Assembly: GCA_008501765.1 (NCBI GenBank)
Contig: QQUE01000014.1
Coordinates: 141,299-173,298, forward strand
Reading direction: 5' to 3'
Length of the DNA stretch: 32,000 nucleotides
Source: Calditrichota bacterium
GTDB lineage: Bacteria; Zhuqueibacterota; Zhuqueibacteria; Zhuqueibacterales; Geothermadaptataceae
In this document: positions 1 through 32,000 of the stretch, piece by piece
Numbering within the stretch: position 1 is the first letter of the stretch
How the letters are laid out: every line of letters starts with the position of its first letter
Made by a program: the position numbers and the translations under genes
The notes under the pieces: model-generated
The model's database searches: none
Told to the model about the DNA's origin: nothing
What the model saw: only the letters and a program-made list of their open reading frames with translations

Positions 1-38
1 CATGCGTTCAGCAGGTAAAATTTATACAATTTGGGGAG

Positions 39-3000
39 TTGATCATGAACTATTTAGGTATTGATGTGGGATCCGTATCCCTTGCCTATGTTTTAATTGA
101 CGAAGCAAACCAGATTCTACAAAAGGGGTACACATTTCATCGGGGAAATATCCTTCAGAGCATCGAACAGGAATTGGCAGCCATCGATTTTCAATCTGTC
201 GCCCAAATGGCCTATAACCACAGTAGTTCCGGATTTTTTAGCAAAGGGATAGTTGCGAACGAGCAGGTTGCTGCCATCGAAGCGATCAAATTTTTGAATC
301 CGGATGTTCGCAGTTTATTCTCTATTGGTGGGGAAACTTTTGGTCTCTATCTCTTCAACGATCAGGGCAATTATCAAAAATTCATTTCAAATTCTGCCTG
401 TGCAGCTGGAACCGGATCGTTTCTCGATCAGCAAGCTGAGCGGCTGGGATTGGCTGATAGTGCTGAACTCAGCGATTTGGCCGAATCCTTCACAGGCACG
501 CCCCCGAAAATAGCAACGCGCTGTGCTGTGTTTGCCAAAACCGATCTCGTTCACAATCAACAGCAAGGGCATTCTCTGGCTGCCATTTCTGCAGGTTTAT
601 GCAAAGGCATGGCCCAGAATATCGCAGACACACTTTCAAGCGGGCTTTTACTGCATAATCCGGTTATGGCCATCGGTGGCGTAAGCAGAAACAAAACTGT
701 TATGCATCATTTAGAGCAGCTCACAGGTAATAAAATCATTGTCCCGGATGATGCGGAAATCGCTCCTGCCCTGGGTTGTGCGATTATGGCCGCAACAGAT
801 AAACGACTTATCGCACCATTAAAAATCGCATCAATTGATGATTTAACAAATCGCACTGTTAGCGAAAAATCCTATTTCTTTCCGCCGCTGGAATCTGAAC
901 TAGGCGAATTCCCGGATTTTGATTCACACACACATTATGAGTCGGAAAATGTGGAAATCGATATTTACCACTTGCCAAAAAATCTGCGGGAAATTTCGGT
1001 TTTTATGGGTATTGATATCGGTTCGACAAGCACAAAAGCGGTGCTGCTGGAAGACAACGCGAATGCAGAAAATATTCTCCTCGGATTATACACACGTACG
1101 AAAGGACAGCCGGTAAAAGCTGTTCAGGCGTTGCTCCGCGTCTTGCGCGAAATTGAGGATGAACACGGATTGCATTTTGATTTCCGGAGTGTCGGAACCA
1201 CCGGATCAGGTAGAAAATTTGTGCAGAAAGTCATCAACGCAGACCTTGCTGTCGATGAAATCACGGCCCATGCCCGGGCTGCCATCCGGTTAAATCCCGA
1301 AACCGATACGATAATTGAAATCGGTGGTCAGGATGCAAAATTTACGGTACTAAAAAATGGGCAGGTCACCTTTTCGGTGATGAATTACGTCTGCGCCGCC
1401 GGCACAGGCAGTTTTATCGAAGAGCAAGCCAAACGCCTGAATGTACCGATCAATGAATACGCCCGCCGGGCTGTGGGGGCACGTTCACCACTAACCAGCG
1501 ACCGCTGCACGGTTTTTATGGAGCGGGATTTGAATCATTTTCTCAGCCAGGGTTATGGAAAAAATGAACTCTTGGCCGCAGCTCTGCATTCCGTGCGCGA
1601 TAATTATCTTTCCAAAGTTGCCCATCTCAGTAAAATTGGCAATGTCATCTATTTCCAGGGTGCGACTGCAAAAAACAAAGCATTGGTGGCAGCTTTCGAA
1701 CAGAAATTACAAAAGCCGATTTTTGTCTCGCGCTACTGCCACCTGACAGGAGCGCTTGGCGTTTGCCTGATGCTGCAGGAACAGCAATCCGGGAAATCGC
1801 AATTCCGCGGCGTGGATTTTTATAAGGAAACACTGATCGTAAAAGACGATGTCTGCGAACTATGCAAGAACCACTGCAAACTTAAAGAAATCACCATCGC
1901 CGATGAAAAAGTGGTGTGGGGTTATTTATGTGGGCGCGTGGAGGAAGACACAAAACCCAAAGCACGCAATCAATCTGGTTTCGATTTACTGAGCCGCCGC
2001 CGGCAGATATTCCGCCCTCCTTCCAAAAAAGAAAAATTGCCAGAAAAAGAATGTATTTCGTTATTGGAAGAAATCAAACAATTTGATTTTGAAGCTTCGG
2101 TTGAAAAACTAAAACAACTTAATTTTGATGTCTCGCTGGAAACCCTTTCGCGTTTTGAACTGGAACAGAGTTTGGAAAAATTAAAGGAAAATTTTAGCCT
2201 GAATTTGCTCTATTTGCGCCACAAAGTCCTTAGCGGCCATGTGCCTGAAATACAGGCAGTGAAAATAAACAAAGAAATTATCATCGGCCTGCCGAATGCC
2301 TTGTATATGCTGGAATATCTTCCATTTTGGCGATTTTTCTTTTCTCTTCTCGGCTATTCTGTTGTGACTTCGGTATTTAAAGAAGATTATTTGAATAAAG
2401 GCAAAGAGATCAGCGGGGCGGAATTTTGTGCACCAATGTCCAACTGGCATGGCCATGTCCACAGTTTGGCGCAGCGATGCGATTATCTGTTTCTGCCACA
2501 CATGCTTCTGGACGGGCGCACCGACAAACCCAAGTTTTACTGCCATTTTTCCAATTATGCTTCAGCCGTGGTCCAAAACCTGGAAAAATTTCCAATCACG
2601 CAGGAAGTGATCGATCCTTTAATCAATTTTTCGAAACCGGCTCTGGATAATATCAAAGCAATTTATGAAAGTTTTCCGGATGATTTACGCACCGCACAGG
2701 CTCCTAATGATATTCAAGTAGCTTACCACCAGGCCTGGAACTGGTTTAGTGAAAGACGATTAAAGTTGCAGGAAATCTTTACCGAACAGCACGATCCACA
2801 AACCGATCTTTCTGTCGTTTTTTTGGGACGGCCCTATATCATTATTGATCCGGTGATGAATAAAAACATCCCTCGTATTTTTAACGATCTCGGCGTGAAA
2901 ACCTTTTTTCAGGATATGATTCCAGCCCCGGATGTGGCATCCGGGAAACCGGGAAAAGAACTGGTCGACTGGAATCACTGGAAATTTGGCGATTCAATTT

Positions 3001-4472
3001 TACGGACCGCCGAGTTCGTGGCTGAAACACCGGGTTTGTACCCCGTTTTTCTGACAGCATTCAAGTGTGCTCCGGACGCATTTGTGCTGACATATTTTAA
3101 AGAGATTATGGATGCCTATGAAAAACCCTATCTGATTTTACAATTGGATGAGCACGGTTCCGGTGTCGGCTATGAAACGCGTATCGAGTCAGCCGTTCGT
3201 TCTTTTCGCAGCCAGTTAAAGTACAAACAGCAAAGCCCACAACATCCGGAAGATAAAAAAGTACACCGCCAGCCCTATGAAAATGGATGTGTGCTGATCC
3301 CTAATTTTGATCCGCTGGTCAGCGGCCTGGTCAGCAGCGCTTTTGAACAAGCGGGGTATGACGCCCGGTTAATTGAGGAGTCCACAGACACAGTGACCTC
3401 CAGTCTGCGCTTGAATGATGGCCAATGTTTGCCGATCAGTACAATTGTGCAGGGAGCCGTTGACATGATTAGGAAATACAACCTGCAACCACAGTCTACT
3501 TCCCTCTTTATAAACGCAATTACCAATATGGCTTGCAATTTCCCCCAGTACCCGCTCATGGGGAAAAAACTTTTGGAGCAGCGTGGTGACGGACTTGAGA
3601 AAGTGCGAATTTTCGCCACTGAATTTGATATGCGCAGCTTACCCTATGAACTCTTATTTGATGTTTACAGCGCTTACCTGCTCGGAGGTTTTCTGCGTAA
3701 GCTGGCATGCAAGATTCGGCCCTACGAAATTGTTCCTGGCCAGACAGATCAGACTATTGCGAGGGGGCACGACAAGCTTATGCAAACAATTAAAATGGGC
3801 TTGTCCAAGGAAAATGCATTTAGACAAATAGTTCAGGAACTTGGAGCTATTCCAGTGACGGAATCGTATGGCAATCGTCCCAAAGTCACAATCATCGGTG
3901 ACATGTACGTACGCGACAACGATGTTTTTAATCAAAACCTGGTGCGGGATTTGGAAGCGAATGGCGCGGAAGTTATTACAACTCCTTTGAGTTATATGGT
4001 ACGTATGATGGCAGAAATGCGATATTATGGTCTGAAGGTGAACGGGCAATATTTGAATTTAATGCGTAATAAACTTTTAATGGAAGTGCTGGAGTCTATT
4101 GAACGCCGTCATTTTCAAATTGCGAACACGGTTCTAAGAGAAAAATTTCCGGTTTATGATCAGACAATTCTGGACCAGTTAAAAAAATACAAGATATCCT
4201 TGAGCCATGGCGGGGAAACGGCGCAGAATATAATCAAAATATTCAGTATCTTGCAGCATGAAACAAATATCTCGATGATCATTCATGTCAACCCGATTTT
4301 TTGCTGCGCCGGAATGATTAGCGAAGCCTTTTTTAATGCGATTGAAAAGGATATTGGTATTCCAATTATTTCAATTACTTACGATGGAACATCCTCCAAA
4401 CGCAATGATATGTTGAAGCCATACCTTCATTTTATAAAGAATAAAGCCGGTAGAGCTGAAAATTTTGTATAA
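39..4472 (+). CDS. Large fusion protein: two BcrAD/BadFG-type ATPase (acyl-CoA dehydratase activase) modules followed by a 2-hydroxyacyl-CoA dehydratase-like / DUF2229-like C-terminal region
   Basis: Uninterrupted 1477-aa ORF. The activase/ASKHA signature occurs twice (LGIDVGSVS ... CAAGTGSF near the N-terminus; MGIDIGSTSTKAV ... CAAGTGSF about 320 aa later). A Cys cluster (CELCKNHC ... LCGR) follows the second module, and the long C-terminal part resembles dehydratase D-component-like proteins. The track start is TTG at 39. ATG at 45 (MNYLGIDVGS), preceded by GGGGAG, is the more likely start. Confidence 0.8.
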   Translation: MIMNYLGIDVGSVSLAYVLIDEANQILQKGYTFHRGNILQSIEQELAAIDFQSVAQMAYNHSSSGFFSKGIVANEQVAAIEAIKFLNPDVRSLFSIGGETFGLYLFNDQGNYQKFISNSACAAGTGSFLDQQAERLGLADSAELSDLAESFTGTPPKIATRCAVFAKTDLVHNQQQGHSLAAISAGLCKGMAQNIADTLSSGLLLHNPVMAIGGVSRNKTVMHHLEQLTGNKIIVPDDAEIAPALGCAIMAATDKRLIAPLKIASIDDLTNRTVSEKSYFFPPLESELGEFPDFDSHTHYESENVEIDIYHLPKNLREISVFMGIDIGSTSTKAVLLEDNANAENILLGLYTRTKGQPVKAVQALLRVLREIEDEHGLHFDFRSVGTTGSGRKFVQKVINADLAVDEITAHARAAIRLNPETDTIIEIGGQDAKFTVLKNGQVTFSVMNYVCAAGTGSFIEEQAKRLNVPINEYARRAVGARSPLTSDRCTVFMERDLNHFLSQGYGKNELLAAALHSVRDNYLSKVAHLSKIGNVIYFQGATAKNKALVAAFEQKLQKPIFVSRYCHLTGALGVCLMLQEQQSGKSQFRGVDFYKETLIVKDDVCELCKNHCKLKEITIADEKVVWGYLCGRVEEDTKPKARNQSGFDLLSRRRQIFRPPSKKEKLPEKECISLLEEIKQFDFEASVEKLKQLNFDVSLETLSRFELEQSLEKLKENFSLNLLYLRHKVLSGHVPEIQAVKINKEIIIGLPNALYMLEYLPFWRFFFSLLGYSVVTSVFKEDYLNKGKEISGAEFCAPMSNWHGHVHSLAQRCDYLFLPHMLLDGRTDKPKFYCHFSNYASAVVQNLEKFPITQEVIDPLINFSKPALDNIKAIYESFPDDLRTAQAPNDIQVAYHQAWNWFSERRLKLQEIFTEQHDPQTDLSVVFLGRPYIIIDPVMNKNIPRIFNDLGVKTFFQDMIPAPDVASGKPGKELVDWNHWKFGDSILRTAEFVAETPGLYPVFLTAFKCAPDAFVLTYFKEIMDAYEKPYLILQLDEHGSGVGYETRIESAVRSFRSQLKYKQQSPQHPEDKKVHRQPYENGCVLIPNFDPLVSGLVSSAFEQAGYDARLIEESTDTVTSSLRLNDGQCLPISTIVQGAVDMIRKYNLQPQSTSLFINAITNMACNFPQYPLMGKKLLEQRGDGLEKVRIFATEFDMRSLPYELLFDVYSAYLLGGFLRKLACKIRPYEIVPGQTDQTIARGHDKLMQTIKMGLSKENAFRQIVQELGAIPVTESYGNRPKVTIIGDMYVRDNDVFNQNLVRDLEANGAEVITTPLSYMVRMMAEMRYYGLKVNGQYLNLMRNKLLMEVLESIERRHFQIANTVLREKFPVYDQTILDQLKKYKISLSHGGETAQNIIKIFSILQHETNISMIIHVNPIFCCAGMISEAFFNAIEKDIGIPIISITYDGTSSKRNDMLKPYLHFIKNKAGRAENFV

Positions 4473-4618
4473 CGCATTTGAGCAGAATATGGTTTGGCCA
4501 GGACTGAAACTCCATTATTCAAACATTAAATTTTCATAATTTGTAAGCCATCTTTTTCAATTGGTCATTAAAATGATCTTTCCCCCAGCGCCTCCGCCAA
4601 ACAGGAAATGCTTTTATT

Positions 4619-4697
4619 GGCCACAGATTAACACCGATGAAACACGGATTTTTTAAACCCGATAAAATCTGTGTTCAATCAGTGTAAATCAGTGGCT
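4619..4697. repeat. Imperfect 32-nt inverted repeat ('stuttering palindrome') built from reiterated CAC(A/G)GAT-like units
   Basis: The left arm ggccacagattaacaccgatgaaacacggatt (4619-4650) matches the reverse complement of the right arm aatctgtgttcaatcagtgtaaatcagtggct (4666-4697) at 25 of 32 positions by hand count. The loop is 15 nt and AT-rich. The element lies in the 547-bp non-coding gap after the activase gene. Confidence 0.6.
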
Positions 4698-5019
4698 GAA
4701 GTTTCTTCAATTCAATATTTGCATTGCATCTTTATTTTTTATGGCATTAACGGAAAGTCTTGCGCTGGAAGCGCATAGTTTTAAACTAGCGCGCAGAAAC
4801 AATAAAAAAACGGTGCCGAGTAGAACAGCGTTACCGGATGATTTCGGTTGGATTTTATCTGAGTTGGCTAATAGTTGAAATTAGTTGCCAAGCAAATCCT
4901 GGGAAAAATCGTTATTTGTTCGTACGAAAAAAATGGTTAAATTGGAACACAACCTGAATTCATTTGGTTAGCTATCAGGCTTGATACGAAAATCAAATTT
5001 TTATTATTTGAGGTGCCCA

Positions 5020-5694
5020 ATGAAAACTTTGATAAAAATGCTCGTTCTCTTCATTCTACCTTTTACCCTACTCGCCCAAATCCCACACATCACAACACCT
5101 CTTGACGACATGGCCAATCCAGCTGTTTACCGGCAAGGTAACAATATGTATTCCCCTGCTCAGCGCGCCCTGATTCAAGGTGAATTTATTGGATTTCAAG
5201 GCGGAATTGGCACTTACGGTGCGAACGGGCTTTTTCAGAGAGAATGGGCAATACACGAAGATTTGCACCAGGCCTTTGATATGAATTTATACTGGATTCC
5301 ACGCGATGAATATGGCTATTGGGCATCTCGCAGCAGCGTCACACTCGCCAGGGACAACGCCATGCTTATCCCCATTTTTTGGAGTGTACGCAAAAATGTT
5401 TACCGCGAATCCCTCAATTCCGAACTAATCCCCTACCTCGAAGCTGGAGCCGGGCCATTACTTGGCATTCGTTTTCCGGCAAACTACGTTTTTCACGAAA
5501 GCATTCTAAAAGCCACAACCGTCATTTCTGTTGGTGGATTTCTCGGCGCTGGTTTTAACTACGCCATCGGTGAGCGTGGGGCGGGCAATATGTCCGTGCG
5601 CTACAATATTCTCAAATTCCCCGAAAGAGTAGGCCGCCGGGATGACTACAGCGGTTTTTCAATTATGTTTGGATATATAGCGGCCTTCGACTAA
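5020..5694 (+). CDS. Hypothetical secreted protein, possibly outer-membrane associated
   Basis: ORF 4981-5694. The internal ATG at 5020 gives a classical signal peptide (MKTLIKMLVLFILPFTLLAQ). The rest is rich in Gly and aromatic residues with alternating hydrophobicity. I recognise no family motif. Confidence 0.55.
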   Translation: MKTLIKMLVLFILPFTLLAQIPHITTPLDDMANPAVYRQGNNMYSPAQRALIQGEFIGFQGGIGTYGANGLFQREWAIHEDLHQAFDMNLYWIPRDEYGYWASRSSVTLARDNAMLIPIFWSVRKNVYRESLNSELIPYLEAGAGPLLGIRFPANYVFHESILKATTVISVGGFLGAGFNYAIGERGAGNMSVRYNILKFPERVGRRDDYSGFSIMFGYIAAFD

Positions 5695-5720
5695 AACGAA
5701 ATTATAGCTGTTCGCTTTTT

Positions 5721-5760
5721 GCTATTAGCGTTTGGAAAACAATTGCCAAATGCTAATAGC
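5721..5760. terminator. Long hairpin between convergent genes (terminator-like, non-canonical)
   Basis: gctattagcgtttgg-aaaacaattg-ccaaatgctaatagc forms a 15-bp stem with one G-U position. It sits between the stop of the + gene (5694) and the stop of motB (5774). The T5 run lies 5' of the hairpin on the + strand, so neither orientation has the usual 3' U-tract. Confidence 0.35.
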
Positions 5761-5773
5761 TATCAGCAAAATC

Positions 5774-6415
5774 CTATTTGATAATCAAACTCACCCGCCG
5801 GTTGGCCTGCAATCCCCTGTTCGCCCCGATTTCGTCAATACGCAAACGGGTATCAGCATATCCCAGCGCAACAAAACGCTTGGGTTGCACATGTTTATTA
5901 ATCAGGTAACGAATCACATGCGTCGCCCTGGCTGCGGATAATTCCCAGTTGGATGGATAATCCGACTTTTTACTTAATGGCACCGTATCCGTGTGCCCTT
6001 CAACTTTTATATTCCGGTTGGCTACTTTTTCACTGTTTAAAATATCCCCGATTCCTCCCAAAATCGGAAAAGCGCCTTGCTTCAAATCAGCCTTGCCAGA
6101 GTCAAAAAGTATTTTATCCTGAAATGTGAGAAGCAATCCATCCGCGGTTAAGGACACCTCAACACTTTCCTGTAAATCATGCTCGGTAACCAATTTATTA
6201 ACCACTTTTTCTAACTCGTGTAGGGGCAATTTGTCACTCTTGCTAAAATATTCCATAATGGCTTCAAACTTGGCCTGATCCACCTGGGATATCGCAAAAA
6301 ACAGGACGAAAAAAGCGAGCAGCAAAGTCACCATATCACTGTAAGACATCATCCAGGCTTGGTTGTCCTTTGCGCGCGATTTCATTATTTTGTCATGAGG
6401 TAAATCGATTCGCAT
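5774..6415 (-). CDS. motB: MotB-family stator subunit with an OmpA-like peptidoglycan-binding domain
   Basis: The N-terminus SYSDMVTLLLAFFVLFFAI carries the conserved Asp just before a single TM helix. The C-terminal domain has the OmpA/MotB motif (GHTD ... NWELSAARA ... NRRV). The start lies 2 nt after the motA stop. Confidence 0.85.
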   Translation of the reverse strand: MRIDLPHDKIMKSRAKDNQAWMMSYSDMVTLLLAFFVLFFAISQVDQAKFEAIMEYFSKSDKLPLHELEKVVNKLVTEHDLQESVEVSLTADGLLLTFQDKILFDSGKADLKQGAFPILGGIGDILNSEKVANRNIKVEGHTDTVPLSKKSDYPSNWELSAARATHVIRYLINKHVQPKRFVALGYADTRLRIDEIGANRGLQANRRVSLIIK

Positions 6416-6417
6416 AA

Positions 6418-7260
6418 TTATGCCGCCTTTTTAAACAAGCCCTGTTTCTTTTGTAATGCCCCTTTGCCTGCGACTTTCATCAGTTTTTTACGCGAACCGG
6501 CGTTTAAATATGCCGCCAGCTTGTCGCGTGCAAAAATATAATTTTTCTTATCATAAATGAGCAAGATAGCCTCGATTTGCAGTGTTTCGCAGAGTAAATT
6601 CGTTTCGGCCTGTTCTGCAATCTTTCCGCCGATCGGTGCAAAAATCATATTGGCGAGAATCAATCCATAAAAAGTTGTGATAAGGGCAATGGCCAGGCCG
6701 GAACCGACATCAGACGGATTGGTTTGCAGTGTCAGTAACATATTTATCAGGCCGATCAGGGTTCCAATCATACCAAAAGCCGGGGCCGTTTGGGACATCG
6801 ACATAAACAGATCGCGTTGTTTTAACTCCCGGGAAACCTGCCATTTAACCTGATCTTCGAGCGTGGTTTTCACTTCTTCGCGTGTGTAGCCATTGACCAA
6901 CATTTGCAGGCCGTCTTTGAAAATCCACAGACCACGAACGTTTTTAAACTGAGCTTGCATAGCCTGAACACCATCGCGCTGCCCGATGCGAATCGCAGTC
7001 ACCATTTTATCGATAACATCGATATAATTGACCCGGCCCGAGCGGAAAATGATAAAATAGGACATGAATCCGCGAAAAACCTCCCGCGACGGATGCGAAA
7101 TAAAAGTTGCAGCGATCGTGCCGCCAAAAACGATGGCCACACCCTGCCAATTGAGAAAAACTTCCGGTGTTGCTTGCCCTGAAATAATTCCATAAGCAAT
7201 TAATGCCACACCTGCCATGACGCCTAATAATGTAAACACGGCTACCCTTTCTATTTTCAA
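6418..7260 (-). CDS. motA: MotA/PomA-family proton- or ion-channel stator subunit
   Basis: Four predicted TM helices with a roughly 100-aa charged cytoplasmic loop between TM2 and TM3, which is the MotA topology rather than ExbB/TolQ. Conserved prolines are present in TM3 (APAFGMIGT) and TM4 (FAPIGGK). A MotA-like C-terminal helix is also present. Confidence 0.85.
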   Translation of the reverse strand: MKIERVAVFTLLGVMAGVALIAYGIISGQATPEVFLNWQGVAIVFGGTIAATFISHPSREVFRGFMSYFIIFRSGRVNYIDVIDKMVTAIRIGQRDGVQAMQAQFKNVRGLWIFKDGLQMLVNGYTREEVKTTLEDQVKWQVSRELKQRDLFMSMSQTAPAFGMIGTLIGLINMLLTLQTNPSDVGSGLAIALITTFYGLILANMIFAPIGGKIAEQAETNLLCETLQIEAILLIYDKKNYIFARDKLAAYLNAGSRKKLMKVAGKGALQKKQGLFKKAA

Positions 7261-7268
7261 TTTAATTT

Positions 7269-7985
7269 TTATTCTTTGTAGCGTGCGACCAGCCCTTTTA
7301 ATTCGTCCAGCTCGGGATTAATTTTCAAAGCATTTTCCCAAGCACGAACGGCTTCATTCACCTCACCATTGACAAAATAAATTGACCCGCCGAGTGAATA
7401 GGCTGATGCTGTTTTTTTCTTTTCCAAACTGGAATTCAGAATTTTTAAGGCCTGATCGTATTCATTTTTATAAAAAAGTTGCTGTGCCAAATTGATATCC
7501 TGAATGATGTCGTCGGTCAAATCTTCACTCGGATCAAAAGGGGCAGCATTGTACGGTGAAGTTTTGGTGCTGTCTTTGGGGCCTAATTGCGTCAACACAT
7601 CATCCCCTTTTTTCACCTCCCACGTGCCATCGGGATGACGTTTCAAATCAAGATCAATATTCGTCGAAAGCGGATCGAGCACCATTTCGATATCCGTGTC
7701 TTTTTGATAAAACTTGACACTGATATAAGGATAACTGGTTGTCTTTTTAAGTTTTGCGCCGTCCAGCTCTGTCACGATCGTGGTTTCACGCTGTTTTTTC
7801 TCCGCCCGGATTGTAGAGTCCGCTTTTTCTTCGATAGCCATTATTTCATCTGGCGAAATCTCGGACGCATCGCCGGGGTTCGCGGGAATTTCCTTTTTCA
7901 CCGTGGCATTATTCCCCCCACAACTTAAAAGTAGGGTGGCCCAGGTTATAAATATAATTTTCACAAAAAGTTGTTTTAATAGCAT
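7269..7985 (-). CDS. TPR-repeat lipoprotein
   Basis: The track ORF extends to 8057 and overlaps the upstream gene. The ATG at 7985 gives MLLKQLFVKIIFITWATLLLSCGG with a lipobox (LLSC). The C-terminus has TPR-like helices (YDQALKILNSSL ... EAVRAWENALKINPE). Confidence 0.7.
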   Translation of the reverse strand: MLLKQLFVKIIFITWATLLLSCGGNNATVKKEIPANPGDASEISPDEIMAIEEKADSTIRAEKKQRETTIVTELDGAKLKKTTSYPYISVKFYQKDTDIEMVLDPLSTNIDLDLKRHPDGTWEVKKGDDVLTQLGPKDSTKTSPYNAAPFDPSEDLTDDIIQDINLAQQLFYKNEYDQALKILNSSLEKKKTASAYSLGGSIYFVNGEVNEAVRAWENALKINPELDELKGLVARYKE

Positions 7986-8013
7986 TTTATCATCCTGTTT
8001 AATAGAGCCAATA

Positions 8014-9162
8014 TTAAAATGAAAGCTGCAACAGCATGAGTTCATATTGCATGCCACTGATTTTCAGATTGAGTTTTTCACCGCTGGATTTTACTTCCTG
8101 AGATTCAAACTCTTTGCCGAGCACCATGCTCACGCCGGCCGAAAATGAAAATCGTTCTGTGAAATCTGTCCGCAAACCAACACTGATACTGGAAATATCC
8201 GGCATTTTCATGGCGAAGTGCCGCGTTAATGCAAAATAGGCAGAAAGCCAGTCAGAGCGGTTGCTTTTACGATTTTCGATCAGCGTCGAATAAAGCATCG
8301 TGCGCACATTGTAGGAAACAGGGATCGAGAAACCACCGGTGCGCGAAGAAGTCCCGTAAAAGCCTGTTTTCGTGAAAGCCGTGCCGTTCAATTCCAGACC
8401 GTCTGTGAGAAATGCCAGTCCAATTCGAAACTCGTAGCGCAAACGGCTTTTTTCCCAACGATATTGGTGCACACCGTAATAAATAGTTTGGTGTTTTAAC
8501 TGATTTGTCGCTTTGGCGTGAATTAAGGTATCACCGGCCGGTACATCCCATTCGATCGGAAAAACTTCCAGCCCGGCGATGAGTGATTTCATAAACGGAT
8601 TCGGAGATGGTAACTCGGGATCGTCCACATAAGCTGCAAATGAGCGTGACCACACGACTTCACTGGTGCCCACTTTGTTCAATTTCAAATCCAGCAGCAT
8701 GGCTTTTCCCGGCAAATAAGTAACGGCGCCGTCCATAAAAGCATCGATTCGCAGGCGTTTGCCTATTTTCCACAATTCATGTGGCGACGGCAATGTATTA
8801 ACGATGCGGAAGCTGCTATCTGTGGAGGCAATTTTCATCGTGTTCATTTCGGGCAATGAAACCATTGCCGGCATTTCCAGATTTCGAAAAATTTCTGCAA
8901 TCCGTGCTTCAAAGTGGGTTCGCAATGCGGGTGGGATATAGCGTTCATCTACCTTTAAATGATACACCGCAATACGCTCAAGATCTGTTCCGACTTCCGG
9001 GGCCGCTTGCGCCACTTGAACAAAAATATCTTCCATTAAATTAAAGAGGAGACTTTTCTGCACCTTTTTATTCTTTTCTTGGCCCGGAAGTGGTGCGGCA
9101 AAACCTAAAATGAATACAATGAAAGCGACCAAAAATCTGTTTAATCTGCATTTATTGCCCAT
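8014..9162 (-). CDS. Signal-peptide protein: periplasmic alpha/beta module (CsgG/LpoB/FlgO-like pattern) plus a C-terminal outer-membrane beta-barrel
   Basis: Signal peptide FLVAFIVFILGFAAPLPGQ. The N-terminal half shows the pattern RIAVYHL ... GKRLRIDAFMDGAVTY ... LLDLKLNKVGTSEVVWS, which parallels the CsgG-family protein at 11799-12725. The C-terminal half has amphipathic beta-strand periodicity and ends in the OMP signature ...LLQLSF. Confidence 0.55.
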   Translation of the reverse strand: MGNKCRLNRFLVAFIVFILGFAAPLPGQEKNKKVQKSLLFNLMEDIFVQVAQAAPEVGTDLERIAVYHLKVDERYIPPALRTHFEARIAEIFRNLEMPAMVSLPEMNTMKIASTDSSFRIVNTLPSPHELWKIGKRLRIDAFMDGAVTYLPGKAMLLDLKLNKVGTSEVVWSRSFAAYVDDPELPSPNPFMKSLIAGLEVFPIEWDVPAGDTLIHAKATNQLKHQTIYYGVHQYRWEKSRLRYEFRIGLAFLTDGLELNGTAFTKTGFYGTSSRTGGFSIPVSYNVRTMLYSTLIENRKSNRSDWLSAYFALTRHFAMKMPDISSISVGLRTDFTERFSFSAGVSMVLGKEFESQEVKSSGEKLNLKISGMQYELMLLQLSF

Positions 9163-9173
9163 GATTTTCTCTC

Positions 9174-10973
9174 TTATTTTACCATTTCTTTGCTGATAGC
9201 CGATTGCCGTACTGTTCGCATGAGCTGTCGGCGTGCGAGGGTAACTTCTTCATCTGTAACGTCGTTGCTGGCCTCAAGGCTGGCCTGAACCATCTCAGCA
9301 AGTTTATCTGGTAAAGCTTCGATTATCCGGTTCACGGTCGAATCATCGACATGGATGAGGGATTTTGCCAATAAATCGCGATCAACAGTAAAAGCCAATT
9401 CGCGTACTTTTTCAGCAGGCAGCTCAACCAGTTGGCTAAAAGTCATGTACTTTGCTTTGATCCGCTGTGATAAATTCAAATCTTGAGTTTCGATGTATTC
9501 CAGGATTTGCTCCTGATCAAAATCATCCATAAAATCAAGAATATTAACCAAGGCGTCAATGCCATCGGAGCGGACAAAACGCATCGATTCAACATCTTTT
9601 GCCCGGACGAGGAGTTGCCTCGCAATGTGCTGATAAACATCCGCCGGCACTTTCTCTACATTGCCCATTGCGGCAAGCGCGGCGGGTTGTTTGCGCGGCT
9701 CCAGCGATTTGATCAATTTATAAGCACGTTCAGGTTGCAACTGTGCTAAAACGATGGCCCGCACGCCGTCTTTCAATGGTTTAATCAGGTGCAATAACTG
9801 ATCATCTGACAATTGGTGTAAAAATGCCAAAGCATCGATTTCTTCTTCATTTCGGATAGCAGAAATGGCTGTATTTCGTAAATTCTCGTCAAATCGTTTT
9901 ATAAGCTCAGGCCCGGCTGTGACCACCTCATCCTCAGGCACTTCTTCCACATGCTGTTGCACATCGGCGGAAATTTTTGCGCCAAGATGCTCGGCAAGAA
10001 ATCCATTTAAATGTTTCGAAGTAGCCCGGAACAAAATGGCAGCATCCCGCGGACCATTGCGTTCATCGGTTTTCACCCATGTTTTAATAACCTGGGCAGC
10101 CGCTCTTGGTGTTCCGATTATCGCATCAACCACCGATGATTTTAGCGTGCGAAAGGCTGCTTCATCCGAGGAAGCTTCAGTCTCTTTATCTTGCGGTTTC
10201 TGCTCGGAGGAGGGAGTTGGCTCCGGCATTACTTTAGGACGTTCCGGACTCAATTTTTTCAGAATTGAATTCATCCCCCAAAAAAGAATAATTAAAAAGA
10301 TGCCGGCGATCACTGCCGCAAATATAAATGGCCGCCAATCCATGCCAGCCAATTGTTCGTCGGGAAAAAGCGATTGTGTGAAGGCTTCCTGTTTGCTGCT
10401 ATCGCGCAAACTTTTTGTACCCAATCGATTGAAATAATTGGCTTTAACCGGGAAATCAAATGCTTCGACTGACACCCGATCCCCACGTTTGGGATCCATA
10501 TCAGCAGAAAGAGAAACCAACCGCCGGATAAATGCCCAGTCCCCTTCGGTGAAACTTTTATCCACCAGCACATTGACATTTAACCGTTTCACTTGCATGC
10601 CGGAGTTCTCCGCCACTTCACGAAACTGGTCGTTTTCCTGCTCGTTGTCATTCCCCTGCCCGGGTATAAATGGTAAACCAGGCAAAGACATTACTTCTTT
10701 TTTCAACAAAACATCAGGAAGCGGCGGCAAGGGTTTGCGCTTGCGTACTTTTTCCAATTGCACATTGGCTTTAACTACAAACTTGGTTTCCGGGAAATAG
10801 GTGAGCAAGGCTGTTTCCAGGTTCCACGAAAGGTTCGCTTCCATCGTTTTTTCGATGCCCTCGAGAGTCTTTTCCGAAGCTGGAATTTGCGCGCTGCTGC
10901 CAACACAGGCTAATCCCCAAACCATTCCTGTAAAAAATAGTCGTTTAAGATTTCTGCAAAATGTTATTTTCAT
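9174..10973 (-). CDS. Membrane-anchored chimera: short FliF/YscJ-like periplasmic region, one TM helix, Pro/acidic linker, then a full-length FliG-like (N, middle, C) cytoplasmic region
   Basis: N-terminal hydrophobic segment (signal peptide or TM1). The periplasmic segment ends in VKRLNVNVLVDKSFTEGDWAFIRRLVSLSADMDPKRGDRVSVEAFDF, which matches the FliF C-terminal periplasmic pattern. TM helix RPFIFAAVIAGIFLIILFWGM. The C-terminal ~145 aa (DGIDALVNILDFMD ... ILEYIETQDLNLSQRIKAKYMTFSQLVEL ... ALPDKLAEMVQASL ...) align without gaps, by eye, to the FliG hinge, MFxF motif and C-terminal domain. Confidence 0.65.
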   Translation of the reverse strand: MKITFCRNLKRLFFTGMVWGLACVGSSAQIPASEKTLEGIEKTMEANLSWNLETALLTYFPETKFVVKANVQLEKVRKRKPLPPLPDVLLKKEVMSLPGLPFIPGQGNDNEQENDQFREVAENSGMQVKRLNVNVLVDKSFTEGDWAFIRRLVSLSADMDPKRGDRVSVEAFDFPVKANYFNRLGTKSLRDSSKQEAFTQSLFPDEQLAGMDWRPFIFAAVIAGIFLIILFWGMNSILKKLSPERPKVMPEPTPSSEQKPQDKETEASSDEAAFRTLKSSVVDAIIGTPRAAAQVIKTWVKTDERNGPRDAAILFRATSKHLNGFLAEHLGAKISADVQQHVEEVPEDEVVTAGPELIKRFDENLRNTAISAIRNEEEIDALAFLHQLSDDQLLHLIKPLKDGVRAIVLAQLQPERAYKLIKSLEPRKQPAALAAMGNVEKVPADVYQHIARQLLVRAKDVESMRFVRSDGIDALVNILDFMDDFDQEQILEYIETQDLNLSQRIKAKYMTFSQLVELPAEKVRELAFTVDRDLLAKSLIHVDDSTVNRIIEALPDKLAEMVQASLEASNDVTDEEVTLARRQLMRTVRQSAISKEMVK

Positions 10974-11247
10974 CCTGATTTTCCTTTATTGAAGAGTCTT
11001 ATCATTCATCGGAAAAATAGGAAAACACTTAAAATTAAAGCCCATTCGCAACAAAATCTTAAAAAGATAAATTGGCAGGAATGCAGAATTTTTCAGGACA
11101 GGAGTTAAACTTTTGTACGCCTGTTTATTGGTTGGATGATTTTTTTTGAAGAAAAATTGTGGGTGAAGTCCCCGGTTAATAAAATTTTTGATTAGGTCTT
11201 TAGCTCCGTTGCCTTTTCCCTGTTGGCCTTTGAAAAATGGCGTTAAG

Positions 11248-11530
11248 AAATTTTGGATTATTTCCGTTAAGAACCATTTTCTGTTTGAGCGCAGCGAGTT
11301 TAACCTGCTTTATTCACAAATATCTGTTAAAATATTCTTAACCTTTTGATAATTAGATATTTGAGATAAGACGAGAAGAGAAGTTAAGTTATCTATTAAA
11401 ATTAGTTCTCACAAAGCCACGGAGTTCACAAAGTTATGATTTATAAGTATTTAAATATTTTCTTTGCGGACTTAGTGCCTTTGTGTGAGAATTATTCAGG
11501 TTAAATGATTTAGGAAATAATCCAAAATTT
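11248..11530. repeat. Nested inverted-repeat element (MITE-like or structured RNA) in a long intergenic region
   Basis: Perfect 18-bp IR: aaattttggattatttcc (11248-11265) versus ggaaataatccaaaattt (11513-11530). Inner perfect 9-bp IR: tttaacctg (11299-11307) versus caggttaaa (11497-11505). Innermost imperfect 'CACAAAG' palindrome: ctcacaaagccacggagttcacaaag (11408-11433) versus ctttgcggacttagtgcctttgtgtgag (11462-11489). Confidence 0.6.
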
Positions 11531-11579
11531 ACGACTACCTGTTTGCTTCGCAATTAGTCATTTTTCGTCAGCCTTGATT

Positions 11580-11646
11580 TTGCTTCGCCGGCTTTCAGCT
11601 TTTTATTTCTTTTTTGATCAAGCAAAGCCAACGGCCGGCGAAGCAA
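11580..11646. repeat. GC-rich 13-bp perfect inverted repeat, with a third copy of the core nearby
   Basis: ttgcttcgccggc (11580-11592) versus gccggcgaagcaa (11634-11646). An additional direct copy tttgcttcgc lies at 11542-11551. Neither strand has a U-tract after the hairpin. Confidence 0.5.
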
Positions 11647-11798
11647 TAAGAAAAAATTAAATGGTTAATACTAAAGTAGTTATTTGCTTAAATGCGGAGT
11701 TAATGGCTCAATCAATAAAAATATTATATTGAATACCTGCATAACAGGTTTGGGAAATCGATTTTCTGTTACACAGATATCCAATATTTCATATCGTC

Positions 11799-12725
11799 CT
11801 ATTTATCGCGAACTATATCACTGCGGCTAAATCCACTTCCGGAAACAATGGAGCACTTCGAGGCTTTGCCTTTGCCAACGGAATTGCTGGTTACTTTAAT
11901 TTGACCAACTTTTTCTTCCTCGGATCCCAGAGAAAGCCCGGTGTCGGGATCGATGAGCTCTTCACCGGGGCGATAAACTGTGAACACGTCGCCAACTTTA
12001 ACGCCATTGGCACTTCCGGCGTTGATAATAATCGTGCCACCGCTCACTTTGACAATTTTTCCCTGCCATTTCATATTCGATGATTTATCATCGACAATTT
12101 TCATGATGTCTTCGATTGCCTGGCGCGTCGCTTTACCAATGAGAGACTGGTCGAACTTATTGCGATTATTAAAACTAAGTCCTTCTTTTCGGAAACTGAG
12201 GCCACGTTTTTTCTTTTCACGGCGAATATTTTCTGCCGACAAAATTTCTCCGGTTGTGGTATTCACCAGGCGCACGTCAACTGCCACGGTAACCGTCTGC
12301 GAACTCACACCAACACCAATCCCTTTGGCGGTACCCCCAACATCGCCTTTGGAATGCCCAAATTCTGTAACTGTTCCAATTACCGCAATTTCGACACCAA
12401 GCAATTTACCGGCCTGAGCGGCTGTTTGTGGGGTAACCAGACCACTCATTCCTAATTTCTGTTCTTGCATAATTTTGTCCAAAGCCGTGCGTTCGATAAC
12501 GGTATATTTACCCGTTTTTACCAATTCGGTTATCAACATATCCGCCATTCCGCGCCCAGGTCCCTGGCCAGTCCACCACATAACCCGGTGGTCTGTTTTG
12601 TCCTGAAATTCAAAAACAGCGATGCGTTTTTTCTTACCACCTTTTTCTGCAGCCATCAAACCGGACACTTGCAGCATCAGAATAGCGAAAAATAAAAACT
12701 GAATCAGGGAAACAACTTTCTTCAT
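11799..12725 (-). CDS. CsgG-family periplasmic/outer-membrane protein with an extra C-terminal beta-rich domain
   Basis: After a signal peptide comes KKKRIAVFEFQDKT ... GRGMADMLITELVKTGKYTVIERTALDKIMQEQKL ... AAQAGKLLGVEIAVIGTVTEFG ... VAVDVRLVNTTTGEIL, the CsgG-family pattern. The C-terminal ~90 aa (GKIVKVSGGTIIINAGSANGVKVGDVFTVY ...) form an added small beta domain. The signal peptide has no lipobox Cys. Confidence 0.7.
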   Translation of the reverse strand: MKKVVSLIQFLFFAILMLQVSGLMAAEKGGKKKRIAVFEFQDKTDHRVMWWTGQGPGRGMADMLITELVKTGKYTVIERTALDKIMQEQKLGMSGLVTPQTAAQAGKLLGVEIAVIGTVTEFGHSKGDVGGTAKGIGVGVSSQTVTVAVDVRLVNTTTGEILSAENIRREKKKRGLSFRKEGLSFNNRNKFDQSLIGKATRQAIEDIMKIVDDKSSNMKWQGKIVKVSGGTIIINAGSANGVKVGDVFTVYRPGEELIDPDTGLSLGSEEEKVGQIKVTSNSVGKGKASKCSIVSGSGFSRSDIVRDK

Positions 12726-12993
12726 GAGGTTTTCTCCTCTTTGGTGAGTATTTAATGTTGTATTAATTTCAAAAAATTCCGACAGTCCCTAAAATTAGAT
12801 TCTATAAATTTAAATAAAACATTTATTTTTGCAAACTCATATTTACAAAATTTATAGATTATGTAAAAATAATTCAAAAGTTGTATATTAAATGATTATC
12901 AAATTCAGTCCAAAGTTATACAGAGAGCGAACGCTTTCCAAAAAAAATGAGAGAATTTAAATCCATGCACCAAACTCAGGCTGCCGTTATCTG

Positions 12994-13905
12994 ATGAAAC
13001 CAAGTTTATTGATTCTTGCCGCCGGACTCGGTTCCCGCTATGGCAGCCTCAAACAAATAGATCAATTCGGGCCATCTGGCGAAACAATTATTGATTATTC
13101 GATTTACGATGCCATCAAAGCAGGTTTTAAAAAAGTGGTGTTTGTCATTCGGAAAAACATTGAATCCGAATTCAAAGACGTTTTTGTCGATAAATTTTCA
13201 GAGAAAATTGAAATCGACTATGCGCTCCAGGAAATCGAATCGGTACCACAGGGCGTTCAATTCTCTAAATTTCGAAAAAAACCATGGGGCACCGGGCATG
13301 CCGTGCTCGTTGCCGCGAATCGAATTAATGAACCATTTGCCGTTGTCAATGCCGATGATTTTTATGGCGCACATTCCTTTCAATTAATATACAATTATTT
13401 GAATTCTCAATGTTTGGAAAACCTGGTCTGTGGCCTGGTCGGCTTCAAACTCACGAATACAATCTCGGAATTTGGCGCAGTCTCCCGTGGCATCTGTGAG
13501 TATAAAAATGGCAGATTACAAAGCATTATCGAACGGACTAAAATCTATAAAAAAGATGATGCGATAGTTTTCGAAGACGAAAACGGTCAAATTTGTGAAT
13601 TGGCAAAAGGAGCCATTGTTTCGATGAATTTAATGGGATTTACGCCAGCTATTTTCGCTTTTCTGGAGCAGCGATTTAAGGTGTTCGCCAACAAAAACAA
13701 GGATAATCTTGAAGCTGAATTTTTTCTGCCAAATGTTGTCAACGACCTGGCTGTCGCCAAATTAGCCAGGGTGAGCCTTTTGCCAAGCAGCGAAAAATGG
13801 TTTGGGGTCACTTACCAGCAAGATAAACCAGTTGCCAAAAGAAAATTGGGCGAACTGATCACGGCGGGAATTTACCCGGAAAATTTATGGGCCGCGAAGA
13901 GCTAA
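12994..13905 (+). CDS. Sugar-1-phosphate nucleotidyltransferase (NTP-transferase fold, MurU-like)
   Basis: N-terminal LILAAGLGSRYGSLKQ is the G-x-G-[ST]-R nucleotide-binding loop of GT-A nucleotidyltransferases. The VVNADDFYG acidic motif is present. The stop lies 3 nt before the next gene. Confidence 0.75.
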   Translation: MKPSLLILAAGLGSRYGSLKQIDQFGPSGETIIDYSIYDAIKAGFKKVVFVIRKNIESEFKDVFVDKFSEKIEIDYALQEIESVPQGVQFSKFRKKPWGTGHAVLVAANRINEPFAVVNADDFYGAHSFQLIYNYLNSQCLENLVCGLVGFKLTNTISEFGAVSRGICEYKNGRLQSIIERTKIYKKDDAIVFEDENGQICELAKGAIVSMNLMGFTPAIFAFLEQRFKVFANKNKDNLEAEFFLPNVVNDLAVAKLARVSLLPSSEKWFGVTYQQDKPVAKRKLGELITAGIYPENLWAAKS

Positions 13906-13908
13906 ATT

Positions 13909-15015
13909 ATGACAAATTATGATCTGAAATTTATAGCTGCAAATTTTGAAATTGAGGGGAATTTTCACAGTGCAGAACCTTTTGGAAATGGGCACATTAA
14001 CGATACTTTTCTCATAAGCATGGCAGAAAAGAATAATCGCCACTACCTTTTGCAGCGCATCAATGATCATGTTTTTCGAAATGTGCCGCAGTTGATGCAA
14101 AATATTGAAAATGTAACGCGCCATATCCGCAATAAAATCAGAAATATACCAGGCGCAGATCCGGAACGCAATTGTATGACTTTCATCCCGGCAGGAAATG
14201 GAAAACCATTTTATCAGGATGATGACGGAAACTTATGGCGGGCTTGTTATTTTATCGAAAACAGCTTTAGCTATGATAGCGTTAAATCACCGGAACACGC
14301 CCGGCAAGGTGGCTTGGCGTTTGGAAATTTTCAAAAATTACTGGCTGATTTCCCTGCCAAGTTGCTGCACGAAACCATCCCCAATTTTCACAATGTGGAT
14401 GTTAGGCTCGAGAGTTTTTACAGAACAATTAAACGTGATCCGTTTAAAAGAACACAAGCTGGATCGAAAGAAATTCGATTCATAGAAAATCGTGCCGATG
14501 AAATGCACCATATTCTTCATCTCGGAGACAAGGGCAAAATTGCCACCCGCATAACCCACAACGATACGAAATTTAACAATGTTCTTTTCGACAAATCAGG
14601 CAAATTTCTCTGCGTAATCGATCTCGACACCGTCATGCCCGGATACGTGCACTATGACTTTGGCGATGCCATCCGTACTGGTTGCAACACCGGTTCGGAA
14701 GATGATCCGAATCTGGAAAAAGTTGAATTGAATATAATTTTTTTTGAAGCATACACGAATGGATTCTTGCACGAAACCAAGTCTTTTCTCAGCACAATTG
14801 AAATTGAAAATCTGGCATTTTCGGCCAAACTCCTCACTTACATAATGGGTTTGCGTTTTCTCACGGATTACTTTGACGGGGATAACTACTATAAAATTCA
14901 CCACAAAAACCATAATTTGCAACGAGCCAGAGCCCAATTCAAGTTATTAGAAAGTATGGAAAGTCAATACAGCAGGATGCAGGCGATTATTTTGCAGCAG
15001 GCCGGCTTGGGATAG
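13909..15015 (+). CDS. APH-fold sugar anomeric kinase (NahK/AmgK-like phosphotransferase)
   Basis: Brenner-type catalytic motif HNDTKFNNVLFD and Mg-binding VIDLDTV. Length and position next to a nucleotidyltransferase fit the N-acetylhexosamine/MurNAc 1-kinase families. Confidence 0.7.
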   Translation: MTNYDLKFIAANFEIEGNFHSAEPFGNGHINDTFLISMAEKNNRHYLLQRINDHVFRNVPQLMQNIENVTRHIRNKIRNIPGADPERNCMTFIPAGNGKPFYQDDDGNLWRACYFIENSFSYDSVKSPEHARQGGLAFGNFQKLLADFPAKLLHETIPNFHNVDVRLESFYRTIKRDPFKRTQAGSKEIRFIENRADEMHHILHLGDKGKIATRITHNDTKFNNVLFDKSGKFLCVIDLDTVMPGYVHYDFGDAIRTGCNTGSEDDPNLEKVELNIIFFEAYTNGFLHETKSFLSTIEIENLAFSAKLLTYIMGLRFLTDYFDGDNYYKIHHKNHNLQRARAQFKLLESMESQYSRMQAIILQQAGLG

Positions 15016-15107
15016 AAAAAGGAACCATGGGATTCGGGTTTGCAACCATCGCTGTGTTTGGCGATTTCTGACCTGAAATTATAATTTTAAAAAATAAATT
15101 GCCATGG

Positions 15108-15140
15108 CAACGCATGATTTATAAAAAAGAAGCGTCTAAA
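15108..15140 (+). promoter_or_regulatory. Candidate ECF-type promoter upstream of the sigma factor gene
   Basis: caaCGCAtgatttataaaaaagaaGCGTCTAAA. The CGTC-containing -10-like element is at 15132-15140, 26 nt before the ATG. The same CGCA-N18-CGTCTAAA arrangement recurs at 16816-16848. Confidence 0.3.
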
Positions 15141-15165
15141 ATTAAAACCGCATCATTTAGCATAT

Positions 15166-15726
15166 ATGCAATCGCACAAATCAATGGATAAATTTACTAA
15201 CTTCAGGTCAATTGTCGAATCGCATCAGGAAAAAGTGCGCACTACCTGCTTCCGCTATGTTCATAATGCCGAAGATGCGGATGATATTGCTCAGGAAGTC
15301 TTCGTGCAAGTTTATGAATCCCTCACGCATTTTCGCGAAGACGCGGAGCTTTCCACATGGATTTACCGCATTGCCGTAAACAAATCGCTGGATTTTCTAC
15401 GCAAAAAGAAACGCAAAAAACGCTTTGCGCAACTTACTACTTTGTTTGGTTTTGATGAGGGAAAAGAGGAAATTATTTTACCGGCCAGCGGCGATCCACA
15501 ACAGGATATGGAAGCGAATGAACAAAAGCACGTTCTGAATACAGCCATCGAGCGACTTCCGGAAAACCAGCAGACTGTGATCACCCTGAGCAAATACCAA
15601 GGATTCAGCAACAAGGAAATTGCAGATATCATGAAGCTTTCTCTCTCCGCTGTTGAGGCGCTGATGCATCGGGCCAAAAAGAATTTGCACAAGCGATTGT
15701 ATAATTATTATGAAAAGATTGCATAA
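15166..15726 (+). CDS. ECF-family RNA polymerase sigma-70 factor
   Basis: Region 2 (DAEDIAQEVFVQVY ... WIYRIAVNKSLDFLRKKKR) and region 4 helix-turn-helix (LPENQQTVITLSKYQGFSNKEIADIMKLSLSAVEALMHRAKKNL). The true start may be the internal Met at 15184. Confidence 0.9.
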   Translation: MQSHKSMDKFTNFRSIVESHQEKVRTTCFRYVHNAEDADDIAQEVFVQVYESLTHFREDAELSTWIYRIAVNKSLDFLRKKKRKKRFAQLTTLFGFDEGKEEIILPASGDPQQDMEANEQKHVLNTAIERLPENQQTVITLSKYQGFSNKEIADIMKLSLSAVEALMHRAKKNLHKRLYNYYEKIA

Positions 15727-15829
15727 CACGCGCAAGTTTTGGATAAAAAAAACGTCCAAGGATGTAGTGTCAATTATTGCATGAAAAATGAACGTAAAAG
15801 TGCGTCGCATTTTTAAAGAGGGCACAATA

Positions 15830-16156
15830 ATGAATAAAAAAGAAAAAATCGAACAACAAATCCGCGAGACGCTGGATCAGTTTGAGCATGCAGATCAGCT
15901 CCCGCCCAATCCGTTTTTTTATACCCGGGTTAAAGCCAGATTGGATGAGAGGCATCAGCAAAGCCATGTTTTCTTCGCAATTCTTAAACCGGCTCTATTG
16001 GCAGTTTTGGTGGCCATGAATTTGAGCACAGCTTTTTGGTATGTGAGTGTAGATAATCAGGTAACCCAGGTTGATTCACATCAGGAATTAATAGAATTAC
16101 TGGGAAGCGATTTAAAGCTGGACAACAATCAAAGCAACATACTCGATTATAAATAG
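15830..16156 (+). CDS. Putative single-pass anti-sigma factor / membrane protein
   Basis: Position immediately after the ECF sigma gene. Short cytoplasmic N-terminus and one TM helix (FFAILKPALLAVLVAMNLSTAFWYV). I prefer ATG 15830, preceded by AGAGGG, over the track start at 15788. Confidence 0.5.
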   Translation: MNKKEKIEQQIRETLDQFEHADQLPPNPFFYTRVKARLDERHQQSHVFFAILKPALLAVLVAMNLSTAFWYVSVDNQVTQVDSHQELIELLGSDLKLDNNQSNILDYK

Positions 16157-16165
16157 GAATCTAAA

Positions 16166-16732
16166 ATGGACATTTTTAAACAAAACCGCTATTTGTGGAT
16201 TACAATTATTGTTTTATTGATAATGAATTTTACCGCGTTAGCGCTTTTATGGCTGGGAAGACCAGAAGCCAGAAAAATACAAGAGCGTCCGCCTGATCCC
16301 ATGGAAGAACAAATTCGAATACAACAATTATTGAAAAAGGAACTCAATTTCGATGAAACACAGAGCGAACAGTATTTAAAACTGCGCCGGCAACACCGCA
16401 ACCAGGTACAGCAATTACAGATGGATATCAGTCATATAAAAAAACAAATGTTCAATAAAGTTTTACAGGATAATCCCCGGCAGGAACTATCTGATTCTTT
16501 ATTAGCCCTTGCCCAGGAAAAGCAGGCTCAGCTTGAGAAGATTACGTTTCAGCATTTTTTAGACCTTAAAAAATTATGCAAACCGGAACAGCAGGATAAA
16601 TTAAAAATATTATTAAATGAATTTTTTCGTAAAAATGCACCAACTGGAATAAATAATGATATGCCACATCCACCTGCCGGCGCAAGACCTGCGCCACAAC
16701 GTGGTAATGAATCACCACCACCACTCCCCTGA
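16166..16732 (+). CDS. Membrane-anchored Spy/CpxP-family (LTxxQ-like) periplasmic protein
   Basis: N-terminal anchor YLWITIIVLLIMNFTALALLWL. Helical repeats with (L/F)xxxQ motifs (FDETQSEQYLKLRRQH ..., KPEQQDKLKILLNEF). Pro-rich tail. It is the third member of a sigma / anti-sigma / Spy-like trio. Confidence 0.6.
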   Translation: MDIFKQNRYLWITIIVLLIMNFTALALLWLGRPEARKIQERPPDPMEEQIRIQQLLKKELNFDETQSEQYLKLRRQHRNQVQQLQMDISHIKKQMFNKVLQDNPRQELSDSLLALAQEKQAQLEKITFQHFLDLKKLCKPEQQDKLKILLNEFFRKNAPTGINNDMPHPPAGARPAPQRGNESPPPLP

Positions 16733-16758
16733 CACAACAAATTATTCTCAACCATTAA

Positions 16759-16790
16759 GCCTTTCATCAAAAAATGAAGGGCTTTTTTTA
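16759..16790 (+). terminator. Rho-independent terminator
   Basis: gcctttcat-caaaaa-atgaagggc forms a 9-bp stem with one G-U pair, followed by T7. It lies 27 nt after the stop at 16732. Confidence 0.8.
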
Positions 16791-16815
16791 TTTGTAGTCC
16801 ATCCTTTTAAACTAC

Positions 16816-16848
16816 CTGCGCAAGTTATTTTTATTATCCGCGTCTAAA
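16816..16848 (+). promoter_or_regulatory. Candidate ECF-type promoter upstream of the efflux operon
   Basis: ctgCGCAagttatttttattatccGCGTCTAAA. It has the same CGCA-N18-CGTCTAAA spacing as the site at 15108-15140. It lies 43 nt before the GTG start at 16891, which is preceded by AAGGAG. Confidence 0.3.
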
Positions 16849-16890
16849 CTATTAAAGTGATTAACAAAACTGATAAGGAGTTAAAACAAA

Positions 16891-18174
16891 GTGAAAAAGA
16901 AAATATTAAAGTATAGAAGAAGTTTAGGTGTAGCCGTCATTCTCATGACATTGACTACTTACGCATTTGCTTATTTATTTAATGGATTAGAAAAATCTGA
17001 TTTCGTTCTCGAAACAACAATCGTAGAAAGAGGCACGGTAAGCAATATAATTACAGCTACCGGAACATTAGAAGCGACAAACACGGTTATTGTCGGTACT
17101 CAGGTGTCTGGCGTTATTGAAAAGATTTATGTTGATTTTAATTCAGAGGTAAAAAAAGGGCAAAAGATAGCGGAACTGGATAAATCGACCTTACAATCAA
17201 GTTTAGAAAATGCTGAAGCTGACTTATATAATGCACAGGCTGAATTCGAGTATCAACAAGCCAATTTTAACCGGAATGAAGCGTTTTTTAAAAAAGATCT
17301 GTTATCCGCAAGCGATTATGATTTGGCAAAATACAATTTCAAAAAGAGCCAGGCAGGCTTAAAGTCAGCCACAGCCAACTTGAATAAAGCTAAACGTAAT
17401 TTGAGTTATGCCACCATTTATTCACCAATCGACGGGATTGTCCTTAACCGTGCGGTTGAGGAAGGTCAAACGGTTACGGCCAGCATGAACACACCCGAAC
17501 TATTTACCATCACCAATGACCTTGCGGAAATGCAGGTCGAAGCCGATGTGGATGAAGCGGATATTGGCATGGTAAAAGAAGGACAACGGGTGGAGTTTAC
17601 GGTAGATGCATTTCCTGAAGAAACTTTTTCAGGAGAGATTACAGAGGTGCGGTTACAACCTACTGAAACATCAAATGTTATTACCTATACGGTGATTGTT
17701 TCGGCCCAAAATCCGAAATTAAAGTTAAAACCGGGTATGACCGCCAGTATTACCGATTACGTGGAAGAAGTGAATGATGTTCTGGTTCTGGCCGGAAAAG
17801 CTATACGATTTACACCGGATCGTGAACAAATGATGGATTATTTCAGCAGTCTTCCTGAAAGTGAACGGCCGCAACGTCGGTCCGGTAACCGTCCGTCCGC
17901 AACGGCAGAACAAGGCGAATCCCCGCAAGGGGAAGAGATGCCGGATAACCTGAAACGTGTATGGGTAAAAGACGGGTCAACTATAAAACCAGTAACGATT
18001 GAAACAGGCGTCACCGACGGTTCAAATATTGAAATTATTTCAGGATTAAACGAGGGTGACTATGTCATTACGGCCATGGAAATGGGTAGTACAACCAGCC
18101 CGGATAATGAGGATAGCGAAGAAACACAAAAAAGTCCATTCGTTCAGGAGCGTCCTGGTCGCCCAGGGAAATAA
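16891..18174 (+). CDS. Efflux transporter periplasmic adaptor subunit (HlyD/MacA family)
   Basis: N-terminal anchor, lipoyl-like hairpin halves (VSGVIEKIYVDFNSEVKKGQKIAELD ... ATIYSPIDGIVLNR), a coiled-coil hairpin and a beta-barrel domain. GTG start with a strong RBS. Confidence 0.85.
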   Translation: MKKKILKYRRSLGVAVILMTLTTYAFAYLFNGLEKSDFVLETTIVERGTVSNIITATGTLEATNTVIVGTQVSGVIEKIYVDFNSEVKKGQKIAELDKSTLQSSLENAEADLYNAQAEFEYQQANFNRNEAFFKKDLLSASDYDLAKYNFKKSQAGLKSATANLNKAKRNLSYATIYSPIDGIVLNRAVEEGQTVTASMNTPELFTITNDLAEMQVEADVDEADIGMVKEGQRVEFTVDAFPEETFSGEITEVRLQPTETSNVITYTVIVSAQNPKLKLKPGMTASITDYVEEVNDVLVLAGKAIRFTPDREQMMDYFSSLPESERPQRRSGNRPSATAEQGESPQGEEMPDNLKRVWVKDGSTIKPVTIETGVTDGSNIEIISGLNEGDYVITAMEMGSTTSPDNEDSEETQKSPFVQERPGRPGK

Positions 18175-18192
18175 GTAGTTGATTGATGACCC

Positions 18193-18228
18193 GGAATTAG
18201 GAAGTAGGAATTGGGAATTAAAAAAAAG
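18193..18228 (+). repeat. Four tandem GGA-containing heptamers followed by an A-run, in the adaptor-ATPase intergenic spacer
   Basis: ggaatta ggaagta ggaattg ggaatta (18193-18220), then a run of A. Confidence 0.6.
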
Positions 18229-18268
18229 GTTTTAATCCAGGGTAAATTTAAAATTAGAGAATAAAAAA

Positions 18269-19045
18269 ATGGAAAATAAAATAATCGAAATACAGAATCT
18301 GCAAAAAAATTACCGGGTTGGGACGGAAATTGTCAGTGCTTTGCGAGGAGTTAATCTTACAATAAATGCCGGAGAATTTGTGGCAATCATGGGCGCCAGT
18401 GGATCTGGAAAATCTACATTACTCAATATACTTGGCTGTCTCGACAAACCGACTGCAGGCGATTACTGGCTTGATGGGAAAAATGTCAACGTCCTAAAAA
18501 AAGATCAATTGGCCGATATTCGGAATACCAAAATTGGTTTCGTGTTCCAGTCGTATAACCTTTTACCGCGAACCACGGCATTGGAAAATGTGGAACTGCC
18601 CTTATTATATAATCCGAAAATATCAATCAAAATGCGCCGGGAAAAAGCGGAGCATGCTTTGGAAGCGGTTGGATTGGCTGACCGCATGAAACATCTTTCC
18701 AATCAGATGTCCGGCGGGCAACAGCAGCGTGTTGCCATCGCCCGTTCGCTGGTCAATGATCCTGTAATAGTTTTGGCGGACGAAGCGACCGGAAACCTGG
18801 ATACGAAAACCTCATACGAGATTATGGCCCTTTTCCAGGAATTAAATGATAAAGGCATAACTATCGGGTTTGTTACTCATGAACCAGACATAGCAGCCTT
18901 TACAAACAGAAATATAGTGTTTCGCGATGGACGGTTAATCAAGGATATTCAGATGAATAAAATAACAAATGTTGTGGATGCACTTGATCAATTGAAAGAC
19001 GAAGATACGCTACTCGATGAATTTGTTAATGTGTGTGTCGCATAA
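18269..19045 (+). CDS. ABC transporter ATP-binding protein (MacB/LolD type)
   Basis: Walker A GASGSGKST, Q-loop, signature LSGGQQQRVAIAR, Walker B VLADEATGNLD, H-loop VTHE. Confidence 0.9.
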   Translation: MENKIIEIQNLQKNYRVGTEIVSALRGVNLTINAGEFVAIMGASGSGKSTLLNILGCLDKPTAGDYWLDGKNVNVLKKDQLADIRNTKIGFVFQSYNLLPRTTALENVELPLLYNPKISIKMRREKAEHALEAVGLADRMKHLSNQMSGGQQQRVAIARSLVNDPVIVLADEATGNLDTKTSYEIMALFQELNDKGITIGFVTHEPDIAAFTNRNIVFRDGRLIKDIQMNKITNVVDALDQLKDEDTLLDEFVNVCVA

Positions 19046-19089
19046 ACAACACAATTATGAGTGAATGAACTCATTATTTAAACAAAAAG

Positions 19090-20322
19090 ATGGTCAGAAA
19101 AATGAAAATACTAACCTTACTAAAAATTGCCATGGTAGCAATAAAGAGAAATAAAACACGCTCGGTTCTAACTATGTTAGGAATTATCATCGGTGTGGCT
19201 TCGGTTATTGCCATGCTTGCCATTGGTGAAGGATCTAATGCCAGTATAAAATCACAAATAGCCACTATGGGTACAAATCTAATTAATGTAATGCCTGCAA
19301 GTAAAAACAGGGGCGGTGTTCAACAAGGCCGGGAAATGTCACAAACTCTGGTTGTTGCAGATGTCGATTTTCTCAGAGAAAACAGCGAATTAATCTCAGC
19401 AGTATCGCCCGAGGTTGGTGGTTCTGGCCAGGTAATTTTTGGATCAAACAACTGGCCAACTCAAATATTTGGTGGGAACGAGGATTATACTTATATCAAA
19501 AAGTATGATGTTGCCAACGGCCGTATTTTCTCATCACAAGATATAAAAAGTGCAAGGAAAGTATGCCTACTTGGACAGACTGTTGTCGACAATGTATTTG
19601 GTGAGGATATTGATCCCATTGGGCAAACCATCCGCTTTGAAAAGATACCATTTACAGTTATTGGTATCCTGAAAGAAAAAGGTGAAAATACATTTGGGCA
19701 GGACCAGGATGATATTATCCTGGCACCTTACACCACGGTGATGAAAAGAATTACCCGCCAGACACATTTGCGCGCGATTGTTATGTCAGCGAGTTCTGAA
19801 GACCTAATCGACGAGGCCAGTTCTCAAATCGAAGCAGTAATGCGTCTTTCGCATAAATTAAAGGATAGTGAAGATAATGATTTTGAAATAAGGACCCAGG
19901 CAGAATTAATCAGTACTTTTGGCTCTATATCCGAAATGATGCTTGTTCTGCTTGGTTCTATTGCGGCAATATCTTTGGTTGTAGGAGGCATTGGCATCAT
20001 GAATATCATGTATGTCTCCGTTACCGAACGAACTCGTGAAATTGGCCTGCGCCTTGCAGTAGGTGGGAAAGGGAAGGATATATTAATGCAGTTCCTGCTT
20101 GAAGCAATTTTGTTGAGCACAATTGGAGGTTTGGTAGGGGTTGCTATTGGTATCTTTACATCAAACACTGTTGAAAACATAATGGCCTGGCCTGTACTTA
20201 TTACCCCGGATTCCATACTGCTTTCTTTCTTGTTCTGCACTTTTATCGGCGTGTTTTTCGGCTGGTACCCGGCACGGAAAGCCGCGGCCTTGGATCCTAT
20301 CGATGCACTAAGGCATGAATAA
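19090..20322 (+). CDS. ABC transporter permease, FtsX/MacB family
   Basis: N-terminal TM helix, a roughly 230-aa periplasmic domain, then three C-terminal TM helices with the FtsX-like motif (ERTREIGLRLAVGGKGKDILMQFLLEA). The start may be ATG 19102 (MKILTLLK). Confidence 0.85.
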   Translation: MVRKMKILTLLKIAMVAIKRNKTRSVLTMLGIIIGVASVIAMLAIGEGSNASIKSQIATMGTNLINVMPASKNRGGVQQGREMSQTLVVADVDFLRENSELISAVSPEVGGSGQVIFGSNNWPTQIFGGNEDYTYIKKYDVANGRIFSSQDIKSARKVCLLGQTVVDNVFGEDIDPIGQTIRFEKIPFTVIGILKEKGENTFGQDQDDIILAPYTTVMKRITRQTHLRAIVMSASSEDLIDEASSQIEAVMRLSHKLKDSEDNDFEIRTQAELISTFGSISEMMLVLLGSIAAISLVVGGIGIMNIMYVSVTERTREIGLRLAVGGKGKDILMQFLLEAILLSTIGGLVGVAIGIFTSNTVENIMAWPVLITPDSILLSFLFCTFIGVFFGWYPARKAAALDPIDALRHE

Positions 20323-20383
20323 AGAAGTAGAAACGAACCAAGTGCCCCCCCTGAAAACAACTAATTGTATTTCCATAATTAGA

Positions 20384-20418
20384 GCCTTTCATAGAATAAA
20401 CATGAAGGGCTTTTTTTT
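20384..20418 (+). terminator. Rho-independent terminator with the same stem sequence as 16759-16790
   Basis: gcctttcat-agaataaac-atgaagggc followed by T8. It lies 62 nt after the stop at 20322. Confidence 0.8.
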
Positions 20419-20509
20419 ATCCATTTGCGTGACGGGAACGCAAGTTTTCTTTCATAATAACGTCAAATACTTAAACACTTTATATACTACTTGAAAGGTA
20501 TGAGAATAA

Positions 20510-20725
20510 ATGTCAATAGAATCAATAAATGGATGTATCGGTTGTGAGGAATGCGTAAAATCGTGCCCAACCGACGTGCTCAGAATCGATCCAAAAACTG
20601 GAAAAGCTGTGATAAAGTACCCGGCCGATTGTCAGATATGCCATCTGTGCCGGATGTATTGTCCAGTTGACGCTATTACCATTTCTCCGGAAAAATCTAT
20701 TCCGGTTATCGTTTCGTGGGGTTAA
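20510..20725 (+). CDS. 2x[4Fe-4S] dicluster ferredoxin
   Basis: Two CxxCxxCxxxCP motifs (CIGCEECVKSCP; CQICHLCRMYCP) in 71 aa, with no signal peptide. Confidence 0.85.
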   Translation: MSIESINGCIGCEECVKSCPTDVLRIDPKTGKAVIKYPADCQICHLCRMYCPVDAITISPEKSIPVIVSWG

Positions 20726-20727
20726 AG

Positions 20728-21387
20728 ATGATTGAATACACAAAGAAAGATTACGTTATTCCCGCGACAGGATTTTTTGTTGGCCTTCCATTGCTGCTCT
20801 ACGTCCTGGGTGATTTTGCTCGTCGAACTGTTCTGAAAGAATCCTTATCAGTTTTGTTCATTCTTACCTATTCTCTGATGCTGGGGCTTTTTTTCCTTTC
20901 ACGCAGCAACAAGAAAGCGGTGAAAACTTTCAGAATGAGCAAGCTAATTAAATATCACAAAATCATTGGCTATCTGGCTGTTATCATATTTTTTGTTCAT
21001 CCACTTTTGCTGGTGACGCCTCGATTTTTTGAAGCAGGCGTAGCGCCAATGGATGCATTTGTTACCATCATTACCACGTTTGATAGCCTTGGTGTCATCT
21101 TGGGCATCACCGCCTGGTTTTTGATGTTGAGTCTGGGCGTTATTTCATTCTTTCGCAACAGACTGTCTTTAAACTATATCAGCTGGAGATATGTTCATGG
21201 CATTTTGGCGATGGTTTTTGTCGCTGTCGCCACTTGGCATGTGATCAATCTCGGTCGCCATGCAAACCTGGCCATGTCCATTTATTTAATAACGATTACA
21301 ACTGGCAGTGAAATGCTGATATTAAAAACTTATTTCTTTAAACCGGCAAAAGTAAGGTTGGCTAAAAACAATGAAAAACCAAAATGA
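20728..21387 (+). CDS. Polytopic membrane protein, ferric-reductase-domain-like, predicted di-haem b
   Basis: About six TM helices. Two helices each carry a His pair separated by exactly 13 residues (HKIIGYLAVIIFFVH; HGILAMVFVAVATWH), the bis-His spacing used for two stacked b haems in the FRD/NOX/MsrQ superfamily. ATG 20728 is 3 nt after the ferredoxin stop; the track start GTG 20716 is an alternative. Confidence 0.6.
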   Translation: MIEYTKKDYVIPATGFFVGLPLLLYVLGDFARRTVLKESLSVLFILTYSLMLGLFFLSRSNKKAVKTFRMSKLIKYHKIIGYLAVIIFFVHPLLLVTPRFFEAGVAPMDAFVTIITTFDSLGVILGITAWFLMLSLGVISFFRNRLSLNYISWRYVHGILAMVFVAVATWHVINLGRHANLAMSIYLITITTGSEMLILKTYFFKPAKVRLAKNNEKPK

Positions 21388-23140
21388 AAACGACGGAATT
21401 TCGAGGCGGCAGTTTATGACGATGGCCGGCGGCGCTGTGAGTTTAGCCGCGCTATCATCAATGGGCGTGCAAAGTGGCTGGTCATCTAAAAGTCCTGAAG
21501 TTGATATCAATAAAATGACATTTACCGAAAATGACAGCGACGTGCTGGTGATCGGCGGCGGTATGGCTGGATTGTTCGCAGCCGTTAAAGCCCATGACGC
21601 CGGAGCAAGGACTTTGCTCGTTTCAAAAGGTCGATTAGGCGCTTCCGGTCAAACACCTTTTGCAAAAGGTATTTTTGCCTTTGACCCCGCAAAAGAAAAC
21701 ATCAGTCTTGATGCGTTTGTGGAAAAAGTGTCCCGCTCTGCCTTGGGAACAAACAATCCGGTTTACACCCGGCAAATGGCGGAGCATTCTCTGGCACGCG
21801 TTGATGATTTGCGGCACTGGGGTTTCTTTGATTCGTGCTTGTACAACAACTCTTTTCGTAAACCCATCGATGAACGAAATATAGCGGTTTTGGAGCGCAT
21901 CACAATTACGCATCTTATCAAAGAACACGGGCGAATTGCCGGGGCTGCAGGTTTTAGTTTGGATGAAGAAAATGTTCACATTTTTCGTGCAAAAAGTGTC
22001 ATTCTATGTACGGGCGCCGGTGGCTTTAAACCCAACGGCTTTCCAATTTGCGATCTCACCCACGATGGCACCGTAATGGCCTACAATATCGGTGCAAAAG
22101 TCACCGGCAAGGAATGGAATGACGGGCATCCGGGACAGGCCACAAACCCCGCGGCGTGCTTTGATGGCTGGCATGGCATGTTTGAAAAAAAACCGAATAC
22201 AACCGGCGTCGGCATTCGCCACGATTTGGGCGTTGACTTGAATTACATGGTATACATGAATGGAAGTCCGGCGCAAATGGGACCTCCGGGAATGGGACAA
22301 CAAGGAAAAATAGAGGGTGGACCTTACAGACCTAATGAATTTAGCGATGGTGGGCCTCCGGGTGGTGGCGCAGGTAAACCAGAAGGAAATGACCCTTCCG
22401 AGAGAGGACCCAGACCTGAAAGAAGAAGACCCCCTGGAGGCGGTGACGGAGCTCCAGGAATGAGAGGCGCACCGGTTGGTGGTTCTTCCGCCGGTATGGC
22501 AATTCATAAATCCGAGGGCCTTGTGCCCATCAATGATAAATGCGAATCCAATATTCCAGGCCTGTATGCAGCCGGTGATGCATTGGGTTCTTATATGGCA
22601 GGGGCTATCTATACGCAGATTGGATCATCCTTAGCCGGTTCTGCTGTGCAAGGCGCTGTGGCGGCAGAAGCGGCTGCTGAAAATTCTAAAAATATAGAAT
22701 TACCACCGATCTCCAAAACAAAACTGGATAATGTTCAGGAAGAGATTCTTAAACCCTTAAAAAAAGAAGCCGGTTACAGCCCGGCCTGGATTACCCAAAC
22801 ATTACAAAGCATTATGATCCCCAATTTTATCATTTATATAAAAAAGGAGAATCTATTAAAAGCGGCTTTGGCTTATGTTGAAGAACTGCGCGACCACCAC
22901 ATGCCGATGCTCAAAGCGACGGACATGCACGAGCTGAGACTGGCCCACGAAACGGCCAATATGATTGTCAGCGCTGAAATGAAACTCAAAGCCTCAATTA
23001 TGCGCAAAGAAAGTCGGTGCAGCCATTACCGGTTGGATTATCCCGAGATGGATGACAAAAACTGGCGCGCCTGGATCAATATCTACAAAGGCAAGGACGG
23101 CGCAATGAAATTTGAGAAACAGCCGTTTCATGATTTGTAA
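21371..23140 (+). CDS. Tat-signal FAD-dependent oxidoreductase of the fumarate reductase / succinate dehydrogenase flavoprotein superfamily, with a Pro/Gly-rich insertion
   Basis: Twin-arginine leader (ISRRQFMTMAGGAVSLAAL). Dinucleotide fold DVLVIGGGMAGLFAA. Second FAD motif GLYAAGDA. C-terminal ESRCSHYRLDYPEMDDKNW, typical of FrdA/SdhA/AprA/NadB relatives. It overlaps the previous gene by 17 nt. Confidence 0.8.
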   Translation: MKNQNENDGISRRQFMTMAGGAVSLAALSSMGVQSGWSSKSPEVDINKMTFTENDSDVLVIGGGMAGLFAAVKAHDAGARTLLVSKGRLGASGQTPFAKGIFAFDPAKENISLDAFVEKVSRSALGTNNPVYTRQMAEHSLARVDDLRHWGFFDSCLYNNSFRKPIDERNIAVLERITITHLIKEHGRIAGAAGFSLDEENVHIFRAKSVILCTGAGGFKPNGFPICDLTHDGTVMAYNIGAKVTGKEWNDGHPGQATNPAACFDGWHGMFEKKPNTTGVGIRHDLGVDLNYMVYMNGSPAQMGPPGMGQQGKIEGGPYRPNEFSDGGPPGGGAGKPEGNDPSERGPRPERRRPPGGGDGAPGMRGAPVGGSSAGMAIHKSEGLVPINDKCESNIPGLYAAGDALGSYMAGAIYTQIGSSLAGSAVQGAVAAEAAAENSKNIELPPISKTKLDNVQEEILKPLKKEAGYSPAWITQTLQSIMIPNFIIYIKKENLLKAALAYVEELRDHHMPMLKATDMHELRLAHETANMIVSAEMKLKASIMRKESRCSHYRLDYPEMDDKNWRAWINIYKGKDGAMKFEKQPFHDL

Positions 23141-23180
23141 GAAGGTAGTATCAAAAATCGCATAAAAAATTTAAAATTTT

Positions 23181-23239
23181 GACAGGATAACAGGATGAAC
23201 AAGATTATATATAAATCCAGCAAATCTTGTTATCCTGTC
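23181..23239. repeat. Imperfect inverted repeat built from reiterated ACAGGAT/ACAAGAT units
   Basis: gacaggataac[aggatgaac]aagatt (23181-23206) versus aatcttgttatcctgtc (23223-23239). That is 11 + 6 bp of perfect pairing interrupted by a 9-nt bulge that is itself a stuttered copy of the unit. No U-tract follows on either strand. Confidence 0.6.
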
Positions 23240-23264
23240 TAATAAAAATATTAGGAGAAATAAA

Positions 23265-23669
23265 ATGGGTAATCAAAAGAAAATTAATTATGCAATACTT
23301 GTAATTCTGTTAGGTATGATATTTTCCAGTAATTTATTTGCTCTGCCACAGCGTCCTCAAGGTCCACCACCAATGCCGGATTCCACCCAAATTGCAAAAA
23401 TGGTTGACGAACTGGCCGCAGAGCTTTCATTGAAAAAAGATGTAAAGTCGAAAATTAGCGATTTGTATTTTGACCATTTTGATGAAGTCGGAACAATGAT
23501 GAAGTCAAGCAAAGGCGACCGTAGAAATCAGCGCACTAAAATGGATGCTTTGAAGAAGAAATTTGAGAAGCAGGTGAAAGCGCTTTTGACTGATGAACAA
23601 AAAGATAAATTCAATGAATTTATGAAAAAACGCCGCCCTCGGCCAGGCCAACAAAAAGCTAAACGCTGA
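23265..23669 (+). CDS. Small secreted helical protein with an LTxxQ motif (Spy/CpxP-like)
   Basis: Signal peptide (ILVILLGMIFSSNLFA), a Pro-rich segment, helical Lys-rich repeats including LLTDEQKDKFNEFMKKR, and a good RBS (AGGAG). Confidence 0.5.
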   Translation: MGNQKKINYAILVILLGMIFSSNLFALPQRPQGPPPMPDSTQIAKMVDELAAELSLKKDVKSKISDLYFDHFDEVGTMMKSSKGDRRNQRTKMDALKKKFEKQVKALLTDEQKDKFNEFMKKRRPRPGQQKAKR

Positions 23670-23781
23670 TCAGTTCCAATGTCGCTTTTTCAAATTTCAA
23701 AAAAACAAGCGCAAGTTTTTAAAACGAATGGCGTCATAAGTAATAAACAAACGAATGACAACCAAACAATTTAAGGTAAAA

Positions 23782-26094
23782 ATGATGAAAGCTCGCCACA
23801 CACTTTTGATATTATCCTTTTTGCTACTCTTCAACGTAAATTCTTACAGCCAGGATTTTTATGATATCAACACCATCAATACTGTGGAAATAACTTTTGC
23901 GGAATCAAACTGGGATTATCTGCTGGACAACCTGTTTGCCGCGGGCGATGAAGAGCGCTTGCTGGGATCAATTGTTATTAACGGAACCAGCTACGACAGC
24001 GTTGGCGTGCGCTACAAAGGCAACAGCAGTTACAACGCCAATCAGGTTAAAAATCCATTAAATATAAAACTCGATTACATGGTTGATAATCAGGAACATG
24101 AAGATTATGGCACCTTAAAATTGGCTAATGTCTATAAAGACCCCAGTTTTGTCCGGGAAGTTTTGAGCTATGAAATTGCCCGGCAATACATGCCTGCGAG
24201 CAGAGCAAATTATACGAAAGTCTACATAAACGGCACCTATTTAGGGCTGTACACAAGCGTTCAGGATGTTGACAAACACTTTGTCAGCAGTCATTATAAT
24301 AGCAGGAACAATTCCTTTTTTAAAGGGGAATTAACAAATGACAGCCCTCAAAATGTCGTAAAAATATGGGGTTATTTTGGGGAAGATTCAGCCAGTTACA
24401 CAGCCTACTACGAACTGGAATCTGACTATGGCTGGGCCGATTTAATAAACTTTCTTGATATATTGAACAATAACCCTGAATCAATAGAAGCAGTATTAAA
24501 CGTCGATCGCCATCTATGGATGCTGGCCTACGATATTCTGTTTGTCAATTTAGATTCACCAGTAAATTTTGCCCACAATTATTATTTATATCAAGACGAC
24601 GCCGGACGGTTTAATCCGATTATTTGGGATTTGAATGAAAACTTTGGTGTTTTCTCCATGCTTCTGAGTGGCAGCCCTTTATCTACTTATACCATGCAGC
24701 GACTCGATCCGTTTTTAAATTCAACGAATAGCAATTTCCCGATAATCAACAAAATACTCAGCGATCCAACTTATAAAAAAATGTACGTTGCCCACATGAA
24801 AACTATTATGGATGATTATTTCAGTACAGGATTATTTCGTTCAAGAGCATTGGAAATTCAGGATATAATTGCTACTGAGGTGCAAAACGATCCCAACAAA
24901 TTTTATACATACACAAATTTTACTAGCAATCTCGATTACAGTGTAGGCAGCGGTGGCGGACGTCCGGGGCAAATTCCATCCGTTATTGGAATTACGGAAT
25001 TAATGGATGCCAGGGTTGCTTATCTGAGTTCGCTTGCTGAATTTCAGACACTCAGCCCGGAAATATCAAATATCGAAAAAAGTCCGGCTAATCCTGGTAC
25101 GAATACAAATGTGTGGATAACAGCACGTGCGACTTCGGCTGAATCCGTACAATTAGCTTATCGCAGTAGTCTCACGGCTGCTTTTGAAAAAATAGCCATG
25201 GCAGATGACGGTAACAACAACGATGGATCTGCTGGCGATGGTATTTACGGCGTTTCCATGCCAACGGGCACAAGTGGATTTCAGTACTATATTTATGCGG
25301 AAAACGATGATGCAGTATCTTTTTCACCGGCACGGGCTGCCTATGAATTTTATACCCTGGCTGTTTCGGGCGATTTAGTGATAAACGAATTTATGGCAAG
25401 CAATGATTTGACAGCAGAAGATTCGCAGGGGGAATTCGACGACTGGATTGAAATTTACAACAATACAGATAATGATATTGCCTTGTCCGGATTTTATTTA
25501 TCCGATGACAGCGATGATTTGACGCAATGGGCATTCCCGGACACCATTATTTCCGCAAACGGTTATTTAATCGTCTGGGCAGACAACGATTCAGGTCAGG
25601 TTGGGCTGCATGCCAATTTTAAACTCTCAGGCTCAGGCGAAACCATTTACCTGGTAAATAGCGATACTTTGATTGTTGATGAAGTGAATTTTAGTGAACA
25701 AACTACCGACATTTCAACCGGCCGTTATCCAAACGGGACAGGAGCTTTTACGCAAATGGATCCCACTTTTTCGGCTGAAAATCAGAGTGGTGTAACAAGT
25801 GTGGCAAGTGATGATGTAGCATCTGTCCCCGACGGTTTTACGTTGAATCAGAATTATCCGAATCCATTTAATCCGAGCACGACCATTTCTTTTGAACTGG
25901 CCAGTCCGAGCATGACTTCACTGAAAATCTATAACCTTATGGGGCAGGAAGTCGTGACACTCATCGATGAACAACTATCTGCAGGAACGCACCAGCTTTT
26001 GTGGAACGCTCAAAATTTGGCCAGCGGAATTTATTTTTATAATCTGCGAAGCGGTTCATTTTCAGAAACAAAGCGCATGATTTTTATGAAATAA
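23782..26094 (+). CDS. Secreted CotH-family atypical kinase-like protein with a lamin-tail domain and a T9SS type-A C-terminal sorting domain
   Basis: Signal peptide MMKARHTLLILSFLLLFNVNSYSQ. CotH pattern (VRYKGNSS ... NPLNIKLDY ... KLANVYKDPSFVREVLSYEI ... YTKVYINGTYLGLYTSVQDVDKHF ... WDLNENFG). LTD pattern (LVINEFMASN ... DWIEIYNNTDNDIALSGFYLSDD ... FKLSGSGETIYL). CTD (LNQNYPNPFNPSTTISFEL ... GIYFYNLRSGSFSETKRMIFMK). Confidence 0.85.
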   Translation: MMKARHTLLILSFLLLFNVNSYSQDFYDINTINTVEITFAESNWDYLLDNLFAAGDEERLLGSIVINGTSYDSVGVRYKGNSSYNANQVKNPLNIKLDYMVDNQEHEDYGTLKLANVYKDPSFVREVLSYEIARQYMPASRANYTKVYINGTYLGLYTSVQDVDKHFVSSHYNSRNNSFFKGELTNDSPQNVVKIWGYFGEDSASYTAYYELESDYGWADLINFLDILNNNPESIEAVLNVDRHLWMLAYDILFVNLDSPVNFAHNYYLYQDDAGRFNPIIWDLNENFGVFSMLLSGSPLSTYTMQRLDPFLNSTNSNFPIINKILSDPTYKKMYVAHMKTIMDDYFSTGLFRSRALEIQDIIATEVQNDPNKFYTYTNFTSNLDYSVGSGGGRPGQIPSVIGITELMDARVAYLSSLAEFQTLSPEISNIEKSPANPGTNTNVWITARATSAESVQLAYRSSLTAAFEKIAMADDGNNNDGSAGDGIYGVSMPTGTSGFQYYIYAENDDAVSFSPARAAYEFYTLAVSGDLVINEFMASNDLTAEDSQGEFDDWIEIYNNTDNDIALSGFYLSDDSDDLTQWAFPDTIISANGYLIVWADNDSGQVGLHANFKLSGSGETIYLVNSDTLIVDEVNFSEQTTDISTGRYPNGTGAFTQMDPTFSAENQSGVTSVASDDVASVPDGFTLNQNYPNPFNPSTTISFELASPSMTSLKIYNLMGQEVVTLIDEQLSAGTHQLLWNAQNLASGIYFYNLRSGSFSETKRMIFMK

Positions 26095-26236
26095 TCCGCA
26101 ATGTGATGAAATTGCTGCTTTTAGCAATATTATCGCTACACTACCCCAACGAATTAATTCCATTACTTCGAGTGATTGAATCGAGTTAGCTGAATTCTTG
26201 CTAATTCAGCTACAAAATTAATAGAGAATTAATACC

Positions 26237-27106
26237 ATGATTAACACCGAAACTACACCGACTGCCTATTTAACTGAAGAAACATCGCCTGTTTCTTTAA
26301 TGCAAAATTCGAACTTGAACCCAGCGCCTTTTGAACTGTTCAAATCTATTCGGTTATTTGATTCTATCACATTAAAAGAGATTCAAAATATCGGATTAAT
26401 GAATCGAATCGACACCAAATTTGTTTTTCACGGTGAGCTATTACCCCGGCTGCTGCACCAACTCACAAATTACTACAATATTTTAGAAATTGAAGACAGC
26501 CGGATTTTTACATACGAAAACATCTATTGGGATACACCCCATTTTAGTTTTTATCACAACCATCATAACGGCAAACTCAACCGTTACAAAGTGCGCCACC
26601 GGCGCTACAAAGAAACGAGCGCCACTTTTTTAGAAATAAAATTTAAATCCAATAAAAAGCGGACGATAAAGCAACGCATGTCGGTGCAGGATCTGCACAA
26701 TAAAATGCCCTCAACGGAAAATATGTTTTTAAAGCAACGCCTGCCGGTCGAATTTCATCACCTGCAACCAAGTTTGTTTGGGACGTATAAGCGAATCACC
26801 TTTGCCAGCAAAAAATCGAACGAACGTGTCACCATCGACTTTGATGCGCAGTTTCAAAATCCGGAAAGCAGCAAGAAAGTCCATTTAAAGAAATTGGTGA
26901 TTGCCGAAGTCAAGCGGCCAATAGCATTGGCCTCGTCCCTATTTCTGGATATCATGCATAATTATCGCATCCATACTTCTTCCTTCAGCAAATACTGCAT
27001 TGGATGCAGCATGACAGCTCCGGAGCAGATAAAAACAAATCGTTTCAAAATGCAGCTGCGTGGGCTTAATTTTATAGAACTTAAGGATAACCATAAATGG
27101 AATTAA
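26237..27106 (+). CDS. VTC-domain (polyphosphate-polymerase-like, CYTH/triphosphate-tunnel fold) protein
   Basis: RIDTKFVF ... IENIYWDTPHFSFYHNHHNGKLNRYKVRHRRYKETSATFLEIKFKSNKKRTIKQR ... ERVTIDFD ... LVIAEVK shows the alternating basic/acidic beta-strand pattern of VTC/CYTH tunnel enzymes. No TM segments. Confidence 0.7.
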   Translation: MINTETTPTAYLTEETSPVSLMQNSNLNPAPFELFKSIRLFDSITLKEIQNIGLMNRIDTKFVFHGELLPRLLHQLTNYYNILEIEDSRIFTYENIYWDTPHFSFYHNHHNGKLNRYKVRHRRYKETSATFLEIKFKSNKKRTIKQRMSVQDLHNKMPSTENMFLKQRLPVEFHHLQPSLFGTYKRITFASKKSNERVTIDFDAQFQNPESSKKVHLKKLVIAEVKRPIALASSLFLDIMHNYRIHTSSFSKYCIGCSMTAPEQIKTNRFKMQLRGLNFIELKDNHKWN

Positions 27107-27741
27107 ATCTAACCAATATCTTCAGTGCAGACTTTGGTCTGCGAACGTTTTTAGACCTCACAGGTATTTTGATTCTCGTCCGCTTTATCTATTACCCGGC
27201 CTACAAAAACAGCGATTTTGTTTTTAGTTTTTTTATGTTCAATTTTATCGTTTTTATGCTCACTTATTTTTTGCATAATGTCGAAGTTTCAATGGGACTT
27301 ACTTTCGGTTTGTTCGCCATTTTTTCCATGCTGCGATATCGTACGGAATCCATTTCCATCAAAGAAATGACCTATCTTTTCGTATCCATCGCCATCGCGA
27401 TGCTCTGCGCAATTATTAAAACTTCCCCGGCCGGACTCACAATCATTGTCACCGGTGTGCTTGTTTTGACCTGGTTTGTGGATTCAAATCTCTTTCTCAA
27501 AAAAGAAGTGCGCAGGACTGTTCTTTTCGAAAAGATCGAGTTGATTAAACCGGAAAATCACAAACTATTAATGCGTGACCTGCGCGAACGCACAGGTTTG
27601 GATATCCATCGTTTTTATGTGCAAAAGATAGATTTCTTACGAGATACGGCTGCACTCAAAGTTTTCTACTATGAAAACCGATGCTTAGAAAATGGGATCG
27701 AATATATCGAAGAATATGAAGGAGAAATTTCTGAAGTGTGA
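27097..27741 (+). CDS. DUF4956-like polytopic membrane protein
   Basis: Four to five TM helices followed by a ~70-aa soluble tail. The start overlaps the VTC stop (ATGGAATTAA), implying translational coupling. The pairing with a VTC-domain gene is the usual context for this family. Confidence 0.6.
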   Translation: MELNLTNIFSADFGLRTFLDLTGILILVRFIYYPAYKNSDFVFSFFMFNFIVFMLTYFLHNVEVSMGLTFGLFAIFSMLRYRTESISIKEMTYLFVSIAIAMLCAIIKTSPAGLTIIVTGVLVLTWFVDSNLFLKKEVRRTVLFEKIELIKPENHKLLMRDLRERTGLDIHRFYVQKIDFLRDTAALKVFYYENRCLENGIEYIEEYEGEISEV

Positions 27742-27798
27742 GAATAACAAATCCGGCGCGAAATTCGATCGCAATCTATGTCATTCCAGTTCTCAAAA

Positions 27799-27846
27799 AG
27801 CGAATGACGAGACTCGAACTCGCGACCCCCGGCTTGGGAAGCCGAA
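27799..27846 (-). tRNA. 3' fragment of a tRNA-Gly(CCC) gene (anticodon arm, variable loop, T-arm and 3' acceptor strand only)
   Basis: The minus strand reads t-tcggc-ttCCCaa-gccgg-gggtc-gcgag-ttcgagt-ctcgt-cattcgc-t, with canonical spacing and a GTTCGAGT T-loop. The preceding ~26 nt contain no complement of the acceptor strand (gcgaatg) and no D-arm. Confidence 0.6.
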
Positions 27847-27884
27847 CATCCACGAGGTTCGAAACATTTAAAAACAAAAAACGC

Positions 27885-28556
27885 CTGCGCACCGACTCCC
27901 GTTCTCTTGATATGGCTTTGATGACAAAAACCGAAAGTAGCAGGAAGTCGCAATTATCGCCTTGCATGCTTGCGGTTTGTCGACTCAGGATTTTCGGGAT
28001 CATCTTGAGGATATCTATCAGGTTGAAGTTTCATGTGAGCTTATCTCTCATGTGACCAATGGAATTATTAATGAAGTTCGTGAATGGCAGAATCGTCCAT
28101 TGAATGCTCAATATCCGATTGTTTATCTCGATGCTTTAAGGGTCAATATCCGAGAACAGGGGCAGATTATTAAAGAGGCTGTTTATCTGGCTTTAGGAGT
28201 AAATACTGAGGGCCACAAAGAACTTCTTGGTTTGTGGATTAAAAAAAAATGAAGGTGCCAAATTCTGTTTGAGCGTCATCACTGAGTTGAAAAATCGTGG
28301 TGTGGAAATTATATTTGTCGCTTGTGTGGATGGGCTCAAAGGCTTACCTGAAACCATCAATACTGTTTTTCCAAAAACCAATATTCAGCTCTATATCATC
28401 CACATTGTGCGTAATTCTCTGAAGTTTGTCTCCTGGAATGACCGGAAAAATAGTGCGCAGGACTTGAAAAATATTAAAAAAAAATGGTCCATGCCTATCC
28501 AAAACTGGAAGCAGGCAATGAACCAATTAACCATTATTTATGAAGATCGAATCTAA
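27885..28556 (+). pseudogene. Decayed IS256-family (Mutator-like) transposase remnant
   Basis: IIALHACGLSTQDFRDHLEDIYQVEVSCELISHVTNGIINEVREWQNRPL ... YPIVYLDALRVNIRE ... AVYLALGVNTEGHKELLGLWI, then a frameshift in an A9 run (28241-28249), then NEGAKFCLSVITELKNRGVEIIFVACVDGLKGLPETINTVFPKTNIQLYIIHIVRNSLKFV. The N-terminal ~90 aa are missing. An internal deletion at a second A9 run (28476-28484) joins DLKNI directly to the C-terminal KKWSMPIQNWKQAMNQL. The left boundary is approximate. Confidence 0.8.
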
Positions 28557-28638
28557 TACGTTTACATAAAATTATTTAGAAGCTCGATATAGACGTTATA
28601 TTGTCAATGGACTTTTCCCAACAATATCCGCACTCTTT

Positions 28639-29352
28639 TTATGAGTCGTCATCGTCTCTTTCCCCATCATCATCTTCATCTTCGAAAACATTTATTGACG
28701 CTTTGATATTGCTTTCTATCCTGCTTTTGTTTTCTTCCAATGTAGGATCGAGAAGGCCGTTGTTGCTATCGACAAACCACATTCCCATATCAATGGCCAG
28801 CACCACATTTACCGAAGGATTTGTTTCATCGATTACCAGCGGTGGATAAAACTCCTTCTCCTGTTCTTCAGAAAGATCACTCGTAAAGACAAATGTGTTG
28901 TTCGTATCATCATTTAAGAATCCTTCGACGCGAATACTAAGATTTTGCAGTTCTGGATTTTGTGCGTAAGCAATACTTTTTTCTTCATCGAGCTCGTCGA
29001 TTTTTATTTCGAGTTCCCGATATGTGCCAAATGGGACTTGCACGGTCGTGACTTCATGCAGATTTGAACCAGCAACCAGATCCTGAACAAACGGTTCCTC
29101 GAGTTCAAAATCCAACCTGTCTTCGGTACTGCTTTCGAATTCAATCTCCTCAATCACAACGCGGGCGCTGGTTATCATTATCGCCGTCGCCATCTTTTTT
29201 AATGAAGTTGAAGATCCATCTGCAACTCCTCTTACACTAATTTTAATACTGCCATCGGTCGGATCTGGCGACGCAGGATTGCTGCTGCAACTGGTGTGGA
29301 GAATAAGTAAACCAATGCTCAATATTATTGATAAATTTTTGATAATTCGCAT
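28639..29352 (-). CDS. Lipoprotein (DUF4382-like beta-sandwich?) with a poly-acidic C-terminal tail
   Basis: Lipobox LLILHTSCSS. The beta-rich body resembles DUF4382-type lipoproteins (ARVVIEEIEFES ... FELEEPFVQDLVAG ... VPFGTYRELEIKI). The C-terminus is FEDEDDDGERDDDDS. Confidence 0.5.
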   Translation of the reverse strand: MRIIKNLSIILSIGLLILHTSCSSNPASPDPTDGSIKISVRGVADGSSTSLKKMATAIMITSARVVIEEIEFESSTEDRLDFELEEPFVQDLVAGSNLHEVTTVQVPFGTYRELEIKIDELDEEKSIAYAQNPELQNLSIRVEGFLNDDTNNTFVFTSDLSEEQEKEFYPPLVIDETNPSVNVVLAIDMGMWFVDSNNGLLDPTLEENKSRIESNIKASINVFEDEDDDGERDDDDS

Positions 29353-29774
29353 TTAAAACCTCTTATTATTAGTTTTTTGATTAATTTTCATAATTATTTA
29401 AAATATCTGATTATTGCTTGCAGTTTAAACAATTACTATGCCATCTTTTTCTGGAGTGGCGATCATTGCTAATTGCTAAAGAAACAAGGCCTGCCATTTA
29501 AGTGGCCAGAAATCTTCCTAATTCAGTAATGAATAATTTGCGCAGCTATGAGCATGTTATGCACAAAAAAATTTCCAGTTGCGTTGTGCAGACAACCATC
29601 GGCAAAAATGTTATTAAGCCAATGGAAGATAAAATCTTGTTTTTGTTAGATTATTGTGTTATTCTTAATTTATTGTTTCCTTCATTCTTTTCTCTGTTTT
29701 TTAAAGTCAACTATCCAACATTATATGAAGCAGTTGAAAATCTTTGAGAAACTTATTAATCTGAATTTTAATTA

Positions 29775-30920
29775 ATGAAAAGCCAAATGCCTGAATCCCA
29801 TAATTATTTTGCCACCTGCCCCCATGGTTTTGAAGCCGTTGTTGCCCGGGAATTAAAGAAACTTAAAGCGAAAAATATCAAAGAGGAGAACTCTGGTGTT
29901 TCTTTTAATGGGGACTTAAAGCTTGGTTATAAGAGTAATCTCTGGCTGCGCAGTGCTGTGCGGGTATTACAGAATATCAAAATTTTTGAAGCAGCTTCCG
30001 AACAGGAACTTTATGATCAGATCATCGCTGTGCAATGGGAAGATTACCTTTCCATCGATCACACACTTGCTGTCACAGCCAATGTCCGTGATTCATTTCT
30101 CACCCATTCCAAATATGCGGCGTTAAAAACAAAAGATGCTATTGTAGATCGTTTTACCAATAAATATGAGCGGCGGCCAAACGTCGATCGTGATTCACCA
30201 GATGTGCAAATTAACATAAATCTGAACAATAACCGCTGTACTTTGAGTTTGGATATGTCCGGCGCCAGTTTGCATCAACGCGGTTACAGGCAACAAATCG
30301 GGGTGGCCCCCTTAAAAGAAGCCCTGGCTGCGGGTATTGTGCTACTCACTGGCTACGATGGATCGCAGATATTCATGGACGGCATGTGCGGGGCGGGAAC
30401 CATGCCTATTGAAGCCGCCTTTATTGCCCGTAATTTTGCGCCTGGCTTGTTGCGCAAAAAATTTGGATTTCAAAACTGGCCGGGATACGATGCCGATTTA
30501 TGGCAGAAATTGGTTGCTGAGGCACAGGACAGCGTCGTGCGACAGCCCGAGGCGCCAATTTATGGCAGTGATATTTCCTCGCTCGTAATAGGGTTTGCGA
30601 AGGAGAATGCCCGTCGTGCAGGAATGCGGCCGTGGATTAAATTCTCACAGAAAAACATGCTTGAACTCGCCTCTCGCGGCAAAGGTGGCATTATCATTTG
30701 CAATCCACCATATGGGGAACGCATGGGGGAGATTGAGGAATTAAAAGGATTGTATACAGAAATTGGCAATGTATTCAAGCGTCAATTCAGCGGTAATACC
30801 GGGTATATATTTACCGGCAATCTCGAATTACTCAAATCCGTTGGGCTAAAAACGCAGAAAAAACATGTACTCTACAATGGTCCAATTGAAAGCCGCCTGG
30901 CGCAATATGATTTGTATTGA
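29775..30920 (+). CDS. THUMP-domain class I SAM-dependent RNA methyltransferase (COG0116 / RlmL-N-like)
   Basis: N-terminal ferredoxin-like and THUMP region. SAM-binding DGMCGAGTMPIEAA. Catalytic NPPYGERMG motif. Confidence 0.85.
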   Translation: MKSQMPESHNYFATCPHGFEAVVARELKKLKAKNIKEENSGVSFNGDLKLGYKSNLWLRSAVRVLQNIKIFEAASEQELYDQIIAVQWEDYLSIDHTLAVTANVRDSFLTHSKYAALKTKDAIVDRFTNKYERRPNVDRDSPDVQININLNNNRCTLSLDMSGASLHQRGYRQQIGVAPLKEALAAGIVLLTGYDGSQIFMDGMCGAGTMPIEAAFIARNFAPGLLRKKFGFQNWPGYDADLWQKLVAEAQDSVVRQPEAPIYGSDISSLVIGFAKENARRAGMRPWIKFSQKNMLELASRGKGGIIICNPPYGERMGEIEELKGLYTEIGNVFKRQFSGNTGYIFTGNLELLKSVGLKTQKKHVLYNGPIESRLAQYDLY

Positions 30921-30955
30921 TATTTAGCTCACAAGTTCTGATTTGTGCCAATCAA

Positions 30956-32000
30956 TTAAAAATAACTTTTCATAAAAAATAACGGCCGACCTTCAAACGT
31001 TTCGTACTTTGGGCGCAAGCGATCAATATTATAATATTTTTCTACATCCACCAATTTTTTGCGTCCACCAACAACTTCGATGGGCACACTGCTATAGCAT
31101 CCATTCACCAGACTGATGAGCCGTCCTGTTTGATTCGCCAAAATGGAATCGAATGCCATATTACCAAAAGCCATCGGTACAATGGAATCCATCGCATCGG
31201 GGTTGCCGCAACGCACCAGATAACCCAATTTCTGTGTTAAAATATTCACTTCCTTGCCCTTGTTGAACCGGGATGAAAGTTTTTTTAATTCGGCCGATAC
31301 TCTATCCCCGATACCGCCCAATTTTTTATGACCGTACTGGTCTGTTTCATTGGCTTCGAACGACATATCGCTGTCGCCAATCATCTGCGCCCCCTCGGAA
31401 ATGATGACAACGGAATAATTGCTGGGATTTTCCTGCCGGTCGTGAATTAACAGTTCGGTTAAGCGGTTGATGTCAAAAATATGCTCCGGAATTATGCAGC
31501 GATCGGATGCCCCAGCCATCGCAGGCAGCATAGCTGAAAATCCGGCATAACGTCCAAAAACTTCGATAACGAGAATACGCTCGTGGGATCCGGCTGTCGT
31601 ACGCAATTCGTTCATCATTTCAATCGTGCGGGTCACACAGGTACTAAAGCCAACACAATATTCCGTACCGGGAACGTCATTATCCATTGTTTTTGGAATC
31701 GCAACTGTTTTAACGCCTTCGTCATGCATGCGCTGTGCATAACTTAACGTATCATCCCCACCGATCGGGATCAGGTAGTCGATGCCAAAGAATTCGAGAT
31801 TTTTTAATACTTCCGGTGTTACATCATTGATTTTATCGCTGTATTTATCTTTTAAATGCAGTGGTACAGAATCCAGCGGCAAATGGCTTGGCCGCGTGCG
31901 TGAGGTATGTAAAAATGTGCCGCCGGTGCGAGCGGCTCTGTTCACGACGTCTTCCGTTAATTCGAGAATATGTTCCCTGTTGTCAGCTTGTACATCGGGA
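30956..32000 (-). CDS. pfp: 6-phosphofructokinase, predicted PPi-dependent type (5' end beyond the window)
   Basis: GGDDTLSY and PKTMDNDV: Asp and Lys occupy the two positions that are Gly in ATP-dependent PFKs. MGR-equivalent GYLVRCG is present. The reading frame stays open upstream of the track's GTG start to the window edge (...PDVQADNREHILELTEDVVNRAARTGGTFLHTSR), so the gene is truncated by the window. Confidence 0.85.
   Translation of the reverse strand, partial: PDVQADNREHILELTEDVVNRAARTGGTFLHTSRTRPSHLPLDSVPLHLKDKYSDKINDVTPEVLKNLEFFGIDYLIPIGGDDTLSYAQRMHDEGVKTVAIPKTMDNDVPGTEYCVGFSTCVTRTIEMMNELRTTAGSHERILVIEVFGRYAGFSAMLPAMAGASDRCIIPEHIFDINRLTELLIHDRQENPSNYSVVIISEGAQMIGDSDMSFEANETDQYGHKKLGGIGDRVSAELKKLSSRFNKGKEVNILTQKLGYLVRCGNPDAMDSIVPMAFGNMAFDSILANQTGRLISLVNGCYSSVPIEVVGGRKKLVDVEKYYNIDRLRPKYETFEGRPLFFMKSYF

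Follow-up and report, generated by a model that had tools for sequence, protein, structure and literature searches.

The window (the whole 32,000-nucleotide stretch of DNA analyzed here) carries a cassette of five minus-strand genes, encoding a FliF-FliG fusion protein, a predicted outer-membrane barrel protein, a TPR lipoprotein, MotA, and MotB. We regard the cassette, with moderate confidence, as a self-contained non-flagellar machine that spans the envelope and derives from the flagellar motor core; the source genome and the other host genomes are unscreened for flagellar genes. Such a module had been claimed in an earlier note, made from the sequence alone. The claim is supported, with rotation and output inferred, not shown. 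The note was not aware of a described system of this kind; likewise, no description of the cassette itself was found in the literature searched. The cassette looks like an undescribed machine, and fliG and motAB without a flagellum have been remarked on once in passing (10.1101/2022.07.08.499144).

The fusion protein and its envelope partners

The claim of five packed minus-strand genes held in the ORF check. All five ORFs are intact at the coordinates claimed, which are given below for each gene, and the gaps between them are 11, 28, 8, and 2 nt in transcription order. All features described here lie on the minus strand.

The first gene (9174..10973) encodes a protein of 599 aa that matches YscJ_FliF_C (7e-8), FliG_M (7e-6), and FliG_C (7e-14) in Pfam. 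Its score against TIGR00207 fliG is 62 bits, far under the cut-off of 226.7. In the AF2 model (pLDDT 73), the cytoplasmic part resembles full-length FliG 3hjl (Foldseek, 309 columns, E 5e-9), and the periplasmic part resembles the RBM3/S-ring region of FliF (8z5v, 8z4d, and 6sd1; TMt about 0.58). The protein is a natural fusion of FliF, from RBM3 to the C-terminus, with FliG (N-M-C). The earlier reading of it as a FliF-like/FliG-like chimera is upheld by profile searches, Foldseek, and the family alignment to E. coli FliF.

The fusion is composed, in order, of a signal peptide or TM1, a split RBM3, TM2, the FliG-binding helix of FliF, and FliG N-M-C. The N-terminal segment (aa 1–28, 10890..10973; helix 2–26 in the model) is hydrophobic and ends in ...AQ throughout the fusion family; cleavage and retention were not distinguished. 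The periplasmic RBM3-like ring-building domain (aa 37–175, 10449..10865) has an alpha-beta-(insert)-beta-alpha-beta secondary structure in the AF2 model. The conserved insert LPGLP (aa 97–101) and an RGD motif (aa 163–165) are near-universal among 164 family members, and the insert in the model is placed as in the split RBM3 of FliF (PMC4768692). The family profile aligns the RGD..PF motif, TM2, and the FliG-binding helix of E. coli FliF, with RGD..F-P of the fusion matching 'EKRGDSLNVVNSPF'. TM2 (aa 214–241, 10251..10334), a helix in the model aligned to FliF TM2, has its hydropathy peak at aa 216–234, and the equivalent positions peak in 138 full-length relatives. The equivalent of the FliF C-terminal FliG-binding helix, 'IIGTPRAAAQVIKTWV' (aa 284–301, 10071..10124), contains invariant G287, P289, and W299. 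It is aligned by the family profile to 'NDPRVVALVIRQWI' of E. coli FliF and also aligns to the FliF part of the 8z4d fusion, while the segment is weak when taken alone.

The FliG-like N, M, and C domains (aa 302–598, 9180..10070) include the torque-helix equivalent 'LPDKLAEMVQASLE' (aa 554–567) and match the PDB FliG chains 3hjl, 1lkv, and 4fhr by phmmer. The FliG_C subdomain superposes on 8ucs_H, a FliG_C piece bound to MotAB, with TMt 0.82 and rmsd 1.6 Å (Foldseek). The FliM-binding EHPQR motif is absent, judging from residue mapping over the fusion family, where the equivalents of H126, Q128, and R160 are unconserved. RBM1-2 of FliF, on the export-gate side, were not found by Pfam, the AF2 model, or Foldseek; the fusion therefore offers no housing for FliPQR/FlhAB.

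The second gene (8014..9162) encodes a 382-aa protein without any Pfam or NCBIfam match. Its AF2 model (pLDDT 78) predicts an N-terminal signal peptide, a TolB-N/LpoB-like periplasmic alpha/beta domain (aa 36–178, nt 8629–9057), and an 8-strand outer-membrane beta-barrel (aa 190–381, nt 8020–8595). Foldseek matches are LpoB 4q6l (TMt 0.63), Ail/OmpA/OmpX/NspA (TMt 0.44–0.52), and TolB (E 3e-7); the similarity to TolB is at a TM of about 0.2 and lacks the beta-propeller. The protein ends in ...LQLSF, and the conserved C-terminus is ...LLQxSF. Wherever it is detected, the gene adjoins the fusion gene; some of the distant variants (L024, L026, and L027) gave no profile match to it.

The third gene (7269..7985) encodes a lipoprotein of 238 aa with the lipobox LLSC, a conserved middle domain, and a C-terminal TPR module (TPR_1/TPR_2 at about 2e-7 in Pfam). 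The mechanical ORF reaches a GTG at 8057, but the ATG at 7985 is favored as the start by homologs and the lipoprotein signal peptide. The lipobox Cys is kept in the Calditrichota/KSB1 orthologs. Every distant locus has the TPR module, which in some is part of a fusion with MotB or with other proteins.

The stator and its presumed interface with FliG

MotA (6418..7260, 280 aa) begins with TTG; judging from homologs, its true start may lie about 7 codons downstream of 7260. It matches MotA_ExbB (6e-23, Pfam), and its best NCBIfam models are MotP (5.5e-42) and PomA (2.2e-39), against 4.6e-4 for TolQ and 6.5e-3 for ExbB. C. sporogenes MotA (PDB 6ysf) is matched over the full length (3.6e-37), and the equivalents of P173 and P222 are conserved in 14/14 cassette MotAs. 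MotB (5774..6415, 213 aa) matches MotB_plug (6e-18) and OmpA (6e-16) in Pfam, the MotS, MotD, and MotB models (2e-48 to 3e-42), and 6ysf_A (3.8e-30). All cassette MotBs share the channel Asp, D27 ('YSDMVT'). MotA and MotB form a flagellar-type stator with intact channel residues, a plug, and an OmpA-type peptidoglycan anchor. The earlier identification of a signal-peptide protein with a beta-barrel, a TPR lipoprotein, MotA, and MotB held by Pfam, the AF2 model, and the lipobox.

The residues at the rotor-stator interface should be noted. The canonical salt bridges are formed between MotA R90 and FliG D289 and between MotA E98 and FliG R281 (PMC7564593). In the clade of the window, the D288/D289 equivalents of the fusion are A-S in 27 of 28 members, and position 289 is acidic in only 49 of the 78 most distant members. 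The R281 equivalent is basic in 153/164 family members, while that of MotA E98 is acidic in 2 of 14 cassette MotAs. Neither charge pair is intact in the cassette, and therefore the interface works differently or may generate no torque. The earlier note, which described the torque contact of flagella, needs a correction here: the FliG_C fold matches the MotAB-bound fragment, but the canonical charge pairs are unconserved.

That these pairs are not intact speaks for a rival reading, in which the cassette is a force transducer that does not rotate and whose function resembles that of Tol-Pal or TonB. In this rival, the FliG-like domain merely couples the fusion to the MotA pentamer without a turning ring, and ion flow serves to pull on or remodel a partner in the outer membrane, to maintain envelope integrity or assist cell division. 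Each component has a possible counterpart: the stator pair for TolQR, the inner-membrane-anchored periplasmic protein for TolA, the TolB-N-like protein for TolB (the top Foldseek matches, E 3e-7), the TPR protein for CpoB, and the OmpA-type peptidoglycan binder for Pal. A SPOR (septal peptidoglycan-binding) domain is moreover fused to MotB in L024, and another is found on a Sel1 protein adjoining the cassette in L022. However, the stator, which has a plug and an OmpA domain, belongs to the flagellar rather than the Tol/Exb type (MotP far ahead of TolQ). The domain in the periplasm shares homology with the FliF S-ring and is a ring-building motif, and a complete FliG N-M-C is kept under purifying selection. 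The TolB similarity is slight and without the propeller, and the SPOR fusions occur in two distant variants only. We consider this rival unlikely.

Conservation and genomic context

The fusion family comprises about 197 representatives (50% identity clusters) with full-length fusion proteins, found by profile search at E<=1e-30. The full-length fusion was confirmed in 138 of 149 sequences checked (147 of the representatives plus P0001 and P0029). The cassette occurs in Calditrichota, KSB1, Elusimicrobiota, FCB-like genomes, and Gammaproteobacteria/Pseudomonadota, covering at least four phylum-level groups; the FCB scope that the earlier note gave to conservation was thus too narrow. Gene order is conserved in 11 loci (L001, L002, L004, L006, L007, L010, L012, L020, L021, L023, and L028). 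The cassette is complete with permuted order in L022, a gammaproteobacterial MAG, and motAB are not adjacent to it in L026 and L029. The flanks differ between genomes and are unrelated to one another, and no flagellar gene was found within ±10 kb in any of the about 14 contexts examined. dN/dS is 0.03–0.16 for all five genes. In several phyla, the five genes are passed on together, remote from flagellar genes and constrained by purifying selection, and the flanks are non-flagellar in every context examined.

A functionless, decaying remnant of a lost flagellar regulon would explain why the flagellar-derived genes here are no more than a subset. Against it stand the intact ORFs, the dN/dS values, motifs invariant across about 160 diverse members, and the recurrence of the same non-flagellar partners across phyla. 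The remnant is effectively refuted by the conservation data and is all but excluded.

In the rest of the window, Pfam scans of 20 other ORFs (100 aa or longer, excluding those nested within longer ones, with the two cassette neighbors included) detected no flagellar or chemotaxis genes, and the claim that no other core flagellar genes occur in the 32 kb held. The sole flagellar-sounding names among these ORFs were sub-threshold matches, one to the FlgD_ig Ig-fold in a T9SS-sorted CotH protein and one to FlgT_C in a CsgG-like lipoprotein.

Alternatively, the cassette could belong to a real flagellum in atypical form, as the host's sole fliF/fliG/motAB in an odd locus or as a second specialized rotor-stator set with the flagellum encoded elsewhere. 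All recognizable homologies are to flagellar proteins, and flagella are present in host phyla, in C. abyssi of the Calditrichota (PMC5317091) and in KSB1 clades II and IV (PMC9012183), with host genomes unscreened. However, the fusion lacks RBM1-2 and EHPQR and scores far below the fliG cut-off, no flagellar gene lies near any cassette examined, and the constant barrel and TPR partners have no flagellar counterpart by sequence. According to a preprint, motAB and fliG occur in free-living Elusimicrobiota that have no structural flagellar genes, and the role of motAB and fliG there was called "unclear" (10.1101/2022.07.08.499144). No homolog was named from flagellated C. abyssi, a weak point, as most matches are nameless. 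We regard this rival as very unlikely. The sole-set form, which the earlier note had named as a possible refutation, is argued against by the missing RBM1-2 and EHPQR and by the Elusimicrobiota preprint, with the source genome unscreened.

An accessory motor that energizes or organizes the export of polysaccharide or another surface polymer, of the Wza/Wzc type or similar, is also conceivable. In L022, the cassette lies directly upstream of BBP2_2, Poly_export (Wza), Wzz/GNVR (Wzc), and Wzy_C genes, and sugar-nucleotide enzymes are encoded near some cassettes (NTP_transferase at 12994–13905 in the window, UDPGP in L001). However, the association is clear in that one locus only; elsewhere the neighboring genes are unrelated, being housekeeping or miscellaneous ones. 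This explanation is likewise highly improbable.

The proposed machine and known systems

In our preferred reading, which we hold more probable than its rivals together, ion flow drives a ring that does not switch and that works on a partner in the outer membrane; rotation and output are inferred. The fusion protein would assemble into an inner-membrane ring displaying FliG_C domains on the cytoplasmic face, ring formation being inferred from fold homology alone. Cell-wall-anchored MotA5B2 units would pass H+ or Na+ and turn against FliG_C. The fusion has no FliM/FliN docking motif and therefore no switch, and the ring would be driven in one direction only. As export gate, rod, hook, and filament are lacking, the work is proposed to be done in the periplasm, where the RBM3 ring may engage the periplasmic domain of the barrel protein through its LPGLP insert and RGD face. 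The TPR lipoprotein may be a scaffold or stator adaptor. Candidate outputs, none of them with evidence, are the movement or remodeling of a component of the outer membrane or the surface, surface motility, upkeep of the envelope or of division, and polysaccharide export.

With the flagellar motor core (FliF MS-ring, FliG, MotA5B2), the cassette shares the RBM3 fold, RGD..PF, TM2, the FliG-binding helix, and the FliG N, M, and C domains, including the MotA-binding FliG_C subdomain. It also shares a FIT/TGI4-like, PomA/MotP-like MotA and the channel Asp, plug, and OmpA domain of MotB. In contrast, its FliF and FliG form one polypeptide without RBM1-2, the FliM/FliN docking motif and switch are missing, and the R90-D289 and E98-R281 pairs are not intact. 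The locus lacks genes for the T3SS export gate, ATPase, rod, hook, filament, and chemotaxis, and the constant partners are the predicted 8-strand barrel protein with its TolB-N/LpoB-like domain and the TPR lipoprotein.

A natural FliF-FliG fusion is known in Chlamydiaceae (Bergeron 2016, PMC4768692), whose members are regarded as non-flagellated. In both fusions, FliF is shortened, with two TM segments and a periplasmic region that is reduced, and is joined to a cytoplasmic part resembling FliG. The chlamydial protein, however, has about 330 aa and keeps RBM2 and one more RBM, whereas the cassette fusion has about 600 aa and RBM3. The former has only a FliG-M-like segment without the FliG_C torque domain, while the latter has full FliG. 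No MotAB partner is described for the chlamydial fusion, which is believed to act together with the injectisome; the cassette fusion is always encoded with motAB, though non-adjacent in L026 and L029. Engineered or spontaneous fusions (Salmonella mutants; the Vibrio construct 8z4d) likewise show covalent linkage to be compatible with ring assembly, and a Salmonella fusion-deletion motor still rotates (literature cited in PMC9389320). These contain full-length FliF in a complete flagellum, whereas the cassette fusion is natural, truncated, and without flagellar context.

Tol-Pal resembles the cassette as an envelope-spanning set. Both comprise an ion-driven stator of the 5:2 type, a periplasmic protein anchored in the inner membrane, a TolB-N-like domain protein, a TPR protein (cf. 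CpoB), and an OmpA-type peptidoglycan binder. However, the cassette is not a member by sequence (MotA to TolQ only 4.6e-4), lacks TolA, the beta-propeller, and the Pal lipoprotein, and has a cytoplasmic, FliG-like coupling partner instead of a TM-helix partner. ExbBD-TonB, GldLM/PorLM, AglRQS, and ZorAB also reuse an ion-driven stator-type complex for a non-swimming task. The Exb, Tol, and Agl stators belong to the generic (GIT) clade, with Zorya more distant and GldLM/PorLM not placed (PMC12505986). These four systems transmit force via periplasmic or other partners, none via FliG, whereas the cassette stator combines flagellar-type hallmarks with a FliG partner.

Gene layout and architecture of the fusion protein

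The cassette comprises five genes on the minus strand. In transcription order, they encode the FliF–FliG fusion protein (10973-9174, 599 aa), a predicted outer-membrane barrel protein (9162-8014, 382 aa; hereafter, the 382-aa protein), a TPR lipoprotein (7985-7269, 238 aa), MotA (7260-6418, 280 aa), and MotB (6415-5774, 213 aa), with spacings of 11, 28, 8, and 2 nt. These coordinates and gaps, which an earlier note had read from the sequence alone, were reproduced exactly in an ORF check, and the FliF/FliG, TPR, MotA, and MotB identities that it had given were upheld by profile and fold searches. The longest MotA ORF begins with TTG at 7260, 7 codons upstream of the start in all homologs ('M[LF]T[LFV][LI]G'). 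The true start may lie slightly downstream of 7260, in which case the gap to the TPR gene would exceed 8 nt.

In Pfam, the fusion protein is matched by YscJ_FliF_C at aa 115-174 (7e-8), of which it covers the C-terminal part alone (profile positions 84-147), and by FliG_M (7e-6) and FliG_C (7e-14). Its score for the fliG equivalog model is only 62 bits (cutoff 226.7). The AF2 model (pLDDT 73) begins with a hydrophobic helix at aa 2-26, either a signal peptide or TM1. A periplasmic domain occupies aa 37-171 and TM2 aa 214-241, and a disordered linker then leads to an all-helical region (aa 265-598). The periplasmic domain has the order alpha-beta-[50-residue insert]-beta-alpha-beta and, taken as aa 37-175, is the only domain resembling RBM3, a ring-building motif (RBM) of FliF, between the two hydrophobic segments. 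In Foldseek searches against PDB, the helical region is similar to full-length FliG (3hjl; 309 aligned columns, E 5e-9) and also to the FliG chains of the Salmonella C-ring. Its last subdomain resembles the MotAB-bound FliG fragment in 8ucs (Foldseek TMt 0.82, rmsd 1.6 Å), and the periplasmic domain resembles the FliF RBM3/S-ring region (8z5v, 8z4d, and 6sd1; TMt about 0.58).

The family profile aligns stepwise to the C-terminal third of E. coli FliF. EKRGDSLNVVNSPF is matched to PKRGDRVSVEAFDFP, followed by TM2, after which the FliG-binding helix NDPRVVALVIRQWI is matched to GTPRAAAQVIKTWV. G287, P289, and W299 in this helix equivalent are invariant. FliF and SpoIIIAG possess a 'split RBM' that carries an insert (PMC4768692), and the insert between the first two strands of the fusion protein is located at the same place. 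An LPGLP motif within it is near-universal in the family. FliF RBM1-RBM2 was not found in the fusion protein, which gave only the C-terminal part of Pfam FliF_C and RBM3/S-ring chains in Foldseek. The Pfam matches, the AF2 model, the Foldseek similarities, the stepwise FliF alignment, and the position of the insert together show that the fusion protein is a FliF lacking RBM1-2 that runs straight into a complete FliG (N-M-C). The FliF/FliG chimera proposed in the earlier note therefore held on Pfam, Foldseek, and the family profile against FliF, and the lack of a FliG/FliF relationship, which together with a non-conserved cassette would have refuted the note's reading, was not observed.

Stator, envelope partners, and the rotor–stator interface

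MotA is matched by MotA_ExbB in Pfam (6e-23). The nearest NCBIfam models are MotP (5.5e-42) and PomA (2.2e-39), as against TolQ (4.6e-4) and ExbB (6.5e-3). Since its NCBIfam score is under the equivalog cutoff (143.6 versus 394), the cassette MotA is a divergent member of the flagellar-type stators. It aligns over its full length without large gaps with C. sporogenes MotA (6ysf, 3.6e-37) and Vibrio PomA (8bri), and also over its full length with a Bacillus MotA structure. The equivalents of the channel prolines P173 and P222 are found in 14/14 cassette MotAs. MotB is matched by MotB_plug (6e-18) and OmpA (6e-16) in Pfam and by 6ysf_A (3.8e-30), and its channel Asp, D27 ('YSDMVT'), is invariant in every cassette examined. 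In the framework of PMC12505986, the criteria for stators of the FIT clade are met by the four-TM MotA with P173/P222 and an extended cytoplasmic torque-generating domain, and by MotB with the channel Asp, a plug helix, and an OmpA-type peptidoglycan-binding domain. The cassette stator bears the flagellar-type hallmarks of this framework, its placement in FIT being inferred from best hits only, without a tree.

The 382-aa protein has no family match in Pfam or NCBIfam. Its AF2 model (pLDDT 78) consists of a signal peptide, an alpha/beta domain, and an eight-strand barrel. In Foldseek, the alpha/beta domain resembles LpoB-C and TolB-N (4q6l, TMt 0.63), and the barrel resembles Ail, OmpA, OmpX, and NspA (TMt 0.44-0.52). 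An aromatic C-terminal signal, ...LLQxSF, is conserved. The TPR lipoprotein shows TPR matches and a lipobox (LLSC) in profile searches. Its relatives share a conserved middle domain and a C-terminal TPR module, and the lipobox is conserved in the Calditrichota/KSB1 group.

Two charge pairs of the rotor–stator interface are described for E. coli, MotA R90–FliG D289 and MotA E98–FliG R281 (PMC7564593). The canonical charged residues of this interface (FliG K264, R281, D288, D289, and R297; MotA R90 and E98) are not conserved as a whole set in the cassette proteins. Of the FliG residues, R281 alone has a conserved equivalent, which is basic in 153/164 family members. Within the window's clade, 27/28 members carry A-S in place of D288/D289; among the most distant representatives, only 49/78 have an acidic residue at position 289. 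The K264 and R297 equivalents are not conserved in the family alignment. Among the cassette MotAs, a basic residue occupies the R90 equivalent in 13/14, and an acidic one the E98 equivalent in only 2/14. The offset-corrected mapping of the FliG residues agrees with both the MAFFT and HMMER alignments. The altered interface lowers our confidence that torque is made exactly as in the flagellum. The replacement residues are themselves strongly conserved, suggesting that the interface is rewired and still under selection rather than decaying.

Distribution, gene order, and surroundings of the cassette

When 1.84 billion representatives were searched exhaustively by HMM, 197 fusion representatives were obtained at E<=1e-30, nearly all about 600 aa in length and matched end to end. 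This search replaces a word-indexed homolog search, the 29 clusters of which were an underestimate. Among the 149 sequences inspected (147 of the E<=1e-30 representatives plus two individual homologs, P0001 and P0029), 138 are full-length with a TM segment near aa 200-250. Named members belong to Calditrichaeota, KSB1, Elusimicrobiota, Gammaproteobacteria, and Pseudomonadota.

Gene order was compared wherever a homologous locus was of sufficient length. All five genes recur in unchanged order in loci L001, L002, L006, L007, L010, L012, L020, L021, and L023 from other genomes and, partially, in L009 and L013. In the Elusimicrobiota loci L004 and L028, the order is kept with a TPR segment fused to MotB. 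In a Gammaproteobacteria MAG (L022), all five are present in a permuted order: MotA, MotB, a 372-aa protein (1.8e-13 against the profile of the 382-aa family), TPR, and fusion. The distant loci L024, L026, L027, and L029 have the fusion and a cassette-type TPR module, usually with MotAB, in rearranged form. dN/dS is 0.03-0.16 for all five genes between the related cassettes L002 and L021, and a relic or pseudogene reading is rejected on these values. The cassette is a widespread module under selection. Its conservation as a unit, proposed as a check in the earlier note, thus held across several phyla, with permuted or rearranged variants in distant members.

A Pfam scan of the 20 other ORFs in the window (>=100 aa and not nested in a longer ORF, two cassette neighbors included) detected no flagellar or chemotaxis genes, in agreement with the claim that the 32 kb holds no core flagellar genes. 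Flagellar genes were never seen within +-10 kb of about 14 homologous cassettes, the flanks of which vary by lineage. fliM and fliN are absent from the window and every flank, and flhAB, fliPQR, fliHIJ, flgB-G, flgE, and fliC are absent from the 32-kb window and these +-10 kb regions; only loci, not whole genomes, were covered. RBM1-2 make up the MS-ring portion that surrounds the export gate. The criterion of a FliF with RBM1, RBM2, and RBM3 forming an MS-ring that houses the export gate is not met by the fusion protein, nor is that of the FliM-binding EHPQR motif: in the window's clade, L-K-x-G stands in place of E125-H126-P127-Q128 and A in place of R160, and E125 alone is kept in distant members. 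With three of the four defining features examined unmet, the charged interface residues being the third, the cassette is not a member of the bacterial flagellum at the level of the locus; the hosts' genomes were not screened. Flagella exist in the host phyla (C. abyssi, PMC5317091; KSB1 clades II and IV, PMC9012183), so the cassette and a true flagellum may coexist in some hosts. Such coexistence would not contradict a separate function of the cassette.

The neighboring genes are described here as separate observations. Upstream of the operon, at a distance of 825 bp, a CsgG-family lipoprotein is encoded (11799-12725, minus strand; PF03783, 7.7e-39), the tail of which resembles FlgT_C below threshold. 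It was rejected as a sixth component, as it is not a cassette neighbor in any other locus. The intergenic region between them (10974-11798) is AT-rich (GC 0.36 in the 1-kb bin 11001-12000) without an Rfam match. Promoter and terminator scans gave counts near shuffle expectation, and Rfam gave no family at threshold. Convergent with motB is a gene (4981-5694, plus strand) whose 237-aa product starts with a hydrophobic, signal-like segment. The product has no family match, and the gene is not beside the cassette in other loci. Elsewhere on the plus strand are a 1477-aa polypeptide with two BcrAD_BadFG-type ATPase (activase) modules and a DUF2229 CoA-enzyme-activase domain (39-4472), an apparently co-oriented cluster (23755-27741) of a CotH kinase-like protein (23755-26094), which also carries a lamin-tail domain and ends in a T9SS sorting domain, followed by VTC-domain and DUF4956 proteins, and a 109-aa Mutator-family transposase fragment (28227-28556). 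The T9SS tag points to a host in the FCB group. The transposase fragment spans profile positions 203-284 of 379 and seems to be left over from a truncated insertion sequence.

Just upstream of the cassette in L004 are LpoB-fold lipoproteins (6860-7336 and 2615-3220) sharing the fold class of the periplasmic domain of the 382-aa protein. They are absent from L028, another Elusimicrobiota cassette. In L024, DUF4402 and fn3_5 genes are followed by one for a 1003-aa protein (6953-9964), lying just ahead of the fusion gene. With faint SdrD_B and weak NOMO1-like_2nd Pfam matches, this protein ends in a TPR module of the cassette type (profile E 3.9e-19) and might be a lineage-specific cargo or partner.

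Proposed mechanism, rival readings, and known systems

Sequence and fold establish a membrane-anchored FliF-RBM3/FliG fusion, a competent peptidoglycan-anchored flagellar-type stator, a TPR lipoprotein, and strict co-inheritance; the outer-membrane barrel protein with a periplasmic domain is predicted by the model. The cassette plausibly works like the flagellar rotor–stator pair. In this view, the fusion protein would assemble as an inner-membrane ring, and MotA5B2 units would turn against its FliG_C domains. Without a switch, the ring would rotate one way only. Through its periplasmic face (the LPGLP insert and the RGD face), the ring would engage the outer-membrane protein, and the TPR protein would serve as the scaffold in this coupling. 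We consider this overall picture likely, though the ring, its turning, and the coupling are inferred. Whether rotation is actually continuous could as well be decided either way.

The main rival is a non-rotary, Tol-Pal-like force transducer, which we consider unlikely. It is supported by the TolB-N-like domain in the 382-aa protein, the TPR partner, the altered rotor–stator interface, and SPOR (septal peptidoglycan-binding) domains in two distant variants. In L024, SPOR is fused to the C-terminus of MotB (13205-14710, 501 aa), and in L022, it is found on a Sel1-repeat protein encoded immediately upstream of motA (5191-6663). These domains leave a division-site role possible. Membership in Tol-Pal is rejected on sequence and fold, and the system is kept only as a functional analogy: the TolQ model fits the cassette MotA with E 4.6e-4 versus 5.5e-42 for MotP, no TolA-like protein is present, and TolB is a beta-propeller whereas the 382-aa protein is a barrel (TM-score to TolB about 0.2). 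A link to polysaccharide export is suggested by L022 only. Directly downstream of that cassette (12614-18819, GCA_029884425.1) are genes for a BBP2_2 porin, Poly_export/SLBB (Wza-like), a Wzz/GNVR kinase (Wzc-like), and Wzy_C, which could be a clue to the output of the module or a coincidence.

The preferred rotor–stator reading has a bolder form, in which the cassette is a free-standing ion-driven rotary ring without type III secretion or an axial structure, mechanically coupled to an outer-membrane protein, and thus a new kind of rotary machine. We hold this tentatively, with the balance somewhat against it. If it is true, surface motility, transport of surface components, or envelope remodeling could be driven, the MS-ring/FliG/MotAB core would be able to function alone, and the module would be a surviving relative of a pre-flagellar motor or an exaptation of it.

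Torque generation by FliG-MotAB is not known outside the flagellum, and the presence of a flagellar-type stator is taken as diagnostic for flagellar motility (PMC12505986). The cassette retains only the FliF-RBM3/FliG/MotAB core, joined to outer-membrane and TPR partners. If the reading is correct, this would be the first output of a 5:2 motor through FliG outside the flagellum, and five genes without a switch or export apparatus would offer a tractable model for rotor–stator coupling with a non-canonical interface. It would make the origin of the flagellar motor testable, namely, whether a rotor–stator module can exist usefully without a secretion system, and where the cassette lineage splits off, before flagellar FliG and MotA or within them. 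The cassette accounts for "fliG + motAB without flagella" annotations that have been puzzling in Elusimicrobiota and further uncultured phyla, and KEGG fliG/motAB calls are poor grounds for scoring motility.

No description of the cassette was found in the open-access full-text literature searched, subscription-only articles being outside the scope. Related items are the Elusimicrobiota preprint, in which motAB and fliG are present without structural flagellar genes (10.1101/2022.07.08.499144), the chlamydial fusion, and the NCBI label 'FliG C-terminal domain-containing protein'. Within this scope, the claim that no system of this composition has been described held, fliG with motAB without a flagellum having been remarked once.

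Likewise, the claim that the known non-flagellar 5:2 motors use different partners held: unlike the cassette, none of the Exb, Tol, Agl, Zorya, and GldLM motors uses FliG. The Exb, Tol, and Agl stators belong to the generic GIT clade, Zorya is more distant still, and GldLM is not classified (PMC12505986). The cassette proteins have no Gld, Por, Zor, or TonB family matches in Pfam and NCBIfam, the only databases used for this, and membership in GldLM/PorLM, AglRQS, ExbBD (ExbB model, E 6.5e-3), or ZorAB, judged by stator sequence and by the dedicated partners GldM/PorM, GltG/J, TonB, and ZorCD, is not met.

The Chlamydiaceae provide the precedent of a natural FliF-FliG fusion in non-flagellated bacteria (PMC4768692). 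That fusion is about 330 aa, with an RBM2-like domain, one further RBM, and a FliG-M-like tail only, and is encoded with fliI and flhA homologs (PMC4768692). It lacks FliG_C and MotAB, whereas the cassette fusion is 599 aa, RBM3-type, and carries the full FliG N-M-C, with motAB and the barrel and TPR proteins as neighbors instead of fliI/flhA. Compared with the published description, not the sequence, the criteria for a Chlamydiaceae-type fusion are not met. Of the known systems, the flagellar motor core comes closest. The cassette shares its rotor–stator core but differs in having a new architecture, new partners, and no flagellum at the locus.

Follow-up and report, generated by a model that had tools for sequence, protein, structure and literature searches.

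An operon of five genes on the minus strand of a 32,000-nucleotide window from a Calditrichota bacterium (contig QQUE01000014.1) begins with an open reading frame that joins sequences related to the flagellar proteins FliF and FliG in a single polypeptide (Table 1). The plus strand of positions 9174-10973 is ridden with stops in translation, and the open reading frame lies on the minus strand, a point left unstated in the initial annotation; its product is identical to the protein DWQ05_18565 of a Calditrichaeota bacterium metagenome-assembled genome (MAG). The fusion gene is followed, with intergenic gaps of 2-28 nt, by genes for an outer-membrane barrel protein, a TPR lipoprotein, MotA, and MotB, in that order. 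The 825-nt spacer upstream of the cassette contained no riboswitch or known RNA, only hairpins.

Table 1 Features of the five-gene cassette, with nucleotide positions in the window and residues of the fusion protein
Feature	Position (nt)	Strand	Residues (aa)	Description and basis
FliF(RBM3)-FliG fusion gene	9174..10973	minus		ORF, 599 aa; first gene of the cassette; Pfam FliG_C, FliG_M, YscJ_FliF_C
Signal peptide	10890..10973	minus	1-28	predicted cleavage SSA|Q; basic n-region, hydrophobic h-region, small residues at -1/-3, Gln at +1
Periplasmic part		minus	29-212	184 aa
RBM3-type FliF ring-building domain	10446..10868	minus	36-176	alpha-beta-[insert]-beta-alpha-beta, end KRGDRVSVEAFDFP; AF2, Foldseek, Pfam
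Insertion at FliF beta-collar position	10599..10748	minus	76-125	low pLDDT in the AF2 monomer
LPGLP motif	10671-10685	minus	97-101	family hallmark, within the insertion
Single TM helix	10260..10337	minus	213-238	WRPFIFAAVIAGIFLIILFWGMNSIL then KKLSPERPK; N-out/C-in; AF2 helix
Pro/Glu/Ser-rich cytoplasmic linker	10161..10259	minus	239-271	pLDDT <50; variable length and sequence in the alignment
FliG N-domain equivalent and helix NM	9834..10160	minus	272-380	family profile, Foldseek; Pfam FliG_N sub-threshold
FliG middle domain	9564..9833	minus	381-470	hinge ...VRSDG; Pfam FliG_M aa 392-462
LKDG in place of EHPQ	9765-9776	minus	400-403	HMMER alignment and hmmalign register
FliG C-terminal (torque) domain	9177..9563	minus	471-599	Pfam FliG_C aa 493-592, E = 7.1e-14
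Torque helix LPDKLAEMVQASLEA	9270-9314	minus	554-568	
Gene 2, outer-membrane beta-barrel protein	8014..9162	minus		382 aa; signal peptide; ends ...LLQLSF
Gene 3, TPR lipoprotein	7269..8057	minus		Pfam TPR_1/TPR_2; disordered N-terminal tether, beta-rich middle, C-terminal TPRs
Gene 4, MotA	6418..7260	minus		PomA/MotP-like, large cytoplasmic torque-generating domain; Pfam MotA_ExbB 6e-23
Gene 5, MotB	5774..6415	minus		TM Asp (YSDMVTLL); Pfam MotB_plug 6e-18, OmpA-type peptidoglycan-binding domain 6e-16

The initial annotation described the product as a natural FliF-like/FliG-like chimera in one polypeptide, and this was confirmed, both halves being matched by Pfam and Foldseek and all of the peptides it quoted being present in the translation. 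The order of parts is a predicted signal peptide, one RBM3-type domain, one TM helix, a Pro/Glu/Ser linker, and a complete FliG (N, M, and C), which bears out the proposed layout, with 184 aa rather than about 185 in the periplasmic part and 328 aa (aa 272-599) rather than about 310 in the all-helical part. The basic residues KK...R that follow the TM helix agree with the positive-inside rule. An assembly or frameshift artefact is excluded, since the same architecture is found in about 140 independent full-length sequences, 580-730 aa long, drawn from many assemblies.

In the periplasmic half, Pfam YscJ_FliF_C matched aa 115-174 (E = 7.1e-8, 33.5 bits compared to a cut-off of 23.8), and this match together with Foldseek placed an RBM3 domain there, including its C-terminal ...RGD...F motif. 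The predicted periplasmic domain matched the FliF RBM3/S-ring in Foldseek with a probability of 1.00 and TM-scores to the target of 0.53-0.59 (8z5v, 6sd1, and 8z4g), with the injectisome PrgK-type entry ranking below; the FliF/YscJ-like fold on which the initial annotation had made its reading depend is therefore found. Its remark that this part is far shorter than FliF also holds, as the AF2 model contains one alpha-beta-beta-alpha-beta unit. RBM1 and RBM2, the SctJ-homology region, are absent, with no match to Pfam YscJ_FliF (N-terminal) and none to NCBIfam fliF at E <1; the periplasmic part consists of one domain, specifically an RBM3-like one. The hydrophobic N-terminus is most likely a signal peptide, presumably cleaved, rather than FliF TM1, and an h-region followed by an [ASG]-Q pattern is found in 49 of 60 distinct homologues. 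The insertion of 50 aa, predicted to be disordered in the monomer, occupies the same site as the FliF beta-collar at about half its length, and the LPGLP motif within it is almost universal (P98 in 137 and G99 in 138 of 139 family members). The AF2 monomer model of the whole protein (pTM 0.31) is uninformative on oligomeric state.

For the C-terminal region, FliG profiles were the best HMMER matches (Pfam FliG_C, 52.4 bits with a cut-off of 23.3; FliG_M, E = 6.8e-6, 26.7 bits with a cut-off of 25), and the outcome that the initial annotation had named as fatal, MgtE_N on top, did not occur, the MgtE_N match being weaker at 1.2e-5. An MgtE_N or generic ARM-repeat identity was rejected, as FliG_C and FliG_M score higher and the full FliG is colinear. 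Pfam FliG_N reached 22.5 bits (cut-off 25) and was placed on the M domain, and the fusion protein missed the equivalog cut-off of TIGR00207 (fliG) with 62.1 bits compared to 226.7. Searches of the PDB with phmmer gave Aquifex FliG (3.5e-10) and, as the second-best match, the engineered Vibrio FliF-FliG fusion 8z4d (9e-9), both alignments being ungapped over approximately 200 residues. The family profile matched T. maritima FliG at 2.8e-23 and aligned aa 294-597 colinearly with Salmonella FliG 22-319. Structure prediction and comparison with FliG, as the initial annotation had advised, aligned 310 columns to the full-length Aquifex FliG 3hjl in Foldseek, with an rmsd of 1.5-1.9 Å between the FliG_C domain and 1qc7 and 8ucs. 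Three ARM-like FliG domains, N, M, and C, are thus present in order by profile and Foldseek, with FliG_M and FliG_C above their Pfam cut-offs. Residues 284-301 (GTPRAAAQVIKTW) were considered as a candidate for the FliG-binding helix of the FliF C-terminus after HMMER had matched them weakly to the end of Vibrio FliF; this was set aside, as the family profile pairs them colinearly with the opening helices of FliG_N.

The residue register was checked twice, by HMMER alignment to Vibrio FliG and by hmmalign with an E. coli FliG sequence whose numbering is self-consistent. Both agreed with the register used in the initial annotation, and its two readings of the FliG residues stand: EHPQ (125-128) is replaced by L400-K401-D402-G403, within a clade consensus of KPLKxG, and one of the five charges of the torque helix is kept (K264 to I540, R281 to K557, D288 to A564, D289 to S565, and R297 to T573). 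The initial annotation took the loss of EHPQ to be consistent with the absence of a C-ring, but the wider family retains the E of this motif in 122 of 139 sequences. As the loss of EHPQ and of D288/D289 is confined to the Calditrichota/KSB1 clade, the case for no C-ring rests mainly on gene context. In the homologue alignment that had been recommended for judging charge conservation, 130 of 139 sequences have Arg or Lys at the R281 equivalent, and 64 have an acidic residue at the 289 equivalent.

The MotA and MotB proteins of the cassette are stators of the flagellar type, MotA having four TM helices and a large cytoplasmic domain, and MotB a TM Asp, a plug, and an OmpA-like domain. MotA matched the PDB MotA 6ysf at 3.6e-37, and the best NCBIfam models were MotP for MotA (5.5e-42, 143.6 bits, under the equivalog cut-off of 394) and MotS for MotB (165.5 bits compared to a cut-off of 264). 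The ion-channel residues are intact. The MotB Asp, the plug, and NWELSxAR...NRRV are invariant across 17 loci, and P160 and P209 of MotA are the kept equivalents of P173 and P222. Q94 and Q102 of MotA, however, occupy the positions of R90 and E98, so that both canonical charges are lost. Across the source clade, the R90 position is occupied by Q or H and the E98 position by varying residues without charge, whereas other clades of the family have K or R at 90 or D or E at 98. Among paired loci, a Glu at the FliG-289 equivalent occurs with a Lys or Arg at the MotA-90 equivalent in 11 distinct pairs, and a non-acidic residue at 289 occurs with Gln or His at MotA-90 in approximately 27 pairs; an acidic 289 is without exception paired with a basic residue at MotA-90. 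The MotA R90-FliG D289 pair is genetically established in E. coli (cited in PMC12505986). The paired changes at 289 and 90, along with Gln at both MotA positions, support the proposal in the initial annotation of co-evolution between the stator interface and the adjacent MotA, and the covariation may represent only one or two evolutionary events. Since both canonical charge pairs are gone in the source clade, it cannot be taken for granted that torque arises there through the classical electrostatic contacts.

The two remaining genes encode putative envelope proteins. The product of gene 2 had no Pfam match; its AF2 model (pLDDT 79) contains an LpoB-C/TolB-N-like alpha/beta domain at approximately aa 36-180 and a small outer-membrane beta-barrel at approximately aa 190-382, with Foldseek matches to LpoB 4q6z (TM-score 0.65), TolB (E = 1.6e-6), and OmpA/OmpX/Ail/OmpW. 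Gene 3 likely starts at MLLKQ... at nt 7985, with the lipobox LLSC, and nearly all of its homologues have an h-region followed by Cys at the N-terminus. In the loci compared, gene 2 is invariably downstream of the fusion gene, and the position of gene 3 is likewise conserved.

An exhaustive HMMER search yielded approximately 190 full-length clusters at 50% identity; 197 matches were below 1e-30, and the best 150 were almost all full-length. A further homologue search with the 139-sequence alignment as the query recovered only the 29 proteins already found, and the neighbourhoods of distant members were taken from one metagenome scan. All 17 loci of the first set that were long enough have the five-gene order, even one from Elusimicrobiota with 27% identity, and the order is likewise conserved in the metagenome set, for a total of about 60 fetched loci in 30 dereplicated groups. 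The five cassette genes recurred in 28, 25, 21, 20, and 19 of these groups, and no other neighbour recurred in more than 4. No FliM/FliN/FlhA-type or export apparatus gene was found within 8-10 kb on either side in the 30 dereplicated contexts. Pairwise identities of the five proteins correlate (r = 0.84-0.97), and in one subgroup (L062-L068) MotAB is not adjacent to the fusion gene. An upstream CsgG/LpoB-like lipoprotein was rejected as a general sixth member of the cassette, as it is missing from most loci; LpoB-fold genes recur upstream in two loci (L002 and L041), and an MCP gene lies near the cassette in another (L047). The number of matches and the conservation of the R281 equivalent mark the fusion family as large and under selection. 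Assemblies that contain labelled members are those of Calditrichota, KSB1, Balneolaceae, Bacteroidota, Elusimicrobiota, and Pseudomonadota, and the organism labels of cassette MotB include Flavobacteriia and Bacteroidota MAGs, a group normally without flagella. The hosts found so far are all uncultured; cultured Balneola are motile. IMG and PGAP annotate some members as FliG or MotB, and a literature search, with subscription-only papers outside its reach, found no published description of the family.

The fusion and MotAB cassette has the appearance of a minimal motor, driven by ions and distinct from the flagellum, that is widespread and has so far escaped description. We think it fairly probable that the cassette encodes a self-contained, non-flagellar rotor-stator machine sharing the torque-generating core of the flagellum. 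In such a machine, MotA and MotB would form a peptidoglycan-anchored 5:2 stator in which ion flow past the conserved MotB Asp turns the MotA pentamer. The signal peptide would export the fusion protein, leaving a single-pass membrane protein that could form a ring through the RBM3-type domain on the periplasmic face and the FliG domains on the cytoplasmic face, with one FliG per ring subunit because FliF and FliG are covalently fused. The MotA cytoplasmic domain would contact the torque helix of the FliG C-domain and spin the ring in the membrane. Since the cassette lacks an export gate, rod, hook, and filament, output would have to leave through the periplasmic face, where the invariant LPGLP loop at the beta-collar site is the best candidate contact; it might serve motility on surfaces or a process at the outer membrane. 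The TPR lipoprotein and the LpoB/TolB-N-like barrel may be driven by this movement or may act as a scaffold for the stators, a role that MotX, PflA/B, and FlgP have in elaborate flagellar motors. It counts against a motor that an axle-less ring has no obvious load and that one subgroup has no MotAB beside the fusion gene.

Alternatively, the cassette could encode a force transducer of the Tol-Pal/TonB kind, in which MotAB would power conformational work of the FliF-FliG protein in place of continuous rotation, and that protein would pull or remodel the barrel and the TPR lipoprotein in outer-membrane tethering, constriction, or transport. This reading seems to us unlikely, even though the parts parallel those of Tol-Pal (a channel of the MotA/TolQ family, a peptidoglycan binder of the OmpA type, a periplasmic domain resembling TolB-N/LpoB, and a CpoB-like TPR protein) and no axial structure is encoded: the putative transducer is a FliF ring-building domain joined to a complete FliG with a conserved torque helix, unlike the extended TolA and TonB, and the large cytoplasmic domain marks the stator as MotA-type rather than TolQ/ExbB-type, the TolQ and ExbB models scoring only 4.6e-4 and 6.5e-3. 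The coupling of MotA-90 and FliG-289 also suggests contact of a flagellar kind. All 30 independent contexts lack any other linked flagellar gene, which makes it improbable that the cassette is a divergent part of a true flagellum, such as an alternative or accessory MS-ring/rotor with its own stators in a second or unusual flagellar system. Every recognisable homology is flagellar, some members carry FliG or MotB labels from IMG/PGAP, the MCP gene is close to the cassette in L047, and flagella are encoded by some KSB1 clades (PMC9012183). Against these points stand the TIGR00207 score (62 compared to 226.7), the missing FliM-binding motif EHPQ in this protein, and the presence of the cassette in MAGs labelled Flavobacteriia or Bacteroidota. 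Moreover, the fusion protein is missing RBM1 and RBM2, which hold the export gate in FliF, and has a predicted signal peptide in place of TM1.

A Zorya-style anti-phage or conflict system with a MotAB-like motor is very improbable and was rejected on the PADLOC result: MotB matched ZorB models at 3e-20, a generic MotB similarity, and the genomic contexts are variable, but MotA, the fusion protein, and the products of genes 2 and 3 had no PADLOC match, the cassette is devoid of nuclease, helicase, and other effector domains, and MotA (280 aa) does not have the long ZorA tail. We give least credence to a decaying, functionless relic of a lost flagellum. The truncated FliF part and the canonical charges lost in the source clade would fit decay, but the genes are intact, approximately 190 clusters at 50% identity span several phyla with conserved gene order, and LPGLP, RGD, the R281 equivalent, the MotB Asp, and the MotA prolines are near-invariant, conservation that appears effectively to refute this reading already.

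The non-flagellar rotor-stator machine that we favour shares with the flagellar core a homologous RBM3, a three-domain FliG with its torque helix, MotA and MotB with plug, TM Asp, and OmpA domain, a 1:1 FliF:FliG stoichiometry and, apparently for some members of the family, contact of the MotA-90/FliG-289 type. It differs in that FliF and FliG are one polypeptide without RBM1, RBM2, TM1, or a full beta-collar; in the lack of linked genes for FliM/FliN, the export apparatus, rod, hook, or filament; in the replacement, in the source clade, of EHPQ, four of five torque-helix charges, and MotA R90 and E98; and in its conserved partners, the outer-membrane barrel and TPR lipoprotein. Engineered FliF-FliG fusions in Salmonella reportedly support motor function. 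Such Salmonella/Vibrio constructs (e.g. PDB 8z4d/8z4g) demonstrate that covalently linked FliF-FliG assembles rings, but they are laboratory products in which full-length FliF is joined by deletion or linker within a complete flagellum.

The nearest natural precedent is found in Chlamydiaceae, where a shortened FliF is fused to a FliG-like sequence in hosts thought to be non-flagellated (Bergeron 2016, PeerJ, PMC4768692). The initial annotation held that fusion departs from the normal gene organisation, but a fusion of FliF and FliG as such is not unprecedented given this case (PMC4768692). The Chlamydia protein, of approximately 330 aa, has two TM helices, RBM2 and one further RBM, and only the M-domain of FliG, and consequently no torque domain; FliF, FliL, and FlhA are the only flagellar genes listed, so that no MotAB partner is reported, and the fusion was proposed to work with the injectisome (PMC4768692). 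Compared with that published description, the protein studied here is of another type, with 599 aa, one RBM3-type domain, and FliG N-M-C.

Among ion-driven systems, the cassette stators resemble the FIT/TGI4 class of Puente-Lelievre et al. 2025 (PMC12505986) in their large cytoplasmic torque-generating domain, plug, and OmpA-like peptidoglycan-binding domain, which that study regards as diagnostic of flagellar stators, but differ in their non-flagellar gene context. The same study placed non-flagellar stator relatives in a structurally different 'generic' group and named FliG only once in its main text, in the introduction (PMC12505986). Tol-Pal, ExbBD-TonB, GldLM, AglRQS, and Zorya likewise use an ion-driven MotA/ExbB-family motor to energise an envelope-spanning process, with Tol-Pal closest in parts (TolB-N-like domain, TPR protein, and OmpA domain), but in none of them is the driven partner FliG or a FliF-type ring, and the A subunit of the cassette is clearly MotA-type, with weak TolQ/ExbB scores and no ZorA match.

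To our knowledge, FliG-MotA torque generation is known only within flagella. We tentatively suggest, at a little short of even confidence, that the cassette is the first machine found outside flagella to employ the torque interface of FliG and MotA. It would be an autonomous rotary motor, encoded by five genes and widely distributed, with a FliF(RBM3)-FliG ring as rotor, a MotAB stator, and outer-membrane barrel and TPR lipoprotein partners, and it would drive a process of the envelope or cell surface in bacteria of the FCB group and others. At its boldest, this proposal would have the cassette descend from, or keep the architecture of, a rotor-stator module that predates union with the type III export apparatus. 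If true, the torque module would have an independent life and a second biological use, and the cassette would be a concrete comparator for the assembly of rotor, stator, and secretion system, whether ancestral or a derived reduction alongside Chlamydia. It would also offer a simpler ring-plus-stator assembly with a fixed 1:1 FliF:FliG ratio for structural study of torque, and would make 'flagellar-type' MotAB features or a FliG annotation doubtful as evidence of motility in trait inference from metagenomes. The charge pairs, both lost in the source clade with one or the other kept in sister clades, provide a natural experiment on contact requirements.

The 599-codon open-reading frame on the minus strand contains all of the peptides quoted in the initial annotation, and translating that interval on the plus strand gives a sequence riddled with stops; an identical database protein is named 'hypothetical protein DWQ05_18565, Calditrichaeota bacterium'. 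A Pfam search of the fusion protein returned FliG_C (E=7.1e-14), YscJ_FliF_C (E=7.1e-8) and FliG_M (E=6.8e-6), each exceeding its curated cut-off, with MgtE_N scoring lower (1.2e-5) and FliG_N under its cut-off. Among PDB sequences, Aquifex FliG scored best (3.5e-10), followed by an engineered FliF-FliG fusion of Vibrio, 8z4d (9e-9); both aligned gap-free over ~200 residues. A profile of 25 homologues matched T. maritima FliG at 2.8e-23 and was colinear with Salmonella FliG residues 22-319, indicating that the protein has the full set of three FliG domains. The AlphaFold2 model derived from the 25-homologue alignment (mean pLDDT 75) gave a periplasmic fold of alpha(37-59), beta(65-75), disordered(76-110), alpha(111-123), beta(126-137), alpha(143-156) and beta(166-171), followed by a TM helix, and the cytoplasmic part is helical throughout. 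The top Foldseek match in the PDB was full-length FliG 3hjl (310 aligned columns, E=6e-9), and next came the FliF RBM3/S-ring entries 8z5v, 6sd1 and 8z4g (probability 1.00; TM-score to target 0.53-0.59), with an injectisome entry ranking below them. The periplasmic part, as short as the ~185 aa first proposed, is predicted to be a single ring-building motif of RBM3 type, whose 50-residue insertion falls precisely at the FliF beta-collar site. The Pfam, PDB, profile and Foldseek results confirm the FliF-like/FliG-like single-polypeptide chimera originally read from the sequence. The FliG and FliF matches in Pfam and Foldseek also remove both objections considered at that stage, since FliG_C and FliG_M outscore MgtE_N, ruling out MgtE_N or a generic repeat as the best C-terminal profile, and a FliF-like fold is predicted for the periplasmic part.

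Coordinates of the fusion protein and of other features of the window (residue numbers are those of the fusion protein)
Feature	Window position	Strand	Residues	Remark
Fusion gene	9174-10973	-		599 codons
N-terminus, basic then hydrophobic			1-28	ends SSA/Q
SSAQIP	10881-10898		26-31	
Periplasmic part			29-212	
TM helix			213-238	then KKLSPERPK
Pro/Glu/Ser linker			239-271	
All-helical part			272-599	
KPLKxG	9765-9785		397-403	at EHPQ site
Gene 2 signal peptide	within about 9070-9162			
BcrAD/BadFG-type CoA-enzyme activase fused to DUF2229	39-4472	+		1477 aa; FGGY-like segment
Spacer	10974-11798			825 nt, AT-rich
Long hairpins in spacer	11407-11488, 11577-11649			
CsgG/LpoB-like lipoprotein	11799-12725	-		weak FlgT_C and FlgO matches
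ECF sigma factor, putative anti-sigma partner, then MacAB-type ABC exporter	15166-20322	+		with membrane-fusion protein
CotH kinase + lamin-tail + type IX secretion C-terminal sorting domains	23755-26094	+		779 aa
VTC-domain + DUF4956 pair	26237-27741	+		polyphosphate-related
Three short overlapping ORFs	27738-28556	+		different frames

Residue numbers in the table are true residue numbers; Met1 is absent from the alignment and the structure model, so that their numbering is one lower. The usual signal-peptide end of the fusion protein, of gene 2 and of their homologues in the fetched loci (L001-L070) is (A/S/G)-Q. Substrates of Bacteroidota-type signal peptidase I follow a 'Q-rule', by which the N-terminal Gln is cyclised, and these ends fit it; the signal peptide of the fusion protein is probably cleaved.

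In contrast to FliF, the fusion protein is missing RBM1 and RBM2, and in contrast to FliG, it lacks EHPQ, retains one of five torque-helix charges and stays below the TIGR00207 (fliG) cut-off (62 vs 226.7). Judged from its sequence, it would act like FliF plus FliG yet fall outside the definition of either. The register of the FliG part was taken from two agreeing alignments, HMMER to Vibrio FliG and hmmalign with E. coli FliG, the latter with self-consistent numbering. Both place L400-K401-D402-G403 at the EHPQ site, and both equate K264, R281, D288, D289 and R297 with I540, K557, A564, S565 and T573, so the LKDG replacement and the single retained charge, both noted at the outset, hold. As a family trait, the loss of EHPQ does not stand: the Glu is retained in 122/139 wider-family sequences and an acidic 289 equivalent is found in 64/139, indicating that both losses are peculiar to the Calditrichota/KSB1 clade of the window. 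A basic residue at the R281 equivalent is present in 130/139. The substitute at the EHPQ site in this clade, KPLKxG, is equally conserved, suggesting that a new contact has been conserved here, not that the motif has merely decayed.

The initial annotation also placed a FliF-FliG fusion outside normal gene organisation. Here the two are indeed one polypeptide, but there is a single published precedent for a natural fusion, in Chlamydiaceae, of about 330 aa with two TM helices kept and only the M-domain of FliG (PMC4768692); no MotAB is among the flagellar genes given for Chlamydia (PMC4768692). The engineered full-length FliF-FliG fusions, such as 8z4d, assemble rings. Full-text literature searches found no description of the present family.

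The fusion gene is the first of a closely spaced minus-strand operon, followed by genes for a 382-aa protein (gene 2), a TPR protein, MotA and MotB. Word-indexed searches found 29 close relatives of the fusion protein in Calditrichota and KSB1 MAGs plus an Elusimicrobiota protein (27% identity), and scanning 185,579 species genomes yielded 19 loci, every one from MAGs. The five genes occur in identical order in 17/17 loci of sufficient length, the Elusimicrobiota locus included. Across 1.84 billion cluster representatives, exhaustive searching with HMMER returned 197 proteins below 1e-30; the best 150 of these are nearly all 580-730 aa with a full-length match, and they form at least 24 groups at ~28% identity. 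Across 139 sequences, the family is marked by R-G-D and F-P where RBM3 ends, and within the LPG(L)P of the collar-site insertion P98 is kept in 137/139 and G99 in 138/139. Seeding a metagenome scan with the largest of the distant groups added 48 further loci, again with the five-gene cassette, the exception being L062-L068, in which MotAB are non-adjacent. In these loci (e.g., L063 7869-11658), the fusion, barrel and TPR genes are followed by a MarR regulator and a SusC-like TonB-dependent receptor; their stators may be encoded at another site or be common to another system. Over 30 dereplicated locus groups, the cassette genes recur in 28, 25, 21, 20 and 19 groups, and no other family recurs in more than four. 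Pairwise identities of the five cassette proteins correlate at r=0.84-0.97. Exact look-ups of organism labels gave Gammaproteobacteria and Pseudomonadota MAGs among the relatives, and the labels of the marine group include Balneolaceae/Balneola and Flavobacteriia/Bacteroidota assemblies, with contigs up to 3.4 Mb, the length of the one bearing MBR9918841.1; members are named 'hypothetical', 'FliG C-terminal domain-containing protein' or 'FliG'. By these comparisons, the chimera is part of a five-gene system that is large, conserved and so far undescribed.

The gene 2 product had no match in a Pfam search. Its model (pLDDT 79) has a C-terminal small OmpA/OmpX/OmpW-like beta-barrel ending ...LSF, by which it is predicted to be an outer-membrane protein. 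The TPR protein has a lipobox, LLSC, and a hydrophobic stretch precedes a Cys in almost all of its homologues, indicating that these are lipoproteins. MotB retains three features that do not vary across 17 loci: the essential Asp of its TM helix (YSDMVTLL), a plug segment and an OmpA-type domain. In the Elusimicrobiota MAG locus L002, the cassette MotB (12148-13155) carries a C-terminal TPR extension of ~120 aa, a natural fusion that hints at a role for TPR modules at the stator; an F-type ATPase operon lies directly after it.

The window MotA resembles PomA and MotP and keeps the channel prolines P160 and P209, with Gln at the equivalents of both R90 (Q94) and E98 (Q102), the residues turned towards FliG in E. 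coli. When FliG and MotA sequences were paired by locus, every Glu at the FliG-289 equivalent was accompanied by Lys/Arg at the MotA-90 equivalent (11 distinct pairs) and every non-acidic residue by Gln/His (~27 pairs); the Elusimicrobiota locus deviates, with Asp at FliG-288 and Glu at MotA-98. This coupling parallels the R90-D289 pair defined in E. coli (cited in PMC12505986). No other computational result points as strongly to the cassette MotA acting on the torque helix of the fusion protein; since the coupling may stem from just one or two evolutionary events, we take it as consistent with such contact rather than proof. The proposal that the stator interface co-evolved with the adjacent MotA is supported by the paired changes and the two Gln substitutions. 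A 2025 study treated certain MotAB structural hallmarks as specific to flagellar stators (PMC12505986); the cassette MotAB shares these, yet differs from flagellar stators in its non-flagellar gene context and, in the window, in lacking R90 and E98.

The best-supported reading, which we consider reasonably probable, is that the cassette is a stand-alone ion-driven rotor-stator machine. MotA5B2 units anchored to PG would turn a ring in the membrane, built outside by the RBM3 domain and inside by FliG, with one FliG per subunit. The cassette and its neighbourhood encode no export gate, rod or filament, so the output would have to be taken at the periplasmic face of the ring, where the invariant LPGLP loop stands out as the candidate contact. 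Extended peptides are the usual ligands of TPR domains, so the TPR lipoprotein could plausibly pair with this loop. Alternatively, the TPR lipoprotein and barrel protein may scaffold the stators, like MotX, PflA/B and FlgP, which do so in elaborate flagellar motors. Ring formation, rotation and a physiological role are what we infer for the cassette.

The N-terminal alpha/beta domain of gene 2 resembles LpoB-C and TolB-N (4q6z, TM-score 0.65), and a force transducer resembling Tol-Pal is conceivable, though a good deal less probable than the rotor-stator machine. That the cassette is a component of a real flagellum seems improbable; the neighbourhoods of the 30 dereplicated locus groups contain no other flagellar genes. 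A defence system is very improbable, PADLOC being negative except for generic ZorB/MotB matches. Least credible is a dead relic.

The other genes of the window have functions unrelated to the cassette. The lipoprotein directly upstream has a fold identical to the N-domain of gene 2; LpoB-fold genes are also found upstream in L002, as is a CsgG-like ORF in locus L041, and most loci have neither. No Rfam family was found in the intervening spacer. The sorting domain of the 779-aa protein indicates a T9SS in the host, in keeping with an organism of the FCB group. One of the three overlapping ORFs matches a Mutator/IS256-type transposase (positions 203-284 of 379), and together they look like a frame-shifted transposase remnant.

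Follow-up and report, generated by a model that had tools for sequence, protein, structure and literature searches.

In the yeast VTC complex (Vtc4/Vtc3/Vtc1; 3G3Q/3G3R, 7YTJ, 8I6V), an enzyme with a triphosphate-tunnel catalytic fold has a small membrane protein as its partner. Triphosphate and Mn are bound in Vtc4 by K200, R264, R266, K281, Y359, R361, E426, S457, and K458, the last of which separates the active Vtc4 from the inactive Vtc2/3 (10.1101/2023.01.27.525886). A triad of CotH, polyphosphate-polymerase, and DUF4956 genes has already been described at Gram-positive Pel loci (Whitfield et al., 10.1101/768473, 2020; PMC12345266, mBio 2025), as in S. intermedius SIR_1594-1592, where a secreted CotH protein, a cytoplasmic VTC protein, and a multi-helix DUF4956 protein with a small C-terminal domain are encoded side by side and in the same orientation. 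In S. intermedius, deletion of the DUF4956 or the CotH gene alters aggregation and Pel levels, with Pel levels shifting in opposite directions in the two mutants, and no change in aggregation or Pel is reported for the VTC deletion; the authors favor cytoplasmic polyphosphate, meaning that the product may stay inside the cell (PMC12345266). The CotH family itself includes the Bacillus spore-coat Ser/Thr kinase (5JD9/5JDA). Within the 32-kb window, the whole stretch of DNA that we analyzed, the same three families occur in the following arrangement:

23265..23669, + strand: small exported 134-aa protein that weakly resembles LTXXQ/Spy; possible accessory whose membership in the module is uncertain
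23755-26094, + strand: CotH-domain gene, 779 aa; an alternative in-frame ATG at 23782, the start used in an earlier note on this DNA, gives 770 aa
26095-26236, + strand: CotH-VTC spacer, 142 bp, with two hairpins and no canonical terminator found
26237-27106, + strand: VTC-domain gene, 289 aa, encoding a soluble, Vtc4-like triphosphate-tunnel enzyme; predicted polyphosphate polymerase
27097-27741, + strand: DUF4956 gene, 214 aa, predicted inner-membrane protein
27950..28560, + strand: IS256-family transposase remnant with frameshifts, bounding the cluster downstream

We tentatively read the CotH, VTC, and DUF4956 genes as one example of a widely distributed envelope module that makes and exports a phosphate polymer, with the CotH protein acting on or with the product. 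A triad without pel genes, none of which were found in the 32-kb window, contradicts the published statement that no such triad had been found outside Pel loci (10.1101/768473; PMC12345266). No polysaccharide-synthesis genes lie beside the triad in the window either, the host is diderm, and its CotH protein carries lamin-tail and T9SS sorting domains in place of the FN3 seen in the pel triad. The earlier note was right that the functions of such clusters have not been established, but the cluster itself was already in print.

The positions and plus-strand orientation of the three ORFs agree with that note, as does the 10-nt overlap between the DUF4956 start and the VTC stop (ATGGAATTAA, 27097-27106), which it had taken as translational coupling. 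The CotH-VTC gap, described there as ~140 bp long with small hairpins, measures 142 bp and is structured (MFE -32 kcal/mol, z -3.7 vs shuffles); neither of its two hairpins has a U-tail, a terminator scan of the gap was empty, and positions 26106-26133 weakly resemble a sigma-70 promoter. Given a structured spacer with a weak promoter-like match and no terminator, all three genes may or may not share a transcript, as the note had cautioned. Upstream, the 134-aa protein has a signal-peptide-like N-terminus and a Pfam LTXXQ match below the cut-off (E 0.0085). In the genus relative G149 (locus L094), a 66%-identical copy lies directly 3' of DUF4956, so this gene keeps company with the cluster in two arrangements. 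Downstream, the reading frames of the transposase remnant are broken; a 109-aa piece matches Pfam Transposase_mut, and blastn matches are to annotated IS256 transposases.

The VTC domain spans residues 56-259 and covers nearly the entire Pfam profile (E 6e-28, 98 bits, positions 1-233 of 235). In a PDB fold search, its AlphaFold model (pLDDT 85.5) matches yeast Vtc4 catalytic domains best (3G3R, E 6e-11); YgiF and CYTH enzymes rank lower. Fifteen positions are invariant in 102 relatives (R57, K61, R116, K118, R120, R122, E133, K135, K145, R186, D201, E224, K226, S251, and K252), including the candidate tunnel residues whose conservation the earlier note had proposed to check. The bacterial family keeps counterparts of the Vtc4 binding positions at K61, R120/R122, K135, R186 (with Tyr or Phe at 184), E224, and S251-K252, so that it shares with the active yeast subunit its basic tunnel residues, its metal-binding Glu, and its Ser-Lys pair; the Y-x-R strand was placed by direct alignment with Vtc2. 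Unlike its yeast counterpart, the bacterial protein lacks both an SPX domain and membrane helices in the catalytic chain, and it would act at the bacterial inner membrane instead of the vacuole. We infer a cytoplasmic Vtc4-type enzyme with its candidate substrate- and metal-binding positions preserved. As PPK1, PPK2, and Ppx/GppA have no match in the genome, which is 98.9% complete, this enzyme type is its sole recognizable polyphosphate synthase by predicted activity.

DUF4956 would be the obligate inner-membrane partner of VTC, with coupled translation of the two from one mRNA. The Pfam domain covers residues 21-191 (E 2e-52), and the AlphaFold model (pLDDT 79) has five helices over residues 11-129, fitting the 4-5 transmembrane segments expected from the earlier reading, followed by a small alpha/beta, ACT-like domain at residues 137-192. 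Between helices 3 and 4 there is an invariant motif, G71-L-F-A..F..R80-Y-.-T83 ... M91-T-Y-L-F. A fold search of the model against the PDB gave no significant match and nothing resembling the membrane domains of Vtc1 or Vtc4, so the suggestion that DUF4956 is a bacterial counterpart to the VTC channel finds no support from homology; it is the gene context that suggests a channel role. The streptococcal DUF4956 protein has been assigned to the MgtC type (PMC12345266), and the window protein does resemble MgtC in layout, with membrane helices first and a small alpha/beta domain after them, but it has no Pfam MgtC match even at E 10, and ACT-like fold matches to its C-terminal domain are weak (E above 0.5). 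Most likely, VTC and DUF4956 would act together at the cytoplasmic face of the inner membrane, polymerizing phosphate from ATP and passing the chain through to the periplasmic side, and we consider this polyphosphate-export reading of the pair plausible.

The two genes behave as a single unit. Among 80 loci from other genomes, which are the top matches to a single query and derive chiefly from Bacteroidota and Gammaproteobacteria, DUF4956 lies directly 3' of VTC on the same strand in 77 (74 of the 75 with enough downstream sequence), mostly with gaps of -31 to +13 nt. VTC and DUF4956 are each found in 87 of 151 sampled genomes of the window's phylum, with nearly equal tallies per family, and both were matched in the same three of 14 control genomes. 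The surrounding genes point to passage through the envelope. An outer-membrane barrel follows DUF4956 in ~65% of sampled loci, either a DUF2490 barrel (38 loci) or an OprO/P-type phosphate-selective porin (10 loci, with CotH upstream in 9), and relatives in the window's own phylum instead have DUF4956, an HlyD adaptor, a TolC-type OEP, and VTC in one row and in that order, reminiscent of tripartite efflux systems (pump, HlyD, and TolC); HlyD-like genes also stand immediately 5' of VTC in relatives. Nothing of this kind adjoins the pair in the window, where the IS256 remnant follows DUF4956, and DUF4956 is unrelated to known pump families. The absence of an outer-membrane conduit gene beside the pair in the window counts against the export reading, since a polymer would have to cross the outer membrane of this diderm to reach a surface enzyme.

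A same-strand CotH gene lies within 2.2 kb upstream in 27 of the 67 loci with enough sequence, or ~40% of best-matching loci; the ~60% of sampled loci with no such CotH count against the link. The genome (5.9 Mb) has 13 CotH genes and two VTC/DUF4956 pairs. Identity of the window CotH to VTC-linked CotHs of Bacteroidota is 41-48%, whereas none of its 12 same-genome paralogs exceeds 25%. In a tree whose unlinked controls were all drawn from one genome, a fully supported (100/100) clade holds 33 VTC-linked CotHs and only one unlinked paralog, placing the window CotH among CotHs that travel with VTC and far from 11 of those 12 paralogs. The adjacency recurs in other phyla, and by our own estimate a CotH gene would be expected within 1 kb of a pair in ~1% of such genomes, so its position is not chance. 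The neighborhood association proposed in the earlier note is therefore strong, both for DUF4956 after VTC and for the VTC-linked CotH clade.

The CotH protein combines a CotH domain (residues 85-391, E 9e-47), a choice-of-anchor-X motif (480-508), an LTD (537-646, E 5e-18), and a Por_Secre_tail (701-776, E 3e-11); it also scores above the cut-off of TIGR04183, the NCBIfam T9SS type A sorting domain. By inspection, its N-terminus is a Sec signal peptide, with a basic stretch, a hydrophobic stretch, and then SYS-QD, and the genome encodes SprA. These features bear out the earlier description of a secreted protein with signal peptide, LTD, and T9SS tag, which would leave the cytoplasm by Sec and reach the cell surface through the type IX secretion system. 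Each relative has >100 matches to the CotH query, mostly to its C-terminal lamin-tail/sorting part. Compared to Bacillus CotH, the window protein is about twice as long, with its LTD and sorting domains, and is predicted to be exported to the surface of a non-sporulating host. In an alignment with B. cereus CotH (5JD9), its NLD (265-267) and WD (291-292) motifs fall on D224 and D247, which correspond by +4 numbering to the catalytic D228/D251 of B. subtilis CotH (PMC7821199). A profile built from VTC-linked CotHs also recovers 5JD9 (E 5e-40), and the catalytic and metal-binding aspartates coincide in that match. Of the catalytic residues flagged for checking, both aspartates are therefore present, but the window protein has Gln170 where 49 of 52 CotH domains have Glu, so full activity is not assured. 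Most likely, the CotH protein would act on, or with, the exported phosphate compound, at a site where ATP is scarce. We know of no CotH-fold kinase that uses polyphosphate.

A less probable account, yet one to be taken seriously, is that VTC/DUF4956 is an internal storage synthase substituting for PPK, with DUF4956 not a conduit but an MgtC-like anchor or regulator bearing an ACT sensor, and with CotH beside it only through co-regulation, as in a response to phosphate stress. The genome lacks PPK1, PPK2, and PPX, and two families of the phylum have VTC without PPK1 (f10, 11/12 vs 0/12; f23, 5/5 vs 0/5). ACT is a ligand-sensing fold, which would suit the weak C-terminal matches of DUF4956. The genome's second VTC/DUF4956 pair has no CotH neighbor, counting against the export reading, and the authors of the S. 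intermedius study prefer a cytoplasmic product. However, a storage enzyme would need none of the OprO/P porin, DUF2490 barrel, or HlyD and TolC genes conserved beside the pair in three unrelated layouts; PPK1 and VTC occur together in many genomes (7/7 and 6/7 in family f4, and both matched in the controls B. thetaiotaomicron and M. acetivorans); and the VTC-linked CotH clade suggests a tie beyond common regulation. It is rather improbable that the pair makes or transfers another product, such as a carrier that is phosphorylated or linked through pyrophosphate, or a short oligophosphate on a glycan or protein, with CotH using a conventional nucleotide donor on the same surface polymer. The triad's place in Gram-positive Pel operons and the opposite Pel shifts of the two deletions would fit, but the window has no polysaccharide-synthesis genes beside the triad, the tunnel residues match those that hold triphosphate in Vtc4, and phosphate-selective porins better suit an inorganic anion.

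OprO/OprP porins are pyrophosphate/phosphate uptake channels, and their presence after DUF4956 in 10 loci could also mean that the module works inward, with entry through the porin, crossing by DUF4956, VTC as a tunnel hydrolase or trap, and CotH and lamin-tail domains binding or processing an external substrate (phosphate, pyrophosphate, or polyphosphate). YgiF and other triphosphate-tunnel enzymes among the fold matches are indeed hydrolases. We regard this as improbable: the Vtc4 polymerase matches beat YgiF by three orders of magnitude in E-value, the Ser-Lys pair marking active Vtc4 is invariant, and the HlyD/TolC partners in the window's own phylum belong to export systems. That the window CotH merely adjoins the pair, as one of 13 scattered paralogs with no functional tie, seems highly improbable, even with a structured 142-bp spacer and promoter-like match between CotH and VTC and the module in just two of the four genus members searched (G000 and G149, not G060 or G077). 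The ~1% chance estimate, the grouping of this CotH, alone among the 13 paralogs, with CotHs directly beside VTC in other phyla, and a G149 ortholog at the same locus all speak against it.

The analysis establishes the folds, the residue conservation, the coupling of the genes, the signals for export, the recurring neighborhood, and the structure of the CotH clade. Our preferred reading of them remains an envelope module in which a polymer made by VTC would cross the membrane through DUF4956 and be chemically linked to the work of CotH. Such a module may bring phosphate chemistry to the outside of the cell.

The CotH, VTC and DUF4956 genes are neighbors in one orientation at window positions 23755-27741 (ORF and Pfam scan), and the three-gene arrangement described in the earlier note is borne out by the reading frames, their domains and the 10-nt overlap of the VTC stop with the DUF4956 start, which is as quoted there.

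Features of the locus (window coordinates) and domains of the CotH protein (residues; Pfam, NCBIfam)
23265-23669: small exported LTXXQ/Spy-like protein, 5' of the CotH gene
23755-26094 (or from an ATG at 23782), + strand: CotH gene, 779 aa, or 770 aa from the alternative ATG
26095-26236: CotH-VTC spacer, 142 bp, two hairpins
26237-27106, + strand: VTC gene, 289 aa, with VTC, full length, as its single Pfam domain
27097-27741, + strand: DUF4956 gene, 214 aa
27950-28560: frameshifted remnant of an IS256-family (Mutator-type) transposase, directly 3' of the DUF4956 gene
CotH protein: Sec-type N-terminus; CotH domain, 85-391; lamin-tail domain, 537-646; T9SS sorting domain, 701-776

The spacer between the CotH and VTC genes folds into its two hairpins with a z of -3.7 against shuffles and holds a single, weak promoter-like match; no U-tailed terminator was found within these 142 bp. 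On the other side of the pair formed by the VTC and DUF4956 genes, the IS256 remnant is followed by an unrelated gene on the opposite strand, encoding a lipoprotein; the remnant's position, 3' of DUF4956, is the usual place of an outer-membrane barrel gene in other lineages. A copy of the LTXXQ/Spy-like gene, 66% identical, lies 3' of DUF4956 in the genus relative G149 (L094:1562-2065), where a fragment of the gene also stands 5' of CotH (L119). Elsewhere in the window, positions 5774-10973 encode a MotA/MotB stator, one protein joining FliF-like and FliG domains, and TPR and barrel proteins, with no further flagellar genes within the window, while positions 15166-20322 carry, in one row, an ECF sigma factor, a small ORF, a Spy/metal-resistance-like periplasmic protein, an HlyD adaptor and a MacB-type ABC ATPase and permease, which resembles a standard efflux operon carrying a regulator of its own.

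The VTC protein matches the Pfam VTC family (PF09359) at 98 bits over positions 1-233 of the 235-position profile, and its AlphaFold model, built on 25 homologs (pLDDT 85.5), is the closed beta-barrel tunnel fold of the TTM superfamily. A fold search places this model closest to Vtc4 of the yeast VTC complex: the 13 best PDB matches are all chains of Vtc4, Vtc2 or Vtc3 (E 6e-11 to 3e-8), followed by YgiF and the CYTH cyclases. According to a cryo-EM study of VTC, the triphosphate/Mn site of Vtc4 is formed by K200, R264, R266, K281, Y359, R361, E426, S457 and K458, the last being the sole position lost in the inactive subunits Vtc2/3 and present in the active Vtc4 (10.1101/2023.01.27.525886). 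Across 102 bacterial VTC relatives (drawn from this genome, from 80 loci in other phyla and from some 20 in the window's own phylum), R57, K61, R116, K118, R120, R122, E133, K135, K145, R186, D201, E224, K226, S251 and K252 are invariant, and these include the tunnel-type positions K61, R120, R122, K135, R186, E224, S251 and K252, kept in 102/102; the conservation of tunnel Lys, Arg and Glu residues, which the earlier note proposed as a check, is upheld. PDB searches with the single VTC sequence, and likewise with the single DUF4956 sequence, returned no match, and a 25-sequence VTC profile reached Vtc2 at an E of only 0.4 and did not reach Vtc4, so that a residue-by-residue map to Vtc4 could not be computed from sequence. 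The Y-x-R strand is the only part aligned directly to a yeast chain (Vtc2), and we infer the other equivalences to Vtc4 from motif order and the full-length Pfam match. Judged by these residues and the modeled fold, the VTC protein looks catalytically complete and is a predicted polyphosphate polymerase. Yeast VTC combines SPX and a DUF202-type membrane domain in its complex, whereas neither was found in the VTC and DUF4956 proteins of the window; Pfam finds no SPX domain in the 289-aa VTC protein.

The DUF4956 protein (PF16316, 177.6 bits) is modeled by AlphaFold (pLDDT 79) as five helices within residues 11-129 plus a small alpha/beta domain. Helices 3 and 4 are separated by an invariant stretch around R80-Y-R-T-E, which would be cytoplasmic if the C-terminal domain is. 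A PDB fold search with the model gave no significant relative and nothing like the VTC membrane chains; the C-terminal domain drew weak matches to ACT-domain chains (aspartate kinase, 3AB2; E 0.6-1.4 over about 58 residues), and no MgtC Pfam match appeared at E up to 10. With no significant match from the fold search, homology of DUF4956 to the VTC channel was dropped; the earlier note's suggestion of DUF4956 as a bacterial equivalent of the yeast channel is not borne out by homology and rests on gene context. DUF4956 fusions, one to CotH and three to DUF2490 among the best 150 database representatives, were set aside as evidence: the joint carries an apparent signal peptide of the second gene in P0173 (the CotH fusion), P0150 and P0223, no such segment is present at the joint of P0186, and most of these fusions probably arose by read-through or faulty gene calling.

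The Bacillus cereus CotH structure 5JD9 is matched at an E of 5e-40 by a profile built from VTC-linked CotH domains; in this alignment the NLD (265-267) and WD (291-292) motifs of the window CotH fall on D224 and D247, which on a +4 numbering correspond to D228 and D251 of B. subtilis CotH. Mutation of these B. subtilis aspartates kills the kinase (PMC7821199). Both aspartates that an active kinase calls for, the PF08757 catalytic and metal-binding Asp, are present here as D267 and D292 and are conserved in 49/52 and 47/52 CotH domains, respectively. The nearly invariant core is not wholly kept: residue 170 (window 24262-24264) is Gln in this protein and in its ortholog in G149 (83% identical), and Glu in 49/52 CotH domains. 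With this departure, the predicted protein kinase activity of the window CotH is likely but not assured. Its export fits what the earlier note had described, a secreted protein with a lamin-tail domain and a T9SS tag: the Sec-type signal peptide was assigned by inspection, the TIGR04183 sorting domain reaches 46.9 bits (cut-off 23), and the C-terminus matches a PDB sorting domain (8GLJ). The genome encodes SprA (738 bits), and each genus relative returned more than 100 matches to the CotH protein, mostly to its C-terminal lamin-tail/sorting part; the translocon and this abundance of matches together make a T9SS destination credible.

The association of these genes extends well beyond this genome. 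In 80 VTC loci of other species, mostly Bacteroidota and Gammaproteobacteria, scanned with profiles of our own building, DUF4956 lies directly 3' of VTC on the same strand in 77/80, and in 74 of the 75 with at least 700 bp of downstream sequence. At 27 of the 67 loci with room for it, a co-directional CotH gene lies no more than 2.2 kb 5' of VTC, directly adjoining it in 16; about 0.2% would be expected by chance, by our own estimate from the CotH density of this genome. The gene-neighborhood check that the earlier note proposed comes out strongly in its favor (DUF4956 77/80, CotH 27/67). In the control searches, B. thetaiotaomicron gave matches to all three families. In a sample of 151 genomes of the window's phylum, VTC and DUF4956 each occur in 87, with near-identical tallies family by family.

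The genes that accompany the pair differ among lineages. An OprO/P-type phosphate-selective porin lies 3' of DUF4956 at 10 gammaproteobacterial loci, 9 of them with CotH; in Bacteroidota, a DUF2490 barrel occupies this position at 38 loci, with a lipoprotein and a repeat protein 5' of VTC; and in the window's phylum HlyD-like adaptors adjoin VTC. One family of this phylum has the order DUF4956, HlyD adaptor, TolC-type OEP and VTC, followed by a 1135-aa protein (L130:6426-9453 and L129). The same pair thus has outer-membrane or periplasmic neighbors of three unrelated kinds, which is the best argument that something passes through the envelope; the phosphate-selective porin gives a hint of what that is. 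The window pair has no adjacent porin, DUF2490 barrel or HlyD and TolC genes; the DUF2490 and porin profiles had no match in the window, and the only genome matches of the porin profile are unlinked, on contigs C13 and C10.

Further arrangements were seen in single families of the phylum. In genome G030, the large protein that ends the HlyD/TolC row carries the VTC domain as an N-terminal fusion, in an open frame exceeding 1146 aa. At L124:3244-8124, a long form of DUF4956 (344 aa) is flanked by genes for a 924-aa Omp85-like protein and a phytase-like esterase, with PPK1 and a CHAD-domain protein about 6 kb downstream and the same layout in two related genomes (L123, L125). This linkage of long-form DUF4956 to PPK1/CHAD, seen in three genomes of one family, was not counted, as unrelated metabolic genes lie between. 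PPK1 is present in 48/151 genomes of the phylum, and no clean pattern of complementarity with VTC emerged across it, many genomes having both or neither.

The CotHs found beside VTC form their own clade. The window CotH domain shares 41-48% identity with Bacteroidota CotHs linked to VTC, and no more than 25% with any of the 12 other CotHs in its genome. The deepest split of the maximum-likelihood tree (100/100) sets 33 VTC-linked CotHs and one unlinked paralog apart from 11 unlinked paralogs and seven loosely linked CotHs, the unlinked controls all coming from one genome.

Within the 5.9-Mb, 98.9%-complete assembly, no match was found to PPK1 (PF02503, PF13090), PPK2 (PF03976) or Ppx/GppA (PF02541), and two VTC/DUF4956 pairs are the only recognizable polyphosphate enzymes of this genome; several other families of the phylum likewise have VTC and no PPK1. 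The second pair (C14:8827-10357, L003) is 67% and 75% identical to the first and has no CotH beside it. Two genus relatives have only this second-type pair, while G149 carries the window-type module at the same locus, spread over short contigs. The second pair lies in divergent orientation to a gene for a conserved 875-aa cytoplasmic protein with no Pfam match and no signal peptide, as it is in two genus relatives (L014, L015); by eye, the C-terminal half of this protein looks GHMP-kinase-like. That it might be a hidden CotH was rejected (hhalign probability 0.2%), and it is not like the Omp85-type neighbor of the long DUF4956 forms.

In Gram-positive bacteria, the three families are known as accessory genes of pel operons (10.1101/768473), where, as in the window, they adjoin one another and are co-oriented. 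There they lie directly downstream of pelDEADAFG, whereas the window triad is not so placed, and a scan of all larger ORFs found none of the Pel families in the window. In S. intermedius, aggregation in one medium fell by more than half when DUF4956 or CotH was deleted, and Pel levels moved in opposite directions in the two deletions, with no such change reported for VTC deletion; the authors report that the triad was not found outside Pel loci (PMC12345266). From the lack of pel genes in the window, together with the 80 loci, we find that the triad does occur outside Pel loci.

The module is real and conserved. For its function, synthesis and export of polyphosphate is the best available reading, to which we give somewhat less than an even chance; we infer it throughout from folds, residues and gene context. 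The fuller proposal, that VTC and DUF4956 act as a polyphosphate synthase-translocase and that the exported polyphosphate serves as phosphoryl donor for the secreted CotH kinase, is improbable in our estimation. Were it true, bacteria could phosphorylate surface proteins or glycans in the ATP-free space outside the cytoplasm, and in the PPK-less organism here the module would be the only route to polyphosphate.

Relative to what is in print, the locus offers a triad remote from any pel operon, its host a diderm and its CotH T9SS-sorted; VTC-adjoining CotHs that make up their own clade; a genome without PPK1, PPK2 or PPX; and a pair joined across phyla to three different kinds of outer-membrane parts. 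Its value lies in a sharper, testable hypothesis rather than in a function, and it touches on how secreted kinase-fold enzymes work where ATP is scarce and on whether bacteria can export polyphosphate. If what the parts suggest holds, the module would represent a second, non-PPK bacterial route to polyphosphate and an extracellular source of phosphoryl groups.
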